From a virus, in IMG/VR virus record IMGVR_UViG_3300025769_000069: DNA of 64,000 nt. One strand, given 5' to 3'. Both the position numbers and the translations under genes were made by a program. The notes below the pieces were generated by a model. The model searched no databases. It was given only the letters and a program-made list of their open reading frames with translations, and had not been told where the DNA came from. Every line of letters begins with the position of its first letter. The first letter of the stretch is position 1. Shown here piece by piece: positions 1 through 64,000 of this stretch.

Positions 1-1
1 T

Positions 2-1177
2 GATGCTGTCGACTCTGCATCAGTAAATGATATGATTGATTCAGCGTTTGGATCTAATGATTATATTCTAGCAAATTTAACAGACATTCCGCTTGGAACG
101 AAAACATCAGGTGATTATGTAAGCACTATTGCTGTTAGTAATGGTATTGCTTCATCTGGTGCCAGCTCAGGCGAAGGAATAGCTCACGCTCTCTCATTAG
201 ACTTCTCTACTTTAACTGATATGACTAGTGGAGTAGCAGGCACCACTGAATTTATTCTTCAAGATGGTACTACAGAATCTCGTAAAGCGATGAGTGAGAT
301 TACTACTTCACAGTTTAATGGTGATGGCCTTACTAGAACTGGAGATATTACTCTAGATGCTTCTGGAGATGTTATACTTGATGCTGCTGCTGGTAATATT
401 AAATTTAAAGATGCTGGTACAGATGCAATCTGGATTAATTATGCTTTGGGGGACAATGTAGAGATTGAAGCACAAGGTGCGAACAATTTAAAAATTCTGA
501 CAGACTTTGGAACAGGTGGAGATGTTAGAATAGGACCTGCTAACGGTATAATTGAATTTACCGAACACGACACAACAGCTGATTTATGGATTGATGTTTC
601 TGGCACTGAACCAACTATATATTCAGGCGCAGGAGATGATATTGTAATTAAATCTGGCGATGATATTATACTTGATGCTGCTGGAGGTGATATAACACTA
701 AAAGATACCGATACGATCTTTGGGGGATTGTCACAATCTGGTGGCCAACTTGTAATTAAATCTGGAACTTCGCCAACAGCTGCTTTGACTTTCAACGATG
801 ATGATGTTACAGTCGAAGGTGCACTTACTGTTGGCAACCTTTCTCTAGATCATAATTCATCTACTAATACTGGATCGACTGAAACGTTAAATTGGTCTAC
901 TTCCGCTTTCTTTCAAATTACATCTGCTAGCAGCTCAAACTTTACAGTGGCTTTCTCTAATATTCCAGCCTCTGGTAAATTTGCTCAAATTATGGTCTTA
1001 TATAAAGCCAGCAATCAGGGTGGTGTAGATATTACATGGCCAGCTTCTGTGAAATGGAGTAGCGGCGCAGTTCCACAAACTCCAGCCGGTCCTTCTCAAG
1101 ATCAACTTTATCAATTCTTTACATTTGATGGTGGAACATCCGTATATGGCGCTGTCGTGGGCCAAAACTTTGCCTAA
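2..1177 (+). CDS. Virion structural/tail fibre-like protein, 5'-truncated (frame open from window start)
   Basis: Frame reads DAVDSASVND into the track ATG at 32 without a stop; G/D/T/S-rich with repeated GDI(I/T)LDA(A/S)G units; C-terminal WPASVKW...DQLYQFFTFDGG domain typical of phage fibre C-termini. Confidence 0.65.
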   Translation, partial: DAVDSASVNDMIDSAFGSNDYILANLTDIPLGTKTSGDYVSTIAVSNGIASSGASSGEGIAHALSLDFSTLTDMTSGVAGTTEFILQDGTTESRKAMSEITTSQFNGDGLTRTGDITLDASGDVILDAAAGNIKFKDAGTDAIWINYALGDNVEIEAQGANNLKILTDFGTGGDVRIGPANGIIEFTEHDTTADLWIDVSGTEPTIYSGAGDDIVIKSGDDIILDAAGGDITLKDTDTIFGGLSQSGGQLVIKSGTSPTAALTFNDDDVTVEGALTVGNLSLDHNSSTNTGSTETLNWSTSAFFQITSASSSNFTVAFSNIPASGKFAQIMVLYKASNQGGVDITWPASVKWSSGAVPQTPAGPSQDQLYQFFTFDGGTSVYGAVVGQNFA

Positions 1178-1186
1178 GAGGTATAA

Positions 1187-2968
1187 ATGCTATTATTACA
1201 TAATCCAAACCTTGGCCATATTGTAAGTTACGATATCAGAAATTTAAGGCCTTCTAGATTAGATAGTGATAATGGCCCTCTGATGGTTGTTGATATGAAT
1301 TACCCTGAATTTAAATCTCAACTTTGGAATAAGCAAGGGCCGTGGAGAGATAGTGCTGACGGGGGACACGCCGGACAAAGGTTGCCGAAAGATTTTTATC
1401 CAAATGACACTGTTCAATATGATTTAGACAGGAGTGCTGGGGATACCTATTTCAGAGGCGGTATTCATAATATTAAATTCTGGCCAGCTGGATACAATGA
1501 AGCTTCTGGTAAAAGTTCTTTCGTTACTGTACATTACGGACCGCCCTATTACTTTGTTAGAAGATATGTTGGATATGGTGCATCACCAACCACTGGTTTC
1601 CAATTACAGCAAGAAGCAAGTCAAATTACTTCATGGCAAGTAAATAATCCTAGGGGAGATCTTTCAGAATTTCATAGATATTATTCTGGCCATAACTTTA
1701 TTGGAGATTCTCAATCATGGGATTATTCTGAAGCAAACTTATTTAGAAATGATTTATATTATGGTGCTTTCTTTAAATCATATCCATATTCTGCAGTAAA
1801 TAATTTAGTTGATGTTGAATTTCCACACAATCAACTGATATGGACTCTAGAGTCTAGAGATGACGTGGCAGGTGACACCCATTGCGGGACCTTAAGAAGA
1901 TATAATACTTCATCCTCTTATTGGCACAATTGGTCTTCTACTGCTTCATTCACCAGCCCAGCAACAACTATTGCTATAGATTCTGATTTTTTAAATGTAG
2001 CCGCAGGTGATGACTGGTATATTGGCCCATCATCCGGTAATTTTGTCGCGTCAGCGGTGAAAATAAGAATTCAAAGACCAGAAAGTGTTGCGATTCCGTC
2101 TACTCAACAAAGTAGAAAAGTTCTAATGCATGTACGTGGAATAATTCCAAGACATGATAGAGGATATAATTATAAAAGTTGGTATGATTGGGATCATCAT
2201 GATAGTATAGGAAGCAACTACGTTGGGTACAGAAGCGATTGGATTATTTCAGCAACTTTAACTGATGCAGCTGATGCTAATATTACGGCTGATAGTAGTG
2301 CTTATCACTTTAATATTGCTCAGCACATCGGATATCAAGGCTCCAATTATTCACCAACGAAACAGAGATATTATACCGACATTCAAGCCTTTGACATTAG
2401 TAATGATGGGAAAATATTAACTGTCGCGGTTGACGATTTTGCTGGCGGCGACGCTATACTAAACTTTACTTTAGATACACCATGGGATTTGCGCACGGTG
2501 CAACCATGGGATTGGTATGATAGCGCTGCTGCGGCTTCTGGCCGCGGTGGGACTGATACACTGTCCGGTTTTGGCATCAGCAAAAGCGTTGGGACCGCGA
2601 TTAATGTTCCAAGGCGGGAGTTTTACACGAACGCAGATAGTGCTATGACATATAGATTATATAACATAGCAGACGTAAAAGGTATGACTGGAGTTGTTGG
2701 TAGTGGTACTTCTTATCTTGGTGACTCTGGTGATTTTACTCACTGGACTATAAACAAAGCCGCCACCTACGAAAGAGGAATAGGTAACGGCATTAATGCT
2801 ATTCAATGGAATGATCGTGGAACCTTATTATACGTAGTGGGCCAAGATGGGGCTGTAGTACAATATGAAACTGGTATATTAAGAGATAGCGCTTTTGCTA
2901 AAGATTTATACTACACCGATGACAGCACTGGACCCGGTGGAAAAATCACTTGGTATGGTAGAAAATAA
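1187..2968 (+). CDS. Hypothetical virion protein with beta-propeller-like C-terminal repeats
   Basis: 593-aa ORF with SD GAGGT; motifs FDISNDGKIL...FTLDTPWDL and WNDRGTLLYVVG...VVQY resemble propeller blades in marine phage structural proteins. Confidence 0.55.
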   Translation: MLLLHNPNLGHIVSYDIRNLRPSRLDSDNGPLMVVDMNYPEFKSQLWNKQGPWRDSADGGHAGQRLPKDFYPNDTVQYDLDRSAGDTYFRGGIHNIKFWPAGYNEASGKSSFVTVHYGPPYYFVRRYVGYGASPTTGFQLQQEASQITSWQVNNPRGDLSEFHRYYSGHNFIGDSQSWDYSEANLFRNDLYYGAFFKSYPYSAVNNLVDVEFPHNQLIWTLESRDDVAGDTHCGTLRRYNTSSSYWHNWSSTASFTSPATTIAIDSDFLNVAAGDDWYIGPSSGNFVASAVKIRIQRPESVAIPSTQQSRKVLMHVRGIIPRHDRGYNYKSWYDWDHHDSIGSNYVGYRSDWIISATLTDAADANITADSSAYHFNIAQHIGYQGSNYSPTKQRYYTDIQAFDISNDGKILTVAVDDFAGGDAILNFTLDTPWDLRTVQPWDWYDSAAAASGRGGTDTLSGFGISKSVGTAINVPRREFYTNADSAMTYRLYNIADVKGMTGVVGSGTSYLGDSGDFTHWTINKAATYERGIGNGINAIQWNDRGTLLYVVGQDGAVVQYETGILRDSAFAKDLYYTDDSTGPGGKITWYGRK

Positions 2969-2989
2969 TTTTAGTTTATAATTAGTTTT

Positions 2990-3026
2990 AAAATAAAGGT
3001 CAACATTGTTGGCCTTTTATTTTTTT
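2990..3026 (+). terminator. Rho-independent terminator (possibly bidirectional)
   Basis: AAAGGTCAAC-ATT-GTTGGCCTTT stem with T-run downstream and A-run upstream. Confidence 0.65.
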
Positions 3027-3041
3027 ATAAATTGATTTGAT

Positions 3042-3049
3042 TATAAATA
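3042..3049 (+). promoter_or_regulatory. T4-type late (gp55) promoter
   Basis: Exact TATAAATA, intergenic, upstream of fibre operon. Confidence 0.8.
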
Positions 3050-3105
3050 AAATCAAATGGAGCAGGGGCGTGTTGGCGCGTCCGACAAAGAAACACGAGG
3101 ATTTC

Positions 3106-3459
3106 ATGGCCCAATATGAAGAGTTTACTATTGACCAAGGCAGCGATGTATCTGTAGAAATAAGCTGCGTAAATATAGACGGATCAGTTAAAGATTTATC
3201 TAACCATACAATCCAAGCAAAAATGAAGAAAAGTTATAACAGTGACTCGGCAGACACTGTTGATTTTACTGCGGGCGTAGGTGTACCAGCAGCTGATGGA
3301 GTTATACTCTTATCTCTTACAAATAGTCAAACTGATGCTATTAAACCGGGAAGATGGGTATATGATGTTGAAATTTCTTTTGTAGATAGTGATGGCGCCG
3401 TAATTAAAGAAAGAATTCTAGAAGGTAGAGTTCAAGTAACACCATCAGTCACTAGGTAA
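3106..3459 (+). CDS. Baseplate/fibre attachment protein (BppU N-terminal-like)
   Basis: True start MAQYEEFTIDQG at 3106 after GAGG; LSLT..QT..IKPGRWVYDVEI...RILEGRVQVTPSVT pattern common before marine phage fibres. Confidence 0.65.
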   Translation: MAQYEEFTIDQGSDVSVEISCVNIDGSVKDLSNHTIQAKMKKSYNSDSADTVDFTAGVGVPAADGVILLSLTNSQTDAIKPGRWVYDVEISFVDSDGAVIKERILEGRVQVTPSVTR

Positions 3460-3465
3460 GAGAAC

Positions 3466-6400
3466 ATGGCAGATAGAATCATAACAACAAAAATTAAAAA
3501 TGTCAAAGTTGGTAGACCAATTAGAAGTACTGTTGGAGCTACTATTACTTTTGGCGGTTTATCAGATACTCTTATCACTCTTCAGGCTCATGATGATACA
3601 ATAATCTGGGATAGCGATTATGCAAGATGGGTAAACGTACCTTCTCTTACTCTTATAGATTCTGCTGTTTCTAATAATAGTACACTACAGTCATCTATTA
3701 GAGAGTTGATTAGTGGTTCTGGCGATGTCCAATATAATTCTTCTACTGGTGTAATTTCTTTAACAACAACTCAATCTAATTTTGATTCAAACTTTAATGT
3801 TGCTATAGATGCCGCAGCTCTAGATGGTGTTGGACTTGCATATGATTCCGGAACTAGAGCTCTTTCAATTGACAGCGCGGAATTAGCATCATACTATAGA
3901 CAAGATATTAGATCTTATTTTTCAGCTGATGGTGATTTATCTTATAATGCCACAACAGGTGAATTTAGTTTTGATGTTGAGAATGTCTATACTCAAGCTA
4001 ATTTCGACTCAGACTTTAACACAACTCTAGATAATGCTGCCATTGATGGTGTTGGTCTTACATACGATGCTGAAAACAATAAATTAAGTATTGACTCAGC
4101 TGAACTTTCACAATATTATAGTACAAATGATATTACTGAAGGTTCCAATAATTTATATTACACAACAGCTCGTTCTGACTCAGATTTTGATGTAAGATTA
4201 GCAACTAAAACCACTAGTGATGTTTCTGAAGGAACTAATTTATATTATACAACAACTAGATTTGATTCTGATTTTGCTGCTATATTTGATTCTAATTTCA
4301 ATATAGCATTAGATGGTGCGGCCCTAAATGGTAATGGATTAGATTATAATGATTTTGACAATACTCTATCCATTGCTGATACGCTAGTTGAAGCAGGCAA
4401 TTATGGTGGAGTTACAACATCATTAGATCTCCGCATTTTGTCAACTGGACAAATTGATTCAGCAGTGGCTAGACCTATCGCTGTTGTTCAAGCATTTACC
4501 TTTAGTGACTCATCTAGAGGGCAATTTACAATAAATACCCCTGCAGGCGACTTCACTGCTACTATGGGTGAGTATGTTACTGATGAAGCAAGAGCAGCTC
4601 TAGTTGCTGGTACTGGTGTAACTTATGACAGCGCTAATGGAATTATTTCAATTGGCCAAGCTGTTGCAACATCAAGTAATGTTCAGTTTAATAACTTAAC
4701 ACTTGATGGTGATCTTACTGTTAATGGCACAACAACCACTATTAATTCTACGACAATAAGTGTAAATGATAAGAATATCGTTCTTGCTGATAGCGCTGTA
4801 GACTCAGCTGCAACAGATGGAGCTGGTATTACTGTTGCAACTTCCGGAGCATCAATTACATACGATCATACAAATGCTACATGGGATTTGAATAGGCCTC
4901 TTGGAAGAGATATTAATGTTCTATCAGAGCATTCTACAGATGATGTATCTGAGGGATCTAATCTATATTATACAACTGCTAGAGCAAATACAGATTTTGA
5001 TACCAGACTTGCAACTAAAACAACTGGTGATCTAACCGAAGGTTCTAATCTTTATTATACTAGATCTAGATTTGATAGTGACCTTGCTTCTGATCCATCA
5101 GTATCGTCAATTAGAACTTATTTCTCTACAACTGGCGATTTAAGCTATGATAATTCAACTGGTGTCTTTAGTTTTAACGTTGAAGATGCTTATACTCAAG
5201 AAAACTTTGAGTCAGACTTTACTCAAGCAGTAGACAGCATATCAACTAATTTAATACCAGGAGCTGATATTACATATGATCTTGGTAGTTCAAGTCGTAG
5301 ATGGAGAGATTTATACTTAAGCGGTAGTTCAATTAATCTTGGTAATTTAGTTATCACAGATAGTTCTGGAATTTTTGCTGTAAAAGATAGTGCTGGCTCT
5401 GTTGTACAAATTGACCTTGCAACTAATACCACTAATGATTTAGCTGAAGGATCAACTAATTTATACTATACAACTGCTAGATTTGATTCTGATTTTGGTG
5501 ATAATACAACAAGTGATCTAACCGAAGGTTCTAATCTTTATTATACAGATGATCGTGTTAATACCTTTTTAGGAAGTGGGAGTGCAACAACATTAACAAC
5601 AACTGGCAACGTTACCGTTGGTGGCGATTTAACTGTTAATGGCACAACAACCACTATTAATTCTACTACGTTATCGGTTAATGATAAGAACATAGTTCTA
5701 GCTGATAGCGCTGCAGATTCTTCAGCTGCTAATGGTGCTGGTATTACTGTAGCTGGAGCTAATGCTACAATCTTATATGATCATGCAAATGCTACATGGG
5801 ATTTAAATAGACCTCTTGGAAGAGATATTAACGTTCTTTCTGAACATAGCACTACAGATCTAAGCGAAGGTTCTAATCTTTATTATACTAGAGCAAGATT
5901 TGATTCTGCATTAGGAGATACTACATCAACTTCTACTATTAGAGGATATTTCTCAGCTGGTGGAGACTTATCATATAATTCTTCTACTGGTGAATTTAGT
6001 TTTGATGTTGAAAATGTTTATACAAAAGCCAACTTCGATTCTGATTTCAACTATGCTCTAGACAGTGCTGCTTTAGGCGGCACAGGGTTAACATATACAG
6101 CTAGTACCAATACATTAAGCATAACTAATACTGGTGTAGATTCAGGCGTATATGGTTCGGCGTCTTTAGTTCCTGTTCTTACTATTAATGCTCAAGGTCA
6201 AATTGATTCAGCTGGAACAGTTTCAGTTGCTGGAGTATCATCAGTTACTTTTGATAGCGCTAATTATAACTACACAATCTCTACAGCTGATGGTGGAAGT
6301 TACTTAAAGAACATTCATACCAGACCTACTCTATCCAATATTGCTGGCACTTATGGCTCAGCTTCAGCAGTTCCTATTGTAAAAGTAGATCAATTTGGTC

Positions 6401-9400
6401 ACGTGGATTCTATTAGCACGGTATCTGTTGCTGGTGTAACTAATTTTGCATATGATTCAGCTGAAGGTAGACTTACAATTAGTACAGCAGATGGTGGATC
6501 TTATCCTACTGTAGTTACTCTAGATCCATTCACCACTACCAATTTAAGTGAAGGTTCGAACCTTTACTATACAACTGCTAGATTTGATAGCGACTTTGGT
6601 GATAATACCACCTCAGATCTTACAGAAGGTTCTAATCTTTATTATACAACTGCACGAGCAGATTCAGATGCTAAGGCAGCAATTTCTGTAACAGATGCTG
6701 GTGGTGATGGTTCATTAACATATAATTCAGGAGTAATAACCTATACAGGTCCATCTGCTTCAGAAGTTAGAGCTCATTTTACAGCTGGAACTGGTGTTTC
6801 TATTTCAAGTGGGGAAGTTTCAATTGGGCAACCTGTTGCAACCACTTCAGATGTTACCTTTGCAAAAATTACAGGTGACTCTGCTAACCTTGATAATATT
6901 AAATTTACAACCTTATCAACACCCCCATCAAGTACATTTGGTACAATGTATTATGACTCTGATGAGCAGAAAGGCCCATCTATTACTCTTCGGACTTTAG
7001 AAAACACTGCACCAGGTGTTACTCTTAATGTAGGCCAAGAGATATTATTATATGTGCATAACTTAACAGGTGCACAAGTCAATAATGGTGATGTAGTTTA
7101 TATTTCAGGCACAGCACATGGTAAACATCCTCAGATATCTTTAGCAAAAGCTGATGCATCTTCTACTGCACAACCAACCGGTGTTGCAACAATGGATATT
7201 CCAGATGGAGCACATGGTTGGGTTACAAGATATGGTATGGTGCGAGATCTTGATACTTCTGCTTATACTGCTGGAGATGTTCTATATCTTTCAAAAGATT
7301 CTGATGGTAAGTTAACAAATACATCAATCACTGTTGATGAAGGGTATCCTGTTCACATAGCAAGAGTTATGACTGCTGATGCAAGCGCAGGTATGATACT
7401 TGTTGATCCATTCTCAGAACATTTTGAATATCTAAGAGTTCAAGATAGAGTGAAAATAGATGGATCACTACAAGCTGATTCAGCTGCTCTTGGACAAATT
7501 GAATTTTCTACTAGCTGGGCTGATAGCCATATTGGATTCACAGAAGGTGCTCTTTGGTATGATCCGTATCATAAAAATTTAAATTATTATACGGACTTCG
7601 ATCATCCAATTGAAATTGGTATGCAAGTTATCGAAAGAGTTTATAACGAAACAGGATCGACAATCAATAAAGGTTCACCTCTTTACTATTCTGGTAATCG
7701 TACCGATATTGCAGGGCAAGAATCGCCTACTGTTGCTCTAGCAAATGCAACATCTTCTACAAAGTATAATGTACAAGGTTTGGCGGCTGAGGATATACCA
7801 AACAATTCATACGGACAGATCGTAGTTGCTGGTGTAATTGATGGTTTTGACACTTCATCATTAAATGCAGGTGAAAATTTCTTTGTTGGTTTAACAGATG
7901 GTGCTGTTCAAAATGCGCCTCCTAGTTATCCAAACTATCCTATGTGTCTAGGTTGGGTGATAATTTCAGATCCAAGTAATGGTAAAGTAATTATAAACCA
8001 ACAAAACCATTCTGTTAATAGCTTTAGGGTTCAAGGTGACACCCATATTAGTTCAAATCTTATTGTTGATGGTAACTTTACGGTTAACGGAACCCAGACA
8101 ATTGCTTCTACAGAAAATGTTAATATTGGTGGTAATATACAATATTTGAACGCTGGTAATACTATTGGTGAAGATAATACAGTATTCGTTGGTACAGGTT
8201 TAGACGACGCATTTTATGCTGGACATTATAGTGGAGATTCATCAAGTAAATCATTCTTTGTAAAAATTGATGGTACAGGCACACCAGATACATTTGAATG
8301 GGGATTTGATAGCTCAGTAGGTACAGAGGCAACAGGTGTTGCGATTACTGGAGCTGAACAAACTTTAGCAGCTGGTATTTCAATTGATTTTGGTGCGACA
8401 ACTGGTCACACGAGTGGAGATAAATGGACTGGTACAGCCAGTGCACTTAATACTGACACTGGCTTATTCTCTAATAAAAATGAAGGTGATGCTGGGAACG
8501 GTTATACACATATCGGTTTGTATTGGGATGCGTCTGAAGATGAGTGGACTTTTGTAGGACAATATGAGTCAGAACCAACGGCACCTATTGATAGATCAGC
8601 ACCCACTTTCCAATATGGCGATGTTAGAGGTAAAGATTTTTATGGTACAACATTTAATGGTGCACTTTCAGGTAATGCAACGACAGCTACAAGATTACAA
8701 ACCGCTAGAAACTTTAGTCTAACAGGTGACATTACTGCAAGTGCAGTATCATTCGATGGTACAGGTAACATACAACTTACCACTGCCTATAATCCTAATT
8801 CAATTGTAAATGGCGATATTAGTCCAACTGCAGCCATTGTAGATACTAAACTGGCTACGATTAGTACTGCTGGTAAAGTACAAAATGGCGCAACAACAGC
8901 AACAAGTGCAAATACAGCTTCTGCTATCGTAGCTCGTGATGCATCTGGTAACTTTAGTGCAGGTACAATTACTGCTGACTTTGATAGATCTGCAAATACA
9001 ACGGTCGCAGCTGGTACATATGGTTCGGCTTCATTAGTCCCAGTCTTAACAATTGATGCTAGTGGATTTATTGATTCTGCCGGCACAGTATCTGTTGCTG
9101 GTGTTTCTAGCACTACTTGGGATTCTGACACTGCAATATTTACCATTAATACAGCAGATGGCGGATCATATGAAACTAGAACATTAATTAATTCTAATCT
9201 TGTTAATCATGATAATACAACAGGCTTTGTGGCTGATGAGCATATTGCTCACTCCGGAGTAACAATTACTGCTGGTACAGGTTTAACTGGTGGTGGTACA
9301 ATAGCTGCTAGCAGAACACTGAATGTTGTTGGTGGTAACGGTATTATTGCTAACGCTAACGATATTCAAATCGACTCTGCTAATGTTAGAGGAATGTTTA

Positions 9401-10041
9401 GTGGTTCAGCTGGCGTAAACTATAACTCATCTACTGGTGCATTTGATGTAGATGAAGCTAACGTAATACATAATAACTTATCAGGCTTTGTAGCTGATGA
9501 GCATATTGCTCACAGTGGTGTATCAATAACAGCCGGTAACGGTCTAACTGGTGGTGGTACAATAGCTGCTAGCAGAACAATTAATGTTGGAGCTGGTACT
9601 GGTGTTACTGTTAATGCTAATGATATTGCGATTGGACAAGATGTTGCTACTTCAGCATCACCTACGTTTGCTGGTGGTACATATACTAGCAATGTTACAT
9701 TCCAAGGTAATATACAATTAGATGAATTTGTAATTAATTCTCAAACTACTACTACCGCAACAGTTTCTCAAACTGCAGTTGCTACATTCTCTGCAACAAC
9801 ATATGGTTCAGCAGAGGCAGTAGTTACAGCAAAAGATGGATCGAATAGACATATAACTAAATTCTTAATAGTACATAATGGAACAAGTGCTTCTCATTCA
9901 GAATATGGTACAGTCTTAACAAATACAAGTTTAGCTACATATGATGTAGATGTAAGTGGAGGAAATGTAAGAATACTAGCAACACCAGCGTCATCAAATA
10001 GCACGGTGTTCAATGTTTCTCTTACATTAATTGATGCATAA
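3466..10041 (+). CDS. Large repeat-rich tail fibre / virion fibre protein
   Basis: 2191 aa, T/S/D/G-rich; about 9 copies of (T/S)T.D(L/V).EG(S/T)NLYYT, duplicated GDLTVNGTTTTINSTT...VNDKNIVLA modules, C-terminal beta domain. Confidence 0.8.
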   Translation: MADRIITTKIKNVKVGRPIRSTVGATITFGGLSDTLITLQAHDDTIIWDSDYARWVNVPSLTLIDSAVSNNSTLQSSIRELISGSGDVQYNSSTGVISLTTTQSNFDSNFNVAIDAAALDGVGLAYDSGTRALSIDSAELASYYRQDIRSYFSADGDLSYNATTGEFSFDVENVYTQANFDSDFNTTLDNAAIDGVGLTYDAENNKLSIDSAELSQYYSTNDITEGSNNLYYTTARSDSDFDVRLATKTTSDVSEGTNLYYTTTRFDSDFAAIFDSNFNIALDGAALNGNGLDYNDFDNTLSIADTLVEAGNYGGVTTSLDLRILSTGQIDSAVARPIAVVQAFTFSDSSRGQFTINTPAGDFTATMGEYVTDEARAALVAGTGVTYDSANGIISIGQAVATSSNVQFNNLTLDGDLTVNGTTTTINSTTISVNDKNIVLADSAVDSAATDGAGITVATSGASITYDHTNATWDLNRPLGRDINVLSEHSTDDVSEGSNLYYTTARANTDFDTRLATKTTGDLTEGSNLYYTRSRFDSDLASDPSVSSIRTYFSTTGDLSYDNSTGVFSFNVEDAYTQENFESDFTQAVDSISTNLIPGADITYDLGSSSRRWRDLYLSGSSINLGNLVITDSSGIFAVKDSAGSVVQIDLATNTTNDLAEGSTNLYYTTARFDSDFGDNTTSDLTEGSNLYYTDDRVNTFLGSGSATTLTTTGNVTVGGDLTVNGTTTTINSTTLSVNDKNIVLADSAADSSAANGAGITVAGANATILYDHANATWDLNRPLGRDINVLSEHSTTDLSEGSNLYYTRARFDSALGDTTSTSTIRGYFSAGGDLSYNSSTGEFSFDVENVYTKANFDSDFNYALDSAALGGTGLTYTASTNTLSITNTGVDSGVYGSASLVPVLTINAQGQIDSAGTVSVAGVSSVTFDSANYNYTISTADGGSYLKNIHTRPTLSNIAGTYGSASAVPIVKVDQFGHVDSISTVSVAGVTNFAYDSAEGRLTISTADGGSYPTVVTLDPFTTTNLSEGSNLYYTTARFDSDFGDNTTSDLTEGSNLYYTTARADSDAKAAISVTDAGGDGSLTYNSGVITYTGPSASEVRAHFTAGTGVSISSGEVSIGQPVATTSDVTFAKITGDSANLDNIKFTTLSTPPSSTFGTMYYDSDEQKGPSITLRTLENTAPGVTLNVGQEILLYVHNLTGAQVNNGDVVYISGTAHGKHPQISLAKADASSTAQPTGVATMDIPDGAHGWVTRYGMVRDLDTSAYTAGDVLYLSKDSDGKLTNTSITVDEGYPVHIARVMTADASAGMILVDPFSEHFEYLRVQDRVKIDGSLQADSAALGQIEFSTSWADSHIGFTEGALWYDPYHKNLNYYTDFDHPIEIGMQVIERVYNETGSTINKGSPLYYSGNRTDIAGQESPTVALANATSSTKYNVQGLAAEDIPNNSYGQIVVAGVIDGFDTSSLNAGENFFVGLTDGAVQNAPPSYPNYPMCLGWVIISDPSNGKVIINQQNHSVNSFRVQGDTHISSNLIVDGNFTVNGTQTIASTENVNIGGNIQYLNAGNTIGEDNTVFVGTGLDDAFYAGHYSGDSSSKSFFVKIDGTGTPDTFEWGFDSSVGTEATGVAITGAEQTLAAGISIDFGATTGHTSGDKWTGTASALNTDTGLFSNKNEGDAGNGYTHIGLYWDASEDEWTFVGQYESEPTAPIDRSAPTFQYGDVRGKDFYGTTFNGALSGNATTATRLQTARNFSLTGDITASAVSFDGTGNIQLTTAYNPNSIVNGDISPTAAIVDTKLATISTAGKVQNGATTATSANTASAIVARDASGNFSAGTITADFDRSANTTVAAGTYGSASLVPVLTIDASGFIDSAGTVSVAGVSSTTWDSDTAIFTINTADGGSYETRTLINSNLVNHDNTTGFVADEHIAHSGVTITAGTGLTGGGTIAASRTLNVVGGNGIIANANDIQIDSANVRGMFSGSAGVNYNSSTGAFDVDEANVIHNNLSGFVADEHIAHSGVSITAGNGLTGGGTIAASRTINVGAGTGVTVNANDIAIGQDVATSASPTFAGGTYTSNVTFQGNIQLDEFVINSQTTTTATVSQTAVATFSATTYGSAEAVVTAKDGSNRHITKFLIVHNGTSASHSEYGTVLTNTSLATYDVDVSGGNVRILATPASSNSTVFNVSLTLIDA
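4708..5890 (+). repeat. Intragenic duplication of a ~90-aa module (about 4708-4980 and 5620-5890)
   Basis: GDLTVNGTTTTINSTT.SVNDKNIVLADSA...ATWDLNRPLGRDINVLSEHST.D.SEGSNLYYT occurs twice. Confidence 0.85.
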
Positions 10042-10074
10042 TAATTTTCCCGGTGGCGAGGAAGGTGTAATTAA

Positions 10075-12297
10075 ATGGTAAAAAAACCATTTATAATAAA
10101 AGATCAGGAACTGAGAGTCGGTAACAATAGAGTTATTGACTCAGATGGGCAATGGGTTGGATCAACAACTGGAATCTCTGGTTATCAAGGAGATACTGGA
10201 GTTAGTGGTGCTCAGGGTAGGCAGGGTGTAGCTGGTATTCTTGGAGTTGCAGGCTTTCAAGGACCGGGTGGAGCAACTGGTGCTGGGGGTGCTCAAGGTG
10301 TCCAAGGTTCTGCTGGATCAGCTGGTCCTCAAGGTTTCCAAGGTCGACAAGGTTTTCAAGGTGTTCAAGGATATACTGGTGTTCAAGGTCCACAGGGACC
10401 TCAAGGATCTACTGGTGCAACTGGTAGACAAGGTGTCGGTGGTGTTCAAGGTGCTGCTGGCCGGCAGGGTGTCCAAGGTGCACAAGGTCCTCAGGGACCA
10501 CAGGGACCACAAGGTTCAAGAGGGCCACAGGGTGGCGCTGGACCCACTGGAGCAACAGGTAGAACTGGTGTTGCCGGTGTTCAAGGTTATCAGGGTGTTC
10601 AAGGCTACCAGGGAACTCAGGGTGCTCGTGGACCACAGGGACCGCAAGGTCCAGTAGGACCAACTGGTGCGACTGGTCGACAAGGTGCTCAGGGTGCTGC
10701 TGGTCGTCAGGGTGTTCAAGGATACCAGGGAACACAGGGTGCTAGAGGACCACAAGGACCGCAGGGTCCGGTAGGACCAACTGGAGCATCTGGTCGTCAA
10801 GGTGGAGTTCCAGGTGCCGGCACAGTAACTTATCAAATATATTCAACTCATGGTGGCAGCGGTAACACTAGTCAATACTCAAATTTTCCTACAAACTCTA
10901 CAAACTTTGATGCGTATTTCAATACAAACTATTCAAACACAACTTTGCACAGCTCTGGTTCAGCTGCAATAACTACAATTTTAAATTGGACAAATTATAC
11001 TACTTTGACTGGTGCTGGAATATCAGTACCAAATTCTGGTAATTATTTTTCTGTAATAGTTTCAGGTACGTTCAGACCTCTTGAAACTGGTACTTACACG
11101 TTTACTGCAGAATCTGATGATGCTATTGACTTGTTTATTAATAATACTAATGTGGCTAGTTTTTATGGCGGAAGAGGTACTCCAGCTTTAGGAACAACTA
11201 CAGGAACCATTTCTTTAACCGCTGGTACTACATATACGTTTAGAGCTCGTACTCAAGAGTATGGTGGTGGCGAAGGTATGAGAGTCTTTTGGAAAAAGCC
11301 ATCAGAATCTGCTGGTTCAACATGGTATCAACACACTGCTGAACTTGGTGTTGCCGGCACAAGAGGACCTCTTGGTTATCAAGGAACTCAGGGTGCTCGT
11401 GGACCACAGGGACCTCAAGGACCGGTAGGACCAAATGGTGCTACTGGCCGACAAGGTGTCGGAGGCGCGCAAGGTCGTCAAGGTGTTCAAGGCTACCAGG
11501 GAACTCAGGGACCACAGGGATCAAGAGGACCACAGGGTTCTAGAGGACCACAGGGAGCAACTGGTAGACAAGGTCATCAGGGTGTTCAGGGTTATCAGGG
11601 TGTTCAGGGTTATCAGGGACCAAGAGGACCGCAAGGCGCTAGAGGACCACAGGGAGCAAGAGGTCCACAGGGTCCTACAGGACCAGCAGGAGCAACTGGT
11701 GTTGGTGGTGCAACTGGTCCTGGTGGACCAGCATCTTACACAGGATATACTGGTAGATCTGGTGTTCAAGGTAAGGCTGGTGCTCAGGGTTATCAGGGTG
11801 CCCAGGGATCTAGAGGACCACAAGGTCCACAAGGAACTTCATCTGCAAGTGGTGGATACAATCCTGCTACTGTTACACATAGCTATCTTTCAGTAAATAT
11901 TGGAGCAGCTTCTCCTACTGGAACAATTCAAGCAACTGGATCTATTACTGCTGGATATTCTGACAAAAGATTAAAACATGAAATTGAAATTATTAAAGAC
12001 GCAGTTGATAAATTAAAGTCTATTACTGGAATTTATTTTAGAACAAATGAAACCGGAAAGAAATTAGGTTTGGATACTGGAAGAAGACAAATTGGCTTGA
12101 TTGCTCAACAAATAGAAGCAATCGCTCCAGAATTAGTAACCAAAGCAGCATTAGCTGAAGAATTAGATAATGGAAATAATTATCTTACTGTAAAGTATGA
12201 TCGAGTAGTTGCTCTATTGTTACAAGCTATAAAAGAACAACAAGCACAAATAAATATATTGAAGCAAAAAGTAGAGCAAAGAGAAGTAAATGGCTAA
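10075..12297 (+). CDS. Collagen-like fibre 1 with inserted PA14-like domain and C-terminal S74 intramolecular chaperone
   Basis: Gly-X-Y at aa ~33-243 and ~425-589; PA14-like [24 protein letters not shown]...[16 protein letters not shown]; S74 motif YSDKRLK...IGLIAQQIE...LTVKY...LLQAIKE. Confidence 0.85.
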
Positions 12298-13963
12298 GAA
12301 ACCCTTTATAGTTCAAGAAGGAGTTACTGTTAATGGCACAGATGTCATTGACAATACCGGAAAGTGGGTTGCTAGCGCTGTTAATATTAGAGGTCCTCAA
12401 GGACCACAGGGTAGACAAGGTGCTCAAGGACCACAGGGTAGATCTGGATTAGATGGATCTCAAGGTCCACAGGGTGCAACCGGAGTTGCTGGGTTCCAAG
12501 GTCGCCAAGGTGCTCAAGGTGCAGTTGGTGCTCAAGGGATACAAGGTCCTCAGGGACCACAAGGACCACAAGGTGCTCGTGGGCCACAAGGTTCTGCTGG
12601 ACCAACAGGTGCAACTGGAGTTGCAGGTGTTCAAGGTTATCAGGGTGTTCAAGGATATACTGGTGTACAAGGTGCACAAGGTGTTCAAGGTTCTGCTGGA
12701 CCAACTGGTGCTGGAGGTAGAACTGGTGTTGGTGGTGTAACAGGTCCAACTAGTGGCGTAACAGGGTTTCAAGGTTATCAGGGTCGACAAGGTACACAAG
12801 GACCGCAAGGTGCTAGAGGACCGCAAGGACCAACCGGTGTTGGCGGGGTCGGTGGATCCACCGGTGCTTCAAGTAGTGTTGCTGGGTATCAAGGTAGACA
12901 GGGTGCAGTTGGTGCTCAAGGAACACAAGGTCCAAGAGGTCCTCAAGGTCCAACTGGTGTTGGAGGAGTAGGCGGGTCCACCGGTGCTTCAAGTAGTGTA
13001 GCAGGTTATCAAGGCAGACAAGGATCAAATGGTGCTCAAGGCGGGACAGGACCACGGGGACCACAAGGTCCAACCGGTGTTGGAGGAGTAGGCGGATCCA
13101 CCGGTGCTTCAAGTAGTGTTGCTGGTGTTCAAGGCTACCAAGGTGTTCAAGGTTATCAGGGAACTCAAGGTGCTAGAGGACCACAGGGATCGACCGGTGC
13201 AACTGGTGTTGGTGGTGTAACAGGTGTTGGTGGTGTAACAGGTACTCAAGGTGTTCAAGGTCCTCAAGGTTCGCGTGGACCACAGGGTTCTAGAGGACCA
13301 CAAGGTTCAACAGGTGTTACTGGTGTTGGTGGTGTTAGTGGTGCAGCAAGTGCTACTACTGGTCCGACAGGTAGAACTGGTTTCCAAGGCGTTCAGGGAT
13401 ATGCTGGTTATCAAGGTGCTAGAGGACCGCAAGGACCACAGGGTGCTCAAGGTTATCAGGGAACTCAAGGTGCTAGAGGACCACAAGGAGGAGGAGGACC
13501 AACTGGTGTGGCTGGTGCTCAGGGTGCTGCTGGAGCAGTTACTAATACTGCTCAAGTATTAGCATTTGGCGTTGGAACTCCAGCTGGACCAACTGGAGAT
13601 CTAAGAGCATCTGGTAACATTGTATCATATTATTCAGATATTAGATTAAAAGATAAAATTGAATATATTAAAGATCCAAATGTAAAAATAAAGAATTTAA
13701 ATGGTGTATTTTATACTCAAAATGAATTTGCTGAAAAATATGGATACCATGATTATAGAACACAAGTTGGATTAATTGCTCAAGAAGTAAATAAAATATT
13801 ACCTGAAGTTATTGAAGATGCTCCTTTTAACTTAAGAGACAATACAGACGATAAATATTTAACAGTGCGTTATGAACACATTGTTCCTTTATTAGTTGAA
13901 GCTATAAAAGAACAACAAGAAGAAATAGAAGAACTATCTAGGGTATTGTTAAATGGCGACTAA
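12290..13963 (+). CDS. Collagen-like fibre 2 with C-terminal S74 chaperone
   Basis: Gly-X-Y aa ~35-417; YSDIRLK...VGLIAQEV...[18 protein letters not shown]. Confidence 0.85.
12820..13160 (+). repeat. Three tandem 120-nt (40-aa) repeats in collagen 2
   Basis: Rows starting 12841, 12961 and 13081 align; each encodes [17 protein letters not shown]. Confidence 0.85.
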
Positions 13964-15635
13964 AAAGTTTGACATAAAAAATGGATTAACTATCAGAGGT
14001 AGTTCAAATATCCCAGTAATTGATAGTGATGGTAATTGGATAGGTCCAACAACTTTAGTTGGTACTGGTCCGCAGGGTGCTCAGGGTGCTGCCGGTCCGC
14101 AAGGTGTTCAAGGAACAAATGGTACACAAGGACCATCTGGTCCGCAGGGTGTTCAAGGTCCTCAAGGTCCTCAGGGACCAGCTGGAAGACAGGGTACAAA
14201 TCCAACAGGAGCAACTGGTGTTGGTGGTAGAACTGGTGTTGGTGGTGTAACAGGTGCAACTAGTGGTGTAGCTGGTTTCCAAGGCCGACAAGGTACACAA
14301 GGACCGCAAGGTGCTAGAGGACCACAAGGTCCACAAGGTGTTCAGGGAGCAGCTGGAGTATCAAATGCAACTGGTTTCCAAGGTCGACAAGGTTATCAAG
14401 GTGTTCAAGGATATACTGGTGTTCAAGGACCACAAGGTCCACAGGGACCTCAAGGATCTACTGGTGCTACTGGCCGACAAGGTGTTGGTGGTCGACAAGG
14501 TGTTCAGGGTGTTCAGGGATATACTGGTTATCAGGGTCCTCAAGGACCGCAAGGACCACAGGGAGCAGCTGGTCGTCAGGGATCAACTGGTGCAACGGGT
14601 GTAGCTGGTAGACAAGGTCATCAGGGTGTTCAGGGATATACTGGTTATCAAGGTACTCAGGGTCCTCAAGGACCACAGGGTCCAGCAGGAGCACAGGGTG
14701 CAGTTGGTGCTCAAGGTGGTTCTGGTCGTCAAGGTCGTCAAGGTGTTCAGGGATATACTGGTTATCAGGGTGCGCAAGGTGCTAGAGGACCACAAGGTGC
14801 TAGAGGACCACAAGGTCCAACCGGTAGAATTGGTGTAACTGGTGTGGCTGGTCGACAAGGTTATCAAGGTGTTCAGGGTTATCAAGGTGTTCAGGGTTAT
14901 CAAGGACCAGCAGGAGCAACTGGTAGAGGTGGTGTTGCTGGCCGTCAAGGTGTTACTGGCCGTCAAGGTGTTCAGGGTTATCAAGGCGTTCAGGGTTATG
15001 GCGGAGCATCTGGTTATCAAGGTACACAAGGACCACAGGGTCCTAGAGGACCGCAAGGGCCGCAAGGAGCAGCGACAGGGACAGGTCCTCAAGGTTCGCG
15101 TGGACCACAGGGTCCAACTGGAGTAACTGGTCCTTCAGGTGTTGCTGGTAGACAAGGTGCTCAAGGTTATCAGGGATACGCCGGCGTAGCTGGAACAACA
15201 ACTCAAGTAGATAAACTATTAGTTGGATCTCCAGCACCAGCATCAACTTCAATGGGAGTTGGAGATATTAGAGCAGCAAGTTATATTACAGCAGGTTACT
15301 CTGATATTAGATTAAAAAATGTAAAAGGGCCAATAGATAATCCTATAAAAAGAATTAGCAAATTAAATGGTTATTATTATTCTCCAAATGAATTAGCAAA
15401 AAATATTGCAAATGACTTTTCTGGACGGAAAATTGGCCTGATTGCTCAAGAATTAGAACAGGCTTTACCTGAAGTACTTAGAGGTGCTCCGTTTGATATA
15501 AATAAGCATGGACATAGTATTTCTGGCGAGAAGTATTTAACAGTGGACTATCCAAGAGTAATTCCTTTATTAATTGAAGCACTAAAGGAACAAAAAAATC
15601 AAATAGATGATTTAAAATCTAGAATAGGAAAATAA
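13953..15635 (+). CDS. Collagen-like fibre 3 with C-terminal S74 chaperone
   Basis: Gly-X-Y aa ~39-416; YSDIRLK...IGLIAQELE...LTVDYPRVIPLLIEALKE. Confidence 0.85.
   Translation: MATKKFDIKNGLTIRGSSNIPVIDSDGNWIGPTTLVGTGPQGAQGAAGPQGVQGTNGTQGPSGPQGVQGPQGPQGPAGRQGTNPTGATGVGGRTGVGGVTGATSGVAGFQGRQGTQGPQGARGPQGPQGVQGAAGVSNATGFQGRQGYQGVQGYTGVQGPQGPQGPQGSTGATGRQGVGGRQGVQGVQGYTGYQGPQGPQGPQGAAGRQGSTGATGVAGRQGHQGVQGYTGYQGTQGPQGPQGPAGAQGAVGAQGGSGRQGRQGVQGYTGYQGAQGARGPQGARGPQGPTGRIGVTGVAGRQGYQGVQGYQGVQGYQGPAGATGRGGVAGRQGVTGRQGVQGYQGVQGYGGASGYQGTQGPQGPRGPQGPQGAATGTGPQGSRGPQGPTGVTGPSGVAGRQGAQGYQGYAGVAGTTTQVDKLLVGSPAPASTSMGVGDIRAASYITAGYSDIRLKNVKGPIDNPIKRISKLNGYYYSPNELAKNIANDFSGRKIGLIAQELEQALPEVLRGAPFDINKHGHSISGEKYLTVDYPRVIPLLIEALKEQKNQIDDLKSRIGK
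15497..15504 (+). promoter_or_regulatory. Candidate internal late promoter for the hydroxylase cluster
   Basis: Exact TATAAATA inside the 3' end of collagen 3, ~135 nt before the next ORF; could be chance in AT-rich DNA. Confidence 0.45.
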
Positions 15636-15639
15636 AGAA

Positions 15640-15894
15640 ATGGCAATAGATCTTTCTACACAAGATATAGAAACACATTCTAAAGAAGGTTTCTTCAATG
15701 AAAACGAAACTGCAGTAGACGCTTCAGTAAATGCTTCTGGATGGTGGAAATTAACTATGGTTGATGGAACATTTACAGCAGCAGCAGCTGCTACTGAAGC
15801 TGAAGATGGTGCAACTGTAAATGAAGCAGCGCAATTAGTATATAATGTGGATGAAACAACTATTCATATGTATGTTAATTTTAACGTAGAATAA
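15640..15894 (+). CDS. Small acidic hypothetical protein
   Basis: 84-aa ORF tightly packed in the operon. Confidence 0.6.
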   Translation: MAIDLSTQDIETHSKEGFFNENETAVDASVNASGWWKLTMVDGTFTAAAAATEAEDGATVNEAAQLVYNVDETTIHMYVNFNVE

Positions 15895-15916
15895 AATTTA
15901 ATTTTTGAGGTGATTT

Positions 15917-16495
15917 ATGGCATGGCAAGGTGATTGGTGTTATTTTGAATCGTATTTAAATAAACAAGACTGTGAAGAAATAATCGCTCAAGCAAAACTA
16001 TTACCATCACAAGATGCAGTAGTTGGTTTGGGTGAAGATGCTCATCTTACGGAATATCGTAAAAGTAAAGTATCATTTATTCAAGCAGGTGATTGGAGAT
16101 TTCAAAAATTATTTGATGCTTTATGGAAAACACAAATTCAAGCAAATAAAGATTTCTTTAATATCCACGTTAATAGACTTGATTTTGTACAATTTGCAGA
16201 ATATGATGCATCTATTCAAGGCGAATATAAAGAGCATGTAGATACTTTTTGGATGAATGGCGATCCAACACATCATAGAAAAATATCATGTGTATTGCAA
16301 TTATCGGATCCAAATGACTATGATGGTGGTGATTTAGAAATTGTAGATTCTTCTAATCCACCAGATCCAAAAGATTACAGAGCTCAAGGAACTTTTATCT
16401 ATTTTCCTTCAGTCTTAAAACACAAAGCAAATCCAGTTACGAGAGGAACTAGATATAGTATTGCTGCGTGGTTTGAAGGCCCTAAATGGATTTAG
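15917..16495 (+). CDS. 2OG-Fe(II) dioxygenase (PKHD/prolyl-hydroxylase-like)
   Basis: HVD...RKISCVLQLS...YDGGDL...HKANPVTRGTRYSIAAW. Confidence 0.85.
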   Translation: MAWQGDWCYFESYLNKQDCEEIIAQAKLLPSQDAVVGLGEDAHLTEYRKSKVSFIQAGDWRFQKLFDALWKTQIQANKDFFNIHVNRLDFVQFAEYDASIQGEYKEHVDTFWMNGDPTHHRKISCVLQLSDPNDYDGGDLEIVDSSNPPDPKDYRAQGTFIYFPSVLKHKANPVTRGTRYSIAAWFEGPKWI

Positions 16496-17220
16496 CGCAA
16501 GCAAAAGAGTATGATGTTCCTTTTAAATACTTCGTGATAGACAATTTTTTAAAAGCTGATTTAGCACATACTTTATCAAAACAGTTCCCTTCACATTCTT
16601 CTAAAAAATGGTTTGCTTATGACAATCCATTAGAAAGAAAAAAGGCTATTCAAAACTGGGGATCTTTTCCACCGGAAACTTATCAGTTATTTTTATCATT
16701 ATGTTGCGAAAAGTTTACTGATAAATTAAGAAAGCTAACCGGGGATGCATGTCTTAAGCCTGATTATGGATTACATGGTGCTGGTTGGCATATGAGCAAA
16801 AGTGGAGATCATTTAAATATTCATCAAGATTATTCTATTCATCCACTAGCTAATATGCAAAGGAAATGGAACATTATAATCTATCTTACTCCAAACTGGA
16901 AAAAAGAATGGGGTGGAAATTTAGAATTTTGGAGCCATAATGAAGAATTAAATCAAGCAAAGAAAAAAGAAGTATCTATTGATTGTGTATTTAATAGAGC
17001 TGTTTTGTTTGATACCACTCAAAATTCATGGCATGGATTTCCAGAAACAATTAAATGTCCTCAAGGAATATACCGAAAAAGCATTGCAATGTATTATTTG
17101 TCGCCAATACAAGAGAGTGCTGTTGATAGACCTAGAGCATTATATAGTCCACGAGAAGATCAAATAAATAACGATAAGATCCTTGAATTTATTAAGAAAC
17201 GTGCTGAGAAAACATCATGA
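16486..17220 (+). CDS. 2OG-Fe(II) dioxygenase (Tpa1/OGFOD1-like proline hydroxylase family)
   Basis: HQD...IIYLTPNW..EWGGNLEFW...FNRAVLF...WHG...RKSIAMYY. Confidence 0.85.
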   Translation: MDLAQAKEYDVPFKYFVIDNFLKADLAHTLSKQFPSHSSKKWFAYDNPLERKKAIQNWGSFPPETYQLFLSLCCEKFTDKLRKLTGDACLKPDYGLHGAGWHMSKSGDHLNIHQDYSIHPLANMQRKWNIIIYLTPNWKKEWGGNLEFWSHNEELNQAKKKEVSIDCVFNRAVLFDTTQNSWHGFPETIKCPQGIYRKSIAMYYLSPIQESAVDRPRALYSPREDQINNDKILEFIKKRAEKTS

Positions 17221-18944
17221 ATAAAGAATGTAAAATTGTTATGGTAGCCATGTTTAAGAACGAAGCACATGTTCTTCGAAACATGCTTGATTCTGTAGTT
17301 GGATATATTGATTATTATGTAATTCAAGATAATGGATCTACAGATGGTTCTCCTGATATTGTAAATGAATGGGCTGCTGAGAATAATATTCCAGGTGTTC
17401 TTTATAAAGTTGAAGAAGGCTGGAAAGGATTTGGCTGGAATAGAGATCATTTAATTCGTTATTGCCAAAATGAAGTCGATCATGGTTGTGATTGGATTCT
17501 TAAAATGGATTGCGATGAAACATTAGAAGTTTATGATGATTTTGATTGGTCCGTATTTAATGATAAAACAGTTCATGGATTTAATATTCCAGCAATTTCT
17601 GGTTCAGCTGTATATTATAGAACATGGTTATGGAATGCAAATATGCAATGGGCGTTTAACCACGATCCATGCCATGAAACCATTTATTGTTTAGATCCAG
17701 AAATTGACCATGAATATAATACTTATCCGCTTCAAATAGGGTTTAATCAAATTGGATCAAATTCTGGAATGTCTTGGTCAGTTCCAACTAAATTTATTTC
17801 AGATTCTCTTGTACTTGAAGAAAAACTTATTCGTGAGCAAAATCTTTTAGAAAATATGTATCACTTTTGGTATATTGGTAAAAGCTATAGAGATGCAATG
17901 GAATCATCTGCATTTCCATTAGAAAAAAGACATGCTGATGAATATGCTAGACGATCAATTTGGTATTTAAATGAATATATTACTAAAGTTTTTAAAGATA
18001 AAAATGGTAATGTAGGTGTGGATGAGATGTGCTATATGGCTGGCATCATGGCAGCTGAAGCATATATTTTTATGGGTAAAAATGAAGAAGCTATTACTAC
18101 ATTAAAACCATTAGAAAGATTTGCTCCTGGAAGAAACGATCATCTATGGATGCTAGTAAAATTATATAAAGAAACAAAACAATATGATAAAATGCTAGAA
18201 ACAACAACAGTGATGATGGATCCGGATCGCAAGTTTCCATTTCCTCAATACTGCAATTTTATTGATCGGCAGCATTATGTTGATGGAACCGGGGATGTAC
18301 AAAGGTTACATGGTGAAGCTTTACAATTAGTAGAATGGCATTCAACTGAAGAAAAAGAATCTAATAATATATTTTCAATTAATAAGATTCCAACAAAAAG
18401 AGTTTGGGTTGTAGATAATTTTTATGAAAATCCTTATGAAATTAGAGATTGGGCTCTTAATAATCTAACCTTTGAAGACGGATCTGAGTGGTACAAAGGA
18501 TATAGATCTTTAGAAAAATATAGACCAATAGAACTTAAACATAAATTTGAAAATATTATTGGAGAGAAAATTGTAGATTGGGAAGGTGGTATGAATGGAG
18601 TTTTCCAAGTAACTCGTGCTTCTGACCCACAAGTTTGGCATTTTGATGAACAGCGTTGGGCTGGTATGATTTACTTATCACCTGATGCACCATATGAGAG
18701 CGGAACTAGGCTTCATATTTCAAAGATAAATAATGCTAGACATAGTATAGAAGATGCTGATATTATCGACGGCGCATTTAATGGAAACTTTTTTGATTCA
18801 ACTAAGTTTCATAATGTTGATATAGTCGGCAACATTTTTAATCGCCTTGCTATCTTCGATGCAAGACATATCCATTCTGCTGGAGAGTATTTTGGATCTG
18901 ATTTAGAAGATGGTAGACTTACACACTTATTCTTTTTTGACTAA
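17217..18944 (+). CDS. GT2 glycosyltransferase (SunS/flagellin-GT-like) + TPR-like helices + C-terminal 2OG-Fe(II) dioxygenase-like domain
   Basis: MFKNEA...DNGSTDG...WILKMDCDE...HE at N-terminus; WYIGKSY helical region; C-terminal VVDNFYENP...HFD...WAGMIYL...FNRL..FD...HSA...GRL. Confidence 0.75.
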   Translation: MNKECKIVMVAMFKNEAHVLRNMLDSVVGYIDYYVIQDNGSTDGSPDIVNEWAAENNIPGVLYKVEEGWKGFGWNRDHLIRYCQNEVDHGCDWILKMDCDETLEVYDDFDWSVFNDKTVHGFNIPAISGSAVYYRTWLWNANMQWAFNHDPCHETIYCLDPEIDHEYNTYPLQIGFNQIGSNSGMSWSVPTKFISDSLVLEEKLIREQNLLENMYHFWYIGKSYRDAMESSAFPLEKRHADEYARRSIWYLNEYITKVFKDKNGNVGVDEMCYMAGIMAAEAYIFMGKNEEAITTLKPLERFAPGRNDHLWMLVKLYKETKQYDKMLETTTVMMDPDRKFPFPQYCNFIDRQHYVDGTGDVQRLHGEALQLVEWHSTEEKESNNIFSINKIPTKRVWVVDNFYENPYEIRDWALNNLTFEDGSEWYKGYRSLEKYRPIELKHKFENIIGEKIVDWEGGMNGVFQVTRASDPQVWHFDEQRWAGMIYLSPDAPYESGTRLHISKINNARHSIEDADIIDGAFNGNFFDSTKFHNVDIVGNIFNRLAIFDARHIHSAGEYFGSDLEDGRLTHLFFFD

Positions 18945-18946
18945 AC

Positions 18947-19678
18947 ATGATAAACAATCAAATCCTTTCAGTACTAGACACATCGATTGCCTCTTATAGA
19001 GAAGCATACCCCTTTCCTCATACCATATTAGATAATTTCTTAGATCCTTGGATCCTAAAACAAGCTATACCTGAAATAGAAAACTATCAACACTGGAGAC
19101 AAGATAACACAGAATGGGTAGAAGACTATCAAATTTTAAAACAATACGCTCCTGATGTGGTAGCAGTTCCAGATGATGTGGAAATCTTAGGTAAGTATGC
19201 TCCAAAAACAAAACTTATTTTAGATTATATGTATTCTGAAACAGTAATAAACTTTCTTCAAGATTTAACTGGTATTCAAGGATTATTACCCGATGAAAAC
19301 TGGTTAGGCGCAGGAATACATAAAATTTCAAGAGGTGGGAAGTTAGGTATCCATGCAGATTTTAATGTAAATTTTGTTAACAACCTTCATCGTAGAATTA
19401 ATGTTTTGATTTATTTAAATGAAGATTGGAATCCAGAATGGAATGGACACCTTGAATTATGGGATAAAGATTTATCAAAATGTTGTGTTAAAGTAGAACC
19501 TATTTTTAATAGAGCAGTAATATTTAATATCACAGACGACGCATTTCATGGACATCCAGAGCCTCTCCAGTGTCCTGAAACTGTATCCAGATATTCACTT
19601 GCATTATACTATTATACGCAAGATAGACCAGAAGAAGAAAAATCAGATCCACATGCGGTTATTTGGTACGACACGTAA
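18947..19678 (+). CDS. 2OG-Fe(II) dioxygenase (Tpa1/OGFOD1-like), paralogue of 16486
   Basis: PFPH.ILDNFL...HAD...RRINVLIYLN..W...W.GHLELW...FHGHP...RYSLALYYY. Confidence 0.85.
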   Translation: MINNQILSVLDTSIASYREAYPFPHTILDNFLDPWILKQAIPEIENYQHWRQDNTEWVEDYQILKQYAPDVVAVPDDVEILGKYAPKTKLILDYMYSETVINFLQDLTGIQGLLPDENWLGAGIHKISRGGKLGIHADFNVNFVNNLHRRINVLIYLNEDWNPEWNGHLELWDKDLSKCCVKVEPIFNRAVIFNITDDAFHGHPEPLQCPETVSRYSLALYYYTQDRPEEEKSDPHAVIWYDT

Positions 19679-19685
19679 TTTAGTG

Positions 19686-19714
19686 GTTTACATTCCAGAA
19701 AAACAGTATATAAT
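19686..19714 (+). promoter_or_regulatory. T4 early-type sigma70 promoter
   Basis: GTTTAC-17 nt-TATAAT in intergenic gap. Confidence 0.75.
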
Positions 19715-19749
19715 AAAAGTATAGACTTTTCAAACCAGGATAGTATATT

Positions 19750-21012
19750 ATGAAATTTAGTATTATTACACCTGAACATGATCCAGGAAATATTCCTTTT
19801 CTTTTAGAATTATTTGATTGTGTTCTTAATCAAACATACAAAGATTGGGAATGGATTTTATATTTAAATAATAAAATTCAAGTTGAGCATATTCCGGATC
19901 AAATTAAAAATCATCCTCAAGTAATTGTATTTAGGACTCATGATACTGATACAAATATTGGTGCAATCAAAAACGCAGCATTTAGTATTGGCACTGGCGA
20001 TGTTTTAGTAGAAGTAGATCATGATGATTTAATTACTCCAGATTGTTTGGAAGAATTAAAAAAAGCATATGAATCTGATCCAGAAGTTGGATTCGTATAC
20101 AGTGATAATGCTGTATTACAAATGGAAGGCGAGTTTATTCCATATGATTCATCCGGCGGCTGGACATGGCGTGAATTTGAATGGAAAGGCCAGACTTTGC
20201 CAGCAATGCATAGTTTTGAACCAACCGCTCAAGCTTTAAGCTACATATGGTATGCTCCAGACCATGTTCGTTCTTGGAGAAAAGAAGTCTATATTGAAGT
20301 TGGTGGACATAATCCCGAGCTTTCTATTTGCGATGACCATGAACTTATGATGCGCACATATCTCATTACTAAAATGAAACGTGTACCAAAAGTCCTTTAC
20401 ATTTACAGAATTACTGGTAATAATACATGGTTAGAGCGTAATGAAGCAATTCAAGTAAAAACTGTAGATCTATTTAGAGAATATGGCCAAAGGCTAGCAG
20501 AAAGAGATGCTCAGCATCGAGGATTATTATGTGTAGATATTGGTGGAGGTTTAAATCCATATCCTGGTTATCATACTGTAGATATTCGTGAAACAGCAGA
20601 TACAGTAGCTGATTTAAATAATGGAATCCCATTACCTGATAATAGTGTTGGTGTGTTAAATGCAAGTCATATATTAGAACACTTAGAAGATAAAACAAAA
20701 ATCATGGGTGAAATTCATAGAGTATTAGCTCATGGTGGTTGGGCCTTTATTGAAGTTCCAAGTACAGATGGACGAGGAGCATTTCAAGATCCAACACATG
20801 TAAGTTATTGGAATGAAAATAGCTTCTTATATTATACAGATAAATACTTAGGAGATTTTATAGATAATGATTCAATTCGTTTTCAAGAATTTCGTAAAGA
20901 AACATATTATCCAAATGAATGGATGCAAAATTTACAAGTGTTGGTCACAACCGCATGGCTAACAGCAGTAAAACAAGATGAACCGCGATACCCGCATGTT
21001 TTGAATATTTAA
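19750..21012 (+). CDS. GT2 glycosyltransferase fused to SAM-dependent methyltransferase-like domain
   Basis: FSIITP...EVDHDD...VGFVYSD...DDHEL (GT-A); DIGGG...ASHILEHL...IHRVLAHGG (class I MTase). Confidence 0.8.
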   Translation: MKFSIITPEHDPGNIPFLLELFDCVLNQTYKDWEWILYLNNKIQVEHIPDQIKNHPQVIVFRTHDTDTNIGAIKNAAFSIGTGDVLVEVDHDDLITPDCLEELKKAYESDPEVGFVYSDNAVLQMEGEFIPYDSSGGWTWREFEWKGQTLPAMHSFEPTAQALSYIWYAPDHVRSWRKEVYIEVGGHNPELSICDDHELMMRTYLITKMKRVPKVLYIYRITGNNTWLERNEAIQVKTVDLFREYGQRLAERDAQHRGLLCVDIGGGLNPYPGYHTVDIRETADTVADLNNGIPLPDNSVGVLNASHILEHLEDKTKIMGEIHRVLAHGGWAFIEVPSTDGRGAFQDPTHVSYWNENSFLYYTDKYLGDFIDNDSIRFQEFRKETYYPNEWMQNLQVLVTTAWLTAVKQDEPRYPHVLNI

Positions 21013-21023
21013 AAGGTGAATGA

Positions 21024-22046
21024 ATGAAAAGAATTTTAATTACTGGTGGTGCTGGTTTTATTGCCCATCATCTAATTGGTCAAGTACTTAAAAGAACTGA
21101 TTGGGAAATTGTTACTCTAGATCGTCTAGATTATAGTGGTAACTTAAACCGCTTGCACGATTTATTGCAAGATTATACTCCAGCAGAACGTAAAAGAGTT
21201 CGCACAATTTACCACGATTTTAAAGCTGAAATTAACCCAATGCTTAAATCTGACATTGGTAAAATTGACATCGTTGCTCATTTAGCCGCTGGTTCTCATG
21301 TTGATAGATCCATTGAGAGACCAATGGAATTTGTTATGGATAATGTTGTTGGCACATGTAATGTATTGGAATTTGCCAAACAGCAAGATAATTTAGAACG
21401 CTTTTTATATTTCTCAACTGATGAAGTATTTGGGCCCGCCCCTGATGGAATTAAATATGATGAGTATGATCGTTATAATTGTACTAATCCATATTCCGCA
21501 TCAAAAGCTGGTGGTGAAGAACTAGCAGTCGCTTATCAAAATACTTATAGCATGCCTATATACATTACACACACAATGAATGTATTTGGACAAAGACAAC
21601 ATCCAGAAAAGTTTATTCCTCTTTGTATTAAAAAAGCGAGAGATGGAGAAACAGTAACAATTCACAGTGATGCATCTAAAACTATACCAGGATCGCGCCA
21701 TTATATTCACGCAGAAGATGTAGCTGATGCTACTTTATTCTTACTAGAAAATAAGAATACTTTAGATATGACAAACAACTCTGGCATTAAATGCCCTAAG
21801 TTTAACATCTGTGGAGCTACAGAAATAAATAACCTAGAATTAGCACAAATGATTGCTGATGCTCAAGGAAAGGAATTATATTATGAATTTATGGATTTCC
21901 ATTCTAGCCGTCCTGGCCATGATCTTCGTTATGCTCTTAGTGGGGATCGTATGGCGCGGATGGGTTGGAGTCCAAAAAGAGTTGAACGAAGAATTGAAGA
22001 AGTTGTGCGATGGACTTTAGAAAATGATAGATGGTTAATGATTTAA
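21024..22046 (+). CDS. NAD-dependent epimerase/dehydratase (dTDP-glucose 4,6-dehydratase/RmlB-like)
   Basis: ITGGAGFI, HLAAGSHVDRSI, STDEVFG, PYSASK, RPGHDLRYAL. Confidence 0.9.
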   Translation: MKRILITGGAGFIAHHLIGQVLKRTDWEIVTLDRLDYSGNLNRLHDLLQDYTPAERKRVRTIYHDFKAEINPMLKSDIGKIDIVAHLAAGSHVDRSIERPMEFVMDNVVGTCNVLEFAKQQDNLERFLYFSTDEVFGPAPDGIKYDEYDRYNCTNPYSASKAGGEELAVAYQNTYSMPIYITHTMNVFGQRQHPEKFIPLCIKKARDGETVTIHSDASKTIPGSRHYIHAEDVADATLFLLENKNTLDMTNNSGIKCPKFNICGATEINNLELAQMIADAQGKELYYEFMDFHSSRPGHDLRYALSGDRMARMGWSPKRVERRIEEVVRWTLENDRWLMI

Positions 22047-22058
22047 AGGAATAAGATA

Positions 22059-23468
22059 ATGTTGAATTTAGGAAAACTACCAGCATCAGTTGAACAACAA
22101 CGGATGACACACAAAGAAAATATTGAGAAACAATCGGCAACAAGCGCGCCACTAGAAGCGCGATCAGAACGTCAAGTTCAAGGTGCGCTGACTCCAAAAG
22201 AAATTTTTGAACGACATGGAATGTGTGTAATTACAGAAGTTGTTAATGAAGAAGAATGTAAAAAACTTTCAAAGCACATGTTCGATTTATTTGAACAAGG
22301 AAAATTAAGTAAAGATCCTCAGTGCCCTCTTTCTGATTCAATATATGGTGATCCAATTTGGGATAAGATGCTAGAAGATTTTGCAAAACCAATCGGAGAA
22401 TATATTGGTTATGAACTTCTTCCAACATACACATATGCTAGAATTTATAGAAAAGGTGAAGAATTAAAAATTCATAAAGATCGTCCTTCATGCGAAATCA
22501 GCGCTACGATGACGATTGATTTCGCTGATTATCCAATTTGGCCAATTCATATGGGCAGTGAACGTAATGTCATCATAGATAGAGGTGATATGATTGTTTA
22601 TAAAGGATGCGAATTGGATCACTGGAGAGATCCATTTAAAGGCGAATGGCAAGTTCAAGTATTTTTCCATTATGTTGATGCAAATGGACCCCATAAAGAT
22701 CTGCATAAAGATGGAAGAAATAATTTAGGTGAAAAGAAAGAAAATCCGGCAGAAAGACCTGAACCTGATATTTTCAAAGATTTAAGAGGATATGCTAATC
22801 AGCAGCTTATGACATTTGGAAATCTTCATCATAACGGTTTTACTGTTTTAAATTCTCATGATTATGATGTTCCTGGTTATATGGGAATTGAGCCAGATGA
22901 AACAAATCATGATTTTACACTTACACCTGAAGATTGTAAACTTTTAATAGATGAAATTGTTAATAAACAATATGCTGTAGATGCCGGCGTTGGATCCAAT
23001 ATGACGGGTTCTTCAGTTACAAAAGAAATTAGAAGTTGTAAAATATATGCTATTCCAAAAGACGAAAGATTTATTCATATCTATAACAAAATTATTTCTT
23101 CGGTTTCTATAGCAAATAAGTTTTATTATGACTTCGAATTAACTGGATTCTTAGGAGAACTTCAATTACTAGAATATAAACATGATGAAAACTCTAGCGT
23201 TCCAGATCATTATAATTGGCATGCTGATTGTGGCCCTGGTGAATCTGCAACTAGAAAACTATCCGTAGTTGTACAATTAACAGATCCTTCAGAGTATGAA
23301 GGGTGCGAACTTGTTATAAATAACAATGGAATGGAACTGGAAGCTTCCAAAAAGCAAGGGACAATTAATATGTTTCCAAGCTACTCTATACACACAGTGA
23401 AACCTATAACAAAAGGAACAAGACATTGTATAGTTGTTTGGATTCATGGAAACAAACGTTTTAGATAA
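22059..23468 (+). CDS. Tandem two-domain 2OG-Fe(II) dioxygenase
   Basis: Domain 1 HKDRPSCE...HWR...QVFFHY; domain 2 WHAD...RKLSVVVQL...HTVKPITKGTRHCIVVW. Confidence 0.8.
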   Translation: MLNLGKLPASVEQQRMTHKENIEKQSATSAPLEARSERQVQGALTPKEIFERHGMCVITEVVNEEECKKLSKHMFDLFEQGKLSKDPQCPLSDSIYGDPIWDKMLEDFAKPIGEYIGYELLPTYTYARIYRKGEELKIHKDRPSCEISATMTIDFADYPIWPIHMGSERNVIIDRGDMIVYKGCELDHWRDPFKGEWQVQVFFHYVDANGPHKDLHKDGRNNLGEKKENPAERPEPDIFKDLRGYANQQLMTFGNLHHNGFTVLNSHDYDVPGYMGIEPDETNHDFTLTPEDCKLLIDEIVNKQYAVDAGVGSNMTGSSVTKEIRSCKIYAIPKDERFIHIYNKIISSVSIANKFYYDFELTGFLGELQLLEYKHDENSSVPDHYNWHADCGPGESATRKLSVVVQLTDPSEYEGCELVINNNGMELEASKKQGTINMFPSYSIHTVKPITKGTRHCIVVWIHGNKRFR

Positions 23469-23482
23469 ATGAAGGGTTTATA

Positions 23483-24439
23483 ATGGCAAAGAAAGCGAAA
23501 AATGAACTGGCAGAAGCGACAACTCCTGCAATGACAATAATTGATAAAGTAGATCAATTTTTGGCATCTAAAGATTATGACAATTTCACCGTACCATTAG
23601 ATGAAGTAATTGGTGGAAAATTTTTAGAAAATCAAGAAAGCTTTGGAGGAAAAACTTTAGCTGAAAATGCTGTAATATGTCAACAAACAATGGACATTGC
23701 ATCTGATCTTCATGAGATTTGGAATCATGGCCATACTCAATTTGCATGGAAACATATTAATTTTTCAGCGCTTGATGACGTTATTAATATGAGACAAATA
23801 TCTGCAGAACTTAGTAACAAAGCAAGTATCTTAAATGGTGCTAAATGGGGCGCTATTGAAACTCAAGTTAAAATTGCTGAATTAGAGTGGAGGCTATCTC
23901 AACTTGATGAAACAAAAAATGAAATGCACAGATTTAAAAAAATGAAAATTATCATGTCTTTGGCTCAAATGAGAGAAAGTGCTGAGGAAAACAAAAGAAT
24001 GCTAGAAGGCACTATGAAAGATATGATTGCTCTAAAAGATTCATATGATCAATTAAATCAAAGGGTTTCGGATATTAGTGAATATGATGTTGAAAAAAAT
24101 CAACCATACCAGCACATGGTGAAATCAATTAATCAGTGTATAAGAGACGTAAGACAATATGGTATGATTTCTAAAGGTGAGCAAGAGTATGCTGAACAAA
24201 TTGGAATAAACCCATCAAAATTGTTAATGGCAATTAAAAATTATTTAGAAAAAGAAGCTATATCAGAATCATGGGACACCAGAGAGCTTAAAATATTTGT
24301 CACTTCATTAGCAAAAGAATTGGCAGAAAATCTTAAAGTTAGTGAAATTAGATCTGAAATGGCCGGATTTAGAGATGAACCAATCGAAGGAGCTTCTTCA
24401 ATTAAAAAAGTAGCACGTTTAGAAAAATCTGAGGAGTAA
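23483..24439 (+). CDS. Coiled-coil hypothetical protein
   Basis: 318-aa helical ORF with SD, in operon. Confidence 0.65.
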   Translation: MAKKAKNELAEATTPAMTIIDKVDQFLASKDYDNFTVPLDEVIGGKFLENQESFGGKTLAENAVICQQTMDIASDLHEIWNHGHTQFAWKHINFSALDDVINMRQISAELSNKASILNGAKWGAIETQVKIAELEWRLSQLDETKNEMHRFKKMKIIMSLAQMRESAEENKRMLEGTMKDMIALKDSYDQLNQRVSDISEYDVEKNQPYQHMVKSINQCIRDVRQYGMISKGEQEYAEQIGINPSKLLMAIKNYLEKEAISESWDTRELKIFVTSLAKELAENLKVSEIRSEMAGFRDEPIEGASSIKKVARLEKSEE

Positions 24440-24443
24440 ACAA

Positions 24444-24836
24444 ATGGGTCGTTTAGTGGAATATAGAAATCATAGGAATCCATTAGATAAATCTCCTATT
24501 GAGCCGGGATTTATTTCACTTGGCGGTTTAGATCATAATGATTCAGATATGACTTATGTTGGATGGATTAGTGAAATTTTTCTCACTGAAACCTATGTTC
24601 CAGATGGTATTGTATTTTTAGATAGCGCATCATACATTGCTAGATCACTGCAATTAAAGGAAAGTATGCCTAGTGCTTTCATATTCCTTGATAGCGCCGA
24701 TCAGCCTTGGGGATATGACGCAGATGGTTATCCACTAAAGATGAGTGATGATTCATGCGCAGCTGTTGCAATTGAAACTTATAATCATTATGTTTCAACT
24801 TATACTCAAATGGAAGCAGAAGGAACTCTTAGATAA
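24444..24836 (+). CDS. Hypothetical protein
   Basis: 130-aa ORF, SD GAGGAG, stop overlaps next start. Confidence 0.6.
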   Translation: MGRLVEYRNHRNPLDKSPIEPGFISLGGLDHNDSDMTYVGWISEIFLTETYVPDGIVFLDSASYIARSLQLKESMPSAFIFLDSADQPWGYDADGYPLKMSDDSCAAVAIETYNHYVSTYTQMEAEGTLR

Positions 24837-26308
24837 TGCCTATTATAATGACAGGAAATTCTGTTGTATTTTATGGTGGAGTCCCTTCAGCTCCACCTGA
24901 TACAGCTCCTGTGGCGCCAACTGTATATGGCCCTACTGTTACTCCAACAGTGCCTGCAGCAAGTGTTGGAATTAAAGGCCGTGCCAACGATCAAGCAGAA
25001 ATTAAGATGACTTCCTTTGGCCCATATGGATGGGAGATAGGTCCTGGTTATTTAAATGCAGATTTGAAATTGACAGTTGGAGATGAGCCCTGGGAAATTG
25101 GCAGTGAAAGATTGTATACAATGGCAGGGTTACAATCTCCGCAGGTTCCCTCAGCACTTGTAACCGGCACATACGCCGGTGATGCTGTTGATTTTAATCC
25201 TTTTGCTGTTCCATCTGTTCCTTCAGTTCTTATAGGATCTTTATCAGGGTCTAATATGCCAAGTGGTGTGGACACTTGGTCAGACGGTAGATTTGCATAT
25301 TTGCAAACGATTGGTGGTGGGGTTCCATTTTATCCCTATTATAATCCAGCCTATATCACCCTCCGTGGTGCGAGAATGCCTTATGCTTTAACTACACCAG
25401 CACCATCGTCGACAGCAAATATCGTTTCACAAGATATTAACCCCGCACCGATATTCCTCGCTGGTGGGTATCTAGCACAAAGCTATGGCGCAACAAGAGT
25501 TGCTTCTGCTCCAAGCAATGCATATTCCACCACTCTGAATTTTAAAATTCCAAGGTCTCCTGGAACACCGTGGGCAACCGCATGGAACGGATCTATGGAA
25601 GCCAGCCGGGTAAAATTTCCATACGCTGGTCAAGTATCAGTAGCGATACCTGTCGCTCCATTAGCACCATATGGCGCCCCAGCATATAGCGCGTATAGAA
25701 CTACTAGTCGAGCCGACCATACTAGATATACTAATAATGGTCATATACATACAGGCCCACGCCAAACGGAATACGGCAACACCGGAGGCACTTTAAAATT
25801 TAATAGGTACTCAACTGCGTCAGAAACTGATTGGGAAACTACAGCAACAATTAGTTTAGGTAGCCAGCCACATAATATTTGGACAACTCCAACTTATGCT
25901 AACACTCCATACCAACCATATACAGGAGGCAACTACGGCCATGTCGACGGTGGATTTACTGTAGAATCACCTACTCAAGGTCTTGTTGCGGGCCAAAGTA
26001 GGGTTGCTCCATTCAACCCCTCTACTGGGAGCCTGTTTTGGAAACATATTGGGTGGCCTGGTGCTAGTGGTACAAGTATTACTGGACTTAGATTTTCTAT
26101 TGGTTGGAATCCTCTTACGATGTTAAGCCCCATAAATAAAACAGAATCAAGTGAGGATGCTATGTGGTTCTCTTTTAGTTATAGTAATAATGGTTATGGG
26201 CTTTATAGAATTCCCTATGCAGCATCACCAGACATTTATGTCAATCATACACCTCAAGGGATCGGCTATCGCAGACCTAAAAAAAGCGGCGGGTCGGTTG
26301 TAGTATAA
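24836..26308 (+). CDS. Pro/Thr/Ser-rich putative virion protein 1
   Basis: MPI start; recurring (K/R)(F/M/I)PYA motifs suggesting degenerate propeller blades. Confidence 0.6.
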   Translation: MPIIMTGNSVVFYGGVPSAPPDTAPVAPTVYGPTVTPTVPAASVGIKGRANDQAEIKMTSFGPYGWEIGPGYLNADLKLTVGDEPWEIGSERLYTMAGLQSPQVPSALVTGTYAGDAVDFNPFAVPSVPSVLIGSLSGSNMPSGVDTWSDGRFAYLQTIGGGVPFYPYYNPAYITLRGARMPYALTTPAPSSTANIVSQDINPAPIFLAGGYLAQSYGATRVASAPSNAYSTTLNFKIPRSPGTPWATAWNGSMEASRVKFPYAGQVSVAIPVAPLAPYGAPAYSAYRTTSRADHTRYTNNGHIHTGPRQTEYGNTGGTLKFNRYSTASETDWETTATISLGSQPHNIWTTPTYANTPYQPYTGGNYGHVDGGFTVESPTQGLVAGQSRVAPFNPSTGSLFWKHIGWPGASGTSITGLRFSIGWNPLTMLSPINKTESSEDAMWFSFSYSNNGYGLYRIPYAASPDIYVNHTPQGIGYRRPKKSGGSVVV

Positions 26309-26322
26309 TATGAGGAAAAATA

Positions 26323-27615
26323 ATGCCAATTAAAATTTCATCAACTGCGAATACAGCAACAATAGAAAATACAGAAGGCACTTCTATTGTCTTTGAATCC
26401 AATAAAATATCAACCGGTGGGGGCTTATTCGTTGATGTTGACCCATCAGCTTTGTCACCTGCGAACATAATTTCGTTTCCCGGACCTGTCAGCGTTAACG
26501 TATCTACTTCTCCCGCTCCCTATCTTGACCCTACAATCCCAGCCCCAAGCAACTATACTATTCCTTCTCCTGCTCCAGTCGTCGCGGCTGGTTACCCACA
26601 ATCGATAATTGAGGGCTATCCAGGATCGTTCTATATAAACGTAAGTGGGGATGCTGCTGGGGTAGAAGTTCCATATAGTTTTACTGGACCAGCTGCGAAC
26701 ACAAATGATCTCTACTTTCCACAACATCCTGCTCCCACGCAAGGAGACTTTATTAGTGGGTCTATAACTTCACCCGGTATCCTTTATTGGTCGCACGCCG
26801 CGGATCAAACAACAGAAACTTATCCAGAGTATTATGAAATAAATCTTCCAAGTTTCTTGTACCCGGCCGGAACCATTCACGTAGAACTTGCTGAAGGTTC
26901 TTACACGCCGCAACCGATTGGATCAACTCCACCATATAAAGTTGGTGGACAATTTTTATCAGGCACATACGATTATCGCGCTCCTGGATATTATGGCATA
27001 CTTGGTTCAGGCCCTCTGGCTAAAGGAGTAAGATTTGCTTTTCCTCAACCAGAATTAATTGCTGGAGGATTCTCTCCAGGTAGTCCAGTTACTTTAAACT
27101 CTGCAACAGTATACATATACAAGAATACCGAGACGGCTGCTACTACATACACTAATTATCAGCTAGCAATAGGTCATCATCCTCAAAATAATTGGCCAAG
27201 AACTAATAGTCTTATCTTTGGATCCACGCCAACTATTCCTCAAGGAGCGACTCAAACAGTAGTATATGGACCAACTCCCCTAGTAGTACCAACAACCGCA
27301 TTGGGTGCATTTACTATTCCTTTTAGTACTCCATTTACTTATCCAGGAACTGGGAGTATTCAAATTACTGCTATTAGCCAAAACTCACCATATAAAGCGC
27401 ATAATATCTTAGTCAAAGAATTGAAGGTACCAACAGGATTAGCGCCCAGTCCCACTGCAATTGCGGCTGAGTGGGGCCCTCCTGCTCCTTCAACGTATCC
27501 AAACAACCAGAGTTATGTTTTTGTTTATCCTGGCAATTCAAATTCATTAACTCCGACAAGTTTCTTTCCAAATATTCAATATGCTAGACCAGTCATTCAT
27601 TTTAATACTACATAG
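26323..27615 (+). CDS. Pro/Thr/Ser-rich putative virion protein 2
   Basis: MPI start; SPAP/PAPS tracts; C-terminal TIPFSTPFTYPGTGSIQI beta-sandwich-like segment. Confidence 0.6.
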   Translation: MPIKISSTANTATIENTEGTSIVFESNKISTGGGLFVDVDPSALSPANIISFPGPVSVNVSTSPAPYLDPTIPAPSNYTIPSPAPVVAAGYPQSIIEGYPGSFYINVSGDAAGVEVPYSFTGPAANTNDLYFPQHPAPTQGDFISGSITSPGILYWSHAADQTTETYPEYYEINLPSFLYPAGTIHVELAEGSYTPQPIGSTPPYKVGGQFLSGTYDYRAPGYYGILGSGPLAKGVRFAFPQPELIAGGFSPGSPVTLNSATVYIYKNTETAATTYTNYQLAIGHHPQNNWPRTNSLIFGSTPTIPQGATQTVVYGPTPLVVPTTALGAFTIPFSTPFTYPGTGSIQITAISQNSPYKAHNILVKELKVPTGLAPSPTAIAAEWGPPAPSTYPNNQSYVFVYPGNSNSLTPTSFFPNIQYARPVIHFNTT

Positions 27616-27623
27616 AGAATAAA

Positions 27624-28946
27624 ATGCCAATCACGTTTAGACAATATAACGGTCCAACTACTACAGGTTATAACTTTGAAATAGACACGCCCCATGCTGG
27701 TCTAAGGACGATAACTGCGACTCAACCTAATCCAGGACTTCCGCAAGCAACTCCACTTGGTTATCCAAGTATAAGTTTTACAGCTGTGTCATCTCCAGCT
27801 GCACCTCAAGGTGCTCCATTTGCAAACTTTAACGTAAGAGATACTAATGTTAAAGTAATTGCCGGCGCATTTTATTCTAGAGGCAACCGAGACATGATTG
27901 GCGAAATGGGATATTTTACTTGGGGCGTGTCACAATCGCCGACTATTCCGACATACGGCGGAAATATTATGCATACCGATTTTACTTCTCAGACAACTAT
28001 AACTGCTGGAAGATGGAGTCCTAGTATGCCTGGAATATATAAGCCAGGAAGAGCGGCATCACCTACTTCAATATATACTCTTGCTGGCGGCGCGCCTAAC
28101 TTGAATACGGCCACTAGTGGTGTATGGAAATTTCCAAAATCAACTACAACAGTAATTACATTATCACCTTCTACAGCAGCATCACCCGTTACATTTGGCA
28201 CACCAGTTGGAAATACATCTTCAGCTAGAGGAGGCGAATATTGGAGTGAATCTGTGAATGGTAAATATTATCAGGCTGGATGGCCAAACCCAACAATTTC
28301 TATGTATTCAGCTCCATACGCTAGTGATACTAATAGTGCAAGTGTAGGAACTATATCAACTCCGCAATGGACAACTTCTTTTGCTGGGGCGTCACAAGTA
28401 GGAAGTGCTAGAGATTATTCTTTCCATAGATGGGGAATGCAACCAGGGAATCCTTATTATCCCACAACTTCCCCTGGTACTGGTAGAGAAGTTTTTTCTA
28501 GATTACCATTTGCAGGTTATCCATATGGATCAGCTTACACCGTTCCAGATTTAGATATGATGCAAGGATATGGAGATACGCATCATCCATATGGAGGCAA
28601 CCATTTAGTAGCTAGCACTGTGGAAAATGGATATGTGTGGGGTGGATGGTATGGACCTAGCTCTGCTCCGCAGCCTTTTAATCGACAAGTGAGAGTCCAC
28701 CCATGGGCTAATTTTGATCTTAACTATATATTATTAGGTGATTCAAATGTGAAAGGAATAAGTGGCGGTAATGGAAATAATGAAGAAGAAGCTTTATATC
28801 ATGCATACGGCGGTAACTCTGGCAGCCCACACCCAGTATCCCAAGGATACGCATTTCCATTCGCTTCCACATTCCCAATAGCAACAACGGTTCCAACGAT
28901 CGACCATTGGCAGCAAAGCGCAGGTTCTGGCCATGCGCACAATTAG
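27624..28946 (+). CDS. Pro/Thr/Ser-rich putative virion protein 3 (kelch/propeller-like)
   Basis: MPI start; YTLAGG, YVWGG, HAYGG and KFPK/RLPFA/AFPFAS repeats. Confidence 0.6.
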   Translation: MPITFRQYNGPTTTGYNFEIDTPHAGLRTITATQPNPGLPQATPLGYPSISFTAVSSPAAPQGAPFANFNVRDTNVKVIAGAFYSRGNRDMIGEMGYFTWGVSQSPTIPTYGGNIMHTDFTSQTTITAGRWSPSMPGIYKPGRAASPTSIYTLAGGAPNLNTATSGVWKFPKSTTTVITLSPSTAASPVTFGTPVGNTSSARGGEYWSESVNGKYYQAGWPNPTISMYSAPYASDTNSASVGTISTPQWTTSFAGASQVGSARDYSFHRWGMQPGNPYYPTTSPGTGREVFSRLPFAGYPYGSAYTVPDLDMMQGYGDTHHPYGGNHLVASTVENGYVWGGWYGPSSAPQPFNRQVRVHPWANFDLNYILLGDSNVKGISGGNGNNEEEALYHAYGGNSGSPHPVSQGYAFPFASTFPIATTVPTIDHWQQSAGSGHAHN

Positions 28947-28954
28947 TATAAATA
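28947..28954 (+). promoter_or_regulatory. T4-type late promoter
   Basis: TATAAATA upstream of gp13. Confidence 0.85.
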
Positions 28955-28983
28955 GAATAAAAACATATTAAGGTTTTTCATCG

Positions 28984-29736
28984 ATGGCTAATCCAACTAC
29001 TAGACAAGGTTTAATTGATTATTGCATGAGATCATTAGGTGATCCTGTAATAGAAATTAATATTGATATTGATCAGCAAGAAGATCGTGTGGATGAGGCT
29101 TTGCAGTATTATCAAGAATTTCACTCTGACGCTACTTTAAGAACTTATCTTAAACACCAAGTAACATCTAGCGATATTACTAATGGATTTATTACATTAA
29201 ATTCAAACATTACATTTGTTTCTCAATTATTTCCTATTAAAGGCGGTTCAATTACAAAAGATTTTTTTGATATTAAATATCAATTGCATTTAAATGATAT
29301 TGCTAATCTTCAAACTTATATGGGTGATTTGGCATACTATGAACAAATGCAACAATATCTTTCTTTAATTGATATGAAATTAAATGGCTATCCACAGGTT
29401 CAATTTTCTAGAAGAGAAAATAGACTTTATATTCATGGCGATTTTGAAGATGGAGATATAAAAGCTAATGATTACATTGTTGCAGAAGTTTATCAAATTT
29501 TAGATCCCGCTACCAACACTTCAATTTATAACGATCGCTGGCTAAAGGAATATACAACTGCTCTATTTAAAAGACAATGGGGAAGCAATCTTATAAAATT
29601 TGAAGGAATGCAACTTCCTGGAGGAGTTACATTAAATGGCCGTCAAATTTATGAAGATGCTCAACAAGATTTAGATAGATTAAGAGAAGCAATTAGAACT
29701 GAGCATGAAATGCCAGCAGATTTCTTTGTGGGGTAA
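28984..29736 (+). CDS. gp13: Neck protein gp13
   Basis: LGDPVIEINI...Q.EDRVDEALQYY; KRQWGSNLIKF.GMQLPGGVTLNG. Confidence 0.92.
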   Translation: MANPTTRQGLIDYCMRSLGDPVIEINIDIDQQEDRVDEALQYYQEFHSDATLRTYLKHQVTSSDITNGFITLNSNITFVSQLFPIKGGSITKDFFDIKYQLHLNDIANLQTYMGDLAYYEQMQQYLSLIDMKLNGYPQVQFSRRENRLYIHGDFEDGDIKANDYIVAEVYQILDPATNTSIYNDRWLKEYTTALFKRQWGSNLIKFEGMQLPGGVTLNGRQIYEDAQQDLDRLREAIRTEHEMPADFFVG

Positions 29737-29739
29737 GTT

Positions 29740-30639
29740 ATGGCCACAAATAGATATTTTAGTCAAGGTAGCAGAGCTGAACAGCAGCTATATGAAGAGA
29801 TCATAATTGAATCTCTTCAAATCTATGGGCAAGACGTATATTATCTCCCAAGAACAATAGTTAATAAAGATAATATACTAAATGAAGACGCCAATTCAAG
29901 TTTTAATTCTTCATATAAAATTGAAATGTACATTGAAAACTTAGATGGTTTTGATGGCGAAGGAGACTTATTTACAAAATTTGGTGTTGAGATCAGAGAT
30001 CAAGCTACATTTATTATGGCTAAAAAAAGATGGCAACAAACGGTAGCTAAATATGATAATGATATTGAAGGTGTTAGGCCATTAGAAGGTGATCTACTTT
30101 ATATTCCATTCTCTAAAAAATTATTTGAGATAGTCCACGTTGAACATGAGCAACCATTTTATCAGTTAAAAGATCTTCCAACATTTAAACTTCGTTGTGA
30201 GTTGTTTGAATATAGTGGTGAAAGCATTGATACTGGTATTGAGAAAATAAATGATATTGAAAGTAACTATGGATACGAATATCAACTTACATTAGATTCA
30301 GCAAGCTTTGGATTCACTATTGGTGAAACAATAAATCAAACCTTTAGTGATGGCGTTAAAATGTCTGGTGAAGTTTCTCGTTGGTCTGATTCTGATCAAA
30401 TTCTAGGTGTGGTCAGCGCTGGAGCAAATGATGGGCTATATCATACATTTGTATCAGGCCTTCCAGTAAGAGGAACTGTAGATCACGATACAACAGGTCT
30501 TACAAAATATTCTGTGGCTAATGTTAATCTTGTTTCTGAAAATAATCAATTATCAAATACTGAACAAAATACATATTTTGATACATTGACCGATTTCTTA
30601 GACTTTAGTGAATCTAACCCATTTGGAGACCCTAGCTAA
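29740..30639 (+). CDS. gp14: Neck protein gp14
   Basis: ESLQIYGQDVYYLPR, GFDGEGDLFTKFG, PLEGDLLYIP, PFYQL. Confidence 0.92.
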   Translation: MATNRYFSQGSRAEQQLYEEIIIESLQIYGQDVYYLPRTIVNKDNILNEDANSSFNSSYKIEMYIENLDGFDGEGDLFTKFGVEIRDQATFIMAKKRWQQTVAKYDNDIEGVRPLEGDLLYIPFSKKLFEIVHVEHEQPFYQLKDLPTFKLRCELFEYSGESIDTGIEKINDIESNYGYEYQLTLDSASFGFTIGETINQTFSDGVKMSGEVSRWSDSDQILGVVSAGANDGLYHTFVSGLPVRGTVDHDTTGLTKYSVANVNLVSENNQLSNTEQNTYFDTLTDFLDFSESNPFGDPS

Positions 30640-30899
30640 TGAGTGATTTATTTGACTTTGGTTTTACAGCAGTCGATGAAGACGAGCTTCAAGCTGTTCA
30701 AAAAACAGTTGCTCTTGCAACTGATGCTGAGCAATTAGCATTAACCACACAAGAAAGATTAGATAAATTATATAATGCTATTGTTCCTCTTTTAAATAAT
30801 TTAAAGAAGAATCCAGAAAAAGAATATATCTTATGGCCAAATAGACTGGCCAAAGTAGAAGAGTTTGAGACACATCTTCAAGAAATTTATAAGGGTTAA
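30639..30899 (+). CDS. Hypothetical protein between gp14 and gp15
   Basis: 86 aa, coupled to gp14 stop; FDFGF and LL.NLKKNPEKEYI.WPNR. Confidence 0.7.
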   Translation: MSDLFDFGFTAVDEDELQAVQKTVALATDAEQLALTTQERLDKLYNAIVPLLNNLKKNPEKEYILWPNRLAKVEEFETHLQEIYKG

Positions 30900-30902
30900 C
30901 CC

Positions 30903-31691
30903 ATGTTTGGCACATATTTTTATCACGAAAGAATTAGAAAAAGTGTTGCTCTTTTTGGCAGCCTTTTTAATAATTTGTATGTGCTAAGAAAAGATAGTTC
31001 AGGCGCAGTCATAAATCAAATGAAAGTTCCTTTGTCATATGGTCCAAAACAAAAATTCTTAGAAAGAATTAGTCAAGTACCAAGCCTGACAGATAACCAG
31101 AATGTGTCTATTAAACTTCCACGGATGTCTTTTGAAATAATTGGAATTAATTATGATGCAACTAGACAGCTGCAGAAAAATAATAATTTCACTCAAGCAA
31201 GTTCTTCAATAAATTCTAGAAATAGATTTAACGCATTTGTTCCATATACTATTTCATTTCAATTAAGCATTTACGCTAAAAATCAAGATGACGCTCTTCA
31301 AGTTGTAGAACAAATCTTTCCATATTTTTCACCACAATATAGCGTAACAATAAAACCTATTACAGCTTATCCGGATTTAAAAGAAGATGTTCCTATTCTT
31401 TTAACTGGAGTATCTTTTACAGATGATTATGAAGGCTCTCAAGAACAAAGAAGAACAATTATCTATACATTAGACTTTGATATGAAAGCCAATTTTTATG
31501 GACCAATTACATCACAAGCTGTTGTTCGTAAAGTTGACGCTAATATATATCAAATAGACAATGGATTGAATGATTCTGATGTAGCTCTAGAAACTATATC
31601 AATTACACCTAACCCAACATCTGTAATCGGCTTAGCTGATAGCGACTTTGGATTTACTGAAACAATAACTTATTTTGGCGATAGTGCATAA
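30903..31691 (+). CDS. gp15: Tail sheath stabiliser/terminator gp15
   Basis: YFYHERIRK, KVPLSYGPKQKF, LPRMSFE, QVVEQIFPYFSP. Confidence 0.92.
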   Translation: MFGTYFYHERIRKSVALFGSLFNNLYVLRKDSSGAVINQMKVPLSYGPKQKFLERISQVPSLTDNQNVSIKLPRMSFEIIGINYDATRQLQKNNNFTQASSSINSRNRFNAFVPYTISFQLSIYAKNQDDALQVVEQIFPYFSPQYSVTIKPITAYPDLKEDVPILLTGVSFTDDYEGSQEQRRTIIYTLDFDMKANFYGPITSQAVVRKVDANIYQIDNGLNDSDVALETISITPNPTSVIGLADSDFGFTETITYFGDSA

Positions 31692-32029
31692 TGGATTCTG
31701 ATACTGCTGATAATGATTTTGAATATGCTAGAAGAACTTACCATGATTTGCTTGCTAAAGGTTCAGACGCTTTAGAAGAAATGATGGAAGTTGCTAGGGC
31801 CACAGAACACCCTCGAGCATTTGAAGTATTTTCCAATATGATGAAGCATGTGGCTGATATTAATGGTAATTTACTAGATCTTCATAAAAAGAAAAAAGAC
31901 TTTGATAAAAAGGACGATAAATTATCTTTACCACAAGGGCAAACCACAAATAATGTTTTCATTGGATCTACTACAGATCTGCAACGAATGCTTAAAAACG
32001 AAAAAGAAAAAATTATAGATCATGAATGA
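31691..32029 (+). CDS. gp16: Terminase small subunit gp16
   Basis: DFEYAR, EHPRAFEV, NNVFIGSTTDLQ. Confidence 0.9.
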   Translation: MDSDTADNDFEYARRTYHDLLAKGSDALEEMMEVARATEHPRAFEVFSNMMKHVADINGNLLDLHKKKKDFDKKDDKLSLPQGQTTNNVFIGSTTDLQRMLKNEKEKIIDHE

Positions 32030-33641
32030 GACCTATCTTGGCAACCCTAACGTTAAACGTGATGGTGTTGTTCAACAGTGGAATGAACATGAAGTTAAAG
32101 AATACGCTAAATGTATGAACGATCCTGCATATTTTGCAAAAGAATATTGTAAGATCATATCCCTTGATGAAGGATTAGTTCCATTTGAACTTTATCCATA
32201 TCAAGAAAAAATGTTCAACCACTTTAACACAAGTAGATTTAATATTGTATTAGCATGCCGGCAGTCTGGTAAATCCATTTCTTCGGTAGTATATTTGTTG
32301 TGGTTTGCTATTTTTAACCCAGAAAAAACAATTGCTATCCTTGCGAACAAAGGAGCAACTGCTCGGGAAATGCTATCTCGAGTAACCATGACACTTGAGA
32401 ATCTACCTTTCTTTTTACAACCAGGATGTAAAGCATTAAATAAAGGTTCTATAGAATTTAGTAATAACTCTCGTATTATTGCAGCTGCAACTTCTGGTAG
32501 TTCTATTCGTGGTATGTCTGTTAACTTACTCTATCTTGACGAATTTGCTTTTGTTGAAAGAGCAGCTGAATTTTATACCTCAACATATCCAGTTATTTCT
32601 TCAGGTAAAGACACTAAAATCATTATTACATCTACTGCAAATGGCATTGGTAATACATTTCAAAAGATATGGGAAGGTGCTGTTCAAAGAACAAATGATT
32701 TTATTCCATTTAGAGTTGATTGGTGGGATGTTCCAGGACGCGATGAAAAATGGAAAGAAGAAACAATATCAAATACTTCTCAAATGCAATTTGATCAAGA
32801 ATTTGGAAATACATTTTTCGGGACAGGCGATACATTAATATCTGGAAACACATTGCTTAATTTTAGAGCAAAACCACATTCTAATCTATTAGAAAATGAT
32901 TCTTTATTTGTATATAAAGAACCAGAAAAAGATCATCAATATGTAATGACTGTAGATGTATCGAGGGGAAGAGGACAGGATTATTCAACTTTTAATTTGA
33001 TCGATATTAGCGTTCGCCCGTTTCAACAGGTTGCTGTATATCGCAACAACACTATCTCTCCATTACTCTTCCCTAATATTATATATAAGTACGCAAACTT
33101 ATATAATGAATCTATGGTAGTAATAGAATCTAATGATCAAGGCATGGTTGTCTGCAATGGTTTATATCATGATCTAGAGTATGAAAATATGTTTATTGAA
33201 TCAGCCATTAAAGCAAATGCTCTTGGAATTGAAATGACTCGTAAAGTAAAACGTATTGGATGTTCAGCAATTAAAGATATTCTAGAAGAAAATAAATTAG
33301 AAATTCACGATGAAAATACTATTATGGAAATATCTACTTTTGTTGCTAAAGGCCAATCCTTTGAAGCATCTGAAGGAAATCATGATGACTTAATGATGAA
33401 TTTAGTGTTATTTGGTTATTTTGCAACTGGAGATTATTTTAAGAACGTGACTGACATCAATTTAAAAGATATGATGTTTAAACAAAGAATGGCAGAAATT
33501 GAAGCAGATATGGTGCCATTTGGAGTTATAGATGATGGATTAGATGATATACCTATAGAACCAGAAGAAAGCCCATGGGCTCTAGATGTATTAGATCCGG
33601 ATGGAAACATAAGATTTGATCCAAAACACACCAATTTTTAA
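32022..33641 (+). CDS. gp17: Terminase large subunit gp17
   Basis: RQSGKS Walker A, LLYLDEFAF Walker B, TSTANG, HDDLMM nuclease motif. Confidence 0.96.
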   Translation: MNETYLGNPNVKRDGVVQQWNEHEVKEYAKCMNDPAYFAKEYCKIISLDEGLVPFELYPYQEKMFNHFNTSRFNIVLACRQSGKSISSVVYLLWFAIFNPEKTIAILANKGATAREMLSRVTMTLENLPFFLQPGCKALNKGSIEFSNNSRIIAAATSGSSIRGMSVNLLYLDEFAFVERAAEFYTSTYPVISSGKDTKIIITSTANGIGNTFQKIWEGAVQRTNDFIPFRVDWWDVPGRDEKWKEETISNTSQMQFDQEFGNTFFGTGDTLISGNTLLNFRAKPHSNLLENDSLFVYKEPEKDHQYVMTVDVSRGRGQDYSTFNLIDISVRPFQQVAVYRNNTISPLLFPNIIYKYANLYNESMVVIESNDQGMVVCNGLYHDLEYENMFIESAIKANALGIEMTRKVKRIGCSAIKDILEENKLEIHDENTIMEISTFVAKGQSFEASEGNHDDLMMNLVLFGYFATGDYFKNVTDINLKDMMFKQRMAEIEADMVPFGVIDDGLDDIPIEPEESPWALDVLDPDGNIRFDPKHTNF

Positions 33642-33645
33642 TTAT

Positions 33646-33653
33646 TATAAATA
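33646..33653 (+). promoter_or_regulatory. T4-type late promoter
   Basis: TATAAATA upstream of gp18. Confidence 0.85.
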
Positions 33654-33718
33654 ATACTAATTGAATATCACCGTATTATGTTCACTTATAATTGGATCAC
33701 TGGAAAAGGAAAACAAAC

Positions 33719-35344
33719 ATGGCAGTAGGCGTACCTTCCGAATCGCCAGCAATTATCATAAAGGAAGTAGATCTAACAGGCGGGGTGCCTAATGTTCAAT
33801 CTACAACTGGAGGATACGCTGGAAAATTTCGTTGGGGACCTGTCGGTAAAGCTACTAAAATCAGTAAAGAAACTGAACTAGCTTCTACTTTCGGGGCACC
33901 TGATGACACACATACAGCCGACTTTCATTCGGCTGCATATTTTTTAAAATATTCTAATGCTTTACAAGTCGTTCGCACATTAGGAGATAGCTCATCTAAT
34001 GCTACAGCAGGATTAAATGTTGGTAGCTATGATTCAGCGGACTTTATCAAAAACGCAGATCACTGGGAAGGCTTATCAGGCCTTAGTAATTGGGTTGCAA
34101 AATATCCAGGAGATATTGGCAACAGCTTGAAGTACGTAGTTATCAACAATAGTGGATGGGCTGCAGCAAATGCAACTTGGAAAGCAGAATTTGATGGACA
34201 ACCTAATACAGGTGAAGTTCACGTACTAGTCGTAGACGAAGATGGCGTGATCACTGGAACATCAAATTCAGCTCTAGAAAGATTTGCATATCTATCTACA
34301 ACTTCAACAGCAACAAACGCAGATGGTTCTACAAACTATGCAAAATCTGTAATTAATGATCGATCAGAATATCTATGGTATAATGGTTCATCTTTCGCAG
34401 ATGCATCAGATTCAGCATCTCTTGCATGGGGTAGATCTACATACAACTCCCCAGTAAGTGAAGCTCTAGCAGGATTTGATAAGTTTGAAGATAAAGATAC
34501 AATTGAACTAGATTTCTTGATTGCTCCTGGTATGAGCAATTCAACAGATCAGCGCACAGTTGTTAATGATCTTGTTACTACAGCATCTTCTACTAGAAAA
34601 GATTGTGTTGTTGTTACATCACCATCAAGCGCATCAGTAGTTAATAATAACACACCTGTGACTAATACAGTAACAGAAGCCGGTGGATATACTTACACTT
34701 CTTATCTAGTTGTAGATAACAACTGGTTAAAAGTATATGATAAGTACAATGATAAGTACATCAATATTCCAGCCGCATCTTCAACAGCAGGTATTATGGC
34801 TGCATCTGATGCTAACACAGCTCCTTGGTATTCACCAGCTGGAGCACGCCGTGGTGCATATCTAGGTATTACAAACCTAGCATACACACCAACAAAAGCA
34901 GAAAGAGACACTCTATATAAAGCAGGGATTAACCCAGTTGCTAATCTTCCTGGACAAGGAGTTCTATTGTTTGGCGATAAAACTCATATGAACAGACCAT
35001 CAGCATTCGATCGTATTAATGTACGTCGTTTGTTCTTGGTAATAGAAAGAGCAATTGCTCTAGCAGCAAGGAACACAATGTTCGAATTCAATGATGAGTT
35101 TACAAGAGCAGAATTTGTAAGCATCGTTGAGCCATTCTTGAGAGAAGTAAAAGGACGTAGAGGTATTACTGACTTCCGTGTCGTTTGTGATACTACAAAC
35201 AATACACCAGCAGTAATCGACAGAAATGAATTTGTTGCTAACATCTTCATCAAACCAGCTCGTTCTATTAACTACATTACTCTCAACTTTGTAGCTGTTA
35301 GAACCGGGGTCGATTTCGAAGAAGTCGCCGGTATTCAGGTATAA
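33719..35344 (+). CDS. gp18: Tail sheath protein gp18
   Basis: SPAIIIKEVDLT, FRWGP, PWYSPAG, SAFDRINVRRLF, IKPARSINYITLNF; start moved to ATG 33719 after AAGGA. Confidence 0.96.
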   Translation: MAVGVPSESPAIIIKEVDLTGGVPNVQSTTGGYAGKFRWGPVGKATKISKETELASTFGAPDDTHTADFHSAAYFLKYSNALQVVRTLGDSSSNATAGLNVGSYDSADFIKNADHWEGLSGLSNWVAKYPGDIGNSLKYVVINNSGWAAANATWKAEFDGQPNTGEVHVLVVDEDGVITGTSNSALERFAYLSTTSTATNADGSTNYAKSVINDRSEYLWYNGSSFADASDSASLAWGRSTYNSPVSEALAGFDKFEDKDTIELDFLIAPGMSNSTDQRTVVNDLVTTASSTRKDCVVVTSPSSASVVNNNTPVTNTVTEAGGYTYTSYLVVDNNWLKVYDKYNDKYINIPAASSTAGIMAASDANTAPWYSPAGARRGAYLGITNLAYTPTKAERDTLYKAGINPVANLPGQGVLLFGDKTHMNRPSAFDRINVRRLFLVIERAIALAARNTMFEFNDEFTRAEFVSIVEPFLREVKGRRGITDFRVVCDTTNNTPAVIDRNEFVANIFIKPARSINYITLNFVAVRTGVDFEEVAGIQV

Positions 35345-35355
35345 GGAGATAAAAA

Positions 35356-35883
35356 ATGGCAGTTTTAGGCGTTGATGATTTCAAAGCAAAACTTCGTGGA
35401 GGTGGCGCGCGCCCTAATTTATTTAAGGCGACTATCACTTATCCAGGATATGCTGGAGGAGATGTAGAAACCACATCATTTTTATGTGAAGCAGCTCAAT
35501 TACCTGCATCTACAGTTGGTACAATTATTGTTCCTTTCCGTGGAAGACAGTTAAAAATGGCTGGAGACCGTACTTTTGATACATGGACTCCAACAATTAT
35601 AAATGATACAAACTTTCAAGTTCGTAACGCAATGGAACGTTGGATGAATGGTATGAATGCACATAGTGCAAATACTGGTCTAACTAATCCTATTGATTAC
35701 GAAAAGGATCTGTATGTTGAGCAGCTGGATAAAGATGGAAGCACTTTGAAAACTTATGTTTTCAAAGGTTGTTTCCCAACAGCACTTTCTCCTATTGATC
35801 TTGCATATTCAACAGAAAATGATATTGAAAGATTCACTGTTGAGTTCCAAGTACAATACTGGGAAGCAAGTACTACTTCATAA
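35356..35883 (+). CDS. gp19: Tail tube protein gp19
   Basis: GGGARPNLF, VPFRGRQLKMAGDRTF. Confidence 0.95.
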   Translation: MAVLGVDDFKAKLRGGGARPNLFKATITYPGYAGGDVETTSFLCEAAQLPASTVGTIIVPFRGRQLKMAGDRTFDTWTPTIINDTNFQVRNAMERWMNGMNAHSANTGLTNPIDYEKDLYVEQLDKDGSTLKTYVFKGCFPTALSPIDLAYSTENDIERFTVEFQVQYWEASTTS

Positions 35884-35887
35884 GTAG

Positions 35888-35925
35888 TATAAATAATATT
35901 TAAAAGAGGGGCTAACGGCCCCTCT
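35888..35925 (+). promoter_or_regulatory. Late promoter followed by a GC-rich leader hairpin
   Basis: TATAAATA at 35888; AGAGGGGC-TAACG-GCCCCTCT hairpin at ~35905-35925. Confidence 0.7.
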
Positions 35926-35947
35926 AAACTAATTAGGAATTCCTTTT

Positions 35948-37456
35948 ATGGCTGATAATAGTTTTAAATTATTTGGTTTTGAAATAAAAAGAGCTAAAAA
36001 AGTAAGTAATGACCTATTACCATCTGTTGTTCCACCATTGGATCAAGATGGTGCTGGATACGTAACTGCTGCCGGAGCTCACTATGGCACATATGTTGAT
36101 GTAGATGGTGATAAAACCATAAAAGATGAAAGACAATTAATTCTTCAATATAGAGCCGTGGCTACTCATCCAGAAGTTGATGCTGCTGTGGAAGATATTG
36201 TTAATGAATCAGTTTCTTCTTCTCAAGAAGAACAATCTGTGGCTATAGTTTTAGATAAAGTTGAAATTCCAGATAATATTAAAAAAACTATTACTGATGA
36301 ATTTGATAACATTTATAGTTTGTGCCAATTTGCTGAACAAGGACATGATATGTTCAAGCGTTGGTATGTTGATGGAAGAATGTATCATCATTTAGTTATA
36401 GATGAAAAGAATCCAAAAGCTGGAATTCAGGAGATTAGACCTATTGATGCATCTAAAATTCGTAAAGTCAAACAAATTCAAAAAGAAAAAGATCCAAATA
36501 CTGGAATTTCTATTATTAAAAATGTTGACGAATTTTATATCTATCAAGAAAAACCAGGAGCTCAAACTCAAGGTGTAAAACTTTCAAATGATTCTGTTTC
36601 TTATGTAACTTCAGGTCTATTAGATGAACATAGAAAAAGAGTTGTTTCTCATTTACATAAAGCATTAAAACCAATTAACCAACTACGTATGATGGAAGAC
36701 TCTCTTGTCATTTATAGACTAGCTAGAGCACCTGAACGTAGAATTTTCTATATTGATGTTGGTAATTTGCCAAAAGGCAAGTCTGAAGAATATATGAAAA
36801 ATATTATGGCCAAGTACCGTAATAAATTAGTTTATGATGCGTCCACTGGCGCAATCCGCGATGATCGTAAACATATGTCTATGTTAGAAGATTTCTGGCT
36901 TCCAAGACGTGAAGGTGGTAGAGGTACTGAAATTTCTACACTTCCAGGAGGTGAGAACCTAGGGCAGATTGATGATATTCTTTACTTCCAAAAACGCCTA
37001 TATAGATCTTTAAATGTTCCAATTTCCAGACTAGAACAAGATCAAGCCGCAAACTTTTTAGGTAGATCAACAGAAATTAATCGTGATGAGCTTAAATTCC
37101 AAAAGTTTATTGACCGTTTAAGAGCTCGTTTTAATCATTTCTTTTATAATATTCTTAAGAAACAACTTATTCTTAAAGGTATTATCACAGAAGATGATTG
37201 GAAAGAATGGGCAAATGATATTGCAGTTGATTATATAAAAGATAATCACTTTACAGAATTAAGAGATGCTGAACTTCTTCAAGGTAAGTTACAATTACTT
37301 GATCAAGTACAACAATATGTTGGCGAATATTATTCGAAAGAATGGATCATGAAAAACGTGTTGCAATTTGATGATGATGATATTAAGCAAATGAAAGATC
37401 AAATAGCAGATGAACAAAAAAGCGGTGAAATTCCATCGCCTGAACAAATGCAATAG
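35948..37456 (+). CDS. gp20: Portal protein gp20
   Basis: WYVDGR, NQLRMMEDSLVIYRLARAPERRIFYIDVGN, EDFWLPRREGGRGTEISTLPGG. Confidence 0.97.
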   Translation: MADNSFKLFGFEIKRAKKVSNDLLPSVVPPLDQDGAGYVTAAGAHYGTYVDVDGDKTIKDERQLILQYRAVATHPEVDAAVEDIVNESVSSSQEEQSVAIVLDKVEIPDNIKKTITDEFDNIYSLCQFAEQGHDMFKRWYVDGRMYHHLVIDEKNPKAGIQEIRPIDASKIRKVKQIQKEKDPNTGISIIKNVDEFYIYQEKPGAQTQGVKLSNDSVSYVTSGLLDEHRKRVVSHLHKALKPINQLRMMEDSLVIYRLARAPERRIFYIDVGNLPKGKSEEYMKNIMAKYRNKLVYDASTGAIRDDRKHMSMLEDFWLPRREGGRGTEISTLPGGENLGQIDDILYFQKRLYRSLNVPISRLEQDQAANFLGRSTEINRDELKFQKFIDRLRARFNHFFYNILKKQLILKGIITEDDWKEWANDIAVDYIKDNHFTELRDAELLQGKLQLLDQVQQYVGEYYSKEWIMKNVLQFDDDDIKQMKDQIADEQKSGEIPSPEQMQ

Positions 37457-37464
37457 GAGAAACA

Positions 37465-37803
37465 GTGATGAGTGATATTGAAACAATGATTGATTTGGCA
37501 GCAAAACAAGATTTTGCATCTGCTAATAATGTATTTAACGAGTTAATTCAACAAAGAATGGTTGATGCATTAGATCAAGAAAAAGTTGCTTTGGCATCAG
37601 ATATTTTTAATAATGAACCAGAAGATGAAGAACAACTAGAATTAGATCTGGAAGATAAAGATGAAGATACAGATGATATTGAAGATGATGAAGAGCTTAC
37701 AGAATATGAATTTGGTACCGATGAGGATTTTGAAGAGATTCAAGATATGAATCAAGAAGGTAAGATTCAAGCTGAGATGATACGTTTAGGATATAAAGAA
37801 TAA
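37465..37803 (+). CDS. Prohead core protein (gp67-like), acidic
   Basis: Position after portal; helical N-terminus and D/E-rich tail. Confidence 0.65.
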   Translation: MMSDIETMIDLAAKQDFASANNVFNELIQQRMVDALDQEKVALASDIFNNEPEDEEQLELDLEDKDEDTDDIEDDEELTEYEFGTDEDFEEIQDMNQEGKIQAEMIRLGYKE

Positions 37804-37827
37804 ATTTATTTTACAAATTTGAAATGT

Positions 37828-37835
37828 TATAAATA
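37828..37835 (+). promoter_or_regulatory. T4-type late promoter
   Basis: TATAAATA, intergenic. Confidence 0.8.
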
Positions 37836-37856
37836 AATTCAAATGAAAGAATATAA

Positions 37857-38042
37857 ATGAAAACTTTTAGTCAAATACGTGAAAATTCTAAGAAAATGAA
37901 AATCGGTCGGATACCGGTTGAGATTAAAAAGAATAAAAATATGTATGATGTTTTCATTGATGGCGATAAGCTAGACAAATATAAGTCTGAAGCTGAAGCT
38001 ATGAAAATGGCGAAAGAATTCGTCAAACAATATAAAGGTTAA
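37857..38042 (+). CDS. Small head-associated protein (gp68 position)
   Basis: MKTFSQIRE N-terminus resembles T4 capsid-targeting sequences; sits before gp21. Confidence 0.55.
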   Translation: MKTFSQIRENSKKMKIGRIPVEIKKNKNMYDVFIDGDKLDKYKSEAEAMKMAKEFVKQYKG

Positions 38043-38046
38043 AAAC

Positions 38047-38703
38047 ATGAAGCTGATTGCAGAATATACAGATCAAAGCATAGAGTGTATTGTCGAAGCC
38101 AAAGAAGGCGGCGGTAAAAATCATTTTATTGAAGGCATCTTTATGCAATCAGAAGCAAAGAATAGAAATGGACGTATTTATCCAAAGCAGATCATGGAAT
38201 CAGCCGTTGATAAATATGTCACTGAACAGGTTTCCAAGAACAGAGCGGTTGGTGAATTAAATCACCCAGACGGACCGACTGTTAACTTGGATAAAGTATC
38301 CCATAAAATCACAGCTCTTGAATGGAAGGGCAATGATGTTATTGGGAAGGCACAAGTATTGGATACTCCAATGGGTAATATCGTAAAAGGTTTGCTTGAA
38401 GGTGGTGTTCAATTAGGTGTCTCAACTCGTGGTATGGGTAGCCTTGAGGAACGTAACGGAACAATGTACGTCAAAGATGACTTTATTCTTAATACAGTTG
38501 ATATTGTACAAGATCCATCTGCACCAACAGCTTTTGTTAATGGTATTATGGAAGGTGTTGAGTGGATCTGGAATAATGGCATTATTGAACCTCAAGTAAT
38601 TGAAAAAATGGAGACTGAAATTAAAGGCGCTCCACGTTCTGATCTCTATGAGACTCAGACTCGTGAGTTCAAGAATTTCCTCTCGTTATTGAAAAGATCA
38701 TAA
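38047..38703 (+). CDS. gp21: Prohead protease gp21
   Basis: NRNGRIYP, GELNHP, GVSTRGMGS, DIVQDPSAP. Confidence 0.95.
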   Translation: MKLIAEYTDQSIECIVEAKEGGGKNHFIEGIFMQSEAKNRNGRIYPKQIMESAVDKYVTEQVSKNRAVGELNHPDGPTVNLDKVSHKITALEWKGNDVIGKAQVLDTPMGNIVKGLLEGGVQLGVSTRGMGSLEERNGTMYVKDDFILNTVDIVQDPSAPTAFVNGIMEGVEWIWNNGIIEPQVIEKMETEIKGAPRSDLYETQTREFKNFLSLLKRS

Positions 38704-38718
38704 TTAGGAGTGTCAAAC

Positions 38719-39666
38719 ATGACTGATCAAATCGAAGATCTGGATGTAGAGCTCGACGAGGAAATCGAAGAAGCTCATGATCCAAAAAATGCAGAGCAAC
38801 AATCAGTAGCATCTGTATCAGCTGCCGAAGATAAAGGACCAAAGGCGCCTAAGCGTCGTGGTGATAAAGACGGTGGCGACAAAAAACCAATCCCTGCGGC
38901 AACAAAAGCAGTTGCAGCTAAAGCAGAGTCCGTTGAATTTGATGGAGACTTTAGTGAAGACTTAAATGCTTTGGTTGAATCTGAGGCAACACTCAGCGAT
39001 GAGTTCAAAGCCAAAACAGCTGTAATCTTTGAAGCTGCAGTAAAATCAAAACTTTCTGAGGAAATTAATCGTTTGGAAGAAGAGTATAAAACTCAACTAG
39101 ACGAAGAAGTTGCTTCTATTAAAGAAGACCTCGTAGAGAAAGTTGATGGCTACCTCAACTATGTTGTTGAGAATTGGATGGAAGACAATAAACTAGCGAT
39201 TCAATCTGGACTACGTTCAGAAATCGCAGAAGACTTTATGAGTAAGTTGAAAGACCTATTCACAGAGTCTTATATTGAAGTTCCTGAATCCAAAGTCGAC
39301 CTAATTGACGAACTAGCAACTGCTCATGAAGAACTAGAAGAAGAATATAATGAAGTAGTAGCAACAGTAATGGGCTTGAATGAAGAGCTAGAAGGTTATA
39401 AGCGCGAGGCGATTATCCGCGAAGCGTCTAAAGATCTAGCAGAAACTCAAGTTGCAAAACTTAAGTCATTGGTAGAAAGTATTGATTTTGAAGATGAAGA
39501 AGCTTTTACATCGAAAGTTGCAACCATTAAAGAATCATATTTCAAAAAGCAAACAACTGAGTCAGTTATTGTAGATGAAGCAGATGAAGATGGTGAATCC
39601 ATCCAAGAAGAAGTTTCAGATACTATGGCACAGTATATCGCGGCTATCCGCAAAGCAAAACATTAA
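38719..39666 (+). CDS. gp22: Prohead scaffold gp22
   Basis: IFEAAV, VDGYLNYVVENW, LF.ESYIEVPE; acidic coiled coil; ATG 38719 follows AGGAG. Confidence 0.92.
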   Translation: MTDQIEDLDVELDEEIEEAHDPKNAEQQSVASVSAAEDKGPKAPKRRGDKDGGDKKPIPAATKAVAAKAESVEFDGDFSEDLNALVESEATLSDEFKAKTAVIFEAAVKSKLSEEINRLEEEYKTQLDEEVASIKEDLVEKVDGYLNYVVENWMEDNKLAIQSGLRSEIAEDFMSKLKDLFTESYIEVPESKVDLIDELATAHEELEEEYNEVVATVMGLNEELEGYKREAIIREASKDLAETQVAKLKSLVESIDFEDEEAFTSKVATIKESYFKKQTTESVIVDEADEDGESIQEEVSDTMAQYIAAIRKAKH

Positions 39667-39681
39667 TTAGGAGATCCAATT

Positions 39682-40998
39682 ATGGAAACTTACGACCGTC
39701 TCGTCGAAAAGTGGTCTCCAGTACTGAACGAATCTGCAGCTGGCGACATTAAAGATGCTCACCGTAAAGCTGTTACTGCAGTTGTACTAGAGAACACAGA
39801 AAAAGCTCTTCGTGAAGAGCGCTCACAAATGAACTTCTTGTCAGAAGCACCAGCAACATCTGTTGGTAACTCTTCTGTACAAAACTGGGATCCAGTTCTG
39901 ATTTCCCTTGTACGTCGTTCAATGCCAAACATGATGGCATACGATGTATGTGGTGTTCAGCCAATGACTGGCCCAACAGGCTTGATCTTCGCAATGAAGT
40001 CACGCTATGGCACAGGTACAACTGGTGCAACTGAAGCGTTGTTCAACGAAGCAGACACTACACAAGCTGGTGATTCTGCAGGTTCACAAAGTGCTGATCC
40101 ATCAGGTCTATCTGGCTTGACAGACTCAAACGGTGACTCTTCGATCGACAACGATCGCGGTTCAAACCCAACATTCGCAACTGGTATGACAACTGCTAAT
40201 GCAGAACTTTCAGGCGCGTTCCGTAACATGGGTTTCACCATTGAGAAACAAACTGTGACTGCAAAATCACGTGCGTTGAAAGCAGAATACAGCCTAGAAC
40301 TAGCACAAGACTTGAAAGCGATCCACGGTTTGGACGCAGAGACAGAATTGTCAAACATTCTGTCAACAGAGATCTTGGCTGAAATCAACCGTGAAGTAAT
40401 TCGTACAATTAACTCACAAGCGAAAACTGGTGCTGGTACAGCTAACACAGCAATCAACGGTATCTTCGATCTATCAACAGATGCTGATGGCCGCTGGTCA
40501 GTTGAAAAATTCAAAGGTCTATTGGTTCAACTAGACCGTGAAGCAAACCAAATTGCAAAAGATACACGTCGTGGTAAAGGTAACTTTGTTATCTGTTCTT
40601 CTGATGTTGCTTCTGCATTGGCAGCTTCTGGTGCTCTAGACTACGCACCTGCGCTTTCAACTAACTTGAACGTTGATGACACAGGCAACACATTTGCTGG
40701 TGTTCTTAATGGCCGCATCAAAGTATACATCGACCCATATGCAACAGCAGATTATATCACTGTTGGATATAAAGGTTCTAACCCATACGATGCTGGTGTC
40801 TTCTACTGCCCATACGTACCACTAACAATGGTTCGTGCAGTTGGTGAGAACGACTTCCAACCAAAAATCGGATTCAAAACTCGTTACGGCATGGCTGCAA
40901 ACCCATTCGTACCTGGTGCGATTTCGAACAATGGTCTTGGAAATGCTCGCGCAAACCAATACTACCGCATCTTCCGTGTGGACAACATCCTACAATAA
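39682..40998 (+). CDS. gp23: Major capsid protein gp23
   Basis: CGVQPMTGPTGLIFAM, AKSRALKAEYSLELAQDLKAIHGLDAE, FQPKIGFKTRYG. Confidence 0.98.
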   Translation: METYDRLVEKWSPVLNESAAGDIKDAHRKAVTAVVLENTEKALREERSQMNFLSEAPATSVGNSSVQNWDPVLISLVRRSMPNMMAYDVCGVQPMTGPTGLIFAMKSRYGTGTTGATEALFNEADTTQAGDSAGSQSADPSGLSGLTDSNGDSSIDNDRGSNPTFATGMTTANAELSGAFRNMGFTIEKQTVTAKSRALKAEYSLELAQDLKAIHGLDAETELSNILSTEILAEINREVIRTINSQAKTGAGTANTAINGIFDLSTDADGRWSVEKFKGLLVQLDREANQIAKDTRRGKGNFVICSSDVASALAASGALDYAPALSTNLNVDDTGNTFAGVLNGRIKVYIDPYATADYITVGYKGSNPYDAGVFYCPYVPLTMVRAVGENDFQPKIGFKTRYGMAANPFVPGAISNNGLGNARANQYYRIFRVDNILQ

Positions 40999-41005
40999 GA
41001 GATAT

Positions 41006-41031
41006 AAAAAAGGAGGGGAATCAACCCCTCC
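41006..41031 (-). terminator. Terminator for the minus-strand dioxygenase gene
   Basis: A6 then GGAGGGG-AATCAA-CCCCTCC (U-tract on minus strand). Confidence 0.65.
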
Positions 41032-41053
41032 AATCTATCTTCTTGTTACAACT

Positions 41054-41078
41054 AGGGGCTTTTCAAGCCCCTTTTTTT
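41054..41078 (+). terminator. Terminator after gp23
   Basis: AGGGGCTT-TTC-AAGCCCCT followed by T-run. Confidence 0.85.
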
Positions 41079-41739
41079 ATAAATTTGATGGGCGCTTTGG
41101 TTTTGACAGTGCTTCTTTATTAACGCCTTTAGACGTTTCAATCATTAGTTCTGGCACGTGAGGACGATATCCATATTCATGCGCTGGTTGACAAATCATG
41201 CCATCATCAGTGCATAAACTAAGCCATCCTGTAATAATATATTTTATGGTTGTTTCAGATACTACACCAACGTGAGGATGAGTATACTCGCACGGCCATA
41301 ATACTGTTTTACCTCTTTTTGCTTCTGTAACTAAATCTTGAAAAGGAAAACTTGTTCCACCATCAGGTACGTCATTCAAATAAGTCATAACAGTTACACA
41401 TCTAGATGAATACAATCCATTTCTTTCATAATGAATTTGTTTAAAACCCTGACCCGGCTCATATTTTTGTAAATTTAAAGCTTCTAATACAACTGAATTT
41501 AAATGAAATTCTTGAGCATACTCATAAGTCATGTTTCCTATTTCTTCGATGTATTTTTTATAAACTTTAGTAAAGAGATGACCATTGAAAGGTGCGTCCA
41601 AACTGTCTTTTACTTCAGGTCTAATTTCTTCTCCAGATTCACCTGGTGTTTTCCAGCACACATCACTTTCAAATATTTTTATAGCGTCATCGCATATGGT
41701 TGGATCTTTTAACTGATATTCTCTAATGCAATTTTCCAT
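41077..41739 (-). CDS. 2OG-Fe(II) dioxygenase (prolyl 4-hydroxylase-like)
   Basis: LQKYEPGQG, HYE, MTYLNDVPDGGTSF, HPHVG, KYIITGW; SD GAGGT on minus strand. Confidence 0.85.
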   Translation of the reverse strand: MENCIREYQLKDPTICDDAIKIFESDVCWKTPGESGEEIRPEVKDSLDAPFNGHLFTKVYKKYIEEIGNMTYEYAQEFHLNSVVLEALNLQKYEPGQGFKQIHYERNGLYSSRCVTVMTYLNDVPDGGTSFPFQDLVTEAKRGKTVLWPCEYTHPHVGVVSETTIKYIITGWLSLCTDDGMICQPAHEYGYRPHVPELMIETSKGVNKEALSKPKRPSNL

Positions 41740-41750
41740 ATTTTACCTCA

Positions 41751-41758
41751 TATAAATA
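41751..41758 (+). promoter_or_regulatory. T4-type late promoter
   Basis: TATAAATA upstream of gp3. Confidence 0.8.
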
Positions 41759-41783
41759 TAACTAAATCCTTTGGAGATTATTT

Positions 41784-42329
41784 ATGCCAGAATTAAATCC
41801 TGATATAAGCATTGCTGTTAGCTCTACAGTTTCTACGAGCAATCTAAATAATTTAAACTTGCTACAGCCTAATGCTTTTAAGTTAATAATTGATAGAAAG
41901 AACTTTAAAAATTTAGAGTTCTTTGCTCAAACTGTTCTTCATCCAGATGTTCAAACAACTCCAGCTGATGTTCCATTTAGAAGAGTAACATCTTTACCTA
42001 TGGCTGCTGACAAATACACATTCGGTGAAATGACAGCTATGATTATCTTAGACGAAAATCTAAACTCGTATACTGAAATGTATAATTGGGTAACTAGAAT
42101 TGTTGAAACAAATAATATCCCTCCATCTAAGAGAGATGAAAACGTTCCTCCAACTTATTCTGATATAACTTTACATATCCTATCTAGCCATAATAATACA
42201 GTCAGAAAAATTAAATATATAGATTGTATACCAACTGGATTAGGTAATATACAATTAGAAGCTACTAGTGGTGAAAACGTAATTACATATCCAGCAACAT
42301 TTAGATTTTCTTATTTTGAACTTGAATAA
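41784..42329 (+). CDS. gp3: Tail tube terminator/tail completion gp3
   Basis: NLLQPNAFKL, ILDENLNSYTEMYNW, SDITLHILSSHN, ATFRFSYF. Confidence 0.85.
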   Translation: MPELNPDISIAVSSTVSTSNLNNLNLLQPNAFKLIIDRKNFKNLEFFAQTVLHPDVQTTPADVPFRRVTSLPMAADKYTFGEMTAMIILDENLNSYTEMYNWVTRIVETNNIPPSKRDENVPPTYSDITLHILSSHNNTVRKIKYIDCIPTGLGNIQLEATSGENVITYPATFRFSYFELE

Positions 42330-42346
42330 TTTAAGGATTTTATATT

Positions 42347-42790
42347 ATGAATTTAGAAGATATACTAGACCAATGGTCTAAAGAATGTGTTATTGATAAA
42401 ATAAGCTTAGATGAAACATCTAGAAATACACCTAAGCTTCATGCAAAATATTTGCAATTATTAAGTCATGCGAAACTTTTGTTAAAGAGAGCAGAAGCTT
42501 CTCAAAAAATATTACTCAAAGATAAATGGTTGTACTACAATGGAAAACTCGATAAAGAAACTATTGAATCAAAAGGTTGGAAACATGATCCATTTGATGG
42601 TCTCAAAATTCTCAAAGGTGAAATGGACTATTACTACGATGCTGACCCAGACATTCAAAAATCTGAAGAAAAAATTCAGTACTACAAAACAATAATTGAA
42701 ACGTTAACGGAAATCGTAGATTCTTTAAAATGGCGCCACCAAACCATTGGCAATATTATAAGATGGAAACAATTTGAAGCAGGTGGATAA
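42347..42790 (+). CDS. uvsY: Recombination mediator UvsY
   Basis: PKLHAKYL, KWLYYNGK, IGNIIRWKQFEAG. Confidence 0.9.
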   Translation: MNLEDILDQWSKECVIDKISLDETSRNTPKLHAKYLQLLSHAKLLLKRAEASQKILLKDKWLYYNGKLDKETIESKGWKHDPFDGLKILKGEMDYYYDADPDIQKSEEKIQYYKTIIETLTEIVDSLKWRHQTIGNIIRWKQFEAGG

Positions 42791-44284
42791 GTGGAACAAA
42801 TATCCGTACAACTTAATAATTATAGCATGATGAATATAGATTGTAGCCGTGGGATTGCCCAAGAGCTATCAGAATATTTTTCTTTCTATGTTCCTGGTTA
42901 TAAATTCATGCCAGCCTATAAGAATAAAGTTTGGGACGGTAAAATTCGTTTATTTAATAGCATGACTGGTGAGCTTGGCGCAGGGCTATACTCTTATTTG
43001 TTAAAGTTTGCAGCTGAGCGGTCATATACTGTAGACACAGAAGAGTCTCATCAATATGGTTTTCCTGTTCCTCCTCAACAACCTCTTCAATATATGTCTG
43101 ATTTACTAGCTGACGCAAAGCTTCCATTTCAGCCTCGAGACTATCAATACGATGCGATTGAAACAGCCCTAACAAGAAGTCGAGCAATTCTATTATCTCC
43201 TACTGGATCTGGAAAATCATTTATTATTTATCTAATCATGAAATACTGGCTTCAGTATCTGACAGATGGATTCAATTATCCTAAAGCAGGAAGAGTATTA
43301 GTAATTGTTCCAACAACATCTCTAGTTGAACAAATGCACCAAGACTTTTTAGACTATGGTTTCAGTCAAGGTGGTATGCATAGAATATATTCTGGTAGAG
43401 ATAAGAATGCAGATAAAGCTGTTATAATTTCAACTTGGCAAAGTATATATAAATATCCTAAGAAATGGTTTGAACAATTTGGTATGGTAATTGGCGATGA
43501 GTGTCATGGATTTAAATCTAAGTCATTATCATCAATTATGAATAAAGCAACAGAAGCTAAATATCGTTTTGGTCTAACAGGCACTTTAGATGGCACTCAA
43601 ACACACAGACTAGTTCTGGAGGGATTGTTTGGTCCAGTCTATAAAGTTACAACGACCAAAAAGTTGCAAGATGATAATACTTTGGCTCCATTAGATATTA
43701 AAGTACTTTTGTTAAATTATTCCGAAGAAGTAAGGAAAAATTTTGGAAAGAAAACATATCAGGAAGAAATCGATTTTCTTATTGGAAATCCTGCTCGTAA
43801 TCGGCTCATTCGCAATCTCGCTTTGGATGCTGACGGAAATACTCTCGTCTTATTTAATCGTGTTGAAGCTCATGGCAAGCCTCTCTATGAAATGATAAAT
43901 AATAAGGCAGAGGAAGGAAGGAAGATTTTCTTTGTCTCTGGTGAAGTGGCAACAGCTGATAGAGAAGCTATTCGAAAAATTGTAGAAGGTCAAAAAAATG
44001 CAATTGTCGTGGCCTCCTTGGGAACTTTCAGTACTGGTATTAATATTCGCAATCTTCATAATATTATTTTCGCTTCACCATCTAAATCTCAAATCAAAGT
44101 CTTGCAGTCAATTGGCCGAGGACTTAGAAAATCAGACGATGGTAGGATTACGAAGCTCTATGACGTGGCAGACGACTTGCATTGGAAGTCGCAACAAAAC
44201 TATACATTATTACACTCCGCAGAACGTGTAAAAATTTATGATAAAGAACAATTTAAATATAAAATTGTAAAGGTTGATATATGA
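42791..44284 (+). CDS. uvsW: SF2 helicase UvsW
   Basis: WDGKIRLF, SPTGSGKS, GDECH, GLTGT, QSIGRGLR. Confidence 0.95.
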   Translation: MEQISVQLNNYSMMNIDCSRGIAQELSEYFSFYVPGYKFMPAYKNKVWDGKIRLFNSMTGELGAGLYSYLLKFAAERSYTVDTEESHQYGFPVPPQQPLQYMSDLLADAKLPFQPRDYQYDAIETALTRSRAILLSPTGSGKSFIIYLIMKYWLQYLTDGFNYPKAGRVLVIVPTTSLVEQMHQDFLDYGFSQGGMHRIYSGRDKNADKAVIISTWQSIYKYPKKWFEQFGMVIGDECHGFKSKSLSSIMNKATEAKYRFGLTGTLDGTQTHRLVLEGLFGPVYKVTTTKKLQDDNTLAPLDIKVLLLNYSEEVRKNFGKKTYQEEIDFLIGNPARNRLIRNLALDADGNTLVLFNRVEAHGKPLYEMINNKAEEGRKIFFVSGEVATADREAIRKIVEGQKNAIVVASLGTFSTGINIRNLHNIIFASPSKSQIKVLQSIGRGLRKSDDGRITKLYDVADDLHWKSQQNYTLLHSAERVKIYDKEQFKYKIVKVDI

Positions 44285-44706
44285 ATGATAGTAGAGTAAG
44301 ACAATTTAAACTAACATCAGGCGATGAAATTATTTGTGAAGTCTTAGAATGGGATGACACAGAAAACTCTGAAATTATAGTGCGCCATTTATTTGAAATA
44401 CGTAAAGTAGATATGATGGCTTCTTCTACACGATTATATACAATTCAACCATATGTTTCTTTTCAAGTTGGCGACACAGTAGTATCAAGTATTAATTCTG
44501 ATCATATCTCAGTAGTTTCTCAACCAACGAAAACTTTAATAGATCAGTATAAATCATCAATAAAAAATTATGTTTTAGAAGAAAGTGATTCGGCTGATTT
44601 AGAAGAAAAATTTGAAAATATTAAAAAATTCTTAGATCAATTAGAAGAAGATTACGATTCGGATGTAAGTAATATTATTCATTTTCCACGTGGAACTGTA
44701 CACTAG
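44281..44706 (+). CDS. Conserved hypothetical (Sm-like fold) protein
   Basis: QFKLTSGDEIICEV start and NIIHFP...VH end, typical of the ORF between uvsW and gp55. Confidence 0.65.
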   Translation: MNDSRVRQFKLTSGDEIICEVLEWDDTENSEIIVRHLFEIRKVDMMASSTRLYTIQPYVSFQVGDTVVSSINSDHISVVSQPTKTLIDQYKSSIKNYVLEESDSADLEEKFENIKKFLDQLEEDYDSDVSNIIHFPRGTVH

Positions 44707-44739
44707 TATATCCACTCCCACCAAAAATCTCTTAGATTT

Positions 44740-44768
44740 ATTATACACTAATTTTCTAGAATGTAAAC
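44740..44768 (-). promoter_or_regulatory. Early-type promoter facing antisense to the uvsW operon
   Basis: Minus strand GTTTACATTCTAGAAAATTAGTGTATAAT, close copy of the 19686 promoter. Confidence 0.65.
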
Positions 44769-44801
44769 ATGAAAAATGAGCAGATAGTAAAAAAAAATTA
44801 G

Positions 44802-44830
44802 TGTACAATAACAGCAAAACATGATAGAAT
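44802..44830 (+). promoter_or_regulatory. Sigma70-type promoter for gp55
   Basis: TGTACA-17-TAGAAT with extended -10 TG and upstream A-tract. Confidence 0.65.
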
Positions 44831-44854
44831 AATAAAGAATTGAAGGATTATATT

Positions 44855-45445
44855 ATGTCTAAAAATAAAAATGTGCATTATGTTAATAATAAAGAATTTT
44901 CTCAATCAGTGGTTGAATACTGTAAAAAAGTTCGTGAAGCGAAAGAGACAGATGATCCTTTACCAGTAGTTCCAAATTATATTGCAGAATGTTTTCTTAA
45001 AATTGCTGAAGGCCTATCACATAAGTCAAACTTTATTCGATATACTTATCGTGAAGAGATGGTAATGGATGCAGTTGAAAATTGTTTAAAAGCAATTGAA
45101 AACTATAATATTGATGCAGCAACAAGATCAGGAAATCCAAATGCGTTTGCTTATTTCACTCAAATCTCGTGGTATGCTTTTCTACGCCGTATTGCCAAAG
45201 AAAAGAAACAGCAAGACATCAAGCTCAAATACTTATCTGAAAGTGGTATCGAACAGTACATAATGACTTCTGAAAATGATGCTGCTGCTAATAACGTTAT
45301 CAATAGTTTTATTGACACATTAAAAGATCGTATTGATAAGGTAAAAGAAAAAGATACAGAATTTAAAATGTATCTTAAAGACGAAAAATTACGTAAAAAA
45401 CGTATTGTGAAAGTAGATTCTGATTTACAAGATTTTATGGAATGA
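44855..45445 (+). CDS. gp55: Late sigma factor gp55
   Basis: HYVNNKEF, IAEGLSHKSNF..YTYREEM, NAFAYFTQI..AFLRRI.KEKKQ. Confidence 0.95.
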   Translation: MSKNKNVHYVNNKEFSQSVVEYCKKVREAKETDDPLPVVPNYIAECFLKIAEGLSHKSNFIRYTYREEMVMDAVENCLKAIENYNIDAATRSGNPNAFAYFTQISWYAFLRRIAKEKKQQDIKLKYLSESGIEQYIMTSENDAAANNVINSFIDTLKDRIDKVKEKDTEFKMYLKDEKLRKKRIVKVDSDLQDFME

Positions 45446-45451
45446 TATTTA

Positions 45452-46513
45452 ATGAAGTTGGCAATTTTAAATGATACACATTGTGGCATCCGCAATAGCT
45501 CTGACATATTTCTCGATAATGCAGAGAAATTTTATGATGATATATTTTTTCCTTATCTTTTGGAAAATAATATTCGCCATATCATTCACCTTGGTGATTA
45601 CTACGATAATAGAAAGTTCATTAATTTCAGGGCTCTTAATCGGAATAGGAGTCACTTTCTTAAACAACTTCGAGATCGCGGGATCACGATGGACATTATC
45701 TGCGGTAATCATGACACTTATTATAAAAACACTAATAATTTAAATAGTCTCAAAGAACTACTTGGCCATTATATGAATGAAGTTAGTATTATTCATGAGC
45801 CAAGAGTTATGGAATATGGATCTCTTAAAATGGGTTTAGTACCCTGGATCTGTAATGATAACGAAAAAGACACGATTAATTTTCTAAAAAATTGTAAAGC
45901 TGATGTTATTGGCGGTCACTTTGAGCTCACCGGCTTTGAAGTTATGAAGGGTTTAGAACATCATGGTGGTATGGATCCAAAGATCCTTGAGAGATTTGAA
46001 CTTGTTTTAAGTGGACACTTTCATACAAAATCTAATAAAGGTAATATTCACTACCTTGGATCTCAAATGGAATTTTATTGGAATGATGCACATGATAAAA
46101 AATATTTTCACGTATTGGATACAGAAACACGTGAACTCACACCTATTCATAATCCCCATACTCTTTTCCATCGTATCTATTATGATGATACCAAATATGA
46201 TTTTAATGATTATGACTTATCCAACTTAGATAATAAATTTGTAAAAATAGTTGTAATTAATAAAAAAGACCTGTTTACATTTGATCGCTTTGTTGATAGA
46301 ATACAAAATAAGAAGATTCATGAGTTAAAGATTCAAGAAAATTTCTCAGAATTTATTGGTTCAAGTGTTGATGATGATAATATTTCACTAGAAGATACAA
46401 CTACTCTATTAAATTCTTATATTGATAATGTAGAAACTGAATTAGATAAAGATCGTATTAAAAAAGAAATGTATGATTTGATGATTGAGGCGCAAACGCT
46501 CGAAATAGCATGA
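45452..46513 (+). CDS. gp47: Recombination nuclease gp47 (Mre11/SbcD-like)
   Basis: DTHCG, HLGD, GNHD, SGHFH. Confidence 0.95.
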   Translation: MKLAILNDTHCGIRNSSDIFLDNAEKFYDDIFFPYLLENNIRHIIHLGDYYDNRKFINFRALNRNRSHFLKQLRDRGITMDIICGNHDTYYKNTNNLNSLKELLGHYMNEVSIIHEPRVMEYGSLKMGLVPWICNDNEKDTINFLKNCKADVIGGHFELTGFEVMKGLEHHGGMDPKILERFELVLSGHFHTKSNKGNIHYLGSQMEFYWNDAHDKKYFHVLDTETRELTPIHNPHTLFHRIYYDDTKYDFNDYDLSNLDNKFVKIVVINKKDLFTFDRFVDRIQNKKIHELKIQENFSEFIGSSVDDDNISLEDTTTLLNSYIDNVETELDKDRIKKEMYDLMIEAQTLEIA

Positions 46514-48231
46514 TTTTATTTAAAAGTTTAAAATGGAAAAATTTCCTTTCAACTGGAAATTCGTGGACTAGCATTGACTTTAATACACATAAAACTACTC
46601 TTGTTGTTGGACACAATGGAGCTGGTAAGTCTACAGTATTAGATGCATTAGCATTCGCTTTATTTGGAAAAGCACACCGTAATATTAGTAAGCCACAATT
46701 AGTGAATACTATTAATAATAAGAATTGCTTGGTTGAAGTTGAATTCAACGTATCAGGTTCAGAACTTAAAATAGTTCGTGGTATTAAACCAAACATATTT
46801 GAAATTTGGAAAGATGGGACAATGATGAATCAGTCCTCTCATTCCAAAGAGTACCAAAAGATCCTCGAACAAAATATCTTGAAGCTTAATCATAAAAGCT
46901 TTCATCAAATTGTTGTGTTGGGATCCTCCTCCTTCATTCCTTTCATGCAGCTTCCAGCGCAGCATAGAAGAGATGTTATCGAGGATCTTTTGGACATTAA
47001 TGTATTTTCTAAAATGAATCAGCTCTTAAAAGAAAAGAATGGCCTTTTAAAAGATCAATTAAAAGATGTAGACTATTCCCTTGAACTATCAAAGGAAAAG
47101 ATTGACTTACAGTCTAAGTACATTAAAGAAGTAGAGGCACTTAGCAATGATCAGATTGAAGAAAAAGAAAACCAAATTTTCCTCGCAGAAGATTCCATCA
47201 ACCTCCTCCACCATGAAAATAGTGTCATTTCCGAAGAAATCGAAAAGCTCTCCGAGGGCCTTGAAGAAAGTCTCAAGAAAAGTCATAATAAAAAACAAGC
47301 TCTCTTACAGTACAAAGCGGAGTTCAATCAAAAAATCTCAACACTTGTCAAGGATTCAAAATTCTACGAGGAAAATGATACTTGCCCCACATGTTCCCAA
47401 GATATTAGTGGAGACCTTCGATCGGAGAAACTCTCCACCGCCAAATCCAAAGCATCGGAGATACAAAAAGCTTTGGACGATGTCTCTCAGCAGTCGGCTA
47501 TTGTGGAATCAGATATTGAACGGCTCAACGCCTGCTCTAATGAGATCAGAGAAAAAACCTCACTTATATCGAGCCATAATCGTGAAATCGTACGGTTGCA
47601 AGGACAGATTACAAGTCTTTCCGCTGCCATATCAAACATACGCGGCAATGATGGTGACGTAGCAAAATCTAAATTAGATTTAGAAAATTTAAAGAATCAA
47701 AAAGCTGACTTGTTTGAAAATAAATTGTACATTTCTGAATCTTTAAATTATAATACTGTAATATTAGAGATGTTAAAAGATACTGGAATTAAAACAAAAA
47801 TTGTAAAAGAATATTTACCTGTTATAAATAAACTCGTAAATCAATATTTACAAATATTAGATTTCTACGTTTCATTTCATCTAGATGAAGCATTCTCCGA
47901 AACAATTCGTTCAAGACATAGAGATAATTTCTCTTATGATTCTTTTTCTGAAGGTGAAAAGCAACGTATTGATCTGGCTCTTTTATTTACTTGGCGACAA
48001 ATAGCCAAGATGAAGAATTCAGTATCTACTAATCTATTAGTACTTGATGAAACTTTTGATTCATCACTTGATTATGAAGGAGTAGATAATCTTATGAAGA
48101 TTATTCATACTCTGGATGATGATACTAATGTCTTTGTTATTAGTCACAAAGGCGATATTCTTGAAGGTAAATTTCAAAACAAATTGGAATTCTTTAAAGA
48201 AAAAAACTTTAGCAAACTAAAAGGAAATTAA
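46510..48231 (+). CDS. gp46: Recombination ATPase gp46 (Rad50/SbcC-like)
   Basis: GHNGAGKST, CPTC zinc hook, FSEGEK, LDE. Confidence 0.96.
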   Translation: MILFKSLKWKNFLSTGNSWTSIDFNTHKTTLVVGHNGAGKSTVLDALAFALFGKAHRNISKPQLVNTINNKNCLVEVEFNVSGSELKIVRGIKPNIFEIWKDGTMMNQSSHSKEYQKILEQNILKLNHKSFHQIVVLGSSSFIPFMQLPAQHRRDVIEDLLDINVFSKMNQLLKEKNGLLKDQLKDVDYSLELSKEKIDLQSKYIKEVEALSNDQIEEKENQIFLAEDSINLLHHENSVISEEIEKLSEGLEESLKKSHNKKQALLQYKAEFNQKISTLVKDSKFYEENDTCPTCSQDISGDLRSEKLSTAKSKASEIQKALDDVSQQSAIVESDIERLNACSNEIREKTSLISSHNREIVRLQGQITSLSAAISNIRGNDGDVAKSKLDLENLKNQKADLFENKLYISESLNYNTVILEMLKDTGIKTKIVKEYLPVINKLVNQYLQILDFYVSFHLDEAFSETIRSRHRDNFSYDSFSEGEKQRIDLALLFTWRQIAKMKNSVSTNLLVLDETFDSSLDYEGVDNLMKIIHTLDDDTNVFVISHKGDILEGKFQNKLEFFKEKNFSKLKGN

Positions 48232-48232
48232 T

Positions 48233-48907
48233 ATGGAATTATCCAATTTTACTATGACTCTCTTGAAAAACTATTCTGGGATTAATCCTAATTTGGTTAT
48301 TCGTGAAGGTAATTCTATTATGACTGTATCAGAAGCAAAGAATGTTTTGGCTCAAGCTACTATTCCTGAAACATTTAATAAGCAAGTGGGTATTTATGAT
48401 TTATCAGAATTCTTATCAGTTTTAAATCTTTTTGAAACATCTAACATTAAGTTAGAAGAAAAGTTTATGACTATTAGTGATACTTCTGGTAGATCAAAAA
48501 TTAAATATTTTATGTCTGATGCCGACATTCTAACTTCACCAACAAAACCAATTATCATGCCAGATCCGGAAGTTAGTTTTCACCTTGATCAAGATACTCT
48601 TGCGCGTATTAAAAAAGCAGCATCAGCTCTTGGGCATGACCAACTATCAATTATTCCAGGTGATGGTGTAATTACATTGTCTGTAGTTAACATTGATAAT
48701 GCAACATCTAATACGTACTCCATTGATGTTGCTGGCAAATCAACTGGAGACTACAATTTTATTCTTAATATTAAGAATCTGCAGATGATTCCTGGAAACT
48801 ATAATGTGGCCATTTCATCTAAACTTATTTCTCAATTTACGCTGGATCAAGAAAATACTGATCTTAAATATTGGGTTGCTCTAGAAAAAACATCGACATA
48901 CAAATAG
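48233..48907 (+). CDS. gp45: Sliding clamp gp45
   Basis: LKNYSGIN, IYDLSEFL, YWVALE. Confidence 0.92.
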   Translation: MELSNFTMTLLKNYSGINPNLVIREGNSIMTVSEAKNVLAQATIPETFNKQVGIYDLSEFLSVLNLFETSNIKLEEKFMTISDTSGRSKIKYFMSDADILTSPTKPIIMPDPEVSFHLDQDTLARIKKAASALGHDQLSIIPGDGVITLSVVNIDNATSNTYSIDVAGKSTGDYNFILNIKNLQMIPGNYNVAISSKLISQFTLDQENTDLKYWVALEKTSTYK

Positions 48908-48917
48908 GAGAAAACAT

Positions 48918-49112
48918 ATGTCTGACGATACTCAAATTTATCAACTTGCGGGTCGCACATCTCGTAGTACTGTAGCTGTAATCGATGCAATTGTTCAACG
49001 AGGAGGCTTCCGCGGTGAAGAACTTAGTTCTATTGGCCAACTACGTGATCAGTGCATTCAAATAATTCAACTATGCGAAAATCAAGCTCAAGAGGCGGCA
49101 CAAGAAGAATAG
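48918..49112 (+). CDS. Small hypothetical protein
   Basis: SD AGGAG; IDAIVQRGGFRGEEL..IG.LRD. Confidence 0.7.
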   Translation: MSDDTQIYQLAGRTSRSTVAVIDAIVQRGGFRGEELSSIGQLRDQCIQIIQLCENQAQEAAQEE

Positions 49113-49113
49113 T

Positions 49114-49142
49114 TTTACAATTATTATATTATTGATTATAAT
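49114..49142 (+). promoter_or_regulatory. Sigma70-type promoter for gp44
   Basis: TTTACA-17-TATAAT. Confidence 0.75.
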
Positions 49143-49169
49143 AGACATATTATATTATGGAGTACGTGA

Positions 49170-50108
49170 ATGTCTAATTTTTTATGGGTCGAGAAGTATC
49201 GACCAAAAACTATTTCTGAAACTATCCTTCCTTCATCATTAAAACAAACGTTTCAGAATATGGTAGATGCTGGCGAATTGCAGAATATGCTTTTCGCTGG
49301 CACTGCCGGTCTTGGTAAGACTACAGTGGCTAGAGCTCTGTGCAATGAGATCGGCGCTGATTATATTGTAATCAATGGTTCTGAAGAAGGTAACATTGAT
49401 ACACTTCGCGGTAAGATAAAACAATTTGCGTCTACTGTATCATTACAAGGAGGAGTTAAAGTTGTTATTCTCGACGAAGCAGATTATCTCAATCCACAAT
49501 CAACTCAACCAGCTCTTCGTGGATTCATTGAAGAGTTTTCTAACAATTGCAGATTCATTCTCACATGTAACTTTAAAAATCGTATTATTGCTCCTTTGCA
49601 TTCTCGTTGCGGAGTATATGAATTTAATACCACAAAGAAAGATTTAGCCGATCTTGCTAGTCAGTTTTTTGCTCGTTTTAAATATATACTAGACCAGGAA
49701 GGTGTGGAATATAACAATAAGGGCATGGCAGATCTCATTCTCAAGTATGCCCCCGATTGGAGGAGGGTATTAAATGAAGGACAACGCGCCGCTGCTAGTG
49801 GTCTTCCTATTGATGGGAGCAATAGTGGGTCTATCAATAACAACTCTGTTAATGACTTAGTAATTTATCTTAAAGAAAAAAACTTTAAGAAGATGCGTCA
49901 ATGGGTTGTAAATAATATGGATGTTGAGCCACAAGCTATTATTCGTCAGTTATATGATAACATGAATGAATCTGTGGCTCCTCAATCAATTCCTCAGCTA
50001 GTATTAGTTTTGGCTGAATATCAATATAAAAATGCTTTTGTGGCAGATCATGAATTAAATATGGTAGCCATGATGACTGAAATTATGGCACAGGTGAATT
50101 TTAAATGA
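49170..50108 (+). CDS. gp44: Clamp loader large subunit gp44
   Basis: LWVEKYRP, GTAGLGKTT, ILDEAD, SRC. Confidence 0.95.
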   Translation: MSNFLWVEKYRPKTISETILPSSLKQTFQNMVDAGELQNMLFAGTAGLGKTTVARALCNEIGADYIVINGSEEGNIDTLRGKIKQFASTVSLQGGVKVVILDEADYLNPQSTQPALRGFIEEFSNNCRFILTCNFKNRIIAPLHSRCGVYEFNTTKKDLADLASQFFARFKYILDQEGVEYNNKGMADLILKYAPDWRRVLNEGQRAAASGLPIDGSNSGSINNNSVNDLVIYLKEKNFKKMRQWVVNNMDVEPQAIIRQLYDNMNESVAPQSIPQLVLVLAEYQYKNAFVADHELNMVAMMTEIMAQVNFK

Positions 50109-50689
50109 ATTGCGTAATATATGATTTTGAAACTTTTAGTGGCGTTCCTGCAACCGGGGCTGCTATTTCAATGGCAGTACTTAAGTTTGATGAGAATCGC
50201 TATGAATCTAATCCATACACATATGAAGAATTATTAGAACAAACTGATTACATTAAGTTTGACGTAAAAGAACAAGTGCATAAGTACAAACGTGTTGTTG
50301 ATATGGAAACTGTTAAATGGTGGAACTCTCAAGGTGAGTCAGCCAAGAAACTAATTAAACCATCTCCTGAAGACAGATCAATTGAAGACCTTTGGCAGTT
50401 TTTTGTAGACTATACAAAAGGTATGGATATTAAAAAAGTCTATACTCGTGGTAATGGCTTTGATCCTATTATCTTTGAAAGTATTGTACATTCGTTTGGA
50501 AAAGGTGTACCATACCCTTGGTGGACTATTCGCGATACACGTTCAATGCTAGATGGTTTATTATGGGGATCTGGTGCTGATAATAAATTTATTCCAAACG
50601 GACTAGAAGAAAAATTTATCCACCATGATCCTCGCCATGATATTGTTATGGATGTTATGCGCATGCAAACTGTAGTAGGTTGTCTATGA
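50105..50689 (+). CDS. dexA: DEDDh 3'-5' exonuclease, DexA-like
   Basis: YDFET, RGNGFD, WWTIRDTRS, HDPRHD. Confidence 0.8.
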   Translation: MNCVIYDFETFSGVPATGAAISMAVLKFDENRYESNPYTYEELLEQTDYIKFDVKEQVHKYKRVVDMETVKWWNSQGESAKKLIKPSPEDRSIEDLWQFFVDYTKGMDIKKVYTRGNGFDPIIFESIVHSFGKGVPYPWWTIRDTRSMLDGLLWGSGADNKFIPNGLEEKFIHHDPRHDIVMDVMRMQTVVGCL

Positions 50690-51066
50690 ATCACTTTGAT
50701 TATTTAAAAGCAATTAATGAAACAAAAGAAGATATTATGATAACTGAAGAATGCGAAAAAGCATATAATCCATTTATGGTAAATCGCGGTCTTAGTTACT
50801 TTTATGATACTGCAGCCATAGCTAATATGCTAAATCAATACCATCATACTGATAAAAAACTTCAATTTCACTTTCTTATAAATACGATTAGAAAACGTAG
50901 ACGATTTTCGAAATGGAATAAACCTGAGTCAGATAATGATATTGGAGCGATTAAAGAGTATTATGGCTATAGTAATAAACAAGCTAAACAAGTTCTCTCC
51001 CTGTTATCACCTGACCAAATTAAAAATATAAAAGAGAAGGTGAGTAAAGGTGGAAGAAGAAAATAA
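50686..51066 (+). CDS. gp62: Clamp loader small subunit gp62
   Basis: YNPFMVNRGLS, RKRRRFSKW, EYYGYS. Confidence 0.92.
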   Translation: MNHFDYLKAINETKEDIMITEECEKAYNPFMVNRGLSYFYDTAAIANMLNQYHHTDKKLQFHFLINTIRKRRRFSKWNKPESDNDIGAIKEYYGYSNKQAKQVLSLLSPDQIKNIKEKVSKGGRRK

Positions 51067-51460
51067 TTTAGTAGAATGGTCTCCAGATAAAATGCTGGAA
51101 ATAACCATTAATCAACCAGACGATTTTTTAAAAGTTAGAGAAACTCTTACAAGAATGGGAGTTGCTTCTCGTAAAGATAAAAAATTATTTCAATCATGCC
51201 ATATCTTACATAAACAAGGTCGATATTTTATAGTTCACTTTAAAGAGTTGTTTATGCTAGACGGAAAGAAAGCTAATTTAGAATCTAATGACATTGCTCG
51301 TAGAAATACTATTGTAACATTATTGAGCGATTGGGGATTAGTTGATATGGTTAAAAATGAAGAATTAGAAGTTGCTCCATTACGTCAAATTAAAGTAATT
51401 TCTTTCAAAGAAAAAGATCAATGGGAACTTTGTCCAAAATATAATATTGGAAATAAGTAA
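51050..51460 (+). CDS. regA: Translational repressor RegA
   Basis: DDFLKVRETLTRMG, QSCHILHKQGRYFIVHFKELF. Confidence 0.96.
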   Translation: MEEENNLVEWSPDKMLEITINQPDDFLKVRETLTRMGVASRKDKKLFQSCHILHKQGRYFIVHFKELFMLDGKKANLESNDIARRNTIVTLLSDWGLVDMVKNEELEVAPLRQIKVISFKEKDQWELCPKYNIGNK

Positions 51461-51504
51461 AAAAAATGCATAGCGGCTATGTACATTTGGCATAGCAATA
51501 ACTA

Positions 51505-51512
51505 TATAAATA
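51505..51512 (+). promoter_or_regulatory. T4-type late promoter for hsp20 cassette
   Basis: TATAAATA ~60 nt before the hsp20 start. Confidence 0.75.
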
Positions 51513-51517
51513 TTATC

Positions 51518-51574
51518 GGAGTGCGGATGGTCCGGCTCCACTTTAATCTTGCTTGACATAAGGAGATAACAATG
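51518..51574 (+). promoter_or_regulatory. ROSE-like RNA thermometer in hsp20 5'UTR
   Basis: Upstream GC hairpin plus AUCUUGCUU-GACAU-AAGGAGAU hairpin with bulged G opposite the SD. Confidence 0.7.
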
Positions 51575-52036
51575 ACAGGCTTACAAACACTATTCCCGCG
51601 TTCATCTTTTGTTGGTTTTGACCATCTATTTAATGAGCTTGAGTTTACAGCAAAACATGCTCAAGATCACTACCCACCCCACAACATTCTTAAGACCGGC
51701 GATACCGAATATCTTATCGAATTGGCTGTGGCCGGATTTAGCAAAGATGAATTAAATATTGAATTCAAGGATCGTACCTTGACAGTGACAGGGGAACACG
51801 AATCAAAAGGTCGCGAATACATTCATCGTGGTATTTCCACCAAGAAGTTCAAACGCACCTTCAGGCTGTCTGAGCACGTAAAAGTGCATGGAGCAGATCT
51901 TAAAGACGGAGTATTGTCAATTGACTTGAAATATGAAGTTCCAGAAGAAATGCGTCCTCGTAAAATCGCAATTGGTCATTACGAGGAACTAACAAATGAC
52001 ACAGACACTAAACAGCTTCTTCAAGAAGCTAATTAA
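51572..52036 (+). CDS. hsp20: Small heat shock protein Hsp20 (IbpA-like)
   Basis: FVGFDHLF, YPPHNI, IELAVAGF, YIHRGIS, ADLKDGVL, RPRKIAI. Confidence 0.95.
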   Translation: MTGLQTLFPRSSFVGFDHLFNELEFTAKHAQDHYPPHNILKTGDTEYLIELAVAGFSKDELNIEFKDRTLTVTGEHESKGREYIHRGISTKKFKRTFRLSEHVKVHGADLKDGVLSIDLKYEVPEEMRPRKIAIGHYEELTNDTDTKQLLQEAN

Positions 52037-52220
52037 CGATTATTATGTAGCTAAAGCAATTAAACAAACAGAAAATGAATTGCGTAAGCTAACTGATAAA
52101 GAATTGAACGATATTGGTATTAGCAGAAGTGAAATTTATGCTATTGCTAGACAAGATGCAGATATGAGAAGATCCCATCTCATAGCGCCTTTTAACCCTA
52201 ACCTAAGAGGATTTGTCTAA
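51996..52220 (+). CDS. DUF1127 (YjiS-like) small protein
   Basis: ELRKLTDKELNDIGISRSEI matches L..L.D..L.DIG..R..I; SD GAGGA. Confidence 0.85.
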   Translation: MTQTLNSFFKKLINDYYVAKAIKQTENELRKLTDKELNDIGISRSEIYAIARQDADMRRSHLIAPFNPNLRGFV

Positions 52221-52402
52221 TGGCTTTCTTAGTAGATACAGTTATTATCGATCATCGTTCATTTGCTCAAAAACTTTGGGTTGGTTTTCAAAACTGGTGT
52301 GAAGTTGTTGGGTATAGCAGAGCGTCATCACATCTTGCGTCTCTTGGCTATCATAAGGAAGCTAAAGAATGTATGATGCAAATCGCAAAGCTGAAACGCT
52401 AA
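52220..52402 (+). CDS. Small hypothetical protein
   Basis: Coupled to the DUF1127 stop; GYSRA...LASLGYHKEAK motif. Confidence 0.65.
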   Translation: MAFLVDTVIIDHRSFAQKLWVGFQNWCEVVGYSRASSHLASLGYHKEAKECMMQIAKLKR

Positions 52403-52470
52403 TAGAAGAATCTTAGCAAAGGGGCTGTAATGGCCCCTTCGATCACACACACATAACAGGAGGAACTATT

Positions 52471-52683
52471 ATGTTCTCAACAGACTATCTTACAAACGTA
52501 TGGATCGATGCGATCCAAAATGCAAAAACAACTTGGGTTAACACTTGGGTTAAAGATGAAGCAATGAGCAAGCCTCTACATGATTTCATCAAAACACAAA
52601 CAGAGTTTACCAAAGATGCGATGAAACAAACCACTACATTTGCAAATGCTGCGGGTGAAGCAATGGCGAAAATGGTAAAATGA
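52471..52683 (+). CDS. Small amphipathic helical protein (possibly phasin-like)
   Basis: Strong SD AGGAGG; IDAIQNAK..WV...FIKTQTEFTK amphipathic pattern; function inferred. Confidence 0.55.
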   Translation: MFSTDYLTNVWIDAIQNAKTTWVNTWVKDEAMSKPLHDFIKTQTEFTKDAMKQTTTFANAAGEAMAKMVK

Positions 52684-52898
52684 ATAAGAATCCATTTGAA
52701 ATCAGAGCTGAAATGCTTCAACTAGCAAAAGAATATATGGACAAGCAACATGAACTAAACATTCAATTTGCTAAAGACATGTATCACCAAGGCAAAATCC
52801 AATGGGAACAAGTTCAAGATTCATATAAGATGTATTCTATGAGCGATCTTATGAATAAAGCGAAAGAAATGTATAGCTTCGTTTCAGAAAAAAAATAA
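52680..52898 (+). CDS. Small conserved phage hypothetical protein
   Basis: NPFEIRAEMLQLAK...AKEMYSFV. Confidence 0.7.
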   Translation: MNKNPFEIRAEMLQLAKEYMDKQHELNIQFAKDMYHQGKIQWEQVQDSYKMYSMSDLMNKAKEMYSFVSEKK

Positions 52899-52901
52899 AT
52901 T

Positions 52902-52922
52902 AAGGGCTTCGGCCCTTTTTTT
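52902..52922 (+). terminator. UUCG-tetraloop terminator
   Basis: AAGGGC-TTCG-GCCCTT then T-run. Confidence 0.9.
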
Positions 52923-52923
52923 A

Positions 52924-52952
52924 TTTACAATATAAGCTAAATATGATAGAAT
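52924..52952 (+). promoter_or_regulatory. Sigma70-type promoter for gp43
   Basis: TTTACA-17-TAGAAT with extended -10 TG. Confidence 0.75.
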
Positions 52953-52974
52953 ATACCAAACGGAGGTATTTCAT

Positions 52975-55560
52975 TTGGAATTCTATACATCAGTATATCG
53001 TTACGGTAATTCTATTCTATATCGTGGCTATAGTGCTAACGGTAGTCCTATTCAAAATAAAATTAAATTTGTTCCTACTTTATATCGGGCATCTCAAAAT
53101 AAATCTGAAATTAAGTCTTTGTTTGGTCATAATCTAGTGCCAGTACAAAACATTAATAGTATGCGTGATGCTAAAGAATATGTTGAACAATATAAAGATG
53201 TAAGTGATGTTAGTATTTTTGGTACAACAAATTACATTCATCAGTTTATTACCGAAAAATTTCCAACCAATATTGATTTTAACGTTAAGCATATTAATGT
53301 TATAAACTTTGATATTGAGGTTGCTTCAGATGATGGCTTTCCAACGCCAGAAGAAGCGGCTTATCCAATTATTTCCATTGCACTTAAATCTAGTAAGTCG
53401 TCAGTCTATCAAGTTTGGGGACTAGATGCTTATGATCCGTCTAAGTCTGAAATTGATTTACATGGTGATCAAGTCCAGTATCACTATTGTTCTTCTGAAG
53501 AAGAATTGCTAGCAAAGTTTCTTGGTTATTGGACTAAAAATTATCCTGACGTAATTACTGGTTGGAACTCTCGTTTCTTTGATATTCCATATCTTATAAA
53601 CCGTATTACATTAATTGGTTCTGAAACAGCAGCCAGACGTCTTTCTCCTTGGAACATGGTAAATCCACGTGATGTAAAGAAAATGCAACGAATGCTTCCA
53701 GCATATGAAATTGTTGGTATCCAACAGGCAGACTATCTTGAACTATTTCAAAAGTTTGGTTACTCATATGGCCCACAAGAATCATATAAACTTGACCATA
53801 TAGGCTATGTAGTAGTTGGAGAAAAAAAGCTATCATATGAAGAACATGGTAATCTATATACGTTATATAAAGAAGACCATCAAAAGTTTATTGATTATAA
53901 CATTAAAGATGTTCAACTAGTAGATCGCATTGATCAAAAGATGGGCCTGATTTCTTTGGCTTTAACTATGGCATACAAAGGCGGTGTAAATCTTGGTGAT
54001 ACATTTGGTACTACTAATATTTGGGAATCAATTATCTATCGTCGATTATTAAGTAAAAATATTATTTGTCCAGTTGAGCAAATCAAAAAGGTTCCATATT
54101 CTATTGTTGGTGCTACAGAAACTTCTATTAGACACCCTGGCCCTAGGGCAAGAGATAAGGACCAACCCCATACTATTGCAGGCGGTTATGTAAAAGAGCC
54201 ACAAGTTGGATCTCACAACTGGGTAGTATCATTTGACCTTAATTCTCTATATCCTAATATTATTGTTCAACAAAACATTTCGCCTGAAACACTTATTAAA
54301 GATTACACTATACGCTTTCCACAAGGCGTAGATTATTATCTTTTCAACCATGATCGTACAAAGCAAGTTAGTGATACCTATGCTCTCGCCTCATCTGGTG
54401 TACCCTATGACCGGACAAAACAGGGTATTATTCCCGAATTGATTGTTGATTACTATGCTGAGCGTAAAGCCATTAAACGTCAAATGCTTGATGCGCAATC
54501 TGCATATGAGAAAACAAAAGATAAATCTCTTCTTTCTAAGATTAACCAAGCTGAAAACAATCAGATGGCCATTAAAATCTTGCTTAACTCTTTATATGGC
54601 GCTCTTGCTAATAAGTACTTTAAATATTTTGATAATGCACTGGCAGAATCTGTTACACTTACTGGCCAGACTGTTATCAAGTGGGCCGAGCAATGTATGA
54701 ACAAAGCCATGAACGATATTACAAAAGCCGATAAAGATTATATTGTTGCTATTGATACCGATTCGATCTATGTCAATATGGGTCCTCTTGTTGAAAAGTT
54801 TAAACCAAAAGATCCTGTTAAGTTTTTAGATAAAATATGTAAAGATCATTTTGAAAAAATTATGGCAAAATCATATGATGAGTTTTTCTTTATCATGAAT
54901 GGCTATACTCCTCGTATGGAAATGGCTCGAGAAGTTATTGCTGATCGTGGCATATGGACAGCAAAGAAACGCTATATTCTTAATGTGCACAATTCAGAGG
55001 GTGTACAATATGCTGAACCAAAACTCAAGATGATGGGTATTGAAGCTATTAAATCTTCAACACCCGAAGTGGTTCGTAATAAATTCAAAGAAGTCTTTAA
55101 AGTAATCATAAATAGCTCTGAATCTGAAACTCAATCTTTCATTGCTGACTTCAAACGACAATTCAATAGCTTACCGCCTGAAGATGTGGCATTTCCTCGT
55201 GGAGTATCTGAAGTTGAAAAATGGAAAGATCGTAGAACAATATATGCAAAAGGCACACCAATTCACGTAAGAGGATCACTACTATATAATAATAAGTTGA
55301 ATGATCTAAATCTTACTAAACGATATGAAACAATCAAGAATGGCGAGAAGATTAAGTTCTTATATTTAAAAAAACCAAACCCTATCAAAGAAAATGTTAT
55401 TTCATTTCCAGGGATCTTGCCTAAAGAATTTGGTGTACATCAGCATGTAGATTATGGTATAATGTTTGAGAAGACATTTATTGAGCCATTGAAACCAATC
55501 CTTGACGCTATGGATTGGACACACGAACCAATGGCTACACTGGAGGATTTCTTTGCATAA
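52975..55560 (+). CDS. gp43: Family B DNA polymerase gp43 (TTG start)
   Basis: FDIEV exo [24 protein letters not shown]; SD GGAGGT. Confidence 0.97.
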
Positions 55561-56492
55561 TGTATTCTTTGACTGTATTTACTAGTAGATTTGATAATAA
55601 AACAGATAAGCGATTTGACTTTGAAACATGGGATAAGTTTTCAAGGTTTTTGTATAAACTATCTGAGCGACCATTAGGAGGTAAGACTGATGCAGAACTT
55701 ATATCACCGGCTGTTTATAACATTGGCACAACTAGGGCAAACAAGAATGTATTGGCTTGGGCAGGTTGGTGTGCTGTTGACGTTGATGATTGGACACCTG
55801 AAGGAGATCTAAATGATACCCTTATCAATAAGTTTGGTCTATGGGACTTCATTTGCTATAGTACTGCTTCTAGTTTGGAAGAACTACCCAAGTTCCGGCT
55901 TGTATTTAGACTTGATAGAAATATACACCAAGATGAAATCAAGCATTTTTGGTGGGCACTCAACACTGAACTTGACAGCATCGGAGATCGCCAAACTAAA
56001 GACCTCAGCAGAATGTATTATGTCCCTGCGAATTACAGTGGTGCTTTTAACTTTATTTTCAGCAATTCTGGTGTTCCTATTGATGTGGACGAGTTACTTG
56101 CTCGACATAGATACGATGATAAAAGAGATTCCGGAAATTTTCTCGACCGTCTCCCAGACGAATGGCGAAAGCAAATAATTGAACATCGTAAAAGCTCACT
56201 AGAAAATACAGACTATAGCTGGTCTAGTTATCATGATTGTCCATTTTGGCCAAAGAGTCTAGCATCAGATTATATGACGATAAATAAGACGGGCTGGTAT
56301 CATAAAATGTATCAAATTATGATTGCTGTTGCTGGTCGAGCTGTAGAAAAAGGTTATCCAATTACAGCTAAAGAAATTGAAGACTTATGCCGTGCTTTTG
56401 ATAATGACACTGGCCGTTGGTATGAAAATCGTGCTATTGAAAAAGAAGCAAACAATGCTTTAGAATATGTGTATAGAAATGGAGTTTTTTAA
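55560..56492 (+). CDS. AEP-superfamily primase-like protein
   Basis: WCAVDVDD, YSTASS....PKFRLVF.L.R, D..TKD.SRMYYVP; start at ATG overlapping the gp43 stop. Confidence 0.55.
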   Translation: MYSLTVFTSRFDNKTDKRFDFETWDKFSRFLYKLSERPLGGKTDAELISPAVYNIGTTRANKNVLAWAGWCAVDVDDWTPEGDLNDTLINKFGLWDFICYSTASSLEELPKFRLVFRLDRNIHQDEIKHFWWALNTELDSIGDRQTKDLSRMYYVPANYSGAFNFIFSNSGVPIDVDELLARHRYDDKRDSGNFLDRLPDEWRKQIIEHRKSSLENTDYSWSSYHDCPFWPKSLASDYMTINKTGWYHKMYQIMIAVAGRAVEKGYPITAKEIEDLCRAFDNDTGRWYENRAIEKEANNALEYVYRNGVF

Positions 56493-57070
56493 TGGAAAGC
56501 TATGTGTTAAAAAAATCTTCTTTTGTTGTGGATAATCAAAAACATATTATTCAAGCATGTGAGTTATGTAAATACTCATTAACAAATTATTTGGAAGATA
56601 ATGGAAAGTCGGATAGTACTACAAGAAACTATATGGATTATAATATCTTTTCATGGTCTTCAACTGATCAATATATGTATGATTTATTTAAAGAAATTAG
56701 AAATGAAATACGTTCTTATGTAGGAAACGACAAAAGAATGTGGTTTCAATCTTGGTTAAATTATTCTACTTATAGCGATCTTAGAACTGATCTAGGGCCT
56801 CATCAACATGATTGGGATATTCATGGTTATGTTACTATAGAACCAAAGCATACTATCACTTCATTTTATGACCAAACAGTTGATACTCCAAAATTTCAAA
56901 TAAAGAATGAAATTGGAAACATTTATATTGGTCCGGCCGGTCCAGATTATAAACATCAAGTAATAAATACGAAACCTTGGTCCGGATCAAGAATTACTAT
57001 TGCTTTTGATTGTACTTTTGATCCTAACTATATTGTAGCTAATAATAATGTACTGTTTCCACTATTGTAA
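56492..57070 (+). CDS. Putative 2OG-Fe(II) oxygenase-like (DSBH) protein
   Basis: QSWLN...HQH...GYV...HQV...RITIAFD. Confidence 0.65.
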   Translation: MESYVLKKSSFVVDNQKHIIQACELCKYSLTNYLEDNGKSDSTTRNYMDYNIFSWSSTDQYMYDLFKEIRNEIRSYVGNDKRMWFQSWLNYSTYSDLRTDLGPHQHDWDIHGYVTIEPKHTITSFYDQTVDTPKFQIKNEIGNIYIGPAGPDYKHQVINTKPWSGSRITIAFDCTFDPNYIVANNNVLFPLL

Positions 57071-57081
57071 AGGAAAAACTA

Positions 57082-57237
57082 ATGTTACCAGATGAAATGG
57101 AAGCTGAGAAGAATAGAAAGATTATCATATCTCAGGCAGAAACTATTGAAATTTTAAAACAGAATGTTCTAGATTTACAAGAGCAATTGAACAATGCATA
57201 TATTCGTATTAGAAAATTAACGGAGAATAAATTATGA
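57082..57237 (+). CDS. 51-aa coiled-coil protein (absent from ORF track)
   Basis: SD AAGGA; MLPDEMEAEKNRK...LQEQLNNAYIRIRKLTENKL; stop overlaps next ATG (ATGA). Confidence 0.7.
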   Translation: MLPDEMEAEKNRKIIISQAETIEILKQNVLDLQEQLNNAYIRIRKLTENKL

Positions 57238-57632
57238 AAGCAGGTAAAGTGTGGGGAACAACTGAATTAATTGAAGCAAATTGCGCTTTAGAATTTCATC
57301 GTATTGAAATGGAAGCAGGTGGGGTATGCTCTAAGCATATGCATCGTTATAAATGGAATGGATTCTATGTAGAGTCTGGACGTATGCTTATTCGTACATG
57401 GCAAAAAGACTATAATCTGGTAGATGTAACCGAACTTCAAATAGGTGAATATCATAAAGTAAAACCAGGTTTGTACCATCAATTTGAATGTATCGAATCA
57501 GGTGTTGCATATGAACTATATTGGGCTGAGTTTAATCATAATGATATTGTAAGAGAGACTGTAGGACATATGGGTAATATAAAACCTGAACCCAACATCC
57601 CAATAGCACCATATGATATTGGACATCAATAA
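57234..57632 (+). CDS. Cupin protein (mannose-6-phosphate isomerase/sugar isomerase-like)
   Basis: KVWG, CSKHMHRYK.NGFYVESG, VKPGLYHQF. Confidence 0.75.
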   Translation: MKAGKVWGTTELIEANCALEFHRIEMEAGGVCSKHMHRYKWNGFYVESGRMLIRTWQKDYNLVDVTELQIGEYHKVKPGLYHQFECIESGVAYELYWAEFNHNDIVRETVGHMGNIKPEPNIPIAPYDIGHQ

Positions 57633-57634
57633 CC

Positions 57635-58339
57635 ATGCATTATATTTTCGATGTAGATGGCACATTAACTCCATCTAGACAATTAATGAATAAACATTTT
57701 GAAAAGTGGTTTGAAAACTTTTCAGCACACCATAATGTGTATCTTGTAACTGGATCTGACCGTGATAAAACTTTGGCTCAAGTGGGAGATGTTATTTACA
57801 ATCTAGCTAAAACAGTATATAATTGTTCTGGTAATGATGTTTGGAAACAAGATAAAAATATTAGATCAAATTACTTTCAATTGCCAGATAATGTAAAAAA
57901 AGATCTAACAATAGAAGCGAATGATTCCAGATTTCATGCAAAGAATGGTGACCATTTTGATGAACGTCCGGGGTTAGTCAACTTTAGCGTTGTAGGAAGA
58001 AACTGTAGTCTTGAAAATAGATTTCTATATGTGCAATGGGATGAGCATAAAAATGAAAGAGAAATCATAGCTGAAAAAATGAGAGAGAAATATCCCGATC
58101 TTAATTTTCAAGTGGCAGGAGAAACTGGAATTGATATTACTCTAAAGGGTTTAGACAAATCTCAAATTTTAAAAGATTTTATCACTCACGATGGGGCTAT
58201 ATACTTCTTTGGAGATAAGATGGAATATGGCGGAAATGATTATGAACTCGGCTTGGCAGTCGCTAGATCTGGAAACCATGTCCATCAGGTTAAAGATTGG
58301 AGACATACATGGAAAATTCTAAAAGAATTATCGGCTTAA
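57635..58339 (+). CDS. HAD-IIB phosphomannomutase-like enzyme
   Basis: FDVDGTLTPSR, VTGSD, ERPGLVNFSVVGR, FFGDK...GGNDYE. Confidence 0.85.
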   Translation: MHYIFDVDGTLTPSRQLMNKHFEKWFENFSAHHNVYLVTGSDRDKTLAQVGDVIYNLAKTVYNCSGNDVWKQDKNIRSNYFQLPDNVKKDLTIEANDSRFHAKNGDHFDERPGLVNFSVVGRNCSLENRFLYVQWDEHKNEREIIAEKMREKYPDLNFQVAGETGIDITLKGLDKSQILKDFITHDGAIYFFGDKMEYGGNDYELGLAVARSGNHVHQVKDWRHTWKILKELSA

Positions 58340-58743
58340 CTGCTTCCACATTTGATTTGTTACACGCTGGCCATTGCGCAATGCTTCGTGAAGCAAAAGA
58401 TCATTGTGATTATTTGATTTGTGCTTTACAGGTAGATCCATCTATAGATAGAGCAGAAAAAAATGCACCCGTTCAAACATTGGTTGAGCGTTGGCTGCAA
58501 TTGCAAAGTGTAAAATATGTTGATGAAATTATTCCATATCAAACTGAAGAAGATTTAAAAGATATTTTACAAATGTTTGATTTAGATTTACGTATTATTG
58601 GCCAAGAATATAAGTCAATGAAATTTACTGGACGTGACATTTGTTCACAGCGCAATATTGAAATTTATTACAACAAAAGAGATCATAGATTTTCTACATC
58701 TGATCTACGTAAACGCGTTTTTGAAACGGAGAAAACAAAATGA
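58309..58743 (+). CDS. Cytidylyltransferase (TagD/glycerol-3-phosphate CT-like)
   Basis: FDLLHAGH, ER..QL..VKYVDEI, RDHRFSTS. Confidence 0.88.
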   Translation: MENSKRIIGLTASTFDLLHAGHCAMLREAKDHCDYLICALQVDPSIDRAEKNAPVQTLVERWLQLQSVKYVDEIIPYQTEEDLKDILQMFDLDLRIIGQEYKSMKFTGRDICSQRNIEIYYNKRDHRFSTSDLRKRVFETEKTK

Positions 58744-59546
58744 ATATTTTAATCGTTGGTCATGGTTTTGTAGGACAAGCTGTGGATTATGGTTTCCAAC
58801 ATCCGGACATTGAAAAGACTATTATTGATCCAAAATATGGAACAACAATAGATGAAATTGACCAAACAAAATATAGTGCAGCTTTTGTTTGTGTACCTAC
58901 ACCAATGGGCGATGATGGTCGTGTAAATTATTCTATAGTAAGAGATGTTGTTAATAAATTAAAAGATAAAATGGTTGTTATTATCAAATCAACTATTACG
59001 CCAGATTTTTTTGATTTATATGCTGACGCAAATCACATTGTTTATAATCCAGAATTTTTAACTGAAAAATCTGCAAAAGAAGATTTTGTAAATCCTCCTT
59101 TCCATATCTTAGGTGGTTCAGAGTTTTCTATTGATTATGTAGAAAAACTATATGATAATTATAGTCTGTGTAATCCGTGTCCAGTATTCAAAGTAAGCCA
59201 TAAAGAAGCAAGTTTAATTAAATATGGTATCAATAATTTCTTATCTATGAAAGTTACATTTTTCAATCAACTGTACGACTTGGCTCAAAAAGAGGGTGTA
59301 AACTTTAATAAAATTTCTCGTGTAATTGGGTCAGATCCTCGCATTGGTCAATCACACACTAAAGTTCCAGGGTTTGATGGTAAACAAGGTTATGGTGGAG
59401 CATGTTTCCCAAAAGATACTTCAGCACTATTTAATTATGATAAGGGGTTTACAATCATTGGAGAATGTATTAGAATTAATAATGGATACAGATCTCAATA
59501 TGATTTAGATGAAAGAGAAAGAGAGCAGAATGTTAAGTTTTCTTAG
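58740..59546 (+). CDS. UDP-glucose/GDP-mannose dehydrogenase family (short form)
   Basis: GHGFVG, CVPTP, IKST, NPEFL, KY..N.FL..KVTFFN, GYGGACFPKD. Confidence 0.9.
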   Translation: MNILIVGHGFVGQAVDYGFQHPDIEKTIIDPKYGTTIDEIDQTKYSAAFVCVPTPMGDDGRVNYSIVRDVVNKLKDKMVVIIKSTITPDFFDLYADANHIVYNPEFLTEKSAKEDFVNPPFHILGGSEFSIDYVEKLYDNYSLCNPCPVFKVSHKEASLIKYGINNFLSMKVTFFNQLYDLAQKEGVNFNKISRVIGSDPRIGQSHTKVPGFDGKQGYGGACFPKDTSALFNYDKGFTIIGECIRINNGYRSQYDLDEREREQNVKFS

Positions 59547-60369
59547 TAAGAAACCTAAAACCGAAAATATTCGTTGGGGTTGGGATCATCAATGGGATCC
59601 TGCAGTGGATCTGATGATGCCACAAGGAGGTAGTGGTACGTCTCTACAACTAGACGACTTTTTGGATGTTAAACCAATTCCAAAATGGTTTAAAAACATG
59701 CCAACTCTTGTGGATGAAGTGCGCCATCATCCTGGCAATAATTCAAATGAAAAACTTATGAATTGGTTTTATCAACCCAATAATTGGAACGCATTATTCG
59801 ACAAGAGACTAGATCAACATACAACTTTCCGTACAATGAAAGGATGCCCTGCTGTATTAAATCAATTTACTCATAGTGTTTTAATTAAAACTCCTAGTGA
59901 TTTGTTTATTGAAGTTCACGAAAAATATGGACCAAGATTTAAATCGCATTTAGATTGTATGTCTTTCACAGGTCATGCTCCAAACCAAACTGAAGGGAGC
60001 CCACTGGATAAAAATTTTTGGATTATAAAAGCACATACACCACTAATTTTTTCTTCAGAAGTTGGCAATCGCGTTTTCTATCAAGATTGTTTATGGGAAA
60101 AAATATATGATTTTAGAATTGTTCCAGGTCACATTGGAATCAAGACAAAAGAAATAGTTCCAATAACATTCTTTATGGCTTTCCCAAGAAATCTACCTAC
60201 TGCTAAATATGTTTTAAAACGTGGCGAGCCATTAGCTTATATTACTTTTATGAATAAATTTAAAAAATTTATTTATGACGAATCGCTATTTAAAAAACAT
60301 AGAAGAGATCAATATCAAAGGCATTTTTCTTATTTCGAAAAGCCCAAAATATCATATGAGGAAAACTAA
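59530..60369 (+). CDS. Hypothetical protein
   Basis: Long ORF; TMKGCP...IKTPSD and LKRGEPLA motifs of an uncharacterised phage family; start uncertain (59509 or 59530). Confidence 0.6.
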   Translation: MLSFLSKKPKTENIRWGWDHQWDPAVDLMMPQGGSGTSLQLDDFLDVKPIPKWFKNMPTLVDEVRHHPGNNSNEKLMNWFYQPNNWNALFDKRLDQHTTFRTMKGCPAVLNQFTHSVLIKTPSDLFIEVHEKYGPRFKSHLDCMSFTGHAPNQTEGSPLDKNFWIIKAHTPLIFSSEVGNRVFYQDCLWEKIYDFRIVPGHIGIKTKEIVPITFFMAFPRNLPTAKYVLKRGEPLAYITFMNKFKKFIYDESLFKKHRRDQYQRHFSYFEKPKISYEEN

Positions 60370-60371
60370 TA

Positions 60372-61418
60372 ATGTCAATTATGGACAAACTTAAAAAGAA
60401 CAGTAAGATTAAAACTACCGAAGTTTTATCTGAATCTAAGTTCTTTACAGAAAAAGACATGGTTCCAACAGATGTGCCAATGATTAATGTAGCACTATCT
60501 GGTTCAGTTGATGGTGGACTTACACCAGGAATGACTGTGCTTGCTGGACCATCTAAACATTTTAAAACATCATTTGCATTATTGATGGCAGCTGCTTATT
60601 TGAAAAAATATCCAGATGCTGTAATGCTATTTTATGATTCCGAGTTTGGCTCACCACAATCTTACTTTACTCAATTTGGTATTGATACTGCAAGAGTGTT
60701 ACATACACCAATTGCAAACGTTGAAGAGTTAAAGTTTGATTTGGTGGGTCAATTAGAAGAAATTGAACGCGGTGATCGCGTAATTATTGTGATTGACTCT
60801 ATTGGTAACCTTGCATCAAAGAAAGAATTGGAAGACGCCTTGAATGAAAAATCTGTGGCGGATATGTCACGGGCTAAAGCGCTCAAAGGCTTGTTCCGTA
60901 TGACTACTCCATATTTAACTATGAAAGATGTGCCATTATTGGCCGTCAATCATACGTATAAAGAAATTGGTCTATTTCCTAAAGATGTTGTTGGTGGAGG
61001 TACTGGTATCTATTATTCAGCAGATAATATTTGGATTATTGGTCGCCAACAAGATAAAAAGGGAACTGAGATTCAAGGTTATCATTTTGTAATTAATGTA
61101 GAGAAAAGCAGATATGTTAAAGAAAAATCTAAGATTCCTATTACTGTTTCCTGGGACGGTGGTGTCCGTAATTACTCTGGGCTGCTCGATTGTGCTCTTG
61201 CTGGCGGTTATGTTACTAAGCCTTCCAATGGCTGGTATGCTACAGTTGATCAGGATACTGGTGAAATTGGAGCAAAAGTTCGGTACGATACAACTCTTGG
61301 TAAGTCTTTCTGGGACCCAATATTTGCTGAAACAGATTTTAAAACTTTCCTAAATAAACAATATAGTATAGGACACCAATCCTTGGTGGACATGGACGAA
61401 ATTGTTGAGGAAGTATGA
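60372..61418 (+). CDS. uvsX: RecA-like recombinase UvsX
   Basis: AGPSKHFKT, FYDSEFG, IDSIGNLASKKE, GGGTG. Confidence 0.96.
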   Translation: MSIMDKLKKNSKIKTTEVLSESKFFTEKDMVPTDVPMINVALSGSVDGGLTPGMTVLAGPSKHFKTSFALLMAAAYLKKYPDAVMLFYDSEFGSPQSYFTQFGIDTARVLHTPIANVEELKFDLVGQLEEIERGDRVIIVIDSIGNLASKKELEDALNEKSVADMSRAKALKGLFRMTTPYLTMKDVPLLAVNHTYKEIGLFPKDVVGGGTGIYYSADNIWIIGRQQDKKGTEIQGYHFVINVEKSRYVKEKSKIPITVSWDGGVRNYSGLLDCALAGGYVTKPSNGWYATVDQDTGEIGAKVRYDTTLGKSFWDPIFAETDFKTFLNKQYSIGHQSLVDMDEIVEEV

Positions 61419-61618
61419 CAAAATATAAAGTAATATATCCCCCGGATGGGCATGCATATGGATTTCCCCGTTTGATGCCAGAACATATAAATCCAAAAAC
61501 TCCAGCTTTTAATGAGTTTTTAAAAACCAATGGGTATCCATCTCACAAGATACCTATTGCCAATGATTTTACTGAAATGTGGAGTTTAGACAGCGATGAA
61601 AGAAAACATAGATTATGA
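61415..61618 (+). CDS. Small hypothetical protein
   Basis: PPDGHAYGFP..P motif; coupled overlaps on both sides. Confidence 0.6.
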   Translation: MTKYKVIYPPDGHAYGFPRLMPEHINPKTPAFNEFLKTNGYPSHKIPIANDFTEMWSLDSDERKHRL

Positions 61619-61862
61619 GTTGATCCCTATTGAGGATGCTGAACATTGGAATGTCAGAATCAAAACAGGTGATTACATTGAAACAGTTTTTCAGTTCGGA
61701 GCTTTAAAAGTAAATGATGACATAGACAGTATGACTTTTAATTTTGATATTGTTTCTACACCAGATGATACTTTAACTACTGAAGATATTGGTTTACAAA
61801 ATCACGTAGGTATGATATTATCATCTATATTAGAATCAGCTATAGGTCAAGCTCAAGGATGA
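61596..61862 (+). CDS. gp40-like head vertex assembly chaperone
   Basis: Synteny uvsX-gp40-gp41; acidic 88 aa. Confidence 0.55.
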   Translation: MKENIDYELIPIEDAEHWNVRIKTGDYIETVFQFGALKVNDDIDSMTFNFDIVSTPDDTLTTEDIGLQNHVGMILSSILESAIGQAQG

Positions 61863-63229
61863 ATATTAATATTGAACAAACAGTCTTGCGCAATGTTCTT
61901 ACAAATGAGAAATATATGCGCAAGGTTTTACCATTTGTAAAACCAGAATATTTTGAAGGTGTTTATCGACAACTATTTAAAGAAGTAGCTAAATATGTTG
62001 CAAAATATAATCGCTTGCCAACAATGGAATCATTTAAGATTGAAGTAGATCAATCAGATAAATTCAATGACGAACAATACCAGCATGCCGTAGAAATTAT
62101 TCCAAATGTATTTACTCATGAAAAAGTAGATGACAAGTGGCTTATAGATACTACTGAGAAATGGTGCCAAGATCGTGCTGTTTATAATGCAATCATGGAA
62201 TCCATTAGTATTATTGATGGTAAACATCAGAGCTTAACTAAGAATGCTTTACCAGATATTCTTACCAAAGCTTTGGCGGTATCCTTTGACACTAACATTG
62301 GCCATGATTATATTGAAAACGCTGATAGTCGATATGAGTTTTATCATGAAAAAGAAGAACGTCTTCCATTCGATTTAGAATATTTTAATAAAATTACAAA
62401 GGGTGGTCTTCCTAATAAAACACTGAATATTGCTCTTGCTGGCACTGGTGTTGGTAAATCTCTCTTTATGTGTCATGTAGCTGCAGCAGCATTAACTCAA
62501 GGTAAGAACGTACTTTATATTACATTAGAAATGAGTGAAGAGCGTATCGCTGAACGCATAGATGCCAATCTTTTAGATGTGCCAATAGATCAATTAGAAT
62601 CATTATCAAAAGAAATGCTGTTGAATAAAGTTTCTACTATTGCTGCTCGTACTAATGGGAAATTAATTATAAAAGAATATCCAACTGGCCAAGCACATGC
62701 TAATCATTTCAGAGGCTTATTAAATGAGCTCAAGTTAAAAAAGAATTTTGTTCCAGAGATTATTTTTATTGACTATTTAAATATTTCTGCATCAGCAAGA
62801 ATGAAAGGTATGGGAGGTGCTATTAACTCTTATTCTTATATTAAAGCGATTGCTGAAGAAATTCGTGGTTTGGCTGTGGAATTTAATGTGCCAATTATGT
62901 CAGCTACTCAAACAACTCGTTCTGGATATTCTAATTCAGATGTTGGTTTGGAAGATACTTCAGAATCATTTGGCTTACCGGCAACCGCTGATTTAATGTT
63001 TGCTTTAATTTCTAATGACGAGCTAGCTGCGAATGGCCAAATTATGGTAAAGCAATTAAAGAATAGATACAACGATCCAAATATAAATAAACGATTTGTT
63101 GTAGCTGTGGATAGATCTAAAATGAGACTATTCGATGTAGACAATCCAGATGCTGGATTAGTTGATGATACTCCGGCTTTTGATAAGTCGGAAGTAAATA
63201 AAAGATTTGAAGATTTTAAATTGGAGTAA
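61859..63229 (+). CDS. gp41: Replicative helicase gp41
   Basis: LAGTGVGKS, TLEM.EE, IDYLNI, SESFGLPATAD, QLKNRY. Confidence 0.96.
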   Translation: MNINIEQTVLRNVLTNEKYMRKVLPFVKPEYFEGVYRQLFKEVAKYVAKYNRLPTMESFKIEVDQSDKFNDEQYQHAVEIIPNVFTHEKVDDKWLIDTTEKWCQDRAVYNAIMESISIIDGKHQSLTKNALPDILTKALAVSFDTNIGHDYIENADSRYEFYHEKEERLPFDLEYFNKITKGGLPNKTLNIALAGTGVGKSLFMCHVAAAALTQGKNVLYITLEMSEERIAERIDANLLDVPIDQLESLSKEMLLNKVSTIAARTNGKLIIKEYPTGQAHANHFRGLLNELKLKKNFVPEIIFIDYLNISASARMKGMGGAINSYSYIKAIAEEIRGLAVEFNVPIMSATQTTRSGYSNSDVGLEDTSESFGLPATADLMFALISNDELAANGQIMVKQLKNRYNDPNINKRFVVAVDRSKMRLFDVDNPDAGLVDDTPAFDKSEVNKRFEDFKLE

Positions 63230-63232
63230 ATT

Positions 63233-63349
63233 ATGGCTAAAGGTTTTACTAATGCAAAGAAGACGTCCATTGGTCGTCGTAATATCAAAACATCATCTAT
63301 GAACAAAGGTAAAAAACGTTCATTTAAAAAATATCGAGGTCAAGGTTAA
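63233..63349 (+). CDS. 38-aa highly basic peptide (absent from ORF track)
   Basis: SD GGAG; MAKGFTNAKKTSIGRRNIKTSSMNKGKKRSFKKYRGQG; stop overlaps thyX ATG. Confidence 0.7.
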   Translation: MAKGFTNAKKTSIGRRNIKTSSMNKGKKRSFKKYRGQG

Positions 63350-64000
63350 TGCATGCAAAGCTCATTTCCTATAGCCAACCCGGCGGTCGTATCCACGCAG
63401 GCGAACCAGCTTACAGGGGATTGGATAACATCCAAGACCTCATTGCCTATTGCGCCCGTGTCTCCAATCCATCCAACCAAGCTAACACCAAAACAACGGC
63501 AAAGTTACTTGACTATCTCATCAAGCACAAACACTGGTCACCATTCGAAATGGCAAGCGCCTGCATCGAAGTCGAAACCACCAGAGACATTGCAAGACAA
63601 CTCCTCCGCCACCGTTCCTTTAGTTTCCAAGAGTTTTCTCAGCGGTATGCTGACATCCGCGATCTTAATGATAATTTTGTAATTCGTGATGCACGTCTTC
63701 AAGACACTAAGAATCGACAAAATAGTATTGATACTACAGACGTTGAATTGCAACAACAATGGGAAGGTTATCAAAAAGGAGTTATCAATGCAGCAAAACA
63801 AGCATATGAATGGGCAATCGAAAATGGAATTGCCAAAGAACAAGCAAGAGTCGTTCTTCCAGAAGGTAACACGGTATCTCGTCTCTATGTTAATGGTACT
63901 ATTCGCTCCTGGATACATTATGTCGAGCTACGTTCGGCAAATGGAACCCAAAAAGAGCATATGGAACTGGCGAGGGCGATAGCAGAAGCTATAAGTAAGA
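63349..64000 (+). CDS. thyX: Flavin-dependent thymidylate synthase ThyX, 3'-truncated (absent from ORF track)
   Basis: Translated by hand: AYCARVS, HKHWSPFEM, RQLLRHRSFSFQEFSQRY, KEQARVVLP. Confidence 0.95.
   Translation, partial: MHAKLISYSQPGGRIHAGEPAYRGLDNIQDLIAYCARVSNPSNQANTKTTAKLLDYLIKHKHWSPFEMASACIEVETTRDIARQLLRHRSFSFQEFSQRYADIRDLNDNFVIRDARLQDTKNRQNSIDTTDVELQQQWEGYQKGVINAAKQAYEWAIENGIAKEQARVVLPEGNTVSRLYVNGTIRSWIHYVELRSANGTQKEHMELARAIAEAISK

Follow-up and report, generated by a model that had tools for sequence, protein, structure and literature searches.

Collagen-like tail-fibre genes followed by a putative fibre-tailoring enzyme module in an uncultured T4-like aquatic phage

Why should a phage keep a tightly packed set of oxygenases and glycosyltransferases directly behind genes for collagen-like proteins, and on what would these enzymes act? 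The window, that is, the whole stretch of 64,000 nucleotides of viral DNA that we analysed, comes from an uncultured T4-like aquatic myophage with a major capsid protein that shares 60-66% identity with its counterparts in phage C48C1, Methylophilales phage Melnitz and Pelagibacter phage HTVC008M. Within its late structural block, the collagen and S74 genes (10075-15635) are followed by the enzyme genes (15917-23468) and then, downstream, by gp13, all co-directional and close-set. The genes overlap or nearly do so, with overlaps of 8 and 11 nt between collagen genes 1/2 and 2/3 and intergenic distances of -10 to +71 nt among the enzyme genes. The features are as follows.

3466-10041, + strand: Thr/Ser-rich fibre protein, 2191 aa, directly 5′ of the collagen genes (context)
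10075-12297, + strand: collagen-like chain 1, 740 aa (Pfam Collagen E 2e-49, PA14 E 2.5e-11, Peptidase_S74 E 6e-12)
12290-13963, + strand: collagen-like chain 2, 557 aa (Pfam Collagen E 9e-39, S74 E 8e-10)
13953-15635, + strand: collagen-like chain 3, 560 aa (Pfam Collagen E 6e-49, S74 E 1.5e-8)
15497-15504, + strand: TATAAATA, candidate late-promoter-like motif of the T4 type, 136 nt before the 84-aa ORF
15640-15894, + strand: 84-aa ORF between the fibre and enzyme genes
15917-16495, + strand: ox1, single-domain 2OG oxygenase (PF13640 E 4e-16)
16486-17220, + strand: ox2, OGFOD1/PHD-like 2OG oxygenase (PF13640/PF13661)
17217-18944, + strand: gt_ox, SunS-like GT2, TPR-like helical region and DUF6445 2OG oxygenase (Pfam GT2, DUF6445)
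18947-19678, + strand: ox4, OGFOD1/PHD-like paralogue of ox2, 29% identity (PF13640 E 9e-18)
19750-21012, + strand: gt_mt, GT2 and class I SAM methyltransferase (Pfam GT2, Methyltransf_11)
21024-22046, + strand: NAD-dependent sugar-nucleotide 4,6-dehydratase-like SDR, RmlB-like (Pfam Epimerase, GDP_Man_Dehyd)
22059-23468, + strand: ox56, two 2OG-oxygenase domains in one protein (phrog_2954 at residues 50-221, phrog_61 at residues 261-466)
23483-28946, + strand: five genes between the enzymes and gp13, three of them for Pro-rich proteins
28984-29736, + strand: gp13-type neck protein (phrog_211 E 8e-42), downstream boundary of the fibre/enzyme block

All three collagen-like genes code for tail-fibre chains, in each of which a short N-terminus that is conserved leads into a Gly-X-Y helix and an S74 chaperone of the self-cleaving type. 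In chain 1, which matches PHROG tail-fibre families, an N-terminal peptide precedes a Gly-X-Y block, a PA14 domain, another Gly-X-Y block and the C-terminal S74 chaperone, while the C-terminus of chain 3 resembles S74 fibres from other phages. The 2191-aa fibre protein had no match in a Pfam search and no G-X-Y run on scanning; its homologues lie 5′ of the collagen genes in most related loci, and gp13 comes after the enzyme block in most of them. The 84-aa ORF had no family match in Pfam or PHROG searches; it has a 52% identical copy at the equivalent place in the related viral locus L001 and is missing from most other relatives. The late-promoter-like motif occurs 13 times in the window, always on the + strand, and several copies stand 26-53 nt ahead of gp13, gp18 and gp20; since 9.7 copies would be expected and the total is thus not above chance, the copy at 15497-15504 is a candidate only. 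Family searches with the five genes at 23483-28946 gave no matches. These genes were found only in the window, in L003 (a near-identical partial copy of the locus, starting at ox56) and, at 29-54% identity, in L001/L002; the three Pro-rich proteins (24836-28946; 430-490 aa, 10-13% Pro by composition) may be further substrates of the enzymes.

The preliminary description, made from the sequence alone, had reported three collagen genes followed by tightly packed, co-directional enzyme genes, and all of these elements lie where it placed them. It had also counted six 2OG-oxygenase domains with intact HxD...H motifs, which we recovered as HxD...H...R in 15917-23468. The iron/2OG ligands are invariant in three alignments (H107/D109/H169/R179 in 33 sequences; H113/D115/H183/R197 in 24 sequences that include ox4 and cover ox2; H475/D477/H553/R567 in 22 gt_ox homologues), and HKD...H of the ox56 N-domain is kept in 5/6 aligned relatives. 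That N-domain belongs to a PHROG labelled 'ferrochelatase', the C-domain is ox1-like, and residues 395-463 matched PiuC/PKHD in the PDB. The two oxygenases described as OGFOD1-like deserve the name, as a profile of ox2, ox4 and their homologues matched human OGFOD1 at E 3.7e-15; ox4 also matched a HIF prolyl hydroxylase in the PDB (E 4e-5). Two GT2 domains were confirmed by Pfam at the N-termini of gt_ox and gt_mt, and the RmlB-like assignment of the SDR agrees with its closest model, dTDP-glucose 4,6-dehydratase TIGR01181 (E 7e-73), though at 245 bits it falls under that model's cut-off of 365 bits.

When we searched 48,161 PDB chains with the AF2 model of ox1 (pLDDT 87), each of the 8 best matches was a protein prolyl hydroxylase (Z 19.0-15.4), and they included the viral collagen P4H of PBCV-1; the predicted structure places ox1 in the prolyl-4-hydroxylase/PHD group. 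The model of gt_ox (pLDDT 80) has residues 2-317 folded like the SunS/ThuS peptide glycosyltransferases (Z 19) and residues 392-575, the DUF6445 part, folded like OGFOD1/PHD (Z 13-13.6); TPR and GmaR matches were also found, and the DxD is invariant among homologues. As modelled, these folds are those of protein-modifying enzymes, prolyl-hydroxylase-like on the one hand and SunS-like peptide GT on the other.

The collagens themselves differ from those of animals. Pro occupies the X position only, Pro at Y being 0%, and Lys amounts to 0.3% of triplets in the window (0.1-1.4% in its clade), so that collagen P4H and lysyl hydroxylase would find none of their canonical substrates here and the modification chemistry is not the animal one. 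We propose that ox1, ox2, ox4, the DUF6445 end of gt_ox and both ox56 domains would hydroxylate residues of the collagen chains, the most plausible target being the X-position Pro of Gly-Pro-Gln/Thr. The SunS-like GT2-TPR part of gt_ox would then place a first sugar on the protein, gt_mt would add a further sugar and methylate it, or cap the chain, and the RmlB-like dehydratase may be the source of a 6-deoxyhexose precursor. In this scheme we infer the substrate (the collagens), the modified residue, the sequence of reactions and the choice of sugars alike.

The preliminary description had suggested examining collagen/enzyme synteny across phages. Among 260 IMG/VR relatives of ox1 we examined the best 80 (49-85% identity), nearly all of which carry a large fibre, 1-4 collagen genes, ox1, ox2, gt_ox, gt_mt and gp13-15. 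Where at least 600 nt of upstream DNA was visible, an ORF with a collagen run ended no more than 1.5 kb upstream of ox1 in 58/69 loci, or 40 of the 50 non-redundant ones, and the pairing was also seen away from the gp13 context (L016, L067, L087, L099 and L100). The enzymes of the window share 78-92% identity with those of L001, ox56 being the exception at 61%, and the collagens share 54-55%. The apparent relation between the size of the enzyme set and collagen length reflects mostly one deep split in the ox1 tree, with 1-3 independent pairs and no significance, and is confounded by phylogeny.

The best-conserved enzyme of the module is gt_mt, with phage relatives 60-91% identical. Its full-length GT2+MT homologues also occur, at 36-48% identity, in Streptomyces, other Actinomycetota, Planctomycetota, Thiothrix, beta- and delta-proteobacteria and Mucilaginibacter. 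In 64/80 bacterial loci from many phyla the homologue lay within 3 kb of a collagen ORF, collagen runs falling to background level past 4 kb; the partner genes match Pfam Collagen at E 1e-18 to 1e-152, and the flanking genes are chromosomal, not phage. Some loci also contain DUF6445 (7), GT2-TPR (6), SDR (16, at 31-34% identity) or an ox1-like gene (2). Hydroxylase-type genes stand beside the collagen/GT2-MT pair in only 9/80 loci, and some partner collagens (L150, L179 and L212) contain neither Pro nor Thr. Enzyme by enzyme, gt_mt has the strongest link to collagen and ox1 the next strongest; that of ox4, the SDR and ox56 is weakest.

A related arrangement exists in the cultured cyanophages S-CAM9 and S-PRM1, where a collagen + S74 fibre gene is followed by two 2OG oxygenases, one of them 44% identical to ox1, and by a fusion of GT25, PLOD-GT and 2OG domains. 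Wherever a related viral locus included upstream DNA, 18-54% of the triplets in the adjacent collagen contained Lys. These loci, with their PLOD-like hydroxylase/GT and Lys-rich collagens, differ from the window's clade, which has neither, and they represent a second cyanophage lineage whose different enzyme is matched to its collagen in Lys.

The enzymes might instead tailor virion proteins other than, or in addition to, the triple helix: S74 fibres generally, the 2191-aa fibre or the Pro-rich trio, which is akin to the proteins rich in Ser/Thr/Ala-Pro that prolyl hydroxylases of plants and chloroviruses modify. We regard this as rather unlikely, although 2OG oxygenases do flank collagen-free S74 fibres in S-SSM7, Sf-FS3 and HTVC008M (in the last, five 2OG genes lie on the opposite strand immediately upstream of gp13), and in minimal relatives ox1 follows a large fibre holding merely a 42-63-aa collagen run. 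In bacteria without such fibres GT2-MT is still linked to collagen genes, and ox1 adjoins a collagen-bearing gene in most of the phage loci. The joint confinement of ox4, SDR and ox56 to the lineage with the trio (the window, L003 and L001/L002) would also fit modification of the Pro-rich proteins; however, it amounts to a single lineage event, and L050, L069 and L070 have an ox56-like gene, ox4 or SDR without the trio.

We also consider it unlikely that these genes form an accessory island directed at the host and lodged in the hypervariable host-recognition cluster, with GTs and SDR remodelling host LPS, capsule or surface glycans and so blocking superinfection, and oxygenases whose substrates would be metabolites or proteins of the host (2OG/N-status, secondary metabolites, prolyl hydroxylation of ribosomal proteins or EF-Tu). 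Pelagimyophage and cyanophage GTs and oxygenases have been read in this way in print, with differing roles in host LPS modification (PMC7029224), 2OG/N-stress or DNA repair (PMC3037559) and secondary metabolites (PMC2938197), and the solved structures closest to ox1 and ox2 do include prolyl hydroxylases of EF-Tu and ribosomal proteins. On viral fragments L005-L011, gt_ox/gt_mt modules sit amid AMG-type genes (RNR, PstS, porin, sulfotransferase, MazG), with ox2 and SDR added on L010/L011, and no collagen was in view on these fragments, which are 12-34% complete. PF13640 matches number 3-11 in each of the complete genomes of HTVC008M, Melnitz, S-SSM7 and Sf-FS3, in which a collagen gene was sought and found absent. 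Against this, the enzymes are fixed right behind collagen genes in dozens of divergent relatives, GT2-MT is paired with collagen-like genes on bacterial chromosomes, the gt_ox GT is predicted to combine a peptide-GT fold and TPR with a protein-hydroxylase fold, and the sister system pairs its PLOD-like enzyme with Lys-rich collagens. Far more improbable is a role on nucleic acid, in which phage DNA would undergo TET/JBP- or AlkB-like base oxidation and then be glycosylated and methylated. Phage systems of 5-methylpyrimidine dioxygenases and GTs exist (bioRxiv 10.1101/2023.12.21.572611), AlkB-family chains appear further down the ox1 fold list (Z 13) and 'DNA endonuclease' is among the PHROG labels, but in fold and profile searches the best matches were to protein prolyl hydroxylases rather than to TET/JBP/AlkB, the genes are located in the late structural block, and their neighbours are collagen genes in phages and bacteria alike.

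We therefore favour, with moderate confidence, the view that the genes at 15917-23468 form a module for fibre tailoring that is produced alongside the collagen fibres. It had been suggested that such a locus would show what the orphan 2OG oxygenases of marine T4-like phages act on; this would hold for a subset only, given the collagen-free genomes above. The proposal that the locus modifies its own fibres found partial support, in the neighbourhoods in phages and bacteria and in the predicted protein-modifying folds, whereas the animal-style chemistry that went with it did not stand. As judged from sequence comparison, there is good support for a functional connection of the collagen genes with the enzyme block, and since the pairing recurs in many related phages and, for some of the enzymes, in many bacterial phyla, it is probable that the phage modifies its own fibres in a way that differs chemically from the decoration of animal collagen.

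The window spans structural and replication genes of a T4-like myophage. Recognisable on its plus strand are genes for gp13, gp14, gp15, terminase, sheath, portal, scaffold and major capsid protein, together with those for a UvsW-type helicase, gp46/47, DNA polymerase and gp41. The capsid protein is 66% identical to that of phage C48C1, 64% to that of Methylophilales phage Melnitz, 62% to that of Pelagibacter phage HTVC008M and about 58-60% to those of marine cyanomyoviruses. A near-identity DNA search of the cultured-phage collection found no relatives of the locus, its sole match (74%) being to the SDR only; within IMG/VR, one viral fragment (L003) shows 97-100% protein identity with the window from the last enzyme gene through gp15, and a more distant relative (L001/L004) has the same gene order. 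The T4-type late-promoter-like sequence TATAAATA is found at 13 sites, all 13 on the plus strand (e.g. 28947, 33646, 35888 and 41751), and several of these lie 26-53 nt ahead of gp13, sheath, portal and other gene starts, a placement like that of T4-type late promoters; its total count in the window showed no enrichment over chance.

The preliminary description had proposed three collagen genes followed by a packed set of enzyme genes. All of these elements are present, with intact motifs and with spacings of -10 to +71 nt within the enzyme block:

10075-12297, plus strand: collagen chain 1, Gly-X-Y repeats with a PA14 domain mid-helix and a C-terminal S74 domain (PF13884, E 6e-12)
12290-13963, plus strand: collagen chain 2, Gly-X-Y repeats with a C-terminal S74 domain (PF13884, E 8e-10)
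13953-15635, plus strand: collagen chain 3, Gly-X-Y repeats with a C-terminal S74 domain (PF13884, E 1.5e-8)
between collagen chain 3 and ox1, plus strand: 84-aa ORF
15917-16495, plus strand: ox1, 2OG oxygenase (PF13640, E 4e-16)
16486-17220, plus strand: ox2, 2OG oxygenase (OGFOD1-type profile match)
17217-18944, plus strand: gt_ox, GT2-TPR-DUF6445 fusion (Pfam and fold)
18947-19678, plus strand: ox4, 2OG oxygenase (OGFOD1-type profile match)
19750-21012, plus strand: gt_mt, GT2-methyltransferase fusion (Pfam and homologues)
21024-22046, plus strand: SDR, RmlB-like (nearest model dTDP-glucose 4,6-dehydratase)
22059-23468, plus strand: ox56, two oxygenase domains (family matches)
24836-28946: three adjacent Pro-rich proteins of 430-490 aa, all starting with MPI (by composition)

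The three collagen genes overlap one another, and in all three chains the PF13884 domain follows the trimeric fibre region, as in fibres that carry this intramolecular chaperone. The PA14 domain, of a carbohydrate-binding type, occupies 11035-11301 (residues 321-409 of chain 1) and splits the triple-helix region in this one chain of the three. G+C content is 45-48% in the collagen genes (10001-16000) against 32-36% in the enzyme genes (16001-24000), which is probably a codon effect of the Gly/Pro/Gln/Arg-rich repeats and not a mark of foreign origin. Searches of Pfam, PHROG and NCBIfam gave no family match for the 84-aa ORF, the Pro-rich trio, a 318-aa ORF or a 130-aa ORF.

No substitution is seen across 22-33 homologues in the iron and 2OG ligands of the oxygenases, in the DxD of either GT2 or in the glycine-rich SAM motif. 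In ox1, the HxD...H triad and the basic 2OG-binding residue (H107/D109/H169/R179) are unchanged in all 33 sequences. Its AlphaFold (AF2) model (pLDDT 87) was searched, with no pre-filtering, against 48,161 PDB chains; ranks 1-8 were all protein prolyl hydroxylases (Pseudomonas PPHD, Trichoplax PHD, PBCV-1 vCPH, Dictyostelium PhyA, CrP4H, PHD2, P4H-TM and OGFOD1; Z 19.0-15.4), non-prolyl enzymes starting at about Z 14.6. The traits of the prolyl 4-hydroxylase/PHD structural group, sought for ox1 and the C-terminal domain of ox56 together, were found, the data being those for ox1. The likeness to protein P4Hs (PBCV-1 vCPH, Chlamydomonas P4H-1, B. anthracis P4H, PHD2, OGFOD1/Tpa1 and Pseudomonas PPHD) lies in the fold and the intact HxD...H...R, but sequence identity is only 16-21%. 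Two oxygenases had also been called Tpa1/OGFOD1-like. The name suits the ox2/ox4 profile, which matches OGFOD1 (PDB 4nhx) with E 3.7e-15 over profile positions 9-207 of 244, ahead of PHDs and a P4H, but not the architecture, since ox2 (244 aa) and ox4 (243 aa) have a single domain each and the two-domain arrangement of OGFOD1/Tpa1 (about 550 aa) is absent.

The gt_ox protein joins a GT2 domain (residues 13-103) and a DUF6445/DSBH domain (residues 392-575) on one polypeptide. In its model (pLDDT 80), residues 2-317 match SunS/ThuS with Z 19.6, 18.8 and 18.7 over 273-294 residues, against about 14 for the next GT2s, and residues 392-575 resemble OGFOD1, PHD and PPHD (Z about 13). D98/D100 are invariant, TPR matches follow and the sequence matches GmaR with E 3.8e-5, so that the SunS-like succession of a GT-A fold with DxD and then helical repeats is found. 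A GT2 followed by TPR-like helices is also the build of SunS/ThuS (glycocin S-glycosyltransferases) and GmaR (flagellin O-GlcNAc transferase), but in gt_ox this unit is joined to a 2OG oxygenase, and the whole-protein fold recalls AspH, LH3 and P3H1, in which a TPR or GT domain is joined to an oxygenase. The SDR may be called 'RmlB-like' only: it scores 245.5 bits against TIGR01181, below the equivalog cut-off of 365.1, although this is still its best-matching model, and its translation contains GGAGFIA (the GxxGxxG NAD site), YSASK (YxxxK) and STDEV (TDE). No enzyme of the block lies above cut-off in NCBIfam. We read the fold likenesses as resemblances and the activities as predicted. A sigma-70-like promoter (TTTACA-16-TATAAT, 11/12) at 19687-19714 sits just upstream of gt_mt in the sole sizeable gap of the enzyme block; in scans of 9600-29500, sigma-70 promoters and terminators were no more numerous than in shuffles.

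The synteny of collagen and enzyme genes extends to other phages. An ox1 alignment retrieved 260 IMG/VR relatives, and nearly all of the best 80 of these (49-85% identity) share one layout, a large fibre, 1-4 collagen genes, ox1, ox2, the fusion, the GT2-methyltransferase and gp13-15. In 58 of the 69 related loci with visible upstream DNA (40/50 when non-redundant), no more than 1.5 kb separates ox1 from the end of a collagen-run ORF upstream of it. The other 11 comprise three with collagen within 10 kb, two with an S74 fibre fragment and six with neither, four of these six showing less than 3 kb of upstream sequence. Because the loci belong to related phages, much of this pattern reflects shared ancestry. 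Reduced sets occur as well, either ox1 with a free-standing 184-aa DUF6445 protein and shorter collagen runs, or ox1 alone behind a large fibre with a 42-63-aa collagen run. Away from gp13, ox1 is found behind collagen-bearing proteins in two viral loci (L087, L100) and near collagen proteins of 960-1430 aa in two others (L067, L099), and in L016 a DUF6445-TPR protein is directly upstream of a 1430-aa collagen protein. Giant collagen proteins of 1430-2058 aa were seen on contigs with DUF6445 or ox1 homologues (L016:4171-8463, L099:3-4295 and G005, the viral contig IMGVR_UViG_3300020445_001720, at 55.7-58.5 kb). In raw counts, collagens measure 504-1563 aa with the full enzyme set and 42-465 aa with the reduced sets. 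Full and reduced sets form essentially two clades in the ox1 tree, which leaves 1-3 independent contrasts and no significance, and a scaling of enzyme set with collagen length was dropped.

Two lines are independent of the window's phage clade, namely bacteria and loci of the cyanophage S-CAM9 type. The best-conserved enzyme of the module is gt_mt (60-91% identity among phage relatives), which has at least 328 full-length bacterial relatives. The best 80 of these come from Streptomyces and other Actinomycetota, Planctomycetota, Thiothrix, beta- and delta-proteobacteria and Mucilaginibacter; a collagen ORF lies no more than 3 kb from the gt_mt homologue in 64 of them, and beyond 4 kb collagen runs are at background. 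The window's own gt_mt lies 4.1 kb past the last collagen gene, in one gene block. Nine tested partner proteins are Pfam Collagen (E 1e-18 to 1e-152), and the flanking genes are those of a normal chromosome (DnaE and DsbD, for instance). Further members are present in some of the 80 loci (SDR in 16, DUF6445 in 7, GT2-TPR in 6, ox1-like in 2), the DUF6445 proteins being 33-42% identical to the C-terminus of gt_ox, and in Streptomyces sp. NBC_01384 (L185) GT2-TPR, GT2-methyltransferase, SDR, collagen and DUF6445 are separate genes within 12 kb. Judged from sequence, the pairing of a GT2-methyltransferase with a Gln-rich collagen-like gene in these bacterial genomes (L144-L223, e.g. L185 and, from Thiothrix eikelboomii ATCC 49788, L161) looks like an undescribed cellular cassette.

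In the cultured cyanophages S-CAM9 (L029:2537-11393, NC_031922) and S-PRM1 (L030), two 2OG oxygenases, of which one is 44% identical to ox1, come after an 1830-aa fibre that has an S74 domain and a 177-aa Gly-X-Lys-rich collagen run. Next in line is a 613-aa protein that combines GT25, PLOD-GT (E 7.5e-47) and, at its C-terminus, an oxygenase (L029:9552-11393; PF25342 and PF01755). These enzymes look like the animal toolkit for Lys hydroxylation and glycosylation. Relatives of the 613-aa protein occur in 21 viral loci, and wherever the relative is full-length and has DNA upstream of it, a collagen fibre with Lys in 18-54% of triplets is present; the window's clade has no PLOD-like gene and Lys in 0.1-1.4% of triplets (0.3% in the window). 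The PLOD-like gene is thus present with Lys-rich collagen and absent without Lys, so that the type of enzyme fits the residue on offer.

What the window's collagens offer is different. In their 356 triplets, Pro is at X in 26% and at Y in 0%, Y is Gln in 54% and Thr in 17%, and acidic residues and Lys are nearly absent. In the bacterial partners Y is Gln in 60% and Thr in 17%, X is very variable, and some collagens (in the bacterial loci L150, L179 and L212) consist almost wholly of Gly-X-Gln and have neither Pro nor Thr; Y-Gln alone is shared by every partner collagen. Since Y-Pro is absent and Lys nearly so, the X-Pro-Gly and X-Lys-Gly targets of animal collagen are unavailable. The X-Pro-Gly context of collagen P4H is missing, Pro standing at X only (Gly-Pro-Gln/Thr), as is the Y-Lys on which LH3/PLOD acts. 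The candidate targets are X-Pro for the P4H-like enzymes, Y-Thr through direct O-glycosylation as in BclA, or Y-Gln. The Pro-rich trio (10-13% Pro, rich in Thr/Ser/Gly/Tyr) is found only in the window's lineage, where ox4, the SDR and the double oxygenase are all present, and could possibly supply further substrates.

Collagen tailoring by dedicated hydroxylases and GTs is textbook knowledge in animals and has been shown for mimivirus; in bacteria it has, to our knowledge, only been predicted. Like mimivirus L230 and LH3/PLOD3 with COLGALT (GT25), the collagen-encoding genome also has a 2OG hydroxylase and a GT, partly fused, and gt_ox, as in LH3/PLOD and L230, has both on one chain; LH3 and mimivirus lysyl hydroxylase occur among the fold matches of the window's enzymes. 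However, the window has neither PLOD-GT (PF25342) nor GT25, Pfam giving GT2 only, its oxygenases are P4H/PHD/OGFOD1-like and its collagens are essentially without Lys, and the true fusion of PLOD-GT, GT25 and 2OG oxygenase beside Lys-rich collagen fibres is that of the S-CAM9-type loci. Glycosylated collagen-like proteins are known in bacteria, with Bacillus BclA accompanied by rhamnose genes and C. difficile BclA3 by the adjacent GT SgtA. The window resembles these in having a collagen-like fibre with Thr at Y beside GT and deoxy-sugar genes, but it lacks a complete rml pathway, its Y is mostly Gln, and its enzymes are GT2-methyltransferase and GT2-TPR-oxygenase fusions plus 2OG oxygenases.

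Iyer, Abhiman, de Souza and Aravind (2010; PMC2938197) predicted that bacterial dioxygenases hydroxylate co-encoded glycine-rich collagen-like/tail-collar proteins before a second group is added, in operons with sulfotransferases, and read cyanophage dioxygenase arrays as secondary-metabolite synthesis and not as acting on fibres. The window likewise pairs dioxygenases with collagen-like genes in a putative hydroxylate-then-add logic, but those operons have beta-hydroxylase/PhyH-type dioxygenases and sulfotransferases. Zaragoza-Solas et al. (2020; PMC7029224) described a host recognition cluster with fibres (some with collagen repeats) and GTs in pelagimyophages, the same kind of phage and genome region as in the window, and took the GTs to modify the host O-antigen; their paper draws no link from GTs or oxygenases to collagen fibres. 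Roles in 2OG/nitrogen or DNA repair were proposed by Sullivan et al. (2010; PMC3037559), and according to one AMG survey, what viruses use P4H for 'remains cryptic'. In the literature that we searched, fibre tailoring by this cassette is nowhere proposed, nor is collagen tailoring for tailed phages.

Very probably the enzymes of the locus and the collagen fibres form one functional unit. That these enzymes hydroxylate and then glycosylate and methylate those fibres is the best reading of the neighbourhoods and folds, and we consider it fairly probable. As first put forward, this maturation of the locus's own fibres agrees with the neighbourhoods and the protein-modifying folds, but the animal X-Pro-Gly and X-Lys-Gly targets are absent and the chemistry differs from that of animal collagen. 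A DNA-modifying role was set aside on grounds of fold and neighbourhood. The further proposal that such fibres give orphan phage 2OG oxygenases their substrate can hold for part of the set at most: collagen genes are absent from the complete genomes of HTVC008M, Melnitz, S-SSM7 and Sf-FS3, each of which has 3-11 PF13640 matches. In HTVC008M, five genes of 2OG-oxygenase type on the opposite strand (L114:14403-17682) lie exactly between collagen-free S74 fibres and gp13, and in S-SSM7 and Sf-FS3 a collagen-free S74 fibre is flanked by oxygenases. The fusion and the GT2-methyltransferase also occur on small viral fragments that show RNR, PstS, porin and sulfotransferase genes but no collagen gene. 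Two larger contigs, on which ox1 or DUF6445 has other neighbours, do carry collagen genes, 12-29 kb off. Given such collagen-free, oxygenase-bearing phages, most phage 2OG oxygenases are not accounted for by collagen.

More tentatively, phages and many bacterial phyla might share an unrecognised tailoring cassette for Gly-X-Gln-rich collagens, with a modification distinct from the hydroxyproline and hydroxylysine glycosides of animals, a possibility that we still regard as doubtful. Such a cassette would have a GT2-methyltransferase core, with GT2-TPR, DUF6445 oxygenase, P4H-like oxygenase and deoxy-sugar SDR as optional members, and would carry out X-Pro hydroxylation or Y-Gln modification followed by addition of a methylated glycan. 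In these phages it may adjust how stable the fibres are or how the host is recognised. Many orphan 2OG oxygenases and GTs occur in marine and freshwater T4-like phages, and the roles now assigned to them are nitrogen-stress sensing, DNA repair, secondary metabolism or host LPS change; a substrate encoded next door would make at least part of this set testable by co-expression and mass spectrometry. The bacterial GT2-methyltransferase/collagen pairs offer culturable systems in Streptomyces and Thiothrix eikelboomii, and modified prokaryotic collagens would concern biomaterials work, in which such collagens are assumed to be unmodified.

Follow-up and report, generated by a model that had tools for sequence, protein, structure and literature searches.

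Three adjacent collagen-like genes in an uncultured, T4-like aquatic phage encode Gly-X-Y helices with identical counts of triplet units, which raises the question of whether their products are locked to one another as the strands of a single fiber. The genes lie within a 64,000-nucleotide stretch of viral DNA (IMG/VR record IMGVR_UViG_3300025769_000069), referred to here as the window. The preliminary description of this DNA proposed that the three lengths are co-constrained because the chains co-assemble 1:1:1, with shared ancestry or a common requirement for reach as alternatives.

The genes are arranged in tandem on the + strand as open reading frames of 740, 557 and 560 aa, designated chain A (10075-12297), chain B (12290-13963) and chain C (13953-15635). 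The chain A and chain B genes overlap by 8 nt and the chain B and chain C genes by 11 nt, each downstream ATG falling within the end of the preceding gene; in relatives, the collagen genes likewise overlap or are a few nt apart. Each chain consists of an N-terminal domain of ~30 aa, a Gly-X-Y helix, a tip of ~30-40 aa and a Peptidase_S74 domain. The Pfam Collagen family (PF01391) matched all three chains (E about 9e-39 to 2e-49), and parsing gave 125, 122 and 123 perfect Gly-X-Y triplets in A, B and C, with a longest run of 78. On these sequence features, the chains can be classed with the collagen triple-helix repeat proteins. Peptidase_S74 (PF13884) was also matched in all three chains (E values of 6e-12, 8e-10 and 1.5e-8), each above the gathering score. 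The self-cleavage motif reads SDKRLK in A and SDIRLK in B and C with both the Ser and the Lys intact, and the Ser, Asp, Arg, Leu and Lys of SDxRLK are invariant in an alignment of the three chains and their relatives. Autocleavage releasing the S74 chaperone is predicted from this motif.

In chain A, alignment places the N-terminal domain at aa 1-32 (10075-10170, + strand), where a conserved Trp27 is found and a role in virion attachment or N-terminal trimerization is presumed. The N-terminal domains of the three chains are 35-50% identical in alignment, and their motif was found again in all relatives. The chain A helix begins with 71 Gly-X-Y units (aa 33-245; 10171-10809), is interrupted after unit 71 of 126 by a 179-aa PA14/GLEYA-like, lectin-type insert (10810-11346) and resumes for 55 units (aa 425-589; 11347-11841), in which 43 and 11 triplets flank a single Gly-to-Ser triplet at unit 115. 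The insert was identified by a Pfam match to PA14 (PF07691) at aa 321-409 (E = 2.5e-11; bit score 44, gathering cut-off 24). A mature C-terminal tip of ~39 aa ahead of the cleavage serine (11842-11958, placed by alignments) leads into the S74 chaperone domain, which runs from Ser629 (11959-12294; PF13884 at aa 629-689). The corresponding S74 domains of chains B and C run from Ser449 (13634-13960; Pfam aa 449-507) and Ser450 (15300-15632; Pfam aa 450-508), respectively.

In order to compare helix lengths, triplet units rather than residues were counted, with a frame-neutral break scored as one unit, a +1 break as an extra residue, and a -1 break as a unit short of one residue. Chain B spans 383 aa (aa 35-417; 12392-13540) with 5 interruptions, at units 40/41, 54, 67, 80 and 106, and resolves into 126 units plus 5 one-residue extras. 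Chain C spans 378 aa (aa 39-416; 14067-15200) with 4 interruptions, at units 16, 22, 34 and 113, and also comprises 126 units. The spans given previously for the second and third chains (383 and 378 aa) agree with this parse, while the first chain, described as 210 + 165 = 375 aa without its insert, was counted at 213 + 165 = 378 aa. The count is thus 126/126/126, corresponding to a rod of ~108 nm if each residue adds 0.286 nm, close to the ~110 nm first suggested, and the helix starts (residues 33, 35 and 39) fall within the 33-39 aa originally noted. The different internal repeat histories ascribed to the chains were borne out as well: the repeat periods of the three collagen regions are 117, 120 and 108 nt, and blastn found no similarity along a collinear diagonal between the three collagen DNA regions of the window, only short off-diagonal patches of 74-92% identity over 37-228 nt. 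An ungapped residue comparison of the helices was uninformative, as their start frames differ, and was replaced by blastn and the unit-level parse.

The same parse was applied to related genomes, whose loci carry L-numbers here; roughly 15 triads were found in total. Units in chains A/B/C are 128/128/127 in L004, 155/156/155 in L084, 170/170/169 in L014, 69/69/69 in L002, 138/138/139 in L236, 29/30/28 in L018, 169/170/173 in L001 and 137/135/133 in L212. Between genomes, unit counts range from about 29 to about 182, so that the common length varies ~six-fold (about 25-160 nm), and within genomes 22 of 33 pairwise differences are of one unit or less. Across the 11 genomes with complete triads, chain lengths are correlated at r = 0.995-0.999 (ICC 0.997), and none of 200,000 within-clade permutations reached the small within-genome spread observed. 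The co-variation among relatives that the preliminary description had called for checking was therefore found, and independent variation was clearly not seen; compare 128/128/127 with 170/170/169. Co-constraint of the three helix lengths is strongly supported.

What is conserved is how many triplet units a helix contains, not how many residues. Discounting +1 and -1 breaks made within-genome differences smaller in 8 of 9 triads and larger in none. In L012, chains B and C span 548 and 569 aa, yet contain 182 and 181 units; in L014, spans of 509/508/497 aa yield 170/170/169 units. Even the arrays built of 19-aa or 35-aa units (chain C of L012 and chain C of L014) differ by no more than one unit from partners that have no interruptions. 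For a heterotrimer, this is the quantity expected to be conserved, since co-assembly demands one-to-one pairing of units. Mismatched sets also occur: L017 has 61/76/63 units, L012 has 175/182/181 and L007 has 128/128/93, and in both L012 and L074 chain A is 7 units below chain B. L007 is a strain 96-99% identical to L004 in which chain C is 34 triplets short (90 against 124 perfect triplets, ~93 against 127 units). Collapse during assembly is an unlikely cause of the short chain, and the deletion is probably real, because its 306-nt repeat units are 82.5% identical and share at most 20 consecutive identical bases. Tail length was also considered as a ruler for the helices; a tape-measure gene is not recognizable in these phages (PMC7029224).

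Trees of the chaperone domains resolved three old clades, A, B and C (support 99/96, 98/95 and 80/85), to which the chains of the window belong respectively. Each of the 12 related loci that are complete contains exactly one member of every clade, arranged A-B-C or B-A-C, with no clade lost or duplicated. Chaperone domains are more similar between orthologues (identity 0.60) than between paralogues (0.49), while the reverse holds for the N-terminal domains, in which identity within a genome (0.56) exceeds that between orthologues (0.49). In some relatives, the N-terminal domains of paralogues are 69-83% identical, indicating exchange at the 5' ends, and chains B and C of L004 have an SSIA break motif in common. 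The tip carries no clade signal. The A/B/C signal is confined to the S74 chaperone part that is predicted to be cleaved off, implying that the mature chains are generic and would be redundant as separate fibers. All three genes are nonetheless always kept at complete loci.

Each helix of the window contains at most one Lys and at most one acidic residue, leaving no inter-chain salt bridges, so that any chain selection must reside in the terminal domains. When the positions of Pro, Arg, aromatic, Gln and small residues were correlated across chains, no peak appeared at zero lag, a result that speaks neither for nor against co-assembly. The mean charge of the S74 C-terminal helix is +1.7 in A, -0.85 in B and +1.15 in C, an asymmetry that is at best a weak hint of complementarity and is not decisive. 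Helix breaks are not aligned between the chains, falling at units 71 and 115 in A and at the different positions given above in B and C. In L012, there are 26 one-residue insertions in chain C and 0 in chain A. In natural heterotrimeric collagens, breaks confined to a subset of the chains, or of unequal length from chain to chain, are tolerated (PMC11923368).

We hypothesize that the three chains form an ABC heterotrimeric, collagen-like fiber with chains chosen by their S74 domains, the best explanation of the locus and one with about an even chance of being correct. As the cause of the length matching, 1:1:1 co-assembly is similarly the best explanation, in which our confidence is evenly divided. 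The support for it is indirect and comes from the unit-exact helices, the one-of-each clades, the restriction of clade identity to S74 and the overlapping start and stop codons. In the proposed assembly, the three genes would be co-transcribed and, given the overlaps observed, translationally coupled, providing chains in roughly equimolar amounts. The divergent S74 domains would join as an A:B:C trimer that recruits a single copy of each chain and nucleates folding, as do procollagen C-propeptides and gC1q heads. From there, the helix would zip from the C-terminus to the N-terminus across 126 units, ~108 nm, with chain-specific one-residue breaks bulging out while the other two chains remain regular. 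The co-evolving N-terminal domains of ~30 aa would then meet in register to form the element attaching the fiber to the virion; this need for register would explain why units, not residues, are equal in all three chains. Finally, the S74 domains may cut themselves off at the Ser/Lys motif, leaving a mature rod whose tip is small and conserved and from which one PA14 lectin-type domain loops out of chain A at unit 71. This domain, predicted to appear as a single knob at ~61 nm, could bind glycans reversibly on the host surface.

The chief alternative is that the genes encode three separate homotrimers, A3, B3 and C3, held to an equal length by a shared physical need such as being anchored at both ends, bundling side by side or extending a set distance from the virion, with divergent S74 domains preventing mixing. 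We consider this a real possibility, albeit a doubtful one. To our knowledge, every characterized S74-chaperoned fiber (K1F/NF endosialidase, T5 pb1 and the GA-1 appendage) is a homotrimer. Characterized prokaryotic collagens are also homotrimers, as the preliminary description stated and a review agrees (PMC8968730), while a viral heterotrimer that is not a collagen has since been reported (PMC12724248). Within a homotrimer breaks align automatically, which they do not between chains A, B and C; some natural sets are mismatched (L007, L017 and L012/L074); and a PA14 domain restricted to one type of chain would suit a specialized type of fiber. Clade-specific chaperones are likewise expected if mixing must be blocked, and the S74 signal is compatible either with hetero-selection or with keeping homotrimers apart. 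A need for reach does not, however, predict a match of 0-1 unit in most genomes (<1 nm in 25-160 nm), nor does it lead one to expect that units, and not residues, are the conserved count. Because the mature parts are without clade signal and the N-terminal domains are homogenized within genomes, the three fibers would be near-redundant, yet no clade has been lost or duplicated. We know of no phage structure that needs three distinct fibers of identical length, which also counts against homotrimers. Against the ABC heterotrimer we counted the non-aligned helix breaks, the mismatched L007, L017, L012 and L074, the lack of an in-register cross-chain signal, the weakness of the charge hint and the homotrimeric state of known S74 fibers.

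Two further explanations were given far less weight. If the S74 domains trimerized in any mix (AAB, ABC and so on), equal length would be needed without a fixed 1:1:1 ratio, and the equal-unit constraint would be accounted for as well as by the ABC fiber. The trimer-forming motifs common to the three clades (SDxRLK, GLIAQ, YLTV and the KEQ helix) and the interchangeability of N-terminal domains and tips between chains are consistent with such promiscuous mixing. It is nevertheless very unlikely in our judgment, as the maintenance of three chaperone clades, one each, through deep divergence is left unexplained where one gene would suffice. Equal length could instead be a historical by-product of a recent triplication or of periodic gene conversion, with no selection on length. 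The greater likeness of N-terminal domains within genomes than between orthologues, the 69-83% paralogue identity in some relatives and the SSIA motif common to L004 chains B and C all fit this history. It is the most improbable of the readings and is largely refuted for this window by the age of the chaperone clades, by collagen DNA that is non-collinear with different repeat periods and break patterns, and by parallel change between sister genomes; the 19-aa and 35-aa arrays that still match uninterrupted partners within one unit likewise argue against it.

Complement C1q parallels the proposed ABC fiber in architecture. It too is encoded by three tandem paralogous genes, whose products have a short N-terminal region, an equal-length collagen-like stalk and a C-terminal domain that in C1q directs A:B:C assembly. 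One C1q chain also has a +1 break at a height where a second chain runs without interruption. An animal protein, C1q has no sequence relationship to the phage chains, whose heterotrimer is a proposal, and it keeps its head as a binding domain whereas the phage S74 domain is predicted to be cleaved off. In procollagens, the C-propeptide is removed after chain selection, by a separate protease and not by the predicted autocatalysis of a Ser/Lys dyad, and its fold is unrelated to S74. Procollagen C-propeptides and the NC2 domain of collagen IX resemble the S74 domains as terminal, non-collagen domains that select chains and nucleate folding from the C- to the N-terminus (PMC8968730), a role that is putative for S74 here.

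The S74 fibers and spikes themselves (K1F/NF endosialidase, the T5 L-shaped fiber pb1, Bdellovibrio MAT fibers and MYRF) share with the phage chains PF13884, the SDxRLK motif and a conserved C-terminal helix. The present set differs in that three old paralogous S74 domains always occur together, one per collagen chain, and in that the shaft is a collagen helix and not a beta-helix. In Dishui Lake virophage 2 (DSLV2), the products of three consecutive tail-fiber genes co-purify 1:1:1 as a heterotrimer; this tripartite fiber is related to Synechococcus phage fibers, and the three paralogous genes are conserved across relatives (PMC12724248). The likeness drawn here is to the three-gene layout; the DSLV2 proteins are short (~16 nm), gp37-tip-like and without collagen. 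EPclA-D of E. coli O157 prophages (PMC3368898), Scl1/Scl2 and BclA also use Gly-X-Y shafts in surface fibers without hydroxyproline. They differ in being single genes that form homotrimers with much shorter helices and other trimerization domains, and no length-locked sets of paralogues have been described among them. We found no paper on length-locked collagen triads in phages.

Should the chains co-assemble, they would constitute the first naturally occurring heterotrimeric collagen from outside the animals, the mixed three-chain design having so far been documented only there. Heterotrimeric collagen would then not be an animal invention, and phages would select chains by a small, self-removing domain. 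That widespread aquatic T4-like phages build an obligate A:B:C collagen fiber, with S74 as a viral counterpart of the procollagen C-propeptides, is a proposal that might equally prove right or wrong. Under it, three genes changing in parallel, unit for unit, would set the fiber length (about 25-160 nm), an idea about which we are just as evenly poised, and single lectin-type domains could loop from any one chain. An S74-type domain of this kind would have a direct use in producing recombinant collagens of defined heterotrimeric composition, which reviews name as an unsolved practical problem (PMC8968730). Under either reading, three fast-evolving repeat arrays that are equal within one triplet imply a precise physical coupling of three gene products, and length-locked triads provide a signature for finding such assemblies from sequence alone. 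In aquatic myoviruses that are abundant but uncultured, the locus also points to a long, adjustable candidate fiber in the host-recognition region.

Megablast of positions 9000-17500 against 50,697 phage records gave no relevant match, and tblastn with the chain C or chain B protein matched only the S74 domains of ordinary long tail fibers. Two sources of S74 matches, Pseudomonas phage Milchi and Synechococcus phage DSL-LC03, were inspected and have no collagen triad. Upstream in the window, a motif search identified a T4-late-promoter-like motif, TATAAATA, at 3042-3049 on the + strand, the count of this motif in the whole window being not above chance. As the next copy on the + strand occurs only at 15497, a single late transcript probably covers a 2191-aa fiber gene together with the three collagen genes, which is suggestive only. 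Globular inserts are carried by different chains at a comparable height, after unit 71 of 126 of chain A in the window and after unit 75 of 133 of chain C in L212, the closest relative, which favors the ABC fiber. Inserts in chains A and B of L001 also match PA14/GLEYA.

The preliminary description had proposed a 1:1:1 heterotrimer of three collagen paralogues, chains A, B and C (chains 1, 2 and 3), encoded on the plus strand at 10075-12297, 12290-13963 and 13953-15635. Its open reading frames, Gly-X-Y spans and helix start residues (33, 35 and 39) held on recheck. The spans are 378 aa in chain A (213 + 165, either side of a 179-aa PA14 insert), 383 aa in chain B and 378 aa in chain C, and each chain has a C-terminal Peptidase_S74 chaperone domain with an intact SDxRLK motif. 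Pairwise identity among the chains is 35-50% in the N-domains and 39-45% in the C-terminal regions, and the genes overlap by 8 nt (A/B) and 11 nt (B/C). Helix proline is confined to the X position (29-35 per chain, with zero at Y), Gln fills about half of the Y positions, and charged residues per helix are 17-23 Arg, at most one Lys and at most one acidic residue. Helix length was counted in units (triplet positions) by taking the smallest indel at each break, so that a frame-neutral break counted as a unit, +1 as an extra residue and -1 as a unit minus one residue. This is the simplest possible rule, although it was adopted after one related locus, L012, had been seen. By this rule each window helix measures exactly 126 units.

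Related loci (L-numbers) were collected in three IMG/VR scans and one JGI metagenome scan with the non-collagen C-terminal domains as queries. The four scans returned ~290 loci, many of which carry tandem sets with an N-domain of the FxVKNGL...G.W.G type, a helix, a tip and an S74 domain. Three clades, each holding one window chain, emerged when the C-terminal domains were placed in an IQ-TREE phylogeny, with support of 99/96 (A), 98/95 (B) and 80/85 (C); this split was repeated by a second tree and by BLAST assignment of later loci. All 12 complete loci hold exactly one gene from each clade, ordered A-B-C in the window, L004, L014, L002, L018, L236 and L212 and B-A-C in L084/L156, L012, L017, L001 and L041; end-cut contigs agree with this pattern. 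S74-chaperoned collagen-like fibres are already known from phages, and the literature searched gave no description of a conserved A/B/C triad whose lengths co-vary to the unit. Chain C is interrupted in the two closest relatives, by an in-frame TAA in L212 (5934-8363) at a position read as Gln in L211, and by a frameshift close to the helix start in L211 (2147-4474); these could be sequencing errors, gene decay or recoding.

The preliminary description had asked whether the three lengths co-vary in relatives, and they do. In units (A/B/C), the window measures 126/126/126, L004 128/128/127, L236 138/138/139, L212 137/135/133, L084 155/156/155, L014 170/170/169, L001 169/170/173, L012 175/182/181, L002 69/69/69, L017 61/76/63 and L018 29/30/28. 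Across these 11 complete triads the correlation is r = 0.995-0.999 with an ICC of 0.997, 22 of 33 pairwise differences are at most one unit, and within a genome the counts span 3.3 units on average, versus 77 under permutation, with none of 200,000 permutations as tight. Partial sets agree too (L019 86/-/87, L044 -/100/99 and L011 -/143/142), and L004 and L014, sisters in all three clades, lie exactly 42 units apart in each chain. Dropping one-residue breaks from the count improved the match in eight of nine triads and worsened it in none, so the conserved quantity is triplet units rather than residues. Chain C of L012 is an array of 19-aa units with 26 one-residue extras, yet it lies within one unit of its uninterrupted partner; that of L014, an array of 35-aa units, is equally close to its uninterrupted partners. 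Two-gene sets of the same architecture, with chaperone domains outside clades A, B and C, occur in L071 (9109-11437; 95/93 units) and L249 (8666-12140; roughly 135/135), and length matching is thus not confined to the three-gene form.

Identity in the chaperone part, which is predicted to be cleaved off, is 0.60 between orthologues versus 0.49 between paralogues of the same genome, whereas the N-domain reverses this (0.56 within a genome versus 0.49 between orthologues), and a region-by-region comparison found no clade signal in the 30-aa tip. The mature chains would thus be generic and told apart only by their assembly domain. Comparison of the window N-domains (10075-10170, 12290-12391 and 13953-14066) with the ~30-aa N-domains of relatives revealed genome-specific signatures common to all three chains, KKPF/KKF in the window and ANDK in L084; this likeness suggests either concerted evolution or co-adaptation to a single virion partner.

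Agreement to one unit in rods of 25-160 nm built from unrelated repeat arrays requires precise physical coupling, which a soft 'same reach' requirement cannot provide. We give about an even chance to an ABC heterotrimer made from the three genes, on the strength of the unit-level match, the retention of one of each and the finding that clade identity resides only in the assembly domain. In such a fibre the chains would zip from a C-terminal trimer and the three N-domains would have to arrive in register, coupling the lengths directly. Three consecutive viral fibre genes are reported to yield a 1:1:1 heterotrimer (PMC12724248), although that fibre is not a collagen. Equal lengths as a historical by-product are the least probable reading, since the internal periods of the window collagen regions differ (117, 120 and 108 nt), DNA comparison found no collinear diagonal among them, only short off-diagonal patches, and their break patterns are unlike; as read from the sequence, the window match is not a shared-history artefact. 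Promiscuous mixing of the chains also seems improbable. Three homotrimers of equal length are a more serious but still doubtful alternative. To our knowledge, characterised S74 fibres are all homotrimers. Characterised prokaryotic collagens are homotrimers as well (PMC8968730). Separate homotrimers, however, would require an unknown structure fixing both ends, and as separate fibres A, B and C would look redundant, sharing attachment domain, tip and length. No complete locus has lost or duplicated a chain, and the retention of such redundant-looking chains favours an assembly that needs each of them.

Several observations weigh against co-assembly into an ABC trimer. Breaks are out of alignment between chains, which counts only moderately, because interruptions confined to some of the chains occur in natural heterotrimeric collagens too (PMC11923368). 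No in-register compositional coupling between chains was found, and the charge asymmetry of the last chaperone-domain helix is weak. Chain lengths are off by 7-15 units in L017 and L012/L074. Of the natural departures from the length lock the clearest is L007, a strain 96-99% identical to L004, in which chain C (3948-5312, versus 5191-6873 in L004) is 34 triplets shorter, 90 versus 124, while A and B keep their length. What is missing is one 306-nt unit, and since identical runs between units reach at most 20 bases, the short chain is probably a real allele.

Globular inserts occur in different chains. In window chain A the PA14 insert follows unit 71 of 126, and L001 has PA14/GLEYA inserts in two chains (A after unit 73, B after unit 62). 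In L212, the closest relative, a 227-aa Trp/Asn/Thr-rich insert without a Pfam match (6714-7394) follows unit 75 of 133 in chain C. The relative level is 0.56 in both window chain A and L212 chain C, which would be natural for one shared fibre but is not proof.

Assignment of the window to a T4-like myovirus rests on PHROG matches to large terminase (32022), tail sheath (33692), portal (35948), major head protein (39682) and gp43-type polymerase (52975), together with UvsW-type helicase, gp46/47-type nuclease and gp41-type helicase. No close isolate phage was found for the collagen locus by megablast of 9000-17500 against 50,697 phage records or by tblastn. G+C is 45-48% in the collagen genes and ~35% in the window. 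The collagen genes have a fibre-like gene (2191 aa) on one side and, on the other, a block with 2OG-Fe(II) oxygenases and glycosyltransferases, a setting that fits the 'host recognition cluster' of aquatic pelagi- and cyanomyophages, in which collagen repeats are mentioned only in passing (PMC7029224). The late-promoter-like TATAAATA occurs near the locus on the same strand only at 3042 and 15497. The 2191-aa protein (3466-10041) has many copies of a SEGSNLYYTTARFDSDF-type motif and zero Pfam matches, and the 140-aa protein before it matches tail-fibre-assembly PHROGs.

Downstream of the triad lies a 192-aa 2OG-Fe(II) oxygenase of the prolyl-hydroxylase-type family PF13640 (15917-16495), starting 276 nt past chain C with an 84-aa ORF between. 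The helices, having one Lys at most and Pro nowhere at Y, lack the classical collagen hydroxylation sites; the enzyme might act on Pro at X or on a different protein. A second 2OG-Fe(II) oxygenase (16486-17220) precedes a 575-aa protein (17217-18944) with an N-terminal GT2 glycosyltransferase and a C-terminal DUF6445, and the genes at 16486-18944 resemble, with the collagen genes, a possible fibre-modification block. In L156, a distant relative, a 57% identical copy of the 192-aa oxygenase (14264-14842) lies 8 nt past the triad. Upstream of that triad, a 1986-aa ORF (316-6276) that has ~436 Gly-X-Y triplets but lacks an S74 motif would encode a far longer collagen-like protein in this region.
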